Part shown: in pieces, positions 1 through 64,000 of the stretch
Layout: each line of letters starts with the position of its first letter
Numbering within the stretch: the first letter of the stretch is position 1
From: Octopus vulgaris
Lineage: Eukaryota
Length of the DNA: 64,000 nucleotides
NCBI GenBank assembly: GCA_951406725.2
Contig: OX597814.1
Coordinates: 142,228,001-142,292,000, forward strand
Direction of reading: 5' to 3'
Translations under genes and position numbers: made by a program
The notes under the pieces: generated by a model
Told to the model about the DNA's origin: nothing
What the model saw: the letters and a program-made list of their open reading frames with translations, nothing else
Databases searched by the model: none

Positions 1-233
1 CTCTTTTTCTATCGGTCTTTTGCTGAACTGTTAAGCTATGGTAACGTAAACTGACTGACACCGGTTGTCAGTACAGACACATACACACACATGACGGGCA
101 TCGACACAATTTCAGCCTACCAAATTCATTCAAAGATAATACTCGGCCCGGAGTTATAGTAGGTGCTGCGCAGTGGAACTGAACCGAAACCATATGGTAC
201 GAAGCGAGTTTCTTAATCATACAGCTATACCTG
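1..233 (-). mobile_element. tRNA-derived SINE family A (CORE-like, Octopus type), diverged
   Basis: Diverged reverse-strand match to the fuller copies at 11679-12138 and 60732-61141. Confidence 0.8.
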
Positions 234-776
234 ATCGGTTTTACATTAATCAGTAACTGAGTTAAATGCTTCCGGGGGTTAGATAAATGAGAAATTGTTA
301 CATTCATAACTTGTTGACATTTTAACTGAAGATAGTTTCTAAATGGATATTAAAATCTTGTCACAGATTTCATTACATATGTCCTGGTAACATTCGTCGT
401 CAAGTCAATTAAAATTTGAGGAAACTGGTAAAATTCCAAACCACTTACATTATTGTCTATTTTCCGTCCGTTTAATGTCAATCATCGGTTTCTACATTCA
501 TTGACAATTAATGCTAAAATAGGAATCGGTATGCTGTTCTTTGAAACACTATCGCAGCACTATGAGTAATCTGATGGTTCGTTCATAAGCTAAGAAGCCA
601 TTAACGCATCTTTTGCAAGCATTATCTGGTCTTTTAGTTTATGTGGCGAAGCACAATAAAGGTAATGGAAGAAAGAAAGAGAGAAATATTTAATTGTACT
701 CATTTCACTCGTTACATTATATATACTGTTATTTTTCGTGAGGATAGCAGTATCAGATAATTTCGTTTATTCATTA

Positions 777-992
777 CGAGGAGTGCTGAAAGGTTCCTGG
801 CTCTGGGTAAAAGAAAATACAGGAGGATTAGTTAATTATGGTTTTATTCAACATATTCCCCTCTCGGATTCACACATTGAGAGGGGGATATTGTAGCAGT
901 CCTTCAGTTTTTTTCTAAGCCGTGTAGAAGAACTCGGAACGTTGGGTCTCCAGCCATGCCTTTCAAGCCAGGAACTTTTCAGCACCGCCTCG
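777..992. mobile_element. Mariner-type MITE
   Basis: TIRs CGAGGAGTGCTGAAAGGTTCCTGGCT / AGCCAGGAACTTTTCAGCACCGCCTCG, flanked by TA at 775-776 and 993-994. Confidence 0.85.
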
Positions 993-1350
993 TATATAAA
1001 GAACAAGCTTATCAACCATCTACAAATAATTGTTGTTCTTTCAGGCTAGCTCAGTCTGGTTTGGAGCTTGTCAAATATCTATCTCTGAAACGGCTATAGC
1101 CAATTAAAACATGTGGTCGATATTTCTTATCGAAGACATCCTAGCTTAAAATGAAATGATATGTTCTTCTATGATTTAAGAGTGAATCGGTTGTTATTCA
1201 AATGGTATTATGAGGATTGTTGAAGGGGATTTGTCAGCGACGTAAGGACTACAGTCTTGTTATTCGTATAACGAACCATTATTGCAGAATAGTTTCAAGA
1301 ACGACGTCTTCGTCATACACGTTTGGAGAGGTGATAGTCATACACACAAA

Positions 1351-1745
1351 GGCGGTGAGATGGCAGAATCGTTAGCACGCTGGACGAAATGCTTAGTGAT
1401 ATTTCGTCTGCCGCTACGTTCTGAGTTCAAATTCCGCCGAGGTCTACTTTGCCTTTCATCCTTTCGGGGTCGATTAAATAAGTACCAGTTACGCACTGGA
1501 GTCGATATAATCGACTTAATCCGTTTGTTTGTTCTTGTTTGTCCCCTCTGTGTTTAGCCCCTTGTGGGTAGTAAAGAAATAGGTATTTCGTCTGCCGTTA
1601 CGTTCTGAGTTCAAATTCCGCCGTGGTCGACTTTGCCTTTCATCCTTTCGGGGTCGAATAAATTAAGTACTAGTTGAACACTGGGGGTCGATGTAATCGA
1701 CTAACCCCCTCCCTCACAATTTCAGGCTTTGTGCCTATAGTAGAA
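1351..1745 (+). mobile_element. tRNA-derived SINE family B (Meta-domain-like), internally duplicated
   Basis: Head GGCGGTGAGATGGCAGAATCGTTAGC, B-box GAGTTCAAAT, central GCCTTTCATCCTTTCGGGGTCGAT core present twice; many copies in the window. Confidence 0.85.
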
Positions 1746-2039
1746 ATGATAGTCTTACACGCATACAAGTGCACGTGTGTGGGTGTGTGTGTGTGTGTAT
1801 GAGGGAGGTGGGGGTTAAGTAACTAACATAGTGCTTTTTTTCTCCCGTGAAACAGAGAATGTCCGGAGTTTGCGATCGGACTTGGGCAATACTTCTTGAG
1901 TTTGAGGAATTGCCGATATTTTAAAAGCGCACCCTACACCAGGTGTTTTTGCTTTCTAATAGCAAGAACCTCAATTAATTGCAGTTTGTCGAATTAAAAT
2001 ATCGATTAGAAATGTGCGATTCTATCACACCCACATATT

Positions 2040-2395
2040 TTGTCTCTTACTTGTTTCAGTCACTGGACTGCGGCCATACTGGGGCACCGCATTGAAGAGT
2101 TTTGGCCGGGCAATTCGACGCCAGTACATACTTTCTTAAAGTCTAGTACTTATTCTATCGATCTCTTTGTCGAACTGCTAAGTTATGGAAATATAAATAA
2201 ATCAATACTGGTTATCAAGGTGTTATGAGTGACAAACACAAATACGAATACACACACGCACACACACACACACACACACACACCAAATTCCTTCATAAGG
2301 CACTGATCGGCTCGAGCCTATATCAGAAGACACTTGCCCTAGGTACCGTGCAGTGGGACTGAACCCGAAACCATTGGTTATAAACAGAATTCCTA
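2040..2395 (-). mobile_element. SINE family A
   Basis: Reverse-strand match to family A head, internal (CA)n and tail. Confidence 0.8.
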
Positions 2396-3582
2396 GGCAC
2401 TTTCCCTTCTATCCTAGTTTTCCATCTATTGCTAAATATACTTAATTATGTATGACGAAGACGTCGTTACTTTCACCTGTTGGCTTTAAAGAAAAGATTC
2501 TTGATTGAAGCGACTTTGTTTCTTAAAATTTTGATTTGCTGATAATGTTAGAATAATATCCTTTGCTGGCAATGATGCATAAAAAAATCAGATCTTTTTT
2601 GTTCGGCTGCCACTTTTCGATTTCTTCAATTTTGTTCCAATTGATTTCAAATTTGGTGTAGTTTTGTATGCTCATTATTGACACGAAATTCCTTTTCGCC
2701 ATAAACCAATAAACAATCAGTTAATAGCGTTTAAAGTTTGCAAATTTAGGGTAATTTTTAGACAATTGAAAGTCACAAACATATTGGTGCCTGTTTCCAT
2801 AGCAACAAGCTAAACGTTGGAAAAGCGTTTCCGAAAAACCGCATGCGTTTAGGAAACGGATATTTTACTCATCTTTTTTCTGCTCTTAAAACCACAAAAT
2901 GTGATGTTTATTCTTTTCTTCGCTTTAAATGCATATTGAATGCGTAAAACTACAAAATACGTGTTGTTTACCGTTTTCTTGGCTAGTTTTCGCTTATTAA
3001 ATGCCTTAAAAAAAAACGTGTTATCGTGGCAATGTTGACATTATTATTTTGTCGTCTTACGATTGCAGTCACGCACAATATAACATCTTCCAAATCCTGT
3101 TTTCTGACTGGGTAAAAATGATCAAACTTTAAACCTCTGTAACTTTCTTCATAAAAATTTCTGGAACAAGTGAATTAGGCCCCGAGATTCAGCCTGGAAA
3201 ATTACTTCAATACATCAAATTTAGAAAAGTTTCACTTAATTTTAAAAAGTGCAGCCAAGCAGAAAGGATAAAAGAAAAATATCTTCAAAGGCACCTGGCA
3301 AGGTAAAACAAGAAATGAGGAAATTCTTCAGCAAAGCTAATCTTAGTCACCACAAACACCATACCACTGCATAGGTTTATCCTTGACAAACCATATTTTG
3401 TGCTCTGCCAGCCATTCGGCATGCAAACGGCTGCAATAAACATGGACACGAGAAAGAGTAAAACAAAACAAAAATATTTTCGGTTTGACACATTTCTTCT
3501 GGTTTTATTGAAAATTTACTCAATGATATGTTTTTTCACGTTATTTGCGAAACTCATAACCGTTTTTTTTTTTTTTGAGAAA

Positions 3583-3882
3583 TCTTTATATATAAAAGTG
3601 AAGTTGTGTGTCTGTCTCCTACGATTTAGATTCCTAACTACTCTACGATTTTAAAAAAATTTACCATAATTTTTTTCCATTTTAATGCATTTTTTCGCTA
3701 TTATATAAGGGAAGTAACTCTCTAAAAATGTCTACGCTGAGTCAACGATTTAAAAAAAAATTTACCATATTTTTTTTTCCATTTCTAATGCATTTTTTGC
3801 TATATTTTGGCTACAACTCTCTAAAAATGCTTATATAGTTATTTCCCTTACAAACCCGAGCAACGCCGGGCGATACTGCTAG
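3583..3882 (+). mobile_element. Non-autonomous Helitron
   Basis: 5' TC start, subterminal hairpin CCCGAGCAACGCCGGG, 3' CTAG, inserted between A and T with no TSD. Confidence 0.85.
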
Positions 3883-4006
3883 TTAACGATAAAAATATTA
3901 ACCTTTAAATATTAAACTGTTTTGTAATTCTGACTAATCAGATTCATTCAGTTTTGACATGAGGTCGCAAATTTTGTTTTTGATTTCGGAAGCACGATAT
4001 TATTAA

Positions 4007-4680
4007 GGCAACGAGCAGGTAGAATTGTCTGTGCGTCGGATAGAATACTTAGCGACATTTCTTCTGGCTCTGAGTTCAAGTTCCGCTGAGCTCGACTTTG
4101 TTTTTCATCCTTTTGGGGTTGATAAAAATAACTATCGATTGAGCACTGGGGTCGATATAATCGACTAGCTTTCTTCCCAAGAATTTCTGGCCTCATATCT
4201 ATAGTAGAAAATTATAAGGCAGCGTACTGGTTCATTAACCCGTCGGACAAAATGGTTAGCGGCATTTATTCCAGCTCTTTAGTTCTGTGTTCAAATCCCT
4301 CCGAAGTCAATTTTGCCTTTCATCTATTCGGTGTCGATAAAACAGAGTATCAAATCAATACAAGAATGGATGTAATCAACAACCCCTTCCTGTAAAATTG
4401 TTGGCCTTGAACCCAAATTAGAAATATTATTATTATTATTGTTGTCGTTAATAATAATAATTATTATTATTTAGGCGGCAAGCTGGCAGAATCGTTAGAA
4501 CGCCAGGTAAAATGATAAACGGTATTTTGCCTGTCGCTACGTTCTAAGTTCAAATTCCGCCGAGGTCGATTTTGCCTTTCATCCTTTCGGGGTCAGTTAA
4601 GTAAGTACCAGTTACGCACAGGAGTCGATATAATCGACTCAACCCCCTCCCCAAGCTGCCCTTGTGGCAAAAATTTGAAA
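4007..4680 (+). mobile_element. Cluster of three family B SINEs
   Basis: Three successive head plus core matches starting near 4007, 4217 and 4474. Confidence 0.75.
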
Positions 4681-4970
4681 CCATTATCATTGATATTATT
4701 GATAAATTAAACAAGGCGGCGAGCTGGCAGACCTTGTGCCAAAATTAGAAAGTATTATTATTATTGTTGTTGATAAAATAATCATAAAAACGTAACAAAA
4801 TCTTTAAAAATGAAAAATATTTAACGAAAGAATAAGTAACAAAACAACGTCTGCAACGAAATTTTGCGATGCACTACAAACCCTAACACGATGTAGGTTT
4901 CAATTGATTGCTATAGGACCATATACAAATAAAATCATCTGCCCCATGAGGTGTTGAGAATGAATGAGCC

Positions 4971-5595
4971 TACATTATTTACATTCGACGGATATTTGTT
5001 CTCATCTTGTTTGTTGTTAAAACAACGTTTCGGCTGATATACCCTCCAGCCTTCTTCAGGTGTCTTGGGGAAATTTCCAACCTAAGATATTTTTCGATGC
5101 TATTATTATTATTGTTGTTCAGGTCACTGCTTGGAATCAAGATCGGATCTTGGTGTTAGTAGCCCGCGCTCTTAACCACTACGCCATATGCTCGTGGGCA
5201 ATTATGAAGTAAATTTTAGGGGTTATATCTCTTATCCTTCCTTAATACCGGTTCCCATATGCTGCTCATATCTGCACTCTGTCTGCTTAGGAGGTTGTTA
5301 TGTCCTAGCATATGTGCTGCTTCTTTTAGTTTTCGTATTTTCAAGTGGTGTTCTCTGTCTATTATTTTAACTTCATCGCACAGAGTGAGGTGGTCTCCAT
5401 TTTTCCACGCATAATCAGCTATACCCGATTTATCAATATCTCCTCGTGTCAGAGCTTTGCGATGTTCGTCTACTCTTATTTTGATGGGGTGGGGCATGTT
5501 TCGCCTTTGTATAACCTATCACAGCTCCATGGGATGGAGTATATGCAGTCTTTGGTCACATTCTCTTCTATAAGTGGTTTTACTCGAAGGAGAAC

Positions 5596-5626
<31 letters not shown>

Positions 5627-5802
5627 GCATCGAAAAATACCTTGGGAATGAGAACCCAGGTTCGAAATTTCCATAAGATACATGAAGAAGGCTGGAAGGT
5701 ATATCAGCCGAAACGTTGTGTTAACAACAAACAAGATGAGGACAAATATCCATCGAATGCAAATAATGTACGTAATTCCTCATCTCTTAAATATAGAACT
5801 GG
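4971..5802 (-). mobile_element. Penelope-like element remnant: GIY-YIG endonuclease between inverted pseudo-LTRs
   Basis: Minus-strand translation KDCIYSIP..RLYKGETC / KIRVDEHRKA..SGIADYAW..RKLKEA (5216-5610, frameshifted); 4971-5112 and 5617-5770 are inverted copies of each other. Confidence 0.85.
5018..5065 (-). ncRNA. Minimal type I hammerhead ribozyme motif in a Penelope pLTR
   Basis: GACAC CUGAAGA A GGCUG..CAGCC GAAAC GUU. Stem III is the palindrome AACGUU (dimer-type); stem I has one mismatch in this copy. Confidence 0.65.
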
Positions 5803-6004
5803 ATGAATGAGTCTGTTTAGCATCATAAATGATAAAACAAAATTCAATCTTTACAGGTTAGTGACATTTTTATTAATAATTTCTCCAGAAAAAAAATCGT
5901 TTGTTGTAATTTTTCTGCTTAAAATGAAACATGAGATCTGTGTAAAAATTTGCAATAAAAGCGGAAGAAATGCGTCGAAGCCAAAAAATCCATCAGACCT
6001 TAAA

Positions 6005-6113
6005 TGTACGTAGAAGTTTGACAAGAGCGGAAAGAACTGCACCAGATCGATCAAGCTGGAGGAAGCTTGAAGCCTTATGCGTCTCACAACGGTAGGGGAT
6101 CTAAGCCTAAGCC
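6005..6113 (+). mobile_element. RTE LINE 3' end remnant
   Basis: Translates as ERTAPDRSSWRKLEALCVSQR, resembling the A.DR..WR..V.ALC C-terminus of RTE ORFs, followed by a short tandem tail. Confidence 0.55.
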
Positions 6114-6313
6114 TCTGTGCGCATGCGTGTGTGTGTGTAAATATATCATTTTGCTGCAATATTTTTACATATTCTCTTCTAGTTGCTTTTTGATATACTT
6201 TATCAATGTCTACTGTCTCCTCAGTATATTTACTCAATGCATGTTTTATTTTTTGATCTGTAGCTGGGTTACGTATGATATGTTGATTGTTATAGGTTGT
6301 CATAAAGTATATA

Positions 6314-6608
6314 GGCACGTAGCCAAGTGGTTAAGGCTATTCAGCTCACGATCTTAAGCTCGCGAGTTCGATAACCGACAGTGCATTATGTCCTTGAGCA
6401 AGACGCTTTATTTCACGTTGCTCGAGTTCACCCAGCTGACAAAAATGAGTTGTACCTGTATTTCAAAGGGCCAGACTTGTCACATTCTGTGTCATGTTGA
6501 CGTTCTCTGAGAACTACGTTAAGGCTACATGTGTCCATGGAGTGCTCAGCCATTTGCACGTTAATCTTACGATCGGATCAACTGGAACCCCCGTTGTCGT
6601 AACCGACA
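6314..6608 (+). mobile_element. tRNA-derived SINE family C, diverged
   Basis: A/B boxes and a 3' body matching 11142-11523 and 16993-17373. Confidence 0.75.
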
Positions 6609-6729
6609 TGGGAAGATAGCGGAGGTGCTTCAGGCTTTCTGATTTAATTTTTTTAAAAATAAATTTGATGTAGGTTGTCGCCCGAAAACCTCACAACAAT
6701 ACTAAAATGCACATACCGTTTGTTCCAGG

Positions 6730-6787
<58 letters not shown>

Positions 6788-7063
6788 TCAATATAAGGGT
6801 AGCAAAAAAATTCAAGAAAAATTTTCCGCAACCAGCGGTCAAGTGAGAAAGTAGAAATAGTCACAGACTATATAATATATTCAACAATAGTATTAAGGAA
6901 TGACGCTGACAGGCCGTCGAAACTATGCATAGTCCAAAGTTGAAGGGGATAAATGTTTTTATTTCTCCTTTAGTTTCAGAATTACTACTATTTTGCGGTT
7001 TGAGTTTAGCTGCTCTTTCAAGTGAGTTGAACGGCCTGTCAGGGTCATTCCTTAATACTATTG

Positions 7064-7124
<61 letters not shown>

Positions 7125-7483
7125 GCATTGGCATTTTGAGTTCCGAAAAAGAAAAGTATCAAGATGAAAAACGAGTTGATAATTTTGCGCATACAAAAAG
7201 ATGTATTCTTTAAAAAAAAAAGTTTCGAGGAAATGGAGTCTCGGATGAGGAGCGCTAAATTGTAATTATGCTATCAAAAATTAATTAAAACGGATGGCGA
7301 TGAGTGCAACGCTTTCTTAAAAATACGGCCATTTAGAACATTATGAAACAGCGGCCAGACCCCCGACTTAAACAGGAAATTAAAAACTATATATAATTGC
7401 CTTTCATTAACATAATCGTGATCCTAAAAGGGACTTTTGAGTTAGACCCATTTGTTCCGATTTTATTGAAAATTTCTTAGCCT

Positions 7484-7626
7484 CAGCGTAGCTTCCCAAC
7501 CATATGATTCCGGGTTCAGTCCCATTGCATGGCACCTTGGCAAGTATTTTCTACTATAGCCTCGGGCCGACCAAAGCCTTGCAAATAGATTTGGTAGACG
7601 GAAACTGAAAAAGAAGTCCGTCGTGA

Positions 7627-7685
<59 letters not shown>

Positions 7686-8010
7686 CATCAGACCAGATTG
7701 GAGCCTGGTGCAGCCTACTGGCTTGCCAGTCCTCAATCAAAACGTCCAATCCATGCCAGCATGGAAAACGGACGTTAAACGATGATGATGAAGAGGATGA
7801 TATATATCTGTCTGTCTGTCTGACTCTCTCCCACCATCGCTTGACAACCGATGTTGGTGTGTTTACGTCCCCGTAACTTAACGGTTCGGCAAAAGTGACC
7901 GATAGAATAATACTAGGCTTACAAAGAATAAAAGTCTTGGGGCCGATTTGTTCTACTAAAGGCGATGCTCCAGCATGGCTGCAGTCACCTGAAATAAGTA
8001 AAAGAGTAAA
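7484..8010 (+). mobile_element. SINE family A with an RTE 3' tail (about 7690-7800) inside its microsatellite
   Basis: Family A head and tail are separated by CCATGCCAGCATGGAAAACGGACGTTAAACGATGATGATG, which matches the RTE tail near 54050-54100. Confidence 0.8.
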
Positions 8011-8681
8011 AGAATTAGGAATAGGCGTGGCTGTGTGGTAAGAAGTTTGCTTCCAACCACATGGTTCTGGGTTCAGATTGTGATTTTCGGAACTAAAGTG
8101 AAAAATTACATCTGTGCAGAAATCTTTAAATAAAATCGGAACAAGAGCATCAAACCTAAACCCTGAACCAAAAAACTCCCTCGATTTTTGGTTTCTTATC
8201 AAAAGTGTAGCTAGGGGCGGCGAAAGAGTTGTCCGCCCGGGCGATGTTTTTATTGGGGCGCAGCATTTTTGGGTCTGCTGTACAAGACTGCTAGGGCTGG
8301 AGGACTCAAGAGCAACCCCGTGCGGCACACACCCTTGCTGCATTACTGTTCCTCGAAGCATTTTGATAATGACAAGTTTTGTATGCACAAAGGAGTAAGT
8401 TGCGGAATATTTTCTGTTTTGAAGTTTAAACACTAGGATCTCCGAATTTTTAGTATTTTGCTTTTGTTTGTATTGTTCATTTCGACGTTCTCTTTGATTT
8501 CTGCAGAGGTATCGTTGGCACAAAGAATAAAATTAAATATAAATGAGATGATTAAAAGTCGTAATGCAATGTCGTTGTTCTTGTGTTTCCTGATGGCTTG
8601 GACGGGGCAAATAAAATGAAGTGAACAAAGTGTTGTTAAATGAACTGCAAACTCAAAAATAAATCATGTTTAGTGATTTAC

Positions 8682-8690
8682 CTCGTCAGC
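8682..8690 (-). CDS. Candidate 9-nt microexon GCTGACGAG (Ala-Asp-Glu if phase 0)
   Basis: Minus strand ttttcgtTGCcatAG|GCTGACGAG|GTAAAT: pyrimidine tract, AG, strong donor, frame-preserving length, inside a repeat-free island. Confidence 0.45.
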
Positions 8691-10327
8691 CTATGGCAAC
8701 GAAAATATCACTGAAGATTGTTTAATTCTTGCAAAAATAAAGGCGAAACAAGGGCGCTGAGTGTTAAATGTAGTGTTGATGCGGAATGAAAAAGAAAAAA
8801 ATAAGTGCAAGAGAGATTAAAAGAAGACGTGACATTTTGAACAAATAAGAAGAATAAGAAATTCAAATATTTGTTTTAAACGCTTGCTTGCTATTTGTCG
8901 TTTTATAGTTTAAGTAGTAAGCAGTTCACAACAGCAGACATTGAACATTTTTTTAAAGATTCTTCTACAACGAAAAATTGAAAGAAAGATAGGAACAAGG
9001 CAGAGAATGAAAAAGGAGTAGCATCAATGAGTGTAGATGGCAGAGGAGGGCAAGAATTACAGTGAAAGTGAAAGGGGTCGACAAATTTTTAGGCTTTTGA
9101 AAATTATTTTCGGCTTTTTTTTCACAAGGAACAACAACATCCAACCTACCAAACTACCTTCTCCCTCTCTCTTTCTCTATTTGCTTTCTATATCGTCTGT
9201 TATCGTTATTTTGTAGATTGACTTCTGTCGCACCATAAACATTCCAAACTTTGTGCTAATGATGGAATAAAGAATATAAAATAGAGTGTAATGGCGGTAC
9301 ACTTAAAACCCATCCTTCACACGCTCTCTCCTTCGCCCTCCCGCCTTTACTATATCTACATGCTTCATCTGTATATAATTTTACTGTCTCTTTTGGATTT
9401 TTGGTTTTCTTTACAGTAGCACGATGATATTTCATTCACAGATTCTGTGAAGTTAGAAGTAGTAGACGTAGTGTGTATATATATATATATATATATGTGT
9501 GTACACACACACAGACAAACATGTATATATTTCACAAATACAAAGACTATAATAAACACAGAATCATGTACACATACATATTTACAATGTCTTTTCTTTG
9601 ACTATTTCACGAAATGCCGGCGTCCCCCCCCCCCCCGCTTTCTCTCGCTGCTACTCATCTGTTGAACTATAATTACATCCCATCCATCCTTCTTCCTCTC
9701 TATACTTTATCTTTATAAACTTTGTTGAACGTTTATTATATTAGATCTGTATGTCACAGTGACTGTTTGTGTGTGAGTGTGTGTTCTAGTAATTATATTT
9801 GTGTTAATGCGTCAATATATGTATATATGTGTGTAGGATTTATATGTGAATGGAAGAATGTGTTTAAATGAATGTGACGCTATGTGAAAGAATCTTTCTG
9901 TGTTTGTGTGAATGAGTGCATGTGCGTGCGTGTGTACGCACGCGCGAATCGTTGTCATTATTATTTTTTTTTTTTTTTCCCAAAAAAAATTTTGCTCCCG
10001 AGTGCTCGTGTACGTGCAAGTTGTCTAGGTAGACACACGCTTTTGTGCATATTACATCGTGTTTCGAGAAAACAAAGGAGCGTCTGCATGATGGAGAAAC
10101 CTGCTAGAGACAGCAAACAACTCTCCCTCAAGCCACACCCCTTCTTCTAAAAAAGAAAAGAAAAGAAAAGAAAAGAAAAGGGCACATTAGTAAAATATAC
10201 TTTGTGTTTGAAAAAGACAAATTAATCGTAGCTGATAAGGTTCCTCCTCCCACCAACCAGCCAGGGTTGATCTGGACCTGTTTATACATATACGTTTCAG
10301 CCCCAAAACTGTTGCCATGCTGGAGCA

Positions 10328-10530
<203 letters not shown>

Positions 10531-11141
10531 AGATAGATAGGTAGGTGAATGTGGGGGGGGTGTTATTAACGCGGCGAGCTAGCAGAAGCGTTAGCACGCC
10601 GGACAAAATGTTTAGTGACATTTCGTCTGTCTTCAAGTTCTGGGATCAAATTCCACCGAGTTCGACTTTGTTTTTCATCTTTTCGGGGTCGATAAAATTA
10701 GTACCAGTTGAGCACTGTGTCTTGTGCCTATAGTAAAAAAAAGATTATTATTATCATGAAGGCAATGTGCTCAAAAGAGAGACAACACATGCGGGGGAGC
10801 AGTTTTAACAAATGTGTTAGCTTAATACTAAAAGCGAAGAGAAATAGTCCCCAGTTTTTCACACTTGATTATCAACGATCGAAAGACTGCTGAGTTGTTG
10901 AAACGCAATGTGGTTGAATGAAATGGTTGAAATAACCAAACGAAGAGCACGTTTGGTATAATGCGGTCTTTAAACACGGAGTAGGATAACAAAACGTGAC
11001 GATTAAACGGCAACGTTTTAGATCATATGTCACCGAGATAGATGCTAACATGCGACTAAACAACAACAACGACCCACAAAAACCAAGCCTCATTTAGAAA
11101 CTATTCACGATAATGGTGATGTGTTGGTGTTGTTTAACACA

Positions 11142-11523
11142 TGGAAGCACTCCGTCGGTTACGACGATGAGGGTTCCGGTTGATCCGAATCAACGGAACA
11201 GCCTGCTCGTGAAATTAACGTGTAAGTGGCTGAGCACTCCACAGACACGTGTACCCTTAACGTAGTTCTCGAGGAGATTCAGCATGACACAGAGAGTGAC
11301 AAGGCCGGCCCTTTGAAATACAGGTACAACAGAAACAGGAAGTAAGAGTGAGAGAAAGTTGTGGTGAAAGAGCACAGCAGGGATCACCACCATCCCTGCC
11401 GGGGCCTCGTGGAGCTTTAGGTGTTTTCGCTCAATAAACACTCACAACCCGGTCTGGGAATCGAAACCGCGATCCTACGACCGCGAGTCCGCTGCCCTAA
11501 CCACTGGGCCATTGCGCCTCCAC
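11142..11523 (-). mobile_element. SINE family C, full length with TSD
   Basis: tRNA-like head GGAGGCGCAATGGCCCAGTGGTTAGGG..GGTTTCGATTCC; TSD TGTTTAACACA at 11131-11141 and 11524-11534. Confidence 0.9.
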
Positions 11524-11678
11524 TGTTTAACACAAGTTCAGCCCTGATTATGGTCAGATCTGTAACGAAACGTATTTCAGCCGTGATCTTCTTTGAGACC
11601 AGTTTTCAAAGATGCATCCGAGATCAGATCATCCATTTCTATTATTGCTTTTTTTTTTTCTTCTTTTTCCTTAGTATA

Positions 11679-11881
11679 GGCGCAGGAGTGGCTGTGTGGT
11701 AAGTAGCTTGCTTACGAGCCAGCCACATGGTTCCGGGTTCAGTCCCACTGCGTGGCACCTTGGGTAAGTGTCTTCTACTATAGCCTCGGTCCGACCAAAG
11801 CCTTGTGAGTGGATTTGGTAGACGGAAACTGAGAGAAGCCCGTCGTATATATATATATATATAACGGGCTTCTTTCAGTTT

Positions 11882-11923
<42 letters not shown>

Positions 11924-12138
11924 CGTGTTTGTGTGTCTGTGTTTGCCCCCCCCCCCCAACAGTGCTTGACAACCGATGCTGGTGTGTTTACGTCCCCGTA
12001 ACTTAGCGGTTCGGCAAAAGAGAGTCCGATAGAATAAGTACTAGGCTTACAACGAATAAGTCCCGGGGTCGATTTGCTCGACTAAAGGCGGTGCTCCAGC
12101 ATGGCCGCAGTCAAATGACTGAAACAAGTAAAGAGAGT
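11679..12138 (+). mobile_element. SINE family A, full length
   Basis: Head GGCGCAGGAGTGGCTGTGTGGTAAG, B-box GGTTCAGTCCC, CORE-like ACCTTGGGTAAGT, internal TA/TG microsatellite, tail ..GACTGAAACAAGTAAAAGAG. Confidence 0.9.
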
Positions 12139-13070
12139 GTCTTTTATCTTTTATCGTTTTCTTCTTTCAGTTATTGGACTGCGACCATGCTGAGGCATCG
12201 CCTTGAAGAGCTTTAGTCGAACAGATGAACTCCATTTGTTAATTAAAGTGGGATGCTTATTCTGTCGGTCTCTTACCGAAGCGCTGGGTTTGTGGAACGA
12301 AAGCAAACCAACACCGGTTGTTATGCTATAGGAGGAAAGCATACAACTACAAAGACACACACACACGATCAAACAGGTCGAGCAACTATACGGAGACTTC
12401 ATTTTTGACTTGAGTAACAAACATTTCTTTTTTTTTTTTTCGTGTTGATAAGAAATCGTTATCAACAATATAAAAATCAATACAATTTGTTTATTCATTT
12501 AGTTATTTCAGCAAATATGGCTGGGCTGCATGGTTAAGAAGCTCGCTCTACGACCCGGTGTTGTCGGATTCAGTCCTGCTACACAGCACTACTATAGGCC
12601 CTGGCCGACCAATGAATGCTTTGTAAATAAATATGGCAAACGGAAACTGTGAAGAAGCCCGTTGGATGTGTGTGTGTGTGTGTGTGTGTATTTCAGTACT
12701 AGAGTCAATTTGTTCGGTTGAACCCGTCAAAGCGTTGCCCTAGCACAGCTGTATTTCAATGACTGAAACAAGTAAACAGTAAAAGATTTTAAATACTTTG
12801 TTTAAGGAGTCGTAGTTATACCGTAGCCTATTTCCAGCAGAAACTTGAATTTCAACGGGCAGATAACCCTGTGATACCCACCTCCTCTCCAAGCTGGTTG
12901 TTGATCTTGTTGTGACAGTCTTTAGCAGGTTTCATGTTTACTAAAAGATCTAAGAAATACTGTTTGTAATGAACTTTGTTGCCTAGTGAGGTTGTTATTT
13001 AGCTGAAGGCACGTTGACCTGTGATTAAAAGTGTGCCAGGCGTGGTGTATTGAAGACTGTGCGTTGTATG

Positions 13071-13635
13071 CAGAGCCGGATTTAGACCTAATGACTCCTG
13101 GGTCAATAGATCTTTTTCGGGGGGGCGACGATTTTGCTAATTCCAAACAAAGAGGGCTCCATTAAATGCAAGGGCCCCAAACAGTTTAGAGTGGGGCTCC
13201 ATTAAGTGTAAGAACCCCAAGCAGTTTAGAGGGGCCTCCATTAAATGTAAGGGGCCCAAACAGTTTGGGGAGGATTTTATTAAATGTAAGGGTCCCAAAC
13301 AGTTTGAAGAAGGCTTCGTTAAATGTAGAGGCCCCAAAACTTAAAAGGGTTTCGGTAGATTCAGAGGGACCCAGTTAAATTTTTCTTTTAATTTTAAAGG
13401 CCCAATATATAAAAAAAAAAAACGGCTCAATAATTTTAAAAGAACTATTCGATTAAAAATGTTTAAACAAGTAAAAGAAATGAAAATGTATCAATTTAAT
13501 TCCTGTAAATATAGATTTTAAACTCCAAGCTTCAGGCTTCTCTGAGTTAAAGATGCCCCCAATGCTTAGCTTCCCCGCAAGCTTAGGTGACTCTGTGTCG
13601 TGGTCCCTTTTGGCTTACACATATATCCGGCCTTG
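13071..13635. mobile_element. hAT-type non-autonomous DNA transposon with internal minisatellite
   Basis: TIRs CAGAGCCGGATTTA / TATATCCGGCCTTG; 8-bp TSD-like GTTGTATG / GTTATATC; about five 39-40 bp units at 13143-13340. Confidence 0.7.
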
Positions 13636-14169
13636 GTTATATCTTTTAAAGATACAACGGTATGATATACAAGAAATTTGACTGCTACTTCTATCAGGTC
13701 GAGCTACTACCTAAACTATGTTGGTTCATTTTACATTTTGCTTTCACAATACTTTGGCTTCATTAAATATGTAAATATCCAAATACATGTATGTATGTAA
13801 GAATATGTGTGTGTGATTAATGTATATGTGTGTGTTTGTATATGTTTATGTATAGGTGTCTGTATATATATGTCCCTGTGGTACATAACTGCTGTACGCC
13901 GAACATCTTATTTCATCGCGAAAGTTCAAACCTCAGAGGTTGACCTTTATTTCCATTCCTCTAGAGTCGAATGCACACAAATTGCGTGTATGTGAAAATG
14001 TGCACGTGAATATTAGATACGTGTGCGAGTATACACGTGTATATGAGTACGAATGTGTGTCTGTGTGTCGTTTGGTTGTGATATTTATTGACATGAATGA
14101 CAAGGAAGTATTTTTCGCAATCGTCATTTAGCCGCTATCAACATATCAATAATAAATATGCTGATATAT

Positions 14170-14520
14170 TGACATAAACTCACTCACAAACGTTTTCCAA
14201 CCTCAGGTCCACAGACATGCTGTCTCATCATTCTGCCTTTTCTACCGCTACTATAATGGTCTCTGCTCTTCAGAAGTAGCTGGGAGCATCCCACCAGCGG
14301 TCAGCATTTCCAGCCCACTCGGCTCCCCAGCTCTCAATTCCCAAGGTTTCTCACTAATTATGTATCATCATTTCAAAGCTTACTGGGCCTAATTAATTCT
14401 GATTTTTTCTTTATCGCTTAGCTAGGAAGGAGTGGTAATACCTATGATATTCTATAGCAACGGTCTCTAACCTTTCTTTTGCTGCACAGACCAGGGGAGC
14501 ATGTGCATAGTAAAACACAA
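14170..14520 (+). mobile_element. CR1-group LINE 3' remnant
   Basis: Translates as HRHAVSSFCLFYRYYNGLCSSE, similar to the HRR.V.SL.LFYRY..G.CS.E motif of CR1-group RT C-termini. Confidence 0.7.
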
Positions 14521-14562
14521 TGAAGTATATATATATATATATATATTTAATGGTTATATATA

Positions 14563-14639
14563 CAGAGTGGGCCAAAAGTCAATTAAAATACTTGTAGGTG
14601 AATAAGAATGTTTTGGTGCGTGACTTTTGGTCCACCCTA
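14563..14639. mobile_element. 77-bp Tc1/mariner MITE
   Basis: TIRs CAGAGTGGGCCAAAAGTCA / TGACTTTTGGTCCACCCTA with TA flanks. Confidence 0.75.
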
Positions 14640-15061
14640 TATAATGCATATATTGTGCAGAAATACATTGCAGACAGTGATAATCAATAAAGTAGAAATA
14701 ATTTAAAATTTTATCCTTTTTGTGCGGCGTGGTTCTAGTCCGCAGCCGGCTGGTAAAGGGCCCCTGCTCTATAAGACTTCTGAGAAGGGATGGAAGATTT
14801 CCGCAAACTGGATGTTCTTGTAACAGCAGAGTTCGCTAAACACACCCAAAATGCTAGGTGATGGTGTTAAACTGAATGACGAATAAATATACTGCTTAAA
14901 TAGGAAATATCGTGGTTTGAACTCAGAGCACTTAGACATCGTCTGACTCTCTAACGACTCTACCAGTCCACTACATTTGACTGGTATTTTATCGAGCCTG
15001 GAAGGATGAAATGCAAAGTTGATGTCATTGGGATTTGAACTCAGAATGCAAGAAACCGGTA

Positions 15062-15468
15062 CAATAATTTTTTCTACTAAAGGCTCAAGGCCTGAAATCT
15101 TTGTGGAGGAGGGGACTAGTCGATTGCATCGAGCCCAGTGTTTCATTGGTACGTAATTTATCGACCCCGAAAGGATGAAAGGCGAAGTCGACCTCGGCGG
15201 AATTTGAACTCAGAACGTAGCGGCAGACGAAATACCTATTTCTTTACTACCCACAAGAGACTAAACACAGAGAGGACAAACAAGGACAGACAAACGGATT
15301 AAGTCGATTATATCGACCCAGTGCGTAACTGGTACTTATTTAATCGACCCCGAAAGGATGAAAGGCAAAGCCGACCTCAGCGGAATTTGAACTCAGAACG
15401 TAACGGCAGACGAAATACGGCTACGCATTTCGCCCGGCGTGCTAATGTTTCTGGCAGCTCGCCGCCTT
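15062..15468 (-). mobile_element. SINE family B, dimeric, nested in an older SINE
   Basis: Reverse complement of 1351-1745; flanked by AGAAACCGGT / AGAATCCGGT. Confidence 0.85.
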
Positions 15469-16992
15469 AGAATCCGGTTTTCGGAATGCAAGATATCTTG
15501 TCCACTGCTGTGATACGATGTATATTAGTGGTGAATCGGCCAATTCGTCAGAAGTACAAATAATATCAAATATACTCTGAATATATTTCGCTGAAGAGGG
15601 CTTTAAAATCTGAAATGTCTGGAGTTGTCGACCTCTGTCTAAGATCAGACTACCCTTTACGTTCACGAGATTACCTATTTTTCATTTGAATTTATTATGT
15701 GTAGATATTTCAACTTCATTTTCTTCATTTTGATTTTCTGTTGTCTCCTTTGTCATAGTTTGGTTGCGTACAACATTGTTGACCATTGTTTACCCATCCT
15801 CGATACTGCTTATCACATTATGCGTCTTTGCACTTAGATGACCACTTTTAAACAAACGTTAAATTTGTAACACCTAGAGCGGATATACGGGTGTGACAAC
15901 TGAAGTGTCACGATTTGGGATTAATTTATTATTATATTTCATCGTAGGTCAACAACGATCGAGTTATGATAAAGATTGTAGTTAGACCATCCAGTCTTTT
16001 GTTCAAACAATGTGTATACTGTATAAGACTATATTATCGAATATATCCTACATTACAGAAACAAAAAATGAAGAGTAACGAAGGCGTGAGTTAAAGAAGA
16101 TTTAGCTGGCCTTTCCCGTAGAGTCGTTGTTGAAAAATTCGATGCAGTTAGAATTACGTACTGCATGTTCCTTCAGTCAAGTTTAGATTATATATGTGTA
16201 AGGACAATAAACGTAAAACCGAATGCAGATAGAACAAACGTTTGACAAATATGGAGTTAGTTTTTCGCTTCAATGGAAAAAGAACGACTAAACGTTTTGG
16301 ACGTTAATCTTTCGTCACAAGAGTAGAGAGAGAAAAGGAGAAGCAAAGGGAGAGTGAGAAAGAGAAATAGTGAACGTATAAAAGAAAAAGAGGGAAACGG
16401 AAAAGAATACAATATGAAGATGCACTGTTCTACAAGGAGTTAAGAAAGGAGAAAACGGTGGGTGTATTTGTGTCTTGAAGCGAGCGTAAATGTGTGTTTG
16501 TGTGTGTATGGTAACGTTATAGAAGGTGCAGTGGTTAAGTCTGGTGATGGTGGTGGAAAGTTGAAAAGGAAAGGACAAGTGGGACAAGGAGACGCATATA
16601 AAACAACCACGTGGCAATACGACTCCACACGCAGACACCGGTCGGCATGCAGCTTCTAGAGGCGGAAGCCTGAACTACAACGGCTTGTCCCACAGAGAAT
16701 GTTTCCAGTAGAATAATGTATGTATAAATATATAGCCACAAGTAGTGTAATGTAAAATGTTTATGTAGCCACCAGCAGTGTTAAATACAACGTATATATA
16801 GTCACCAAAAGAATAAAGTACTATATACATATAGTTAGCAGCATTATACAGTAACATTTAGATATGATCATCAACAGTAGACCACTTCCATTATAACGTA
16901 AAATGTGTATCGGATTACAGAATGTAATGTATATATGTATATATTGATTACAAGTCGTGTAAGTCGTATAGATTATCAACGGTAATACGTAT

Positions 16993-17373
16993 CGTGGCAC
17001 TCCGTCGGTTACGACGACAAGGGTTCCAGTTGATCCGATCAACGGAACAGCATGCTCGTGAAATTAACGTGCAAGTGGCTGAGCACTCCACAGACAAGTG
17101 TACCCTTAACGTAGTTCTCGGGGAGATTCAGCGTGACACAGAGTGTGACAAGGCTGGCCCCTTTGAAATACAGGTACAACAGAAACAGGAAGTAAGAGTG
17201 AAAGTTGTGGTGAAAGAGTACAGCAGGGTTCGCCACCACACCCTGCCAGAGCCTCGTTAAGCTTTAGGTGTTTTCGCTCAATAAACACTTACAACGCCCG
17301 GTTAGGGAATCGAAGCCGCCATCCTACGACCGCGACTCCTCTTCCCTAACCACTGGGCCATTGCGCCTCCACA
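16993..17373 (-). mobile_element. SINE family C with TSD
   Basis: Close match to 11142-11523; TSD GTAATACGTAT at 16982-16992 and 17374-17384. Confidence 0.9.
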
Positions 17374-17586
17374 GTAATACGTATATATTGTCACCAAATA
17401 ATACATACAGACAGACAGACATGCATGTCACCACTAACAATGTATTTAGTAAGACTCTCGAGGTTTTGGCTTTACATATGGATTCTATATCTCCTGTTTA
17501 TACCATCTATCCAACTACCTAACTAACGTACTCTGTAAATATGGTCACCAGTAATATAAATTCAAACCATCATTATTATAAACTAA

Positions 17587-17995
17587 GGATCTTTTCGGTT
17601 TGACCGGCAGTTTTTAAAAATATTTTCCACGTAACTAAACACTTTTAAATTTCGTATACTGGTAGAATGTGTTTATAAAACATCTTTTTCTCTTGGCTTT
17701 ATTGAGAAAATTCTATGGTTTGTAAGATATTTGTTGTTTTTTCTTCAATTTCTGCAATTTCAACCAATCAATGACGTTTATTTGAGGTGAAAACATTCTG
17801 TGCCGTATGGATATGTCCCTCGTTTAAGAAATAGATTGGGTTTATTTACATTTGTGAAGAAAAAAGATACCCTTCCCCCCACCCCTAACCCTAAAATAGA
17901 TTGAAATGCAATAGATCGATACTAGGGTCATAATTATGGGTGACAATTTCATATGACACCGCTAGAAAAAACTGCCGTTCAAACCGAAAAGATCC
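17587..17995. mobile_element. Merlin-like MITE
   Basis: 29-bp TIRs GGATCTTTTCGGTTTGACCGGCAGTTTTT with one mismatch; perfect 8-bp TSD TAAACTAA; GG..CC termini. Confidence 0.8.
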
Positions 17996-19616
17996 TAAAC
18001 TAAAAATGTACACGGTCTCTAAATGTATGAATTTCAATTCTAAATAAATATATTTGACGTGACCCACTGTATAATTTAAATCAGCAATGAAACGTTAACA
18101 AGCAGAGGTCAGAAAGAAAGAAAGAAAAAAAGTATGTTTTAAGAAGTAGGTATGTTTATCGTGTGTTCTAAGCAAATATATTATCGAAGTTAAGAAAGTG
18201 TGATGGGATTTAATGCAACTAGGTAAAATTGACACAAGGCAATACAGTGCACAAATGAAACTGTTGAGGAAATTGGCACAGCAGTAATCCAATTCATTTT
18301 AAATGAATTTAGAAGTTAAAAAATGTTATTTAATTAGTTGTTTTAGATACAGGGCAAACAATATTGACGAGGGAGGGTTTAGTGGATTACATCGAATCGA
18401 CCTCACTGCTTCACTGGTACTTCATTTTATCGACCCAGAAAGGCAAAAAAAGAACAGATTGACTTCAGTGGTAATTGAACAGAAATCGCTGCTTATTGCG
18501 ACCTAACCGTGTTAAAAATACTACGAGTTCAAACGGTTCAAGTAAAAAAACCCGAACCAAAAGAAAATAAAAAAAGACAGGTAATAAAAACAACTCACGT
18601 GTTCACAATTCCTGAGATTATAAATAAAATTTCTTTAAAATGACGTCAATTAAAAACTGGTGAGCTAACAGAATTGTCGGGGTAAAAATATTTTACGAGT
18701 ATTTCTTCCGGCTCTTTACATTCTGAGTTCAAACCCTACTGGGGTCAAATTTGCTTTTTGTCCTTTCAAGGTCGTTAAAATAAAGTACCACTCAGGCACT
18801 GGGGTCGATGTAATCGATTAGTCCCCCTCGACACAAAATCAAGCCTTGTGCCCATATAAAAAGAACTAATGGTTTAACCCCCACCCCAGGTTTATGTGAT
18901 TAAGCTGTGTTATGACGACAATCAAAGCTGTTCCATCCGAGACCAATCCGTCCTATGTACCTAAGACTACATGATTCAATGTATCTTTTACTTCTTTTCA
19001 AAAAGTAGAGTGTAATTCGAGGAAGATTTTGCTATTATTTCTAGCAGGTGAGGCAACCACTTAAATACGTCCTCCTTACTCAAGAACTGAATAAGATGGT
19101 GCTTGTTTAACCCAGGTCAGCCCGGATCGAGCAAGGCGTTCCAACCTCGACCAAGTGGTCTTTTTTTCCATCCCCACCCTTAAGGACTGTTCAACTGAAT
19201 GTATATTTCCTTTCTTTTTGAATACAGCAGTATAAGATGTAATGAGGAAGATTTGGTTGCTATTTCTAGCACACCGAGCAACTATGTTGAGGTCACCAAG
19301 ACGTCGTGTTACAACAAGGTGTGTTGTCCTTTATATTCACACGATAAAACACGTGTGAAAGTGTGCCAACTTGTTCTTTATTTTATGTAAGACAGCTGAA
19401 TTACAATATTTTCGAAGTTTATTGCTATTAACATTAAACGTGCTAAAAATAGTAGTCAAATCTCCCTCATACTATATTCCACTAGCTTAGAGAGAGAGAG
19501 AGAGAGAGAGAAGACCATATTGCATGATGTCCTGTTACTAGAAACAGCAGCCGAATAGCCCTCATATTACATCCTAATGTCCTGTTACTAGAAATAGGAA
19601 CCGAATCTTCCTTATA

Positions 19617-19806
19617 TAGGGTGGCCCAAAAGTCACAGAAGGGTTGCAATCTTTGATCATTCTTATTTTTTACCTTTTTTTTTTAGGGATTTTATGGACT
19701 AGGTCCTGGAAATTAATTATGGAAAAATATGACACCGCACAACGCACCCAAGTGGTAAAATTTTTCTAGCAAAATCAGGGGTCAATTATTCAAACCCAGA
19801 GAGCCC
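19617..19806 (+). pseudogene. 5' fragment of a Tc1/mariner transposon (TIR plus transposase N-terminus)
   Basis: TIR (T)AGGGTGGCCCAAAAGTCAC, then ATG at 19719: MEKYDTAQRTQVVKFF*QNQGSIIQTQRA, resembling the DUF4817-type HTH start of Tc1/mariner transposases. Confidence 0.65.
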
Positions 19807-19845
19807 CAAAGAGAATTACACCTCATAAAGTGTACAGAATGGTGT

Positions 19846-20084
19846 GCATATAGCGTAGTGGTTAAGAGCACGTGCTACTAACCCCAGGATTTCGAGTTCG
19901 ATTCCAGGCAATGACTTGAATAATAACAACAACAACAACATAGAAAAATACCTTAGGAATGAGAACCCAGGTTACCCGAAGCAGGCTGAAGAGTATATCA
20001 GCCGAAACGTGTTAACAAACAAGATAAGGACAAATATCCGACAAATGTAAATAATGTACATAATTCTCTCAAATATAGAACTGT
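19846..20084 (+). mobile_element. tRNA-like head fused to a Penelope pLTR with degenerate hammerhead
   Basis: A-box TAGCGTAGTGG, B-box GAGTTCGATTCC, (AAC)n linker, then a body matching 5625-5802. Confidence 0.75.
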
Positions 20085-20345
20085 GATATCAAAAGAATAT
20101 CCTTTAATACAGCGCAACTCATTAGCGTTCTTAAAGAGCAATAAGAATATAAGCAAGAATGGAAAGCAAGTTTCAAATGTTTTAATGCACGTACATTTAT
20201 GCATTATCCGCTTTCATGTTTTGTATATTTGTACTGGAATTGATAATGTATAGGAATATGCCTATGATGCGAAGTGTTTTAATTTTTTAATTTGATAAAG
20301 GCACCTGACTTTAGAAATTTGTTCTCCATTCTTGCATATATCTTA

Positions 20346-20766
20346 TCTCTCTCTATATAAACGGCAGTTTGTCTGTCTGTGTGTCTGTCAGGTTGTACCC
20401 TCACCCTGACCACGGCTTTCAACCGATTCTGATGAAACTTGACACACACATAGCCCAATGTCATAATTCAAAACTAACGCAGCGAAAATTTTTAAAGGTT
20501 CCCCCAGTTCTGAAAAAAATCGATAAATTCGACATGGGGTCGAGAATCTAAGCTTTTTATATGCACCACATTTTCTGTCTAGGGGACACAACTCGACAGC
20601 TAGGGACAGCTAGGAACATCGTATACACAGAAGTATTCGAGTGAAGAGAAGACATTGCAACCTACACATGCGCCTTCGTTCCCTAGAGGGAAAGGACTAG
20701 ATTGGGATTAGTCGTTGCCTACTAGGGGCTCTTACATACCCGGGCAACGCCGGTCTATGCTGCTAG
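20346..20766 (+). mobile_element. Non-autonomous Helitron
   Basis: A|TC start, CCCGGGCAACGCCGG hairpin, CTAG end. Confidence 0.85.
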
Positions 20767-21189
20767 TATACATATAAAGCTGAAGTTGTCTGTGTGTGTG
20801 TGGCAGGTTTGGTAGCCTGCAACTAACACTATCTCCTCCGAGACCCTGCGGCGCAAGTTGACCAAAATTAAGAGTATGACAGAAGAAGTAGAAGAAAAAA
20901 ATTCAATTCGGACCATGTTAAGACCAAAAAATATTTACATCAAAAAGGTGCTTTTTTCTATGAAAATCCCTATTTTTTTTTACGATTTTTTGACTACTGT
21001 GTCGCCATTTTCGGTGTATTTCAACCAGAAAAATATTCACTTAATGAGAATAACAAGCTACATAATGCAAACATTTACTTTTCAAAAAAGATTGAAACTA
21101 TGTCAAAACTTTGTTAACGCGACATCAAAGTCTGCCATTTTAAGTGCAACTAAAAAACAAACTCGAGCAACGCCCGGTTATACTGCTAG
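20767..21189 (+). mobile_element. Second non-autonomous Helitron, in tandem
   Basis: 5' end resembles the 3583 element (ATAAAGCTGAAGTTGT); CTCGAGCAACGCCCGG hairpin; CTAG end. Confidence 0.8.
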
Positions 21190-21234
<45 letters not shown>

Positions 21235-21289
21235 GTACTCATGAGAGACATTAATGTTAGTGGCGGCAAGCTAAAATCGCATAGGCAAA

Positions 21290-21492
21290 ATCAACAGATA
21301 CAAAGGATTTGTGCTCTGCTTCTCTTCCTGACTTTTATAACGAGAACTCTCTACTCGAATGGACCATCATACCACAAAACTTGATTTAAAAAGGATTTAG
21401 CTAATCCTATCAGGTGGTGCTATTAAGTTAGACATGGGCTGGACCAACCTTTGGATGAAACATATCCAAGTTATCTAACATATCCAAGTTAT
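21290..21492 (+). mobile_element. CR1-group LINE 3' tail, diverged
   Basis: Matches 51680-51870 (AATCCTATCAGGTGGTGCTATTAAGTTAGACATGG). Confidence 0.7.
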
Positions 21493-21705
21493 ATAATTTA
21501 AACTTGTCTGAAGGAACATGCAGTACGTAATTCTAACTACATTGAATCTTTCAGTTTCCGTCCACCAAATCCACTCACAAGGCTTTGGTCAGCCCATGGC
21601 TATAGTAAAAGACACTTGTCCAAGACGGCCGAGCAGCAGGACTGAACATGAAAATCACTGATTCGCAGCCAGTGTGCAAAAAAGGAAGGACCCCTGTCTG
21701 TTTAC

Positions 21706-21888
21706 CTGCCCGCCTCTCTCTCTCTCCCTCCCTCTCTCTCTGTCCTTCCTTTTCGGCTGATTGGCTTCGAGCGGACGAGTGAGCGAATGAGAAGAGAGAG
21801 AGATGTTTTCGGTTACAGATCTGTTCGATCTTCTCAAAATACCATCACCACCGAAATATTGGTTCTTCAAGGATCACTCGGGTTTCAT
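21706..21888 (-). other. Candidate exon ending at CAG|GTAAAC; reading frame MKPE*SLKNQ..RERERGGQ has an in-frame TGA
   Basis: Unique sequence; donor is phase 0 relative to ATG 21888; TGA at 21874-21876 interrupts the frame. Confidence 0.3.
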
Positions 21889-22679
21889 TTCAAAACAATG
21901 AAAGCTGTTAAATTAACCATCCTTCATTACAGCTAATTAACGTGAAGCTTAGCAGGGTGGAAAATTGATTTTTTGTTTCTTCTTATTCCGAAATATGAAG
22001 AAGATCCTGCAAGTGAAAGGTGTCAATTGTCTCAAGAAACCTGTATTTATTTTTTAAATGTTGTAGTTTACCTTTGTTTACGTTGTTTTATATCATGCTT
22101 ATTTTATTTATACTTATTTAGTTATTCGTCTGACGATAATAAAAAGTAACGATAAACTGCCGTCTGTAATAAATCTTGTCCATTATTCTGCTTCGCGTGT
22201 ATATTTGTTCGTGTGGGTTTAATATAAAGGAAACGAAAGACAAATAAATAAATATGAGAGAGACAGTAGGTTGGGGTTGAAAGAAAGGACGAGAAAAAGT
22301 CGGAAAGAGCGAGAGATAAAGTAAAAGCATGATAGAAAGAGGGAGCATAATATAAAGAGAATGCATGATAAAAAGAAAGAAAGCGTGTAGAAAAGAGTAA
22401 GAGCGAGAGAATGAAAAGTGAGGCAGAAGAGAGAGAAACAGATAGAGAAGGGTGAGAAACAGAGGATAAAGGCTAATGCATTATGAAAAAGGAAAACTAG
22501 TGTTGAATGTAAGAGGAGAATAGAAAAACCGGTAGGACTGGAGAAGAAATATATATAGAAAGAATGTTTTAAAAGACACTAATTTATTACTATCTGTTAT
22601 CATTAACAGAATAATGGGACGGACAATAGAGGTTTTAGTAAACGACGTGAAAGACGGTCACACGCATATATAGATATTT

Positions 22680-23052
22680 ATTTCTTTTGCTTCTTTCAGT
22701 CATTTGACTGCGGCCATGCTGGAGCACCGCCTTTAGTCGGGCAAATTGAGCCCCCAGTAGTTATTCTTTGTAAGCCTGGTACTTATTCTATCGGTTTCTT
22801 TGGCTGAACCGCTAAGTTACGGGCATGTAAACGCACCAGCATTGGTTGTCAAGCGATGTTGGGAGGGGGGACAAACATACACTATACACATATATACGAC
22901 GAGATTCTTTCAGTTTCCGTCTACCAAATCCACTCACAAGACTTTGGTCGGCCCGAGGCTATAGTAGAAGACATTTGCCCAAGGTGCCACGCAGTGGGAC
23001 TGAACCCGGAACCATGTGGTTGGTAAGCAAGCAAGCACATAGCCACTCCTGT
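22680..23052 (-). mobile_element. SINE family A
   Basis: Full-length reverse-strand match. Confidence 0.9.
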
Positions 23053-23116
23053 GTTGTATTTATTTGTTTCGTTCATTGAAAAGACACCTTGAAGGATTTA
23101 GTACCGGTTGACATAC

Positions 23117-23134
23117 GTGAACTCGTATTTCCAT
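23117..23134 (-). CDS. Candidate alternative first coding exon MEIRVH with CpG-rich 5' UTR to about 23335
   Basis: ATG GAA ATA CGA GTT CAC|GTATGT, phase 0, upstream in-frame stop, CpG-rich unique island. Confidence 0.35.
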
Positions 23135-23531
23135 CGAAACTCAGAACATGAGCTCTACTGCGAATGATGACTACGGCTTCGGTGTCCGCGCAATCCGACG
23201 CGCTTGCTCGTCATTACAGCATCGACTGCGGCCGACCGTTGGATGTGGTCAGCGTTTCGTGAGGAACGTGGTGAATTCGGTGGTCGGAGCCGGTTCGACC
23301 CACCCCCGGGTGAATGCCGCCGCAAGTACAAGTAACCAAGAAAGTACACTGGGGCAAGGTACCATGAAGTAGGTGGGCTCGAACCTGGGACTTCGTGATT
23401 GGGATGCGAGGTCCTTAATTATTCAACCAGGCTTGCTCTATATACTGCGCATGTAGACAAGAACTAGAACGATTTGTAAAAAAAAATAATAAAATAAAAC
23501 ACCTTTCTTAGAGAGGATAGTATGCTCCACC

Positions 23532-23911
23532 CACTAGCGTAGTTGGGGGGGGGGGCGATAGGGGCAGTCCTTCCGGGCGGCACTTTTGTGTCTGCTGTAG
23601 ACAATATGTGTTTTTTGTGAGGTCCAGGGGCGGCAAACGGAAGGACGCTAGTGGCTCCACTCCTCGAAATCGTAGGTCCATGCCAATTGGTCTAGCTGCT
23701 GGCTTCTGCTCTAACCTGAGTATTATTCAAACCATGGGTTGGCATAGCAAGATTGTGTGTTCTACCCGAAGAAGCCCTTTAGCTTGTTCCTACCCACAAG
23801 ATGTTATATACAGGCTTATACAGAAGCAGGCCCAAAAGTGCCGCATCCATAAAAATCGTCATCTGAGGTAGACCGCCCCCTTCACCTCTGTCTCCTCCAG
23901 CTATGTTACTG
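23532..23911. mobile_element. Degenerate hAT-like non-autonomous element; related fragment near 8206-8340
   Basis: Imperfect TIRs CACTAGCGTAGTTGG / CCAGCTATGTTACTG; weak 8-bp TSD. Confidence 0.5.
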
Positions 23912-25794
23912 GTTCAAACACGCAATTGAACTCTACTGATATGCAGTCTGTTCACTAAACAGTTCAGCAAAAGACACCGATTAAGTAAGTGCCAGATTTA
24001 AAACCCTTCAAGGTTATGCTCCAGTATGGCCGTAGTTCAATGAATGAAACAATAATAAAATGAACTAATACAAATATGGGAGTTATTCTGGTTGTTATTT
24101 AGCCCCATTCAGCCCTAATGAAGCAGACCTATGATCAGAGATGATCCAGCTGTGCCGACCCCGTATTTTTCCTATGTACAGGGTACCCAAAATCACATTC
24201 GCTAATGTGTCTTTTAGTAAGACAGTAATGTTTGATTTGAGAAATGTTGGGGTACCATTTCTAGCAGGTTGTGGGAGGCGACGTAACAGATCGACCGGCT
24301 AAAAGTAGCAACCGAATCTCATTTAAATCACACATTAGTATTTGAAAGAGGGTACGATACAGTGGAAAATGTCGTTTGGGGAAAACGTGATGGCCACAGC
24401 TAGAATACTTTTCATCGGGGACTTGCTTGATCATAGCTGACCTAATTACAAAATGCACGGAGGGTTAATGAGGTAGTCACTAGCTGGTCGCTCGAATAGC
24501 AAGAAATAACAACCAAAACACAGTCAGCTGTTTAAGAAAAGGAAGTAGCACACATAAATTAATTTAGTCCTACACATTACTAAAAAGACGGGATTGTCGC
24601 GACAAGAATGTCATTTATTATAGGTCAGATGAGCTGAGGTTAACAATTAGATATGAAAAGAGACTTTATAGGTGTTAACAACAGGGTGTGTTCAGATTTT
24701 CATAAAGTACAATATTTTACGAGTTTGTACTGTTGTATAACTCCACGTCAAGGCAATTCATCACTCTAAATAATAATAACAACAACAATAATAATAATAA
24801 TAAATAATAATAATAATAATAGTGGTTTCAAATTTTGCCACAAGGGGCAAAAATTTTGGAGGACGGTATGAATCGATTACATCGACCCCAATGTTTAACT
24901 GGTACTTATTTTCTTTTCTCTTCTAGGCATAAGGCCCGAAATTTTGGGGGAGGGGGCCCAAAAGGATGAAAGGTAAAGTCGACCTCGACGGAATTTGAAA
25001 TCAGAACGTACCAATGGGCGAAAGGATCTAGTTTTTTTCATGCTTTGAAGATATGATGTTATGGAGAAAAAAGTTAGAGAAAAAGTTACAGAGGTTTAAA
25101 AATCGAAAAAAAAAAAATACTTGCTATTTTTAGCCAATAGCGAGATAGAAATTTTCTGCGTTTAGCGGAGCTGTGTCAACTTTAAGGTTGTACCCTGTGG
25201 GTTTTATAGTTTAGCGTTTGACCTGTTCATTGTATGTTTCTAAATGATCCGGTGGTGATGCTAGGCTTTGTATTTTTTTTTTCATAGCTCCCATGGTTAC
25301 CGAGATAATCTACTATAATAATACTCTTGTGTTTATGAATGAGAAAAGGAAGGGGTGATGTCATACTTGGTAGTGGGATGATGAAAACTGTATGCTGAAA
25401 AAAGTAAATCAAACAGCGTTTCAACTCTGTGAATATATGTGTGTGTGTGTGTGTATGTAAATGCGTAGGTGAATGTGTGTGTGTGTGTGTGTGTAAATGC
25501 GTAGGTGAATGTGTGTGTGTGTGTGTGTGCGTTTGTGCGCGCAATGGAAGTGGGATGGTTAATCTTTGTTCGCTTAGTATTTGGGTTTACTTTTGATTTG
25601 GTTGAATCTTGGTTGTTTCTTTTTTTTTTTTTTTTTGTCAGTTATTTTTAGTGCGTAACTAGTGCTTAAATTATCGAACTCGAAAGGATGAAAAGCAAAG
25701 TCGACCTCGGCGGAATTTGAACTCAAACGTAACAGCAGACGAAATGCCGCTGAGCATATCGCCCGGCGTGCTAACGTTTCTGCCAGCTCGCCGC

Positions 25795-25826
<32 letters not shown>

Positions 25827-26607
25827 TATTATTATTATAATAACCCGTTCCACTAAAGGCACAAGGCCTGAAATTTTGAGGGAAGGGAAAGACGATTACA
25901 TCGACCCCAGTTTGTTACCCCGAAAAGATGAAAGGTAAAGTTGACCTCGGCGGAATTGAACTCAACGTAAAAACGGACGAAATGCCGTTAAGCATTTTGC
26001 CCAGCGTGCTAACGATTCTGCCAGCTCGCCGCCATAATGATAATAATGATGATGACGGTGATAGTGATGATTTCTTTCACTAACAAGAGGGGCATAGATG
26101 AGGGGGACATCGAAAAGACAGACAACATTTTGCGTGGGGATTTGCATAAAGGGTGGAGAGAAAGAAGTGGAAAAGGCAGTGAAATACGATAAAAGTATAC
26201 ATAGTATACAAAGCATGTTATAACATGAACGCTGAAGTCCTCCTGATTCAGGAGAAACTCCAACTAGGGTCAATCAAGGAACCTTACTGATCCAGGGTTA
26301 CTCTGACTACAAAAAGGACCTGCCTTCTATCCTGCTCTTCAGTCTACAGGCGCATACTTAGAGTAGCGCCATTCACTCTAACCATTTTTACCACACGTCA
26401 GATAAGGAGGACATTACAAAAAATTGTGGAAGAAAGAAGGCGTCTCACATAAAATCGAGTGGGGAAAAAAAAAAGGTGAGTTGAAATTAGATGAAAAGTA
26501 TATATAGTGTTATGGGAGAATCCTGAACGCTCCCATGTGACTGAAAGTGGACTAGCTGATTTCAATAAGAAGTGAGTGAACTGTCGGCGGGTAGTTGAAC
26601 AGTGAAT

Positions 26608-28581
26608 CGCATTCATGTTCGGTGTTAATAGCAAAAAGGTTGTTCAAACGAAGTTGTCAATTGTGGGTTGAGGTTGTTAAGTTGAAGTAGTTGTTGTTTG
26701 TTGTTTAAATATGTATCGGTGTTCATTTGCACACTTTCGTCAACTGTTCTGTGCTGTCTTGAAACGGCTGGAATGGTGATGAGTGAGGATTGCGGCGCTT
26801 CGGGGCTGTCTTCTTCGGAAGAGGGGCTAGTGGGGGCATGGACGGAAGAATGGACAGGGAGAGGAGCTACTCAAGTGCCATGGAGGTGGGAAGTGGGTAG
26901 GTCGACCTGGCGAACTTGATGAGTTGCGGGGGATGCTGCATGCACGGGCTGATGATGTGGAATTGTCGCCACCCCAAGGAATTTTGGAGGGAATGCAGGG
27001 GAGGACTATCATCTGCAAGGTCTATTGATGGAGGAAGGGAAGATGGAAGTAGTGGCAATGGAGAAAGTGGAAGGAACACTAAGACCTGTCTGGCAGGATG
27101 TCGCATGTCTTGCCGGGGGAAGCGGGTATGGTACGGTGGGGGTTCGCCTCGGAGAGGCAGGTAAGGCGGGGCAAATTTCGGCGGCCCCGTTGAGAACGGA
27201 AGGTTGGTGCTTCTACTCAGGTACCTTGGAAGGAGGGCTTCCGGGGTGGCGGCTGCTATTCTCCTAGGCAATGAGGAAGTAGCGGTCTTCCAGGCTACCA
27301 AGGCGGAGGCAATGAACTGTAAGGGATGGACGTTGGTGTTGATTATCCAGGGATCGGTGGAAAGGATGATGGGGATGATAACAGTTGGAGATACGGTACT
27401 GAGAGTCAGGGTGGAGGGCAGAATCCTCCGATGCTTCAAATGTAACCTAAAGCCCCACATTAGAACGGACTGCCCTTCACCAACGGAGAGGAACCAAGAG
27501 AGAGCACAAGAAGAGCCAGCAGAGGATATACCAACGGGTGAAGTGAAAGAAGATGGTGTATCATGGGAAGTTGTAGATAAAAGAAGAAAAAGAAAACTAA
27601 TGAAACAGAAAACCGACACCCACTCCACACCTTCTCAACCTTCCCCTTCCCCCGCTGACACCTGACCCACCCACTCCTCTCTGACATAAAAACAAAAAAG
27701 AAAAACACTGACACACAGGAACCCCCAAACTACGCCTCCCCCAGCCAAGGAAGAAAATTGTTTTGTATGTATGCTATACGATACTTCGAATGAGAATCTG
27801 ATCCGAGAAACAATAACAATAAAAGACACAGTGTTTGTTAAAATGGAAGAGGGGGGGTCAATATAAAGGGGTGGAACGCATGCTTGTTGGTGTCGGAAGA
27901 ACAAAAGAAAAAAATAGAAAAACATAAATATGGGTAAACTACGTGGAGGGTAAACATTGGCAAAAGTAAATTGCCAGATGATATGTTATATGTGGACCTT
28001 ACAAAGGAGTGCAGAATGGACCTACTTGTTGTTAAGCAACAAGACGGGTAAGGGTGGTCAGGTGATGGTCTAGGGCTTAGGGGCGAGAGACCCCAGACCT
28101 TGGAAAAAAATAAAAACTTTGGTCGTCTTGTTGTAGTCGAGGGTTCTTCGTTGACGCCCGACACCACTGGGAGGTGGCCCTCGAAGTCGCTGGAAATGGA
28201 GATCTTCAGGTCCAAATTCTTGGACGGCAGAATGGACCTACTGGAAGGAACGGAGTTTAACATAAGAAGTGAAGCTGCTCGGAGGTGGGGCGAGTAGCTT
28301 CATTTTCATGTCATTTCTGGTTTTTCATGCGTTTTTCTTTGGTTTTTCCGCCTGTTTTGTGTCCCCACATGTAGTGTGTTGTCCCCTCTATGTTCGCCCC
28401 TAGTGGGCAATAAAAAAATCAGTGAAGCTGCTCGGAGGTGGAGCGAGTAGCTTCATTTTCATTTTCTCATGTCATTTCTTGTTTTTCATGCGTTGTTCTT
28501 TTTTTCCGCCTGTTTTGTGTCCCCACATGTGGTGTGTTGACCCCTCTATGTTCGCCCCTAGTGGACAATAAAAAAGCAGGA
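26608..28581 (+). mobile_element. Non-LTR retroposon encoding only a frameshifted ORF1/gag-like zinc-knuckle protein
   Basis: 16-bp TSD TAGTTGAACAGTGAAT (26592-26607, 28582-28597); CCHC knuckle CFKCNLKPHIRTDC in 27204-27665; A-rich duplicated 3' tail; no RT or endonuclease motif seen. Confidence 0.75.
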
Positions 28582-28639
28582 TAGTTGAACAGTGAATACT
28601 GAGTATCGTATATACGTTCGAGTAGTACGGAATGCAGTC

Positions 28640-29200
28640 TGTGTTAACATACTTCTGCTATAGGTTATATTTAGATAACCTCAACCTACTATTTATTTGT
28701 GTAATACCATTTTACACCAGATGTGTATACCTCACGTCGTAACACATAGTACCACCCAATATGTGAATACATGGATGATAAAGTGCTCCTGTTATAGTGT
28801 AGCCTCCAAGTAGGTCCGAATCCTACAGATCCAAGATCACTCTTACCACCAACTGTAGCTCTCCAATCTACAGGCACATGCTTATAGTAGTTTCATTCAC
28901 CTTAACCATTTTTGCTACTGTCACCTAACTTTCGATAAATTCGTTAAAGGAGAGAGTATTTCCCTCTCTACATTCATTGTTCTTTCCATGTAGAACATGA
29001 AAAAAGTTGACGTGGGCCTGATTTGATCGAAGAGTGTCTGACCTCAATCTTTTTAGCCTCGTCCAACACACAGTCTCTTCTGTCATACCTACCAAACAGC
29101 ACAAAACTGCCTCTCTGGCTATATTTAGGAAGGGCGGTGGGCCGGTAACCGGATCCGTCTTGCATGTGATATCGATTGCTCGTCATAATACCCGAAGTCA
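28640..29200 (+). pseudogene. Possible very old non-LTR RT remnant
   Basis: Fragments LLLFICV and EYMDDKVLL in RT motif order; heavily degraded. Confidence 0.25.
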
Positions 29201-29861
29201 ACAATGCTCAGTCACTGTACGACTGCGTGTGATACGGTTTCGTCGCGCATAGTTCTATCTGGCGGCACTTCTGTGCCTGTAGAGTTACCTCTAACTAGTT
29301 CTGCTCTTCTGCAGCACTTCTAGGCCAGGTATTTCCCAAAATTATCCATAATTGTCTCCGGCCCGAGAAATCCTCCGGAACAGAGCCGCCAGAGCGACAG
29401 ATTAGGAGACATTACTTACGAAAAAGAATGCGTTCACGTAGAAACTGATTTTCGCAAAAAAGAAAAGCAGGTGGGGCATGGAAAACAAATAAGGACTGAA
29501 ATGAGACATCCTATAGGGAATAATAACCATTTAGGGACAATCAGGAACCCCACAGACCCAGGATTATTCTACCATGAGCCCCACCCTCTGCCAAGGTCCA
29601 GTTCCCTTTTATCCTTTCGGAATTAAGTAACTGGCCCTAAAAAATTGCTATCCTTGTTAAAATTAGAATTATTATACGATACAGGTATTCACATATCTTA
29701 AACAGAGGGAGATGGAATGACGCAGTTTCAGAAACGCTGGAGACCCATTGGTTTACACCAGAGGTTTTCGATGTGGGCGATACCGCCCCCAAGGGGGGCA
29801 CCGGGCATGTCGACGGGAGCGCTAAGCTTTAGGGGGGGGGTGAGAACAGAGTTATATTAAA

Positions 29862-30221
29862 CTAGCAGTATCGCCCGGCTTTGCAAGGGAAATAACTATA
29901 AAGCATTTTTAGAGTTATAGCCAAAAAATAGCAAAAAAATGGAAAAAAAATGATGGTAAATTTTTTTTTAGAGTAAAAAAGGTCGAGTTGCGTCCCTTAA
30001 ACAGTCTGTGGTTTGTGTTTCTGATTCTCGACCCCATGTCGGATTTATCGATTTTTTTCAGAACTGGGGGAACTTTTCAAAATTTTCGCTGCGTTAGTTT
30101 TGAATTATGACATTGGGCTATGTGTGTGTCAAGTTTCATCAGAATCGGTTGAAAGCCGTGGTCAGGGTGAGGGTACAACCTAACAGACACACAGACAAAC
30201 TGCCGTTTATATAGAGAGAGA
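29862..30221 (-). mobile_element. Non-autonomous Helitron, chimeric, nested
   Basis: Minus-strand TC start and CTAG end; 5' part matches 20346-20550, 3' part matches 3750-3882. Confidence 0.85.
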
Positions 30222-30422
30222 TTTCACCTATACTAGTAATCACATTTTACATGATAAAACTAGTAATGGTTATTATAATAAAATCGCATCAGGCACAGGG
30301 AAGTCATTAATTTGTAATGCATAAAGTAAATTTGCAACTTTTGTCTATATTAATTTTTTTATTATTTCACTGTTAAAAACTTATACAACAATCCAATTTT
30401 AGGTAAAAATTTATAAATTATC

Positions 30423-30821
30423 TTTTCTACTCATGGAACAAGGCTCGAAATTTTGGGGGAGGGAGCGAGTCGATTAGATCGACCATAGTACGCAAACTGG
30501 TACTTAATTTATGGACCCTGAAGAGATGAAAGGCAAAGTCGACCTCGACAGAATTTGGATTCAGAACGTAGCGGCAGACGAAATACCTATTTCTTTACTA
30601 CCCACAAGGGGCTAAACACAGAGAGGACAAACAAGGACAGTCAAACGGATTAAGTCGATTATATCGACCCCAGTGCGTAACTGGTACTTAATTTATTTAC
30701 CCCGAAAGGATGAAAGGCAAAGTCGACTTCGGCCGGAATTTGAACTCAGAACGTAACGGCAGGCGAAATACCGCTAAGCATTTCGCCCGGCGTGCTAACG
30801 CTTCTGACAGCTCGCCGCCTT
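30423..30821 (-). mobile_element. SINE family B with TSD, nested
   Basis: TSD AAAATTTATAAATTATC on both sides. Confidence 0.9.
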
Positions 30822-31296
30822 AAAATTTATAAATTATCATCCATGTTTAAGTCAGTTTAGTTGTGATACCTTATTCTCCACTTGGGAGGGCGCTAGGCAT
30901 AACAACTACTTAAAAGGGGTGAGACGCTAAAAACAGGGGTGGGGGTTAAACCACTGGTTAACACCAACAACTGATTGCAAACTTTGGTAAAAGACATCTA
31001 ATTTAGTCAGCAATTTAGGGTACTAGTCACCCTATCATTCAGTATTTGACTGGTACTTGATGTATTGGTAACCCACGTCCCTCTAGAAAAATAAAATGCT
31101 ACATCAACTTCAGTAAGATTTTAACGTAAAGCGACGTAGTTAATAATAACAATACTGCATGATATTTCATTTGCCACTTTGCCGTCCATAGCAATAATAA
31201 TGAATTACTTTTTCTTTTAATGTTTGGACTGCGGCTATGCTGAGGCATCGCCTCGACGGGATGTTAGTCAAACGAATCGACCCCAGTACTTATTTT

Positions 31297-31833
31297 GGCA
31301 AGACTTCCGCCCGTCCCTCACCAAAAACCACCCTTAAAAAAATTTTTTTTCGACTCAACCCCCCCCCCCCCCCACACACACACACCTTTTCGGCTACGGG
31401 GAATACGAATCTGCAAAAAAAAAAATTGGCAAAAATCGACTTTTCTAAATTACCACCCCCACCCCCATTTCCTTCATTTTTAACTTTTTTCAAAATATGC
31501 GGGAAAATACAGAGATTATGATTCTGAAGAAAATTACCAAAAATCTTTGAAGAATTTTTTTTTTTTTCTAAATATACGGACATCATGATTCGGACAAAAC
31601 TTTCAAAACATTTCTGTACTTACGGTTAGGGTTAGGATTTTAGGATTAGGGTTCATGTTAGGGAAAAAGTCAAAATTGAAGAAGTTGGGAGGAAATGGGA
31701 TGGGCAATTTCACAATACCGACTTTTGGCAATTTTCCGGAACCTCCGTATCGGAAAACGGGGATTTTTAGGAAAAAAAATTACAAAAATAAACTAATTTG
31801 AGAGAAAAATAGGGTGGGGGCGGAAGTCTTTCC
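31297..31833. mobile_element. Merlin-like MITE inserted in a family A SINE tail
   Basis: TIRs GGCAAGACTTCCGCCC / GGGCGGAAGTCTTTCC; perfect 8-bp TSD CTTATTTT. Confidence 0.8.
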
Positions 31834-32089
31834 CTTATTTTTAAGTCAGGCATTTATTCTATCGTTCTCTTAGCTGAACTAATAAATGTAAACAGACCCA
31901 CATCGGTTATCAAGTTCGGAGGTGGGACGTCACACGGCATAACTCCAGTTTCTACTATATGCATATAGTAGAGAGGAATTTACATCAACCCTTGTATTCA
32001 ATCGGGACTTTTATCGAATTCGAAAGGATGAAGATCAAAGTGGACCTCAGCAGAATTTGAACTCAGCAGAAAGAATTAGTATATATTAT

Positions 32090-32410
32090 TTTCTCTGTGA
32101 GCACAAAGCTTGAAATTTTGAGGGAGGGGGCTAGTCAAAATGTACCATCCCGAAAGGATGAAAGGCAAAGTTAACCTCGGCGGAATTTGAACACAGAACA
32201 TAAAGACAGACGAAATAATTATTTCTTTACTACCCACAAGGGGCTAAACACAGAGAGGACAGACAAACGGATGAAGTCGATTATATCGACGCCGAAAGGA
32301 TGAAAGGCAAAGTCGACCTCGGCGGAATTTGAACTCAGAACGTGACGGCAGACGAAATACAGCTACGCATTTCGCCCGGCGTGCTAACGTCTCTGCCAGC
32401 TCGCCGCCTT
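32090..32410 (-). mobile_element. SINE family B
   Basis: Reverse-strand match with internal deletions. Confidence 0.8.
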
Positions 32411-32611
32411 ATGAACTCAGTTATATTAATAATAATAATATTTATTAAATACTAAGGGTTCACAAAATCATTTAGGGCAGTGCAGGACGATACAATGTGG
32501 GAATGCATAAAGAAGCGTGTAATTAAAAGAACAAATGAAAATATATGTTTTCAGCAATGAAAAATTCCCCAAGTGAGGGAGATTTCGGAGAATTACTTTT
32601 GGAAATCTCAC

Positions 32612-32638
32612 CCACGAAAACACGGTCTTTCTGACCAT
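32612..32638 (-). CDS. Candidate alternative first coding exon MVRKTVFSW
   Basis: ttcaATGG start context; TGG|GTGAGA donor, phase 0; unique flanks 32450-33250. Confidence 0.45.
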
Positions 32639-33516
32639 TGAAGCAAACAGCCTTCTCCCCGTTAATGGTACGAAGATATTATAAAGACAGATACGAATAA
32701 CACGGAAGTAACCTGGGACAAGAAAGCTTGTCTCAGGTTGTGGTCCGACAAAAAGCATAATTAAACCGGTTACAAAACATCAATATCGTATAACATAATA
32801 ATAACAATAATAATAATAGTAATAATAATACCCCCTTCGCCATGATTCCACGGACAGTCCTGAAGAAGAAAAGGAGCGGGTGGGTTCTATGGTCAGTGGG
32901 GTGTTGTGGTGTTTACTTCCAAAGAAATCCACGAAAACGAGCGAATGGGACGGTTCAGTACTGACGCGAATTTACAAAGACATTATTACACTAACAACAA
33001 TAGTTCGACTGTGACGAGTAAAATCGTTGAAATTTCTCTTTTTTTATTTTTAGATGTGTTCTTTTTTTTCAATATTTTTGTTTTGTTTGATTTGTTATTT
33101 TGCCTGGAATACAAAAAAAAATTAAAATAAATAAAGTCAGACCACTTGTGGTGGTTGTCGATGGGAGATTAGTCGGTTGGTGCTGGACATCTCGCTAGAA
33201 CTGACCGATAATATTTGGATAGACAGACAAAAGAAGATAACAATGTATCAGAAGAAATAACAAAGGAAGAACCACATATACTTACATACGCTCGTTTCAT
33301 ATATACATATATAAACACGCACGCGTACACACACTACCTTGCACAACTGCGTTCTATTTGTTTTTCATTTTTTTTGTTTTTGTCGTATTTTCTTTTGGGT
33401 CCATTAATTTGTTCGAAACCACAGAACACATGAAGGAAGAAAAAATCATACAAAAGATAAGCCCGAAACACAGTCGTGTTTTCAACACGCGTTTAGAAGA
33501 AAAGCCTTGTTCCCCC

Positions 33517-33915
33517 CCACACACACACTCATACACATTGCCTATCACTCATATATCTATAACTATATATATATATACATCTACACACACTATATATATA
33601 TACACACACATATACACACACTATATATATACACATACTATATAAGTACACACATATACACACATAGATGTACACACATATACACATACTATATATGTAC
33701 ACACATACGTACACACATATACATACATATACACACAGATGTACACACATATACATACAGATGTACACACATATACACACCCACATATATATACATATAC
33801 ACACACATACATACATATACACACACGCATACATACACACACACATATATATATACATACATATATACATACACACATACATATATACACACACATCTAT
33901 GTAAGTACACATATA
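33517..33915. repeat. Degenerate CA/TA microsatellite
   Basis: Read directly from the sequence. Confidence 0.9.
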
Positions 33916-34384
33916 CTGCACTGGCAAGGATTTACTCTAACGCATTATCGATTCTGCTACTCTACGACGCCTCATCTATGAAAGAACATATACACGTGTT
34001 CTTGCATAGTTATTAGGCGTCGAGCGGTTGGAATCGATAAAGAACCGGGAATAAGCACCTTCTAGCAGTAGTTTTAGTCGTGTCCCGCTGCGTTCCGAGT
34101 TCGAATCCCGCCAAAGTCTGAGGCAATGGATTGCAGAACCTGTAGAGCGTCGGACAAAATTCCTGCGATATTTAAGCTTCAGACTGAGACGATCCCTGAG
34201 TTGAGAACATCGCTTTCACTTTCTACTACTACTACTACTAATAATAATAATAATAATAAACTTAAAATTGTGTTTCTCAACCATTTTTTTTTTACTTGTT
34301 TTGGACACTTTTTGGTTCTTATTTTACTCTGCTGGACCTTCATAGTCACTCGGTGTTTAAATAAGTCCCATTATATTTTTATAA

Positions 34385-35175
34385 TGGCTGTGTGGTAAGA
34401 AGTTTGCTTCCCAACCACATGGTTCCAGGGTTCAGTTCCACTGCGTGGCACCTTCGGCAAGTGTCTTCTATTATAGTTTCGGACCGACCAAAGCCTTGTG
34501 AGTGGATTTGGTAGACGGAAACTGAAAGAAGCTCGATGTATGTATGTATGTATGTATATATATGGCGCTGCTCCAGCATGGCCGCAGTTAAATGATTGAA
34601 ACGTGTGAAAGAATATATATGTATATCTTTGTGTGCCTATGTTTGACCTCCCACTATCACCACCACCATCGCTTGACAACTGATTTGTATATGTTTACAT
34701 CCCCGTAGCTTAGCGATTCGGCAAAAGAGGCCGACAGAATAAGTCTCGGGGTCGATTCCTTCGACTAAAAGGCAGTGCTCCAGCAGGGTCACAGTCAAAA
34801 TGACTGAAACGAGTAAGAGATGATAAATATTATTAGGCATTTTATGGAAAAAGGCTGATAAAATAGTTTGTGTATTATAGGCGCAGTTGTGTGGTAAGAA
34901 TCTTGATTCTCAACCACATGGTTCCGGGTTCAGTCTCAATGCGTGGCACCATGGGCAAATGTCTTCTACTATAGCCTCAGGCTGACCAAAGCTTTGTGAG
35001 TTTACATCCTTATAACTTAACGGTTCGGCAAAACTGACCGATAGAATAAGTACTAGGTTTACAAAGAATAAGTCCTGGGGTTGGTTTCTTCGATTGAAAA
35101 AAAAAACCTTTAAGGCGGTGCTCCAGCGTGGCCGCAGTCAAATACTTGAAACAAGTAAACGAATAAAAGAATAAA
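34385..35175 (+). mobile_element. Two adjacent family A SINEs, rearranged or deleted
   Basis: Heads near 34385 and 34880, each with a family A tail. Confidence 0.8.
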
Positions 35176-35621
35176 AGATCACCGGGATCTTCACGCTTTG
35201 AGTACTCCACCTAGGTCACCTCTGCCTTTCGACCTCATTGACGGTCGATAAAATATCAAGTATACCAGTCAAGTATAACGATCGATTTAAATATTCCTTT
35301 AAAACATCCTAGCTGTGAATGGAATTGTAATAGAAAACTTTGCCTTTCATCTCGCCAGTACAGCTAAATATTGTTTCATTCAACAGCTAAACATTGTGTT
35401 TAGCTGTTGAATGAATTTACCACATTGCTTCATGTCATTGTGCTGATGTTGTCGATATTGTTAAACACCCGGGTCAGGACTGACCGAATAGGCCTATGAT
35501 TGCAGTCGCTCCTTTTGTGACCATCCAGTATATCTGTGACTATACTGTTTAAATATAACCTGTCTGTCTGTCTACCTACTTCTTTTATCACTATATGTAT
35601 ATAGCTATCCATCATAGGCCT

Positions 35622-35785
35622 GTGATCGACGCCATTCCAACTTTGACCATCCAGTGTTACTTTAAATCAGTGACTACACTTTTTCGAATCACGTCTGAAG
35701 GCGGTGATCGACGTCATTCCAACTTTGACCATCCAGTGTTACTTTATATCAGTGGCTACACTTTTTCGAATCAAGTCTGATGGCG
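35622..35785. repeat. 82-bp tandem duplication
   Basis: GTGATCGACG..CATTCCAACTTTGACCATCCAGTGTTACTTTA.. at 35622 and 35704. Confidence 0.9.
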
Positions 35786-37458
35786 GTAGGATGTGATTTT
35801 GAGAGAGATTGACTGCTCTTTCTGGTTAGTTGAATGATTGCATAGAATAGGCATGGATGACCTTTTTCGAGAAGCGGGCCGCAAGAATCATGACTCATCA
35901 ACAAGCGGGCCACACTACCAAAAATATCCAAGGTAACTTGCTCGTTAGGCGTCCAATTCAGAAAGGCCTGTGGGCTGTAGGTTGACCATAATTAGCGTAG
36001 AGACCCCCTAATTGGTTTGTTAAGCTAATGTAAAAATTTACTGTTCATGGCAGAATCGGTTGGGTCCTGGACAAAATAATCAGCGGTGTTTAGGCATGTG
36101 TCCCCAGTTTTAGTTCAAATTCCGTCGAAATCAATTTTGACTGCTACTTGATCAATCGACCGAAGAATTGTGAAAGACAAAGAGAACTCGAGTTGATCTA
36201 ATCAATTATACCCCACCTCCTCATCTGTGAATATGTGGACTCGTGTTCATCTCAGTCACTATTCGAACTGCGATAGTAATACCCAGAACGGTACAGAAAT
36301 CGTGATCCGGTTTCGATTTACAGTTGGAACTTCGCTCCATCATGTCACTAATGCTTTCGTAGAATGTTAAAAATCCTTAACTTTACAATTCTGCAAAATC
36401 AGTTTAAAACCACCGCCACTAGTAACACAAGCCTTTGTTATCAGAGTCGATCTTGAGCCAACGTGGTAGGTTCGGTTTTTATGTGGTTACTGATCTGCTA
36501 GAAATAGTAGCCAAATCTCTCACAAACCACACCTTACTGTCTTTGGAAAGGACAGATGGATAATGTAGTGTGGAGTATAACTATGCTATGAAAAGGAAAA
36601 GGCAGGATAGTCACGACTGAAAAGCCATTGATCATAGGTCTGTGCAATCAGGGCTGACTTGGGATTAAACCAGAGGAATACACTAGCTAATATGTCGTTC
36701 ATTAAAAGCTTGTGTATTCCTAGATCGCTATGCCTAACAAACAAGATTGTCAAGGTGAGAAAGTCTTTGGTTGACTCGATCAGGGCTTTCTTTCCTGGTG
36801 TTTAACAACTACAACCTGGTCTTGATACCTTACTAATGCCCACCACTACGCTGCTTATGACTTTGGGGGAAAAGTATGAACATCACAACAACTCATTCAT
36901 GGTACAGACCTCAAAATCTGAAGCATAAGCCTGTACTTTAACTGTTTTCTTTCGGACCAACGTGGATGCCTTCTATGTGGTTGCTGACATGCTAGAAATA
37001 GCAGTCAAATGTTCTTTGAATGTTTGCTTTTAAGTAAAAACGATGTACACAATAAACAATGCAATCTCTCCACTTACGGAAAATAAAAGCAAAGTGCGCA
37101 TTGGATATCACAGTCTTTCTTACAAGATGGTCATGGTTGGAATGCTTCTGTTCGCAGGGTTCCACAGTTTCGTGAGTTATCATCAGTGAATACAGAACTT
37201 ATTAGGTCCATACGATAAATACCAGTAATGTACTGAGGGATGAGGGACGGAGGTTGATTCATATCAGTTACATTCCTTCTTATAGCTTTAACCTATTGTT
37301 AGAAATCAGTACCGAAAACTATGTCTTTGAATTAGTTTATACCACATTTTGGGTGATAACGTGTGTTTATTCAACATCAAGTATTCCCGTGTCAACAAGG
37401 AGGCTTCTTCTATGGTGGTCGGTCTATTTGCTAGAAATAGATTGTAAATCACCCAAAC

Positions 37459-37825
37459 ATGGCTGTGTGGTTAAGAAGCTCGCTTTGCAACGACGCGGTT
37501 TCAGGTTCAGTCCCATAGGGCGGCACCTTAACCAAGTGTCTTCTACTATAGTCCCGGGCCGACCAATGCCTTGAGAGTGAATTTGATAGACAGAAACTGA
37601 AGCCCATCGTGTGTGTGTGACCCCACCCCCCAACAACCGTTTGACAACCGGTGTTTGCTTATATCCCCGTCACTTAGTGGTTCGGTAAAAGAGAACGATA
37701 GAATATGTACCAAACTTGACAACAACAACAACAAACTCATAAATACTAGGGTCAATTTGTTCAACTAAAACACTTCAATGCAGAGCTCCAGCCTGGCCGC
37801 AGTCCAATGACCGAAACAAAAGATA
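37459..37825 (+). mobile_element. SINE family A, diverged
   Basis: Head, core and tail match. Confidence 0.8.
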
Positions 37826-38292
37826 ATATATAAAAGGTAAACCAGTCTACTGCGTTAAAAAAGGGGGACATATTGGATTGCACCCCTTCCACAGCCTTTT
37901 AACAAGGAGAGAAATCAGTGCCTGTGATTTTTCACAAGGTTTCAGAGACTGGGAAAAAGCGGAAGGTATCCTTAAACCAGAAATCTGGGTTCAAAATGCT
38001 TGCAACAAAATGGGTTTTGCTAAATGTATCTTAGGTGCTAGGCGGTGAAGGGATGAAGTCTACCAAGCAAGTAAGCCAGGATTGGATTTGAACTCAGAAC
38101 GTCAAGAACCGAAGCATAAACTACAAGGCGTCGCATCTTGACTGGTGCGCTAACGCTTCGGCGAATTTACCGCCTTTGAATGGTAGTTTATATATGCACC
38201 TAGGAAAAATAAAAGGCAAAGTTGACCGGAGCGGGATTTGAACTTAGAACGCAAAAGAAAAACAACGGAATAAATAAATAAATAAATAGAAG

Positions 38293-38444
38293 CAGGCGTG
38301 GTTGGGTGGGAAGAAGCTTCTCCCTAAGCACATGATTCCAGGTACAGTTCCACTGTTTGGTACTTTGGGTGACTGCTTTCCACTATAGCCTCGGGCCAAC
38401 CAAAGACTTGGGAGTGGATTTGGTTGACGGAAATTGAAAGAAGC

Positions 38445-38484
<40 letters not shown>

Positions 38485-38795
38485 CGAAGATAAAGAATAT
38501 GCACTCCACCCCTATTCGACGTTTAGGGTTAGGATTACGCCGAAAACGGGTGGTGCACGTATTCTTTACCTCCGCTATATATATATATATATGTATGTGT
38601 GTGGTGGGGCATATCCCCTCCCCACTGCTTGACGACTGGTGTTGGTTTGTTTACGTCCCTGGTTCGACAAAAGAACCGATCGGATAAGCACCAGTTTTAA
38701 AATGTAAGGAATAAGCACCAGAGTCTACTCGTTCCACTAACATTTTTCAAAGTAGTGCCCCAGCATGGCTGCAGTCTAATGACTGAAACAAACAA
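38293..38795 (+). mobile_element. SINE family A with a 93-bp hairpin insert (38483-38575)
   Basis: Insert ends GGCGAAGATAAAGAATATGCAC / GTGCACGTATTCTTTACCTCCGC lie within the (TA)n. Confidence 0.75.
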
Positions 38796-39344
38796 ACGAT
38801 AGAGATAGAAATATTTTATTTTATTTTCGTTAATTTATTTGTTGTTTTTTATTTGTTTCTTTTGGGGTTGGAACATAACAAAAATCCCCGCGAGAAATAT
38901 TAATCATATGGCTGAGTTTCCGGATCAAACTCCGCCAATCATACTTCTGACATCCCATAAAAAAAAAAAAATTTATTAAACGACCCTGGAGGGGTGAACG
39001 GCAAAGTTGATCTTGGTGGGATTCGATACCGAAATCAAGAAGTAGGAACAGACAAATACCGCAAGACATTTCGTCTGATACTGAAATAACTCTCTCAGTT
39101 TGCCGCCTACTAAGATTATAGGTAATTCTATGAACCCTCTAATTGAAAAGACGAGATGATCTTATCCAGAAGGTCTTTTTTTTAAAGGTCTCTTCGATTA
39201 CAACTGACGGGCAGCTAAGCAACATCTACGTTTCTTCCTTTCCCCTGAGGTATGGAACTTTGAAGGACAGCTATTCCAGAATTCCTCCCAGTTAAAAGCC
39301 CTCATATGGGGAGAAAAGAAATAAGTTATACATACATACATGCA

Positions 39345-39391
<47 letters not shown>

Positions 39392-39726
39392 TAAAGAATG
39401 ATAGTCATCGTATGCCGCGAGTTGTTGACTGTATTCATTCATATAAACAAATTATTCCAAGCTTGGAATTTAGTATTACCAAAATATTATTGATGCGAAC
39501 TAATTCGCGTGCTTCTTTTTGGGGCTTGTTTTCTAAGATATTATTTATGCTCAGCGGCTTTCAATTCAGTCATATTTATATACGTATTAAAAAAGAAACT
39601 ATTTGAATTTATCGTAGATTTTGTTTATGAATATATCCATAATATTATGCTTGCATATTTAAAAGATCACGGTTTTCCTTTGTGTATACGCTTCTCTTCC
39701 TCGTATATTTGTGTATATATAAATGG

Positions 39727-40020
39727 AATATATCTCCCAGACCACATGAACACATATATATATATATATTCATTCATTCACTCATACAGTACATATAAAC
39801 ACACATGTGTGTAGGTATATATAAATATACAAGCACACATCTCGTACATAAAGATGCATACATATGCATAAATATATCTCCCAGACCACATGAACACATA
39901 TATATATATATATTCATTCATTCACTCATACAGTACATATAAACACACATGTGTGTAGGTATATATAAATATACAAGCACACATCTCGTACATAAAGATG
40001 CATACATATGCATAAATATA
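39727..40020. repeat. 144-bp tandem duplication
   Basis: AATATATCTCCCAGACCACATGAAC.. at 39727 and 39871, apparently identical. Confidence 0.9.
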
Positions 40021-40449
40021 CATATGTATATATATTGCAGAAATACACGTATATGAATTTGAATATATACCACAAGGTTTTTTTTAATGCAAATACAAAG
40101 TGTAAGAAAAAAAGATGAAAAGATAATGTATATTATAATGATGAATAATAAAAATCGAACTTGAAAATTTTGTTATAGTGAACCAAATTCGGAAGCACAG
40201 AAGAATGGTAAATGGGGGGGGGGACATATAAACGAAGAATACAATCGCTTCACATGTTGCGAAGAATAATAACAACACGTGCTCGCCCTCTCTTGTTGTT
40301 TAGTGGTGTTAGCATCCATTCTCCTGCTGTTCTCGAAGACTACGAAGACTATAAGAAAAGATAATTGAGGGGCGAGACAAACAGTCGGAATCGAAAGCCG
40401 ATAATATTAGGGTTAAAAGTCTTCGGTAAATAAATCTTCCATCACCTAC

Positions 40450-40521
40450 CTTCGAATCCCGTTTTGGTCGTAGACGTTTGTGAAATTCCATCATTTTACC
40501 CAAAGCATTGTCAAAGTGCAT
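40450..40521 (-). CDS. Candidate alternative first coding exon MHFDNALGKMMEFHKRLRPKRDSK
   Basis: gaccATG start context; AAG|GTAGGT donor, phase 0; 24 codons in a unique island. Confidence 0.55.
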
Positions 40522-41772
40522 GGTCGGTCGCCCACGCTGTCTTTTTGCAGTTCTCACTCTCTCTCTCACTCTCTCTTTCTTTCTTATTATTTCTCCCTCT
40601 TCCTTCTCCTAGAAGTCTTTGTTATAAATCAACTAAAGTATACTTCACCCGCATATCGATATTTACAAAACATATACAGTATACATGTTAATGTTTAATG
40701 TTTTTTTTTACTGAGTGTACAGTGCATGTGTGCGAGTTTCTTTTTTCTATTCACTTTCCGCTCCTCTTTCTTTCATATATATAATATATATATATGTATG
40801 TGTGTGTGTGTGTGTGTGTGTGTAACTTCGTGCCCTTAAATTTATATACTTCCGCTCAACCACAAACCCACAAATACGGTTGGAATTGTGTGAAGACCAA
40901 ATAATATTCGTTGAAGAACATTAGGGGCTTACATACACACATATATATATATATATACACACACACAATTTGTGTGATTGTGTGTATATGCTATGTGTAT
41001 AAACACAATTACTAAATCACATATTCCGGGTGATTTGTTTTTTCTTTTTCTCCGTAAAGAAAAAGTTTGGAATACACAACTCCAATTATAAATACATACG
41101 TACTTACAAGTGCGTGTGTGTAATTACATATATATATATATATATATATATATGTAATGTGTGTGTGTGTGTTAAAGAGAAAGAGGGGGAGAGAGAGGAA
41201 AAGACAGGCAGAAGAGTATCAGTAGTCCGTCCAGTAGCGCTGTTTGTAAAATTGGTAGCAACAGATAGAGGCAGTTGAGCCGGCTTACACGAGCAGGTTA
41301 GAGTAATATAAGAGGAAGGGGTTAAGATGGGATTAATCCGTGTAAACTGAACGGCCGATGGGATTCCTCTGCGTGAATCTTAAACAACTGTCAGTGACAG
41401 GGAAGTAGATAAAGGAAGAGATAGATAGATAGAATGGAAAGGGAAGTATCGAGGAAAGTAAGAAGGATAGAAAAAGGAAAGAATAATAACGAAGTATAAA
41501 AACAAACAGAGAGATGGGAGCGAGAAATAGCGAGACGGAGGACGAGAGGAGTAGTAAAAGGTATACGTACATACATACGAACATACGTATATACATACAC
41601 GTGTGTGTATTTGTGTACGTATGTGTCTATTTATGTGTGTGTATCTGTGTACCTATGTATCTATTTGTGTGTGTGTGTGTGCGAGACAGAAAGAGAGAGA
41701 AGTAATTTAATACTTTGGTGTTAGAAAAAAAAAATCAGGAAAAAAGAAAAGGTAGAGTGAATGTGTGGGACA

Positions 41773-41812
<40 letters not shown>

Positions 41813-42038
41813 CTCTCTCTTACTGTGTTTGTCTGTCTTTCTCTCTCGTATACACACCCTCATACGCACACATGTAGTGAAGGAGAAAAAGAAGAAAAGA
41901 AGCGGTAGAGGGGTAGGGGGGAAATTAAGCGAAAAAAATTGAGTGACAAACATATCGAATAAGAGAGAGAGAGAAAAAATAAGAAAGCGAAAACATTGAT
42001 AGACAGAATGAGAAAGAGAAGTACAAAAGAAAAGAGAA

Positions 42039-42084
<46 letters not shown>

Positions 42085-42439
42085 GAAAGAAAAGAAGAAT
42101 GAAAGACAGAATTAGGAAAGTGGAGAGGAAGAAAGTAATAAGAGTAAGTGATAGGCACAGATAGGGTAGAAAAATAAACATGAGAAAACTAGGGAAAGAG
42201 AGAATAAAGGAATAAGGAATAAAGAGTGTGAATGGTAGAGAAAGATAAAAGAAAGTAAAAGTAATAAAGATAGACGGAGGGAGGGAAACCGAGGTGTGGG
42301 GGAGAGAGAAGAAGAGGTGGTAAGACTATAGTGAAGAGTTGATGTCGCCGTCGCCGTCGTAATGGAAAGTGAGAGGGAATTTGAGACAAGAGGTTTTGAT
42401 ACACAAGATTGAGGGGAACCTCGATGATGTATCACACAA

Positions 42440-43110
42440 TTCTCTTGTTATTGTAGTAGTGGCTGTTGTTGTTTTTAATAGTGTTGTTGTTGGTGGGTGT
42501 TTGTGCGAGAGATAGTGTTGTTTGTGCTTATTGTTGATGCTGTTGGTGCTGGTGTTGTTGTTGTTGTTGGTGGTGGTGGTATGTTGATACTGAAGATAGT
42601 TGTGGTGGTTGCGTTGTTGTTATTGTTGATAGTAGTAGTAGTAGTAGTAGTGGTAGTGGTGGTGGTGGTGGTAGTAGTAGTGGTAGTAGTGGTAGTAGTT
42701 GTTGTTGTAATGGTAGTAGTAGTAGTGGTAGTAGTTGTTATTGTTGATAGTAGTAGTAGTAGTAGTAGTAGTGGTAGTAGTTGTAGTAGTAGTAGTAGTT
42801 ATGACAGTGCAGCCTAGCAGTGCTAGTGGTTTTGGTGGTGTAGGTGGTGCAAGAGGCGGTGGTAGTATTGGTTGTGGTAGTAGTAGTAGTAGTAGCGGTG
42901 GTGTTGATTGTGGTGGTGGTGGTGGTGGAAGTGTTGGTGACAATAGTCGTGATTGTAGTAATAGTGATTGTGTAGGTGATGTGATGATACGGCGGTAACG
43001 GTGCCAATAATGGCAGTGGTGGAACTCTCAATAATGCTAGTGTGTAGGTGCTAGAAGTGATAGTGGTACTATGGTACTATCGACAGTGGCAGTAGTGGCG
43101 GCGGTAGTTT
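42440..43110. repeat. Compound GTA/GTG/GTT trinucleotide low-complexity tract
   Basis: Read directly from the sequence. Confidence 0.9.
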
Positions 43111-43214
43111 TTTATTGCAGTTGGTGTTGTTTGTGTCTCTATTAAAACGTGCTACTACGGCAAAACACCATGTTCGATTTTTCGCTTAGAGGAAATTCTC
43201 TTCCCCCCACGTAC

Positions 43215-43337
43215 GTCGCCAATGCACTTCTGAAAGAATGAACGCCACAAAACCCCCATTCTCCTCTTGGCTTTGTATGAATAAGAGATCAACCGACGAT
43301 GAGCAGGGACAGTGTTTCGAATCCCAATCAAAGTCAT
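43215..43337 (-). CDS. Candidate alternative first coding exon (MTLIG..KRR)MGVLWRSFFQKCIGD
   Basis: ATGs at 43337 and 43259 (gagaATGG) are in frame; GAC|GTACGT donor, phase 0. Confidence 0.45.
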
Positions 43338-44099
43338 TTCAATTCAACTACGTCGTAAAAACACGAATAAGAATCGTCGTACCAGTGAATGGAATCTCCT
43401 CTTGATCTGTCGACCGGCTAGAAATAACCACCAAATCTGCCTTAAATCATTCACAGTCTGACTTGTTAAGAAAGGAAGAATATAGGGATGATATAACTCT
43501 AGATATATTAGGACACTAGGTTGTGGTCTGTGGGAGATTTTGGTTACTATTTCTTGCAAGCCGTTCGACCACGTAGAAGCCTCCTCGTTGGGTTCGTTTT
43601 GGTTATGTTCTAGTTGTTACTGCAGTCAGTGTTTTGATGCAGTTTTTATTGTTATTGTTTAGTCCGAAGTTAGTATTTACCGCGCAATCCTTTTATCAAA
43701 GGTATTCCTCTCATGACTATTCCATCTACAGCGATGTTGCCAACGTTTTGAAGTCGTTGTGGTCATCGTCATCACATCATTGTTGTCGTTGTGTAGCCCT
43801 AGGCCAACCCAGTCCCGCTGAGGTCAGCTGAAACCCAGCGGAACCAGCTTTGCCTTTCATGCTTTCGGGACTGATAAATAAAAAAAAAAATGTACCATTC
43901 CGAGATTGGGAATTGGCCTTGTAGTATTTGTTCCAGTTTTTTGTATCCTGAGTTCAAATCCCGCCACGGTCTGATTTAACTCCACCACCTCAAACCTCGG
44001 ATGCGTTTAGCGGAATCTACACCGTTGCAAGCATTCAGGCCCGGTCTTCGGTTTCAGCATCCCATCTTCCCTTCCAGCAGTCTCAGAGACCCTGTAAAG

Positions 44100-44333
44100 C
44101 AGTGGTTCTCAACTCTTTTTCACCTATGGATCCCTTTGATTCCTATTTTACTCGGGTGGATCCTCATAACCATTCCGTGTTTAAAAAATATTGTTAGAAT
44201 TAAATATTATTAGGAATTGTATAAAAGTAATTATTAAAATATTTTGTGCATTTTAGAAGTATAACCAGTTTATTGGAGATGAATTTTAACAAAATCTTAT
44301 ATGGACCCCCAAGGACCTAGTTAAGTATCTCCG
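44100..44333. mobile_element. hAT/Charlie-like MITE, degenerate
   Basis: CAGTGGTTCTCAAC terminus, GGATCC/GGACCCC subterminal motifs, weak TSD CTGTAAAG / TTGTAAGG. Confidence 0.55.
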
Positions 44334-44594
44334 TTGTAAGGGGTTAGGGACAATACCTTTCCTCTTGACTAAAAAACAGGACCCTAATCCCCAGATCCAG
44401 CTCACTTATAATCTGAGGTATTCTTTCCGTGACCATTCCACCTTTTGTTAAGGGTATGTAGGAACATACTGTCTAATGTACCATTTCCGTATCTAAGACT
44501 ATAGGGTGTATGATTTGAGGGAAATGTAGGTGCTCTTTCTAGGAAATTTAATGACCTCGTGGAAACCCACAAGGTAGATCGATAAGGTAGTAAC

Positions 44595-44633
<39 letters not shown>

Positions 44634-44785
44634 TGTTGTTGTTGTTGTTGCTGTTAGGGGTCCTTAAGTATTCAGATGACCCCTTCATGGAATCCTTGAT
44701 CCACAGCAAGCATGTACAAATAAATAAACTATTTAGTTAATAAATATATGAATAAAATTAATTTCCTAGACATTGATTTATACTT

Positions 44786-44912
44786 AATTAGACACTTTAA
44801 TACGCACGAATCCCAAGTAGGGAGGGAAAAAAATGTGCGCTGAACCGCCCACGGACAGTTTTGCGCACATTTTTTTTTCTCCCATACATTCGTGCCAATA
44901 AAGTATCTAATT
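44786..44912. repeat. Imperfect 127-bp palindrome
   Basis: Outer arms AATTAGACACTTTAATACGCACGAAT / ATTCGTGCCAATAAAGTATCTAATT; inner arms AAAAAAATGTGCGC / GCGCACATTTTTTT. Confidence 0.8.
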
Positions 44913-45264
44913 TAATTTAATCTAATTTAACGTCATTAATCGAAAATCTCAACCAATTACTTCAATATTAATATTAATAATATAGAGATGTAATATTAGA
45001 ATATAATTATTATAACAACGACGACGGCGGCGGTGATGATAATGGGGAGTGATAGTAATGGTGGTGGTGGTGGGGATAGAAAATTTTAAATAATATATGT
45101 AATATTAAACACTTAAAAATATATTGTTACCATACTTTTTATTGAACTAGTTGACATTCAGTAATGGGAGTATTGTAAGTGATGTGCATTAGGAAGGGTT
45201 TTGATGGTTGGTTGGAGATTTTGTCGTACTTCACTTCACTTTCCTAGATTCAATTTACTTTTCC

Positions 45265-46300
45265 TTCTGGTCGCAGGGTGGTGACCACAATGTGGCCAGG
45301 GAACTTCAGCTAACGCTCAAGGTCCACCAGGAGCTGCCAATCTCTTGCAGATGTTAGAAGGCCCGCCGATGTTTTTTTGTTTTTTGTTTTTTTTCGTAGG
45401 GGTTGGCTGTTCCCCAGCTCTGACAAAGGTGATGGTTTTCTTGGAAGGTCGAAACCGCTTCGCCCGCACAAGTCCTGCGCTGATGGCTTCAGCGATGGTC
45501 TTAAGGACTTGGTCATGCCTCCAGCGGTACCGTCCTTCTCCAAGTGCCCCTGTGCAGCAACAGAAGGTGTGTTTCGGGATTCGTCGCTTGGAACACAGCG
45601 CGCATGCTGGTATCTCTGCTATATCCATGCGTGCAAATTTGATGGGCTTGAAAACACATCGTACACTGCCTGGATAAGGAATTTAATGCGGTGAGGCTCG
45701 GCTTTCCACATCTAAGCCCAGGTCACTTTCCTCTCAACTGCATTCTCCCATCTTGTCCAAGTTCTCTGTTGCTTCATTCCCACTGCCTTGCATGTTCTCA
45801 TTTCTTCCACGGCAGCTCTCACCTCCTCATGAACAATACGGCGCCCTGTCTTCCCACTGGTGTTCATTTGGGGAGTCGGAAAGGAACCTAGCCTAGCTCT
45901 GTCTTGTGTGACCACTCTCACAAGTCTCCTTTGGCGCAACCCTGCCTCTGCCTCTTGAACTGCATCCTTTACTCTCCACTTCCTGCCAGTCCTCACTTGG
46001 ATCTCTGCTTTAGCCACCTTCGGATCACAAGACTCACTGTACTGAACCACTTTTCCGGATCTTGCCACCTTGAATTCCTCTTCCAATGATTTGAAGGACA
46101 ACTTCAGTTTGGTGTTGCTGCCGTTGAGCGCAATGCTGCACAGGCTCCTTGGTATCCCAAGCTATATCCAGAGGTGGTTGCTGACCCTACTCTCAAAAGT
46201 CTCTACAGTTGAGATGGAGGCTGCATAGAGAGGAAGCACAGGGTCCTAGAAAGAATGCCGTGATGGTACACCCGGGCTTTGAACGTCCCAGATAGACCTT
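45265..46300 (-). mobile_element. HERO-clade (RLE-type) non-LTR retrotransposon fragment
   Basis: CALC..H....C knuckle, GRYRWRHDQVLK, ARDWQLLVDL, TTLRP and SLEEEFKV..VRTGRKW motifs, with frameshifts and stops. Confidence 0.85.
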
Positions 46301-46463
46301 TGTGGTGTTGGGGTGAATTGCAATCCCTTTTCGAGAATTTTGATTAGCTGGTTTGAAAGGGTTTTATGTGAGAGATTTTCCACCTTCGGGATATCACATT
46401 TGGTTGGTGCCATCTAGTGTCCCGGGATTTGGCCCAGTTTGTCAAGATATATATATATATATA

Positions 46464-46526
<63 letters not shown>

Positions 46527-46681
46527 CATATATCATTATATATAAATATATATATATCAGTATATATAAGATTATTATATATATATATATATATATATTA
46601 TTATTATTATTATTATTATATATTAACTATATATATATATATATATCAGTATATATATGATTATATATATATATATATATG

Positions 46682-46731
<50 letters not shown>

Positions 46732-46762
46732 TATATATATGTATATATGATTATATATATCT

Positions 46763-46941
46763 AGGCGCAGGAGTGGTTGTGTGGTAAGTAGCTTGCTTCC
46801 TAACCACATGGTTCCGGGTTTAGTCCCACTGCGTAGCAACTTGGGCAAGTGTATTCTACTATAGCCTCGGGCCGACCAAAGCCTTATGAGTGGATTTGGT
46901 AGACGGAAACTGAAAGAAACCCGTCCTATATATGTATGTGT

Positions 46942-47002
<61 letters not shown>

Positions 47003-47207
47003 TGTGTATGTTTGTGTGTCTGTGTTTGTTCCCCCAACAACCGATGCTGGTGTGTTTACGCACCTGTAACGTAGCGGTTCGGCAAAAGAGACCGATAGAA
47101 TAAGTACTAGGCTTACAAAGAATAAGTCCAGGTGTTGATTTGCTCAACTAAAGTCGGTGCTCCAGCATGGCCACAGTTAAATGATTGAAACAAGTAAAAG
47201 AATAAAA

Positions 47208-47210
<3 letters not shown>
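46763..47210 (+). mobile_element. SINE family A, full length
   Basis: Head, microsatellite and tail; lies in TA-rich sequence. Confidence 0.9.
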
Positions 47211-47256
<46 letters not shown>

Positions 47257-47298
47257 ATAAAGCATGATTATATATATGAATATATATATATGTGTGTG

Positions 47299-47363
<65 letters not shown>

Positions 47364-47487
47364 TTATATAAAATTGATTAAATAGCGATACAAATGCCAA
47401 TCCAATAATTCATTTATATTATAATATAACATAATATACTATGAATATAATATACTATAACATAAACAGGTATTTAAAAAACCAAAA

Positions 47488-47570
47488 TGGCCAACAATTT
47501 ATTTCGACTTATATACATTTTTGACATATAAACAATTCAATTCCCTTATATATAAGCCTCATCAGGGCAA
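47488..47570 (-). ncRNA. Type I hammerhead ribozyme motif
   Basis: GCC CUGAUGA GGCUUAUAUAUA..UGUAUAUAAGUC GAAA UAAAUUG UU GGC: intact core, long stem II, short stems I and III. Confidence 0.6.
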
Positions 47571-48676
47571 TTGGTGTAAAGGTAGACGAAATTCTGTGTG
47601 AAAGGATTGCTGGATTGTAAAAATTTAATTCAAATGTTTATGTATAATGAGCGTGAGCGCCAGCCATTCAACGACATTACAATTACATTAAAAACTAAAA
47701 ACAAAAAAATTATAATGGGCAAAATAATTAAGTAGAATCTATAAGTATCGAACTATATTTCTATATGTCTCATATAATATCTATCCAAACTCGTTTACAT
47801 CTAAGACAATCTTTCGCTACTGTCCTTAGTCGAAAGACACCTGTTGTTACGTCCTGTTATTTGCATTTGTGTAACATTCTCCCTTTTTCTGGTTTCGTCC
47901 TTGTTTTCGTATACATTCGCTGCTTTCTAACTCTTAGCTTAGTTTTTCCTTGGGGCTGGCCAGATTGGAGCAATCTCGAGTAATACCAGCCGAAATTGCA
48001 AAGATAATGTGGAACTCCACTAAGGAAAGAAAACTCCGAATGACCCGTCCTTATTTTCTATGTATCGTCTATCTGGTTGTTTTGTTGTACCTTTTTTGTA
48101 TCACCTAATTGTCTGGATGTTTTGCGTTCTTGTCCCATTTTGTATTATATATATATAATTAAGTATCTAAGGCATACTTAATCTAGAAACTGTAATAAAA
48201 CGTGTAAAAAAATATAAATGATAATTATATTTTTAATATATAATAACTCTGAACGCGGCGAGCTGGCAAAATCTTAGCATGCCGGGCGAAATGCGTAGCT
48301 GTATTTCGTCTGCCGTTACGTTCTGAGTTCAAATTCCGCAGAGGTCGACTTAGCCTTTGAAGAGAGGACTCAGTAAATAAAAATTAAGTAATATAAACAG
48401 AAACAAGGTCCGCGATAAATATAATAAATATTATTATTTAATTAAAGGACTATATATATAGTATATATTCGAATTTTATTCATTCTTTTATAAGTAACAA
48501 ATCATGGCTGGCCATATCGGAGCGATATCAGGATTAATCAGCCGAAATTGCTAAGATGATCCGGTTCCCGACTGAAGATTAGAGGCTTCGAATGACCCGT
48601 CTGTTTTCTTTTTTTGTGTCATCTCTTTGTGTGCTTTTGCGTTCTTGTCCCATTTTGTAATTTATATTTAATTTCT

Positions 48677-48724
<48 letters not shown>

Positions 48725-49417
48725 CAAAATGAAATAACAAAGCCAAGGCTGTTGGGGGGGGGGGTCAGGACATTTATAAGAAAAAAGATATAGATATAGT
48801 CTTACAGCTGTTTCTGGGATATTTTTAGATACCAGCATTAGACTCCTCACTCGTATCACTATCGAACCAAGAATTTAACTACGGTCCATAGCACTTACTT
48901 AGCGTTACCTGCTACTCTTTGGGTTTTCTAGATACAAATACCTCTCTCATGTATAGACGTGCTTATACCTGTCTCCTCTCATAGCTAGACCTCCCAGCGT
49001 TCATAATAATTTTTCTATCGTCTTGGCTCAATAGCCCTCACCGTTTGTTTTTACTGTCTTGTTCTCACATTTTATTTAATTTTATTTAATTTGCTTCGCG
49101 GGAAGTACTGTTTCAACGAAGTCGCGTATTGTCCTTACCTTCGAAACACGGAGTAGATGAAAGAGAGACAACAGATGAAGGGGAATATTCTTTATGTTGC
49201 ATGTCTCGTTTGTCTTTTTGTTTTTTTCGTTGTTCGAAAAACAGTGCGTCATCTATGTTTTTGTTTATATGTTTTCGTTTTCTCATTGTCTACGTTTTCT
49301 GATGTCCTGTACCCATATATGCATGTATATATACATATATATGTAGGTAAGTACATATATGTATGTATATATGCATATATTTATATATTATTTAAATATA
49401 TATACATGTATATGTAA

Positions 49418-49453
<36 letters not shown>

Positions 49454-49455
49454 AC

Positions 49456-49493
<38 letters not shown>

Positions 49494-49506
49494 ATACATA
49501 TATATG

Positions 49507-49559
<53 letters not shown>

Positions 49560-49576
49560 ATATATATGTGTGTGTG

Positions 49577-49622
<46 letters not shown>

Positions 49623-50114
49623 AAAAGTAACAACAAAAGAATGAGACCTCGATGTTAGAGATATGGAGGATTATTTATATATGTTGTAATTTAGAACAAG
49701 TAATAAAAGGTTGTCGTTATAGTACTCGGAGTTTCAAATGTCTGACCGAAGAGTTACGTTACATTCTCGCCGGCTATTAATGGCAACAAACGCTATGAAA
49801 AACCGTTGAATAAAAGGGAAGTAACTCTAATAGGTGGGAAAATGTATTAAAAAAATACACACAACTACATTCTCACAATACATAGACATAAAACTTCCTG
49901 CATTTACAACATCTACATATGTATACACTCATACAAACATGTATATGCACACACACACACACACACGCACACAAGCATATATGTATGTACGTACTCGTAC
50001 ATATACACATTTCCACACACACGCACACATGTATATGTGTGTGTGTGTGTACGCAACCTCACCCTCATCTACACATATGCGTTTACATGCATACATGTAA
50101 CATACATTTATACG

Positions 50115-50153
<39 letters not shown>

Positions 50154-50161
50154 ATGTGTGT

Positions 50162-50213
<52 letters not shown>

Positions 50214-50554
50214 AGGCATAGATTCGCATGTGATGAATGTGTATAAGGATGAACGGAACGCTATTAAGCTGGGTTTTTTTAAAAACCGTTAGTAGACATA
50301 ACGTCAAAAGTAGCCTATAGTAAGATAAGGGGTAAAAGAAAGAAATAAGCAGAAAACTAATAAAGGAGAATTATAGAGCTATGTGTGAATTAAAATAAAA
50401 GCTTAAAGGCTTGGATGTATATATATCTAGTGGAAGTGAAATGTAAGAAGAAAATCAATGTTCAAATTATATAGAATGGTAGATATCACTTATATGAACT
50501 AAAGGTATGTTTCTGCCAGTTTTTACAGCGATAAGCAAGCTCTATAAACGTGTT

Positions 50555-50935
50555 TACAAGGGGATTCTTAGAAAACAGAATATAAAGGAACTCACTATTA
50601 CAGAGTTGGCAGGATTCTTTGCCTTTATCGTATGGGAATGAAATGGAGATAATCAACCAAATTGTATTGTTTATTATGATCTTTTAGGTACCAATTTTTT
50701 TTACTAAGCCCTATACTGTTGCATTTATTACTATCTCTAAATGTAGAGTAATGATTAGAAATTCTTTTAGATATCTAAGAAGAACTACCTATATAAAAAA
50801 AAGACACCGGTACCGGAAGTAATTTTACACTGGTGTATAGAGTTTTTAGTTTTAGAATTACTAGACATAAACTTAATTCTGTTGGAATTGACTTCAGAGA
50901 CAATAACCTTGTTGTTAATGGGGGGGGGTAGTATT
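50555..50935 (-). mobile_element. Penelope-like GIY-YIG endonuclease remnant
   Basis: Frameshifted minus-strand translation: YQCKI, FYIGSS, ISNHYSTF, PYDKGKESCQLCNSE. Confidence 0.65.
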
Positions 50936-50998
50936 AGCTAAATTAATGTTAGTATTTTCAGTAATTGAATTCTTATTTAACAGACTAATATTATATGA

Positions 50999-51041
<43 letters not shown>

Positions 51042-51108
51042 TATATGTATATATATATATATGATTATATGTATATATATATATATATGATTATATATAT
51101 ATATATGA

Positions 51109-51155
<47 letters not shown>

Positions 51156-51280
51156 TATATGTATATATATATGATTATATGTATGTATATATATATATAT
51201 ATGAATATATGTGTATGTATATATATATATGATTATATATATATATTATATATATATATGTATATAGATATATATATTTA

Positions 51281-51329
<49 letters not shown>

Positions 51330-51365
51330 TATATGATATATTATATGTTTATGATATTGTATTAT

Positions 51366-51970
<605 letters not shown>

Positions 51971-52013
51971 CGTATATATGTATATATATGTATATATATA
52001 TATATACATATAT

Positions 52014-52077
<64 letters not shown>

Positions 52078-52083
<6 letters not shown>

Positions 52084-52206
52084 GTTATCGCCATACTAAT
52101 ATGGCATTCTTATAAAAATAAGAATAAAGCTGTCCGCTTATTAGCTCCATGAGGCTTTATTCTTATTTTTATAAGAATGCCATATTAGTATGACGATAAC
52201 TATTAT
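52078..52206. repeat. Near-perfect hairpin (about 53-bp arms, 23-nt loop)
   Basis: AATAGTTATCGCCATACTAATATGGCATTCTTATAAAAATAAGAATAAAGC and its reverse complement, one mismatch. Confidence 0.9.
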
Positions 52207-52260
52207 TTTCCAGGAACGCTGCCGTGATCTCTTTTAGAGAGACTTAGTAATTTTAATATT

Positions 52261-52374
<114 letters not shown>

Positions 52375-52424
52375 CTATGATATACATATATTTTATATGA
52401 TATTATATTATACATTTATTAAAT

Positions 52425-53504
52425 ATGTATGATATTCGGGTAGAGGTAGGAGTCCACCAAGGCTCAGTACTCAGCCCCCTCCTATTTATCATAGTCCTCC
52501 AGGCAATAACGGAGGAATTCAAGACAGGATGCCCTTGGGAGCTCCTCTATGCTGATGACCTTGCTCTAATTGCTGAGTCGCTATCAGAACTGGAGGAGAA
52601 GTTTCAGGTGTGGAAACAAGGATTAGAATCGAAGGGCCTCAGAGTCAATCTAGCTAAAACCAAAGTCGTAATCAGTAGGAAGGTAGACAAATCACAAACA
52701 CCTTCAGGTAGATGGCCCTGCTCGATCTGTAGAAAAGGTGTAGGTAGAAACTCTATAAGATGCACCAAGTGTAAGCTATGGACACATAAGAGATGCAGCA
52801 ATGTCAAAGGAAGGCTAACTAGGAAGATGGTTTTTGTATGTGGCAGATGCTCAGGAACAATAAACACTGAAAATGCTCTGAGACCAACCTCCATCACTTT
52901 CCAGGGAGAAAAACTAGAAATAGTTGATAGTTTCCGTTACCTAGGTGACCAAGTCAGCAGCGGGGGCGGGTGTGCTGAAAGTGTAACTGCTAGAGTAAGA
53001 ATAGCTTGGGCAAAGTTCAGAGAGCTCTTACCTCTGCTGGTGACAAAAGGCCTCTCGCACAGAGTGAAAGGCAGACTGTATGATGCGTGTGTACGAACAG
53101 CCATGCTACATGGCAGTGAAACATGGGCTGTGACTGCTGAGGATATGCGTAAGCTCGCTAGAAATGAAGCCAGTATGCTCCGATGGATGTGTAATGCCGG
53201 TACTCACACTCGGCAGAGTGTAAGTACCTTGAGAGAAAAGCTGGACCTAAGAAGCATCAGTTGTGGTGTGCAAGAGAGACGTTTGCGCTGGTATGGTCAT
53301 GTGGCGAGAATGGATGAAGATAGTTGTGTGAAAAAGTGCCACACCCTAGCGGTTGAGGGAACCTGTGGAAGAGGCAGACCCAGGAAAACCTGGGACGAGG
53401 TGGTGAAGCACGACCTTCGAACTTTAGGTCTCACTGAGGAAATGACTAGAGACCGAGACCTCTGGAAGTGTGCTGTGCGCGAGAAGACCCGGCAGGACAA
53501 GTGA
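52425..53504 (+). CDS. RTE LINE reverse transcriptase C-terminal half with a PHD-like zinc finger
   Basis: GVHQGSVLSPLLF, LLYADD, FRYLG, RRLRWYGHV and RGRPRKTW motifs; CSIC..CTKC..H..C..CGRC insert. The ATG derives from flanking microsatellite. Confidence 0.9.
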   Translation: MYDIRVEVGVHQGSVLSPLLFIIVLQAITEEFKTGCPWELLYADDLALIAESLSELEEKFQVWKQGLESKGLRVNLAKTKVVISRKVDKSQTPSGRWPCSICRKGVGRNSIRCTKCKLWTHKRCSNVKGRLTRKMVFVCGRCSGTINTENALRPTSITFQGEKLEIVDSFRYLGDQVSSGGGCAESVTARVRIAWAKFRELLPLLVTKGLSHRVKGRLYDACVRTAMLHGSETWAVTAEDMRKLARNEASMLRWMCNAGTHTRQSVSTLREKLDLRSISCGVQERRLRWYGHVARMDEDSCVKKCHTLAVEGTCGRGRPRKTWDEVVKHDLRTLGLTEEMTRDRDLWKCAVREKTRQDK

Positions 53505-54100
53505 GTCCATAACCCATGGCCTTCTACATGGGATGGAGCCGGCCTACGTATGCATACCTTCCCTTCTTGGGACACAAAACTCTACTTGTGAAGACGTGTT
53601 GAGGCAAGTGAGGATCAGAATCGAAATCGATCAATGGAAATTGCGGATGTGCTACCAGTGCCGGCGGCATGTCAAAACTCTGCTTGTGAAGACCCGTTGA
53701 GGCAAGTGAGAATCAGAATCGAAATCGATCAATGGAAATTGCAGATGTGTTACCAGTGCCGGTGGCATGTAAGAGAACTTTCCGTTTCGCGACCGTTGCC
53801 AGCACCGCCCCGTTTCGTGTCCGTTGCCAGCCTCGCCTGGCCCTCGTGCCGGTGGCACATAAAAAGCACCATCCGTTCGTGGCCGTTTGCCAGCTCTGTC
53901 TGGCACCAGTGCGGGTGGCACGTAAAAAGCACCCACTACACTCACGGAGTGGTTGGCGTTAGGAAGGGCATCCAGCCGTAGAAACACTGCCAGATTTGAC
54001 TGGGCCTGATGAAGCCTTCTGGCTTCACAGACCCCAGTAGAACCGTCCAACCCATGCTAGCATGGAAAACGGACGCTAAACGATGATGATGATGATGATG
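52435..54100 (+). mobile_element. 5'-truncated RTE-clade LINE, young copy
   Basis: RT ORF, 3' UTR with an internal direct repeat, (GAT)n tail; inserted in a TA microsatellite. Confidence 0.92.
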
Positions 54101-54199
54101 ATATATATATATATATATATACGATGTTATATTATATTATATTATATTATATTATATATATATATATGTGTGTGTGTCTGTGTGTGTGTCTGTGTTTCT

Positions 54200-55345
54200 A
54201 CTACTACAAATTGGTCGTCGTTCAATAACCCACCTACTGGATCTAGGGAACATTTTCATCTAAATACCAAACAAGGAGATGTAAACTGCAATGATAAACA
54301 CCAACTACGGCCAATTTCTAGTAGTAGAAATGCTTATGCTACTGCTAACACAGTAACAACGCCGGTAGATGGAGTCGGGACTACCTTATATAGAAATAAA
54401 TACGATAAATGCTCATGCAGATTAAAATCAAAATGTCCTTTGATGAACCTCTGTATGAGTACAATTCTTGAATATAAATGTACTGTGCACACAAGGGAAG
54501 GGCCGTATCTTTACATTGGGCAGACGGCTGATTCATTTAAGAATCGTTATCGTAAACATGTTACCAGCTTTAAGACAATCAGTAAGTGACATTTAACATC
54601 TTTGGCAGATTTTGTATGGCGACTGAAGGATAATAAAATGAAGTACGGCATTAATTGATCCATAGTAAAGTACGCGAAACCATACAATTTCCAGGAGATA
54701 CCGTCTCTGCTCCAAGGAATCCCTGTCTATTCTGTAGACTAACGAAAAGATCATTAATAGAATTTCTGAACATCTCTAGAGACGCCTATACGCATATAAA
54801 TGTACATTCATACAATGCAGTTCTTTAAATTATGGATGACTTAAGTTTACTTTTAACCTCCTCATTCTTATAAACACCAAGTAGATAGCTAACTCACTTT
54901 GTAATCATGAGTGCACCAAACCTCACGTGAGTGTATGCTCACATTTTTGCGGATGCTTGTATGAGCGAACGTACTCGCGCCATGCAGCTTGCTTGAGGCC
55001 GTTTATATATCCATATCTGTTAACGGTTATTTTTAATACTTTTCCCGCTGAATCGCGTATTCCTTTCTCTTTTTGCCATCTGTGATTTATTTTTGATCTT
55101 TTATATAAATGAAGGTATTTCCTCCGTCTGGCTGCTTTTCTTTCTACAAAACGGAAGGTTACATTGCAGGACAGTCATTTTAACGAGTTGTATTTATTTA
55201 TCACCCAACAAGATACATCTGCACCACCGGATGCTCCTGAACCAGTTGTTGAGTGTCCCACCCATGAGGAACTGATGGTAGATGTGTCGAAACAACTGTC
55301 ATGATTTATAATATATTCTCGTATATTCCATCTTCCGTCTTTCAT
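54200..55345 (+). mobile_element. Penelope-like element 3' remnant (Cys-rich linker, GIY-YIG, pLTR)
   Basis: CSC....KCPL...C, EYKCTV, LYIGQTADSFKNRY..H motifs with downstream stops. Confidence 0.75.
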
Positions 55346-55346
55346 T

Positions 55347-55390
<44 letters not shown>

Positions 55391-55459
55391 ATATATATGT
55401 ATATATTTATATTCTCTATATATATTATATATTTATAGGATATTATATATATATATATG

Positions 55460-55514
<55 letters not shown>

Positions 55515-55613
55515 GCATACATACATACATACATACATACATACATACATACATACATACATACATACATACATACATACATACATACATACATACATAC
55601 ATACATACATACA

Positions 55614-55642
<29 letters not shown>
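55515..55642. repeat. (CATA)n microsatellite
   Basis: Read directly from the sequence. Confidence 0.95.
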
Positions 55643-55649
<7 letters not shown>

Positions 55650-56149
55650 TAACATTGACAAACTTGTTTCACTTTTCGTATCACCTTTAAGATACTTGGC
55701 AAAATAAATAAATAAATAAATTGAAATAAATAAATAAAATGAAATATAGTTAACGCACTTTGGGTTTGGACTTTAAGAAGATACATGAATATTTAAACAG
55801 CAGAAAGTTGACATTAAGAATTGGATCTTTTCCAACACTTGTTATGTGACTGCTACATGAAAAGACTTTCAATTATGATTTTATGAAACCTGCAAAGCTG
55901 GAAGACTAGCTCGTAAAGGCCCTCTCTGACTAAGAAAATGATTAGAAAACTTGGAATGTTGAAATTCAGATACGAAGGATTTCTCAGTGCCGCAATGCTT
56001 CGTTGCATTGTATATGTACTTTAGAACTGGTCAATGTTCTCATTTTCATTGGTTTATCAATAATTTCTTTGATTACTGGTTTAATAGTCTCTTCGCCAAT
56101 GACATAATGTGGTCAGTCTCTTTTTCCACCCCCGTTTTCGCTAATATCG

Positions 56150-56363
56150 GTTTCAAATTTTGGCACAAGACCAGCAATTTTGAGAAATGGATGAAGTCGG
56201 TTACATCAACCCCAATACTCAATTGGTAATTATTTTAGCGACTCCGGAAGGGATGAAAGGCAAAGTCGACTTTGGCGGAATTTGAACTTAGAACCTAAAC
56301 ACGGACGAAAGGCCGCTAAGCATTTTGCCCGGCTTGCTAACGATTCTACCAGCCCGCCGCCTT
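56150..56363 (-). mobile_element. SINE family B
   Basis: Reverse-strand match. Confidence 0.8.
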
Positions 56364-56729
56364 AATAATGATAATCCTTTTCACTATAGGCACAAGGGGA
56401 CAAGTAAATTACATCGACCCTAGTGATAACTTGTCAGATAGTTTAAAACAGTGTTTCTCAAACTCTTTTTTTTAACTATCACCCTTTTTCTTTTATTGGT
56501 TCTTTCTAGAATGCCTCCTTGTTACGATTCAACGCTTTCCCCCACATTTTTAATGTTCGTAATGCGTAATAACAAGCTAGAATAATTAAATCCCAGATAC
56601 TAGTTTGGTACGCATGATCATTCACCACAACACCGCTCTACTATAAGCGAGTACTTTAATTATTGTTAGAATACATGCATATATGTGTCTGTGTGCGCGT
56701 GCGTGAGTGCGTGTGTGTGTGTGTGTGTG

Positions 56730-57107
56730 TGTGTGGTAAGGAGCTTGCTTACCAACTACATGGCTCTGGGTTCAGTGCGACTGCGTAGCACCTTGGGTAA
56801 GTGTCTTCTACTATAGCCTCGGGCCGACCAGAGCCTTCTGCGTGGATTTAGTAGACGGAAACTGGAAGAAGTCCGTCGTGTGTGTGTGCGCGTGCGCGCG
56901 TGTTTGTGTGTCTGTGTCTGTCCCCCACCATCGCTTGACAACCGATATTGGTGCGTTTACGTCCGTGTAACTTAGCGGTTCGGCAAAAGAGATTCCGATA
57001 GAATAAGTACTATGCTTACAAAGAATAAATCTTGGGATCGATTCTTTCGACTAAAGGCTGTGCTCCAGCATGGCAGCAGTCAAATGAATGAAACTAGCAA
57101 AAGAGTA
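56730..57107 (+). mobile_element. SINE family A
   Basis: Head, core and tail match. Confidence 0.85.
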
Positions 57108-57118
57108 ATATATATATA

Positions 57119-57998
57119 CAATCAACTTTCGCTACTATGCCACCTCGCTACTATGCCACTCTCGCTACTATGCCACCTCGCTACTATGCCACTCTCGCTA
57201 CTATGCCAGTTTTGCGCGGTCCCGGCCAAATAATAAACAAAAAATTTTTACTATGCCACCCTCAACTCTCGCTACTATGCCACTTGAAAACTGAAGCGCA
57301 CGCAACTTTTCGAAATTTTGTACTCCTACATTTTGTACATTTCGTATTTGTAATCTTGTGGAAAAGTTCAGAAAGTAGCACACAATGTCAGCTCAGAAAC
57401 GCAAGCGGACTGAGTTTACGCTGAAGGAAAAGAAGGAGATTATCGATGCTGCGAAAAACGTTATTGTCGGGCCCCTCGTATCATTAGTAATATCTGATAC
57501 AAGTTACCGCCCCTTGTATTGTCCGACGCGTTTCACTCTAGAAGAAATAGCAAAGGAGGTAATGCATAACGAAGAGCCGGTGGAAAGTGAAGACGACGAG
57601 GTAATTGTGGAAGAGGAATACGTTTCGTTTGCAGATGCCCAGAGAGCATGGATCTCTATCCGAAAGTTTATGCAGCAGCAGAGCAGCGGAAAACCCAGCG
57701 TCATGCAGGCGTGTGATAGGCTAGACAACGAAATGAATGAAATCCGCCGAAAGAAGATGCGTCAGCCGACAATTTTTGAGAGCTTCGGGATTAACTAAAA
57801 GCAATCTGAACTTAATAAACTTGGATGTCTTCTTTTTACCATTGCATTGAACTTCTTATTGGCCTTACTTTCTACCCTATGAATTTTTATTCGTATGTTC
57901 AGTAAATTTTTGGTTATGTAGTGTTTAGATAACAGACCCTCGGTACTATGCCACTTTGGCTCAGTCCCGCAGGGTGGCATAGTAGCGAGAGTTGACTG
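57119..57998 (+). mobile_element. Internally deleted pogo/Tigger transposon
   Basis: TIR CA(G/A)TCAACT(C/T)TCGCTACTATGCCACC, TA flanks, subterminal CTCGCTACTATGCCA repeats. Confidence 0.9.
57385..57798 (+). CDS. Deleted pogo transposase ORF (HTH start, acidic tail, PIP-like box)
   Basis: KRKRTEFTLKEKKEII resembles the CENP-B/psq HTH start; C-terminal KKMRQPTIFESF resembles the pogo PCNA-binding motif; no DDD domain. Confidence 0.65.
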   Translation: MSAQKRKRTEFTLKEKKEIIDAAKNVIVGPLVSLVISDTSYRPLYCPTRFTLEEIAKEVMHNEEPVESEDDEVIVEEEYVSFADAQRAWISIRKFMQQQSSGKPSVMQACDRLDNEMNEIRRKKMRQPTIFESFGIN

Positions 57999-58907
57999 TA
58001 TATGATTATTTAAACTTTGGGTATACATCTAGTGGTGTGCCAATTAAAACTCTTTCACTGCTTAGGCTACCTGATGTTGTCCATAATTTTGATATAAGTG
58101 TCACGGGATCTACCTCAGGAATTCCGCACTGTTCTTTGAGTTTGTAACAAATGAGGGAAATGGAAAATGACCTCACAGCGTGGCAGCAGATACCCTTTGT
58201 CTGTTTGCCTCTAAGAAGACCATCTTGGTTATTTATGATAGTATTCAACGACAGAGAGAGCATGGGTATGTATGTCCACGTGACCATTGGTGTGTGTGTG
58301 TGTGTGTTTATATATGCGTTTATGTCTTCACGTGTATACTTATCTTCATTTTATATTTCATTTCTTTTGTTATTTTATTCTATGTCAATTTTTTATCTTT
58401 TATTATTTTGCTCTGTGTCATGTATTTACTATTAACCATAGCTAGAGCCATTAGCCTGTTATAACGCGGAACCTGTATCCATCCCCTGTCATTATAGCCA
58501 ACAACCTTCTGGCAATAACAACATGCAGTGTAATCGAACCAAACGAAAATGAGTGAGGTATCTCCTGTAAAATAAAGCGCCTAACGCGATACACCTGCAC
58601 CGGAGGATGCAGCACAACCATTTGTATAGTATCCCACATGCAAGGGACCGATGCAAGATGGGTCGAATCGATCGCTGGGATGAATAAAGATTCTCGTGAA
58701 TTCCATTTTCCATTTCCCTCATTTGTGGCTGTGTGGTAAGAAGCTTGCATCTCAGCTACATGGTTCTCAGTTCAGTCCCACTGTATGAAACCTTGGACAA
58801 GTGTCTTCTACTATAGCCTCGGGCCGACCAAAGCCTTGTGAGTGAGTTTGGTAGACGGAAACTGAAGAAGGTCGTTGTATATACATATACATATATACAA
58901 CATTCTG

Positions 58908-58975
58908 TTCATCCTGATGAGGGGATCATTGCAACTGGACTACCGCAGTGAACTCTCGAAATTGCCGTAGATGTG
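58908..58975 (+). ncRNA. Type I hammerhead ribozyme motif
   Basis: CAUC CUGAUGA GGGGAUCAUUGC..GCAGUGAACUCUC GAAA UUGCC GUA GAUG; predicted cleavage after 58969. Confidence 0.7.
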
Positions 58976-59465
58976 AATTTTGACCAACCTTTTTATGGAA
59001 TTCACTTACGCTCCTTGGATACCAGACCTACAATGGATTGCTTCATTTTTAAAGACGAACTATTTTGATATACTTTTAATCAAAGGTTAAGAAAACTTTT
59101 TAGTCGATTGATATGTTTTAGTAATTCATTTTGATCACCTGTTTGACTCGATTTGTATATACGCTTTCTTGACAGACCCTTCTATATATTTTGTATTTTT
59201 ATATGTGCATATTTTTTTTTTACCTTCGGGGTTTATATATTAATTTCTTTTATATGTTGAAGGTTATGGTATTATTTGTATATGATGAAATGTATGGAAG
59301 TGTGGGGTTATACAAAGTCGTTGGCCCGAATTTGATGTTTGTTCCCTAATCAATGATTTTTTGTCTCTGTCTCAATTTCACTTGAGCACTTCTTTTTTGC
59401 AGTCCTGTACACCTTTTTCTGTTTCCATAAAAAGAAACGGAAGTTATTCTTCGTCATATATATGT

Positions 59466-59973
59466 ATTATATGGAAAAATGCGAGCATGAAAAGTAATAT
59501 TCTTAAGATTATAAATCTGGAAAAGCACAGGACAAGTTATTACATCTGTAAACGTATACGACAAGCTATTACTTATAGTAAAGTAAAGAATAAGAAAATT
59601 CTTACTTAAAATATTGCAGCAAAGAATGCCAGTTCTTCTAATTTAGCACACTTTACAGTTATATTCTGTTCAGCTAATTTGTAAGTTTGTCTAATTAGTC
59701 ACTTTTTTATGTATTTAAGGTAGTAAAATAGCCAAATTCTACTTAAATAAATATAGTGTTATTTGTAAACTATAATAAAATAGGTTTTTTAAATTTTTAG
59801 CTGCAATATTTTAAGTAAAAAGTTTCTTATTCTTCTCTTTACTAGAAGTAATATACTTTTACAGGTGTAATAACTTGTCCTATACTTTTATAGGTGTAAT
59901 AACTTGTCCTGTACTTTTCCAGGTTTATAGTCTTAAGAATATTACTTTTCATGCTAGCATTTTTCCATGTAAT
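59466..59973. mobile_element. Foldback-type element with arms of about 155-175 bp
   Basis: 59466-59620 is an inverted copy of 59800-59973; arms contain about 30-bp sub-repeats; TA at the ends. Confidence 0.75.
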
Positions 59974-60731
59974 CCATGATTTTCCCAGGCATTGCTGTTA
60001 TAAGATAATTAATAATGTATCAATTAATAATTTAAAATTTTACCTTATAAAATACTGAAAGATAATATTTCAATTTTCCCATGTAAGTGACGATAATATT
60101 TCAATTTCTTTCATGTTTAATTTAAATATATGTTGTGATTGAATTATTTGGTATTACCCATTCACACCAAATTAATGGTAGGGATTTTTACCATGTTGTT
60201 GATTGCACCATGGCTCACCAAAAGTTACAAACAAGAAGACCCCAAAACCATCAATTGCCAGGCCACCTTAAGTAACTTAATTCTGCAATATTAGGAGGTC
60301 ACATTAGGAGGAATTCATTCAATGAAAAAAAAATTTTCAATGATTCCGGGATTGGGGGGTTCCCCTCACCACCCCTTCTTTCCGAACCAAAATAAGGGAT
60401 TTGCAGCATATTAGAAGGTCAGGGTACTTAATTCCACGCAAAAAATCAAATTTTTCGTTTTTTTTCTTAGTGAAAATCGTGCGGGTGTTAATATAGAAAT
60501 TTACCATAATGTTATTTAGCCTCAAATCAACCCTGCTACTGCAAACTGATCATCAAAGATATTCCATCCTTCAGTAAACCGTCTTTTTAGGGATAATCTA
60601 GGACATTACGTACAATGGGCGTGTGATTTAGGTAGGGGGATACTTTGGCTGCTATTTTTAGCGTTTCCAGCGTCCAAGTAAAGGCTCTTTCATTGGTTCG
60701 ATTGCGCGATGAGATTTTTTTTATACATATA

Positions 60732-61141
60732 CTCTTTACTCTTTACTCTTTTACTTGTTTCAGTCATTTGACTGCGGCCATGCTGGAGCACCGCCTTTAG
60801 TCGGGCAAATCGACCCCGGGACTTATTCTTTGTAAGCCCAGTACTTATTCTATCGGTCTGTTTTGCCGAACCGCTAAGTGACGGGGACGTAAACACACCA
60901 GCATCGGTTGTCAAGCAATGCTAGGGGGACAAACACAGACACACAAACATACACACACATACATATATACATATATACGACGGGCTTCTTTCAGCTTCCG
61001 TCTACCAAATCCACTCACAAGGCATTGGTGGGCCCGAGGCTATAGCAGAAGACACTTGCCCAAGATGTCACGCAGTGGGACTGAACCCGGAACCATGTGG
61101 TTGGTTAACAAGCTACTTACCACACAGCCACTCCTGCGCCT
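60732..61141 (-). mobile_element. SINE family A, full length and low divergence
   Basis: Reverse complement of the 11679 copy, with a (TACTCTT)n tail. Confidence 0.92.
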
Positions 61142-63039
61142 ATATGTAATATGTATATATATTATTGGCAGAACTTAGAGAATAAGTCAAAAGCTGAGTT
61201 TCGTGTATTGGTACTTATCAAACACGAATTTGTCCATTGTCACTCTGTAACGTCTGACGAAATAACTTCTAAAATACAAAATTTTGTCAAAAACGCTAAG
61301 AGTAAACTCTGTTCTATGTGACACATTTTACTAGTATCGGAAGTTTCAAAGTGTTTAGTTAAAAAAAAAATTTGAACTCAGAACATAAAGATAGACGAAA
61401 TACCTCTAACTATTTCGCCCGGTGCGTTAACGTCTCTGCCAGATCGCCGCCTCAGGGTGTAAGCATTCATTTTAGAAATACATTCTTATTGCTTGGTTCG
61501 TCAATGCCTTACTTACTTCCTCACTTAATTATTTCACATTTCATGACATTTTACCTCATAACTCTTTTTCTACTAATTTTTGTTCAATGCGACGAGCGAT
61601 TCTGAATTCCTCATGCATTTTTCTGTCATTTAAGTCTAAGAAAAGCATACTTTTATTTTAAAATTTAAAAAAATTTATGTCAATTGAAGATGACTACCTG
61701 CCTTACTGCCCGCATTGAGGTCTGACATATCTAGATTAAGCTTTTTTTCTACTGAGCCAAATGTTAAACTATTTGTGCAAAAGTGTAGCTGAATAGGTGT
61801 CCTCTTTAAAACTATTAACAGTTTGCAATTTAGTTGAGCACTGAATTAGTAGTCAAGCTTGGAAGCTGCTGCGATGGACGAAATGGTGGACTAAAGAATA
61901 TATTTGACCACTACCGTGGTTGAATGATGTGTGTGTGTGTCTTTGTGTCTGTGTCTGTCCCCCACCATCGCTTGACAACCGATATTGGTGTATTTACATC
62001 CCCGTAACCTAGCGGTTCGGCAAATCAGACCGATAGAATAAGTATCAGGCTTACATAGAATATGTATATATTATTTTGCTTATTTACTTATTTTCATTTC
62101 GAAGTCCTATTATTATTGTTGATACCGTCATTGTTATTGTTATTGTTGTTGTTGCTAGGATTGTGGCTAACCAGCAGTTTATTATATTACATTTAAAGCA
62201 TATTTTTTTAAAAGAGTTAATATTTAAGTAGGAGATAAAAGACTGAGAAAAATCTACACAGATGTATCTATCGTCCCCTACCGCCCCCATGTAAAATTTT
62301 CCACAGCATATTTTGAGAACCTTTGTTATAAAAAAAAAAAAAACTCCTTAAATTCGGTCGATTTCCAATATTTTTTTTCTTTCGGTTTCTTGCAAAAATA
62401 TATAAGAGATTAATTTTTTTTTTTAATTTGTAATCTGTTTGGAGCCAATCTGTCATTTCCGCAAGTTCCACAGCAGCTTTACTGAACGTCTTTTCTCATA
62501 GTAAGCACATAGATATTCTATTAGTAAGTCAATGTACATTTCCATATACTCATGTGAATATTGTTTGTCTGCGCCTCTCCATAATAAATATCAGCTGTCG
62601 CCGTTGTACTTATTACAAATTATGATCAATTTGCACAATACATACGCAGCTATCAGGTCACTGATATCTCTAGAGTAGTTATAGTTGTTGGGTTTTCAGT
62701 TTGTTACTACTCTATCAGGTTCCAGCCTATCGCTGTAACACAGAAACGATGCGGCCGAGATATTCAGTGTAGCATTGCCACAACCCAGATTTTTACGACA
62801 CGTAAGAATGTTAATCTTTGATTTAGCCAAGATAGTTTCAAATGTTACAACATGACTACAACATTAACGATGAATGACAAAGGTAAGTTGTTTAATGGTT
62901 ATTAAAAAAGATAGGGCGAATGATTGAAGTAAATCCATTCATGTGGAACCAGGTATTTCATACCAATGATTTACTGTTTTGTGACTCCTGATAATAAGAA
63001 ATCATTATATAACCATATCATTAGCACACACTGGTGTAA

Positions 63040-63540
63040 GGCGGCGAGTTGGCAGAATCGTTAGCACTCCGGTTGAAATGCTTATCCGTATTTCGTCTTC
63101 TGCTACGTTCTGAGTTCAAATTCCGCTGAGGTTGTCTTCACCTTTTTATCCTTTCAGGATCAATAAATCAAGTACCAGTTGAGTACTGGAGTCGATGTGA
63201 TCGATTGTTCCCCTCTCCACAAAATTCAGGCCTTGTGTCTATAATAGAAAGGATTATTATACAGTGGTTTAGCCAGAGAATGTGCCGCCCCGGAGCAACC
63301 CTTGAATTTACTTTCGCTCCATGCCCTGTACAACCCTCTCCGGTAATAAAGCCATCACGCATCGTGGACCACGCCCATCGCTTACCTCTATCTACGCTAT
63401 TATCACTAGTTTCAGATTTTTACACGAGGCCAGCAATTTCGGGGAAAGGGATAAATCGATTACATCGACTCCAGTGTTCAACTGGTACTTATTTTATCGA
63501 TCCCGAAAGGATGAAAGGCAAAGTCGACATCAGCGGAATT
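63040..63540. mobile_element. Two oppositely oriented family B SINEs
   Basis: Plus copy 63040-63250; minus partial copy 63410-63540. Confidence 0.75.
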
Positions 63541-64000
63541 TACGCTATTATCATTATGTTTTAGGAATATTAGTCTCGGGTAGAAAGGCTTTGCTGTGAT
63601 TGCGGCAATTCTTTATGTTCTTAGATCAAACCTCGTCACGGCAAACTTAGCTTTCCATTATTTCGGGTTCGATAAAATACAATACATGTCGAGTAGTAAG
63701 ATCGATGGTATCTGTTATACCGCTTTCCTCAAACATTGTCGAGCCAGTGTGGCTGAACAGGCTCATCCAACCAGTGTGATCTTGAAAATCACAGCCTCCA
63801 CATCAGACCGTGTTTATTGGAGAGAACATGCTGAGTCCTTCGTCCAGCAGTGGACTGAACATGGACAATCCAATACAATTCAAATTTTATTCAGCCTCTT
63901 GGGACTGGTATTTGGAAATCGGTTGAAATTTTTTTTTTCTAAAATAAAAAGAAAACAGAATTTAAAGATGGTGCCGTTTTTGCGAGTCGACTCGTAAGAT

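Follow-up and report, generated by a model that had tools for sequence, protein, structure and literature searches.

Gene layout around the window

The window, a stretch of 64,000 nucleotides of the Octopus vulgaris contig OX597814.1 (positions 142,228,001 to 142,292,000), very probably lies within the ~258-kb 5' intron region of a GRASP/tamalin/CYTIP-family gene in which five N-termini are joined in phase 0 to one exon. On this reading, the sequence at 40521-40450 supplies one N-terminus, that at 32843-32832 likely supplies another, and four further proposed units are likely chance matches. The features of the window are the following:

40450..40521, minus strand: coding portion (24 aa, MHFDN...RDSK) of alternative first exon E1a, with phase-0 donor AAG/GTAGGT, joined to G000:C1:142010705
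32832..32843, minus strand: likely alternative first exon E1b (MAKG), with weak donor GGG/GTATTA, whose placement we infer
43215..43337, minus strand: unsupported candidate, a 41-codon ATG-to-GT frame in single-copy sequence, with weak donor GAC/GTACGT
21706..21760, minus strand: unsupported candidate, donor CAG/GTAAAC after a GA-rich tract, donor score 4.02
1..32831, minus strand: intronic sequence within the first intron(s) of the scaffold gene, with shared exons mapped downstream

Six shared coding exons were located on the same contig (142010705-141987651) and on the same strand as the window candidates (minus). Their common acceptor, in phase 0, is at 142010705, ~217 kb past window position 1, and 257,744 bases separate it from the donor of E1a. 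Thirteen named isoforms from two Octopus species (higher-numbered, shorter ones may exist beyond these) begin with MHFDN, MAKG, MVYIVQ, MSFTSY or ML, and all run on into VIPKVSS. Four of these five N-termini were placed, at first exons starting at 142268521, 142260843, 142051536 and 142016175, each ending at a GT and upstream of the common acceptor; two are inside the window (40521-40450 and, likely, MAKG) and two outside. An in-frame 15-nt microexon, flanked by AG and GT, is found at 142175776-142175762. The exon joins are taken from gene models in public annotation and from protein predictions made on assembled public runs. What is established is the identity of the gene, its six shared coding exons, and the places of the three longer first exons and of the microexon. 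With mutually exclusive N-termini on one acceptor in one phase, the gene has the layout of an alternative-first-exon gene.

A scan with the ML peptide gave no convincing match, and we can only guess that the ML exon is at 142043508-142043503, from the strong donor there; the MKRKQ leader of P0014 likewise gave no convincing match by peptide scan. An ab initio exon search over 200 kb downstream returned nothing convincing; it ended 17 kb before the shared exon, and neither the MVYIVQ exon nor the microexon was picked up by it.

A GRASP/tamalin/CYTIP-family PDZ protein

The peptide encoded at 40521-40450 matches two PDZ proteins in a homology search (E 1e-6 and 2e-4). P0001 has a single, N-terminal Pfam PDZ domain at residues 63-146, and PDZ families are the only Pfam matches of both P0001 and P0010. 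Using PDB, we found the closest solved relatives to be the GRASP PDZ (E 8e-16 to 1e-15) and the CYTIP PDZ (3.5e-9), which are the top 4 of 58 matches, with the next family at 2.6e-8. A heptad-rich segment follows the PDZ domain (residues 141-190), in which 8 of 14 a/d positions are hydrophobic in the best register, against a maximum of 5 of 14 for the remaining six registers, by a crude heptad count that served as the coiled-coil criterion. The tail is low-complexity and, judged by eye, rich in Ser, Asp, Glu and Cys. It ends in VTRL, a class I PDZ-binding motif, and 63 of 66 homologues have a [ST]-x-[LVI] end. The proline-rich region of vertebrate tamalin (PMC9104363) was not evident by eye in the octopus protein, which is therefore assigned to the family rather than to tamalin proper. 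Judged from its sequence, with PDB-structure matches and source names as the basis, the gene hosting the window is the octopus GRASP/tamalin/CYTIP-family PDZ scaffold at family level. The GRASP/CYTIP duplication is described as chordate in PMC9983901, which would make the octopus gene co-orthologous to GRASP and CYTIP alike.

First exon E1a and probable first exon E1b

P0001, P0003, P0004 and P0008 begin with exactly the E1a peptide, which is conserved at 22 of 24 residues in Argonauta (P0002) and 16 of 24 in P0013, from a cuttlefish-type cluster in which MHFDN-, MVY- and ML-type leaders were all found. Its donor has the best score of the set (6.17). The hydrophobic moment of E1a is 0.55, only about the 95th percentile of windows.

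For the interval 40300-40750, 20 of 24 sequencing-run rows contain all or part of the sequence, 14 of the 20 being RNA by guess only; no RNA run is on record among the 24 rows, and these rows do not count as evidence for the exon.

MAKG is the N-terminus of O. sinensis X5 (P0009) and O. bimaculoides X4 (P0006). The position at 32843-32832, which was absent from the preliminary description and is 194 bases upstream of an ATG proposed there (32638), is the sole MAKG followed by GT within the 464 kb searched, on the correct strand and between first exons of the gene. None of 11 controls over the same 464 kb (the opposite strand, or five permuted peptides on either strand) gave a match. That the annotated MAKG exon is elsewhere and this match coincidental, leaving 40521-40450 as the only real first exon in the window, is unlikely; it would fit the weak donor (score -2.17), which runs into an ATT-rich microsatellite, and a coding length of just 12 bases, and the true exon could be outside the 464 kb.

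Four runs were aligned to 21500-33560, where contigs of dispersed repeats predominate. None of the 24 loose ends listed (there were 1732 more, besides 347 joints and 78635 pieces outside the listing) falls at 21706, 23117, 32612 or 32832, amid these repeat contigs. The bin 32784-33186 is covered in all four runs at a depth of 3-10, and one 208-base contig is placed at 33008-33217; but the bin 23112-23514 is likewise covered, at low depth, in all four, and the runs may include DNA.

Candidates outside the annotated isoforms

The preliminary description listed five minus-strand units between 21706 and 43337 as candidate alternative first exons with phase-0 donors. The four with an ATG translate exactly as given there with the donors named, and the donor at 21706 is present. 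These units had been said to occupy repeat-free islands. The core of the 43215 candidate matched only itself in a repeat search. For two others the description is wrong: they are inside old dispersed repeats and were rejected. MVRKTVFSW (32612..32638, minus strand) is part of a repeat at ~32460-32659 with six other matches at 69-83% identity; its donor is present in neither of two aligned copies, falling in a 4-base insertion, and its ATG in one of two. MEIRVH (23117..23134, minus strand) is part of a repeat at ~23112-23349 with at least 40 other matches (71-85% identity among the 40 scored out of 199 candidates); among five aligned copies, one carries both ATG and GT in the corresponding positions, two lack them and two do not align that far.

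The 43215 frame stays open up to a further ATG at 43337 (41 aa). It has no Pfam match, and no protein sharing three 5-mers with it was found, in a search that is weak evidence. The frame that stays open up to 21706 contains no Met and no in-frame ATG, its RERERGGQ end being a translated GA microsatellite, and other matches of this candidate are confined to the GA tract and its flank; 21706..21760 may be a non-coding exon. Pfam matched one of nine window frames, which gives the two old repeats no class, and Rfam had no matches on 21000-44500.

The common strand and phase of the five units had been taken as a signal, with a warning that choice by eye might bias it. We counted ATG-to-GT units in phase 0 of 4-30 codons with a donor score of at least 0 (the weakest candidate scores 0.68), using a generic donor weight matrix. 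The window contains 65 such units on the minus strand versus 82 on the plus strand, and 21600-43400 contains 29 versus 37; at a score of at least 3, there are 9 versus 22. Phases 1 and 2 yield similar numbers. Because such units are as frequent on the other strand and in other phases, the shared strand and phase are accounted for by selection by eye, as feared. The repeats and these chance rates explain the rejected units, and the four units other than 40521-40450 are likely chance ATG-to-GT matches.

Alternative readings of the array

It is quite improbable that the five units, or the majority of them, are genuine first exons, too rare or local for annotation and in two cases exapted from repeats. 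In its favour, many first exons in phase 0 are indeed in use in this gene, the 43215 and 21706 candidates are single-copy but for the GA tract, and the donor scores of 32612 (3.3) and 21706 (4.0) exceed those of some annotated donors; the 32612 donor, 220 bases downstream of the MAKG donor, could even be an alternative donor of that exon. However, none of the 13 octopus isoforms begins with any of the other four units, which, when compared with the N-termini of 124 fetched proteins, reach best local scores of 16-32 where self scores are 31-217. The lack of an ATG at 21706, the failure of the weak search to find a homologue for 43215, and the equal frequency of such units on the opposite strand also count against it. 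Rare or tissue-restricted exons may nevertheless exist at 43215 or 21706.

Short, basic, phase-0 leaders are typical of ankyrin and calcium-channel beta-subunit genes, the analogues named in the preliminary description. That the units belong to such a gene can be practically dismissed, since the protein encoded by the shared exons has Pfam matches to PDZ only and no ankyrin repeats. A calcium-channel beta identity was ruled out, as the beta-subunit domain PF12052 has a single match, on another contig (C2). What remains of the earlier proposal is one large minus-strand gene in which different short N-termini are spliced in phase 0 to a common exon that lies beyond position 1, with 40521-40450 among its first exons; the other four units are unsupported, two being repeat-derived and one lacking an ATG.

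Possible function and significance

By analogy with its family, the protein would link receptor tails, through the PDZ domain, to cytohesin Arf-GEFs, through the coiled coil, a binding inferred from PMC9104363 and PMC9983901. Multiple promoters would most likely serve tissue- or stage-specific expression, and membrane targeting may also be tuned by the E1a leader, which is basic and mildly amphipathic. A broader reading, doubtful when taken as a whole, is that in coleoids the choice of promoter acts as a conserved switch for targeting a cytohesin/Arf scaffold. The MHFDN (basic amphipathic), MVY (long), MSFTSY (Cys-rich) and MAKG/ML (near-empty) leaders would direct one core, PDZ plus coiled coil, to distinct membranes or types of cell. 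Between octopus and cuttlefish the MHFDN leader would be as well conserved as the shared body, swappable short leaders would be general for this gene in molluscs and brachiopods, and 43337-43215 would be a further unannotated leader.

The isoforms are already in automated public annotation, and the architecture is ordinary rather than new; alternative first exons are common, and the significance is limited as it stands. The practical gain is a map of the window exons, the 258-kb first intron and the 15-base microexon. If the leaders direct localisation, the gene would offer a clean test of how an invertebrate tamalin/CYTIP co-orthologue diversifies without gene duplication, with relevance to receptor trafficking in cephalopod neurons.

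Comparison with known systems

Vertebrate GRASP/tamalin and CYTIP and C. elegans GRAS-1 share the domain order of the octopus protein, in which one PDZ domain precedes a heptad-rich segment and a low-complexity tail that closes with a class I PDZ-binding motif, according to the domain descriptions in PMC9104363 and PMC9983901. Unlike GRASP/tamalin/CYTIP as described there, the octopus gene has at least five alternative N-termini over 258 kb, and in the portion of the literature covered we found no publication on alternative N-termini at such a scale in the GRASP/CYTIP family. O. sinensis LOC115218042 (isoforms X1-X7) and O. bimaculoides LOC106880114 (isoforms X1-X6) are public models of this very gene. 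The alternative N-termini, those of both window exons among them, are already present in these isoforms, and none has MGVLW, MVRKT, MEIRVH or an N-terminus ending in GGQ. Ankyrins, CACNB2 and PSD-95 alpha/beta are multi-promoter genes with short phase-0 first exons. They encode proteins unrelated to the octopus gene product, and they are alike with it in placing mutually exclusive leaders on a constant body.

Gene identity and structure

A protein search with the peptide of the minus-strand unit at 40521-40450 matched an annotated octopus PDZ protein: of two candidates both were recovered, and each contains a PDZ domain (LOC115218042 of O. sinensis and the corresponding protein of Argonauta). 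Mapped on the genome (G000), the protein comprises exon 40521-40450 plus same-strand exons at 142010705-141987651 of the window's contig (C1), and residues 25-346 of the MHFDN form (P0003) are covered by six exact-match runs with splice sites that are canonical by eye. The first intron, measured from the 40450 donor, spans 257,744 bases. The window corresponds to G000:C1:142228001-142292000; the genome has 2.8 Gb and its proteins agree letter for letter with Octopus entries. Pfam detected only PDZ families in the protein, the four best among 58 matches to solved structures are PDZ domains from GRASP and CYTIP, a heptad-rich segment comes after the PDZ, and a class I PDZ-binding motif ends 63 of 66 homologues. 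The calcium-channel beta-subunit gene, previously suggested as an analogue, does not apply, as the genome's N-terminal beta domain lies on another contig (G000:C2:172705401-172705520, stretch L024) and not on C1.

Alternative N-termini

We examined 13 named isoforms (O. sinensis X1-X7 and O. bimaculoides X1-X6) and found five leaders, every one running into VIPKVSS at the phase-0 acceptor of the first common coding exon. The features concerned are as follows (L009, L022 and L042 are stretches downstream on C1).

40521-40450, minus strand: first exon, leader MHFDN (E1a)
32843-32832, minus strand: putative place of leader MAKG (E1b)
G000:C1:142051536-142051396 (L022:3396-3536), minus strand: first exon, leader MVYIVQ, 47 aa
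G000:C1:142016175-142016116 (L042:8116-8175), minus strand: first exon, leader MSFTSY, 20 aa
G000:C1:142043508-142043503 (L022), minus strand: candidate place for leader ML, a Met-Leu pair directly ahead of a strong donor (score 4.39)
G000:C1:142175776-142175762 (L009:7762-7776), minus strand: symmetric 15-base microexon (5 aa) between AG and GT

The microexon lies midway through the 258-kb intron and is included in one isoform, O. sinensis X2. The MSFTSY leader ends in a Cys-rich stretch, and the two Octopus species have it in different lengths. Assigning G000:C1:142043503-142043508 to the ML first exon is a guess. The MAKG leader is probably encoded at 32843-32832, the only MAKG|GT within 464 kb (0 matches in 11 controls), although its donor is poor (score -2.17). 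A pyrimidine tract and AG (32860-32875, minus strand) lie 28 bases upstream of this donor, so the MAKG exon may instead be an internal one that follows a non-coding first exon.

Junction evidence comes from public gene models and from proteins predicted from assembled public runs. Among the sequencing runs listed for the stretch around the 40450 donor, none is recorded as RNA. Runs aligned over 21500-33560 gave mostly repeat contigs and weigh neither way for any unit; the 43215 and 40450 donors lie outside that stretch.

Candidate units and chance rate

The preliminary description proposed five minus-strand first exons of one large gene. The architecture was guessed correctly, but of the five only 40521-40450 is a real exon; the other four peptides start none of the 13 isoforms. 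Isoform numbering follows decreasing length without gaps, so that any annotated form of full length whose leader had 6, 9, 15 or 41 residues should be among the 13. Shorter, higher-numbered forms may exist.

All four ATG-to-GT units do carry the peptides and donors described, at the coordinates given. At 21706 the donor is present, but the stop-free frame has no methionine and its peptide translates a GA tract. The common strand and phase do not exceed chance: the window holds 65 phase-0 units of 4-30 codons with a donor score of at least 0 on the minus strand versus 82 on the plus strand (9 versus 22 at a score of at least 3; scored with a generic donor matrix), and units in phases 1 and 2 occur at roughly similar rates.

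The units had been placed in repeat-free islands, which holds for the single-copy core at 43215 but not for 23134-23117 and 32638-32612, which by sequence comparison are repeat-derived. These fall in two old dispersed repeat families (23112-23349 and 32460-32659), of which the parts searched matched nothing in Rfam or Pfam. Region 23060-23450 has at least 40 further matches (71-85% identity; 40 of 199 candidates scored), and among five aligned copies the MEIRVH site keeps ATG and GT in place in one and lacks them in two, the alignment being too short in two. Region 32460-32790 has six further matches (69-83%), and the 32612 donor sits in a 4-base insertion missing, as aligned, from both copies examined. 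The likely MAKG exon, 194 bases from one of these false ones, had been missed. The 43215 frame has 41 open codons from ATG 43337 but a weak donor (0.68); a search for proteins with three 5-mers in common found none, which is weak evidence.

Other features of the window

A 367-codon plus-strand frame (52401-53504) encodes a reverse-transcriptase domain (RVT_1, E 3e-14) and is a LINE-like fragment. Five protein-like frames without Pfam matches look to us like decayed transposon pieces: 45313-46161 and 5216-5515 (minus), and 27165-27665, 57379-57798 and 54080-54589 (plus). An exact 144-base tandem duplication (39727-40020) may be a recent event or an artefact of the assembly.

Conservation

Argonauta has 22 of the 24 MHFDN leader residues and P0013, a homologue whose cluster holds a Sepia pharaonis protein, has 16 of 24, about the level reached in the shared body (205 identities over 321 aligned residues). 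In the MVY leader 14 of 47 are retained, and a leader ending in ML recurs. Compared as proteins, named isoforms also differ ahead of the PDZ in Pomacea (5), Patella vulgata (3), Ostrea (2), Mytilus californianus (2) and Lingula (2).

Mechanism and relation to known systems

The gene joins exchangeable leaders from separate upstream exons to an invariant body that consists of PDZ, coiled coil and PDZ ligand. One promoter per leader would probably provide tissue- or stage-specific expression. Seven of 24 E1a residues are K/R and its hydrophobic moment is near the 95th percentile; a role in membrane targeting is possible.

Alternative first exons are commonplace, and these isoforms are already known from public automated annotation. 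Among titles and abstract openings, from literature with few subscription journals, nothing dealt with tamalin in cephalopods or with the use of alternative first exons in the GRASP/tamalin/CYTIP family.

Tamalin uses its leucine zipper to bind cytohesins and its PDZ to bind receptor tails (PMC9104363). Worm GRAS-1 has a PDZ and a coiled coil and recovers the cytohesin GRP-1 in pull-downs, and GRASP and CYTIP separated in chordates (PMC9983901). On this family background, the octopus protein would be a cytohesin/Arf scaffold co-orthologous to GRASP and CYTIP.
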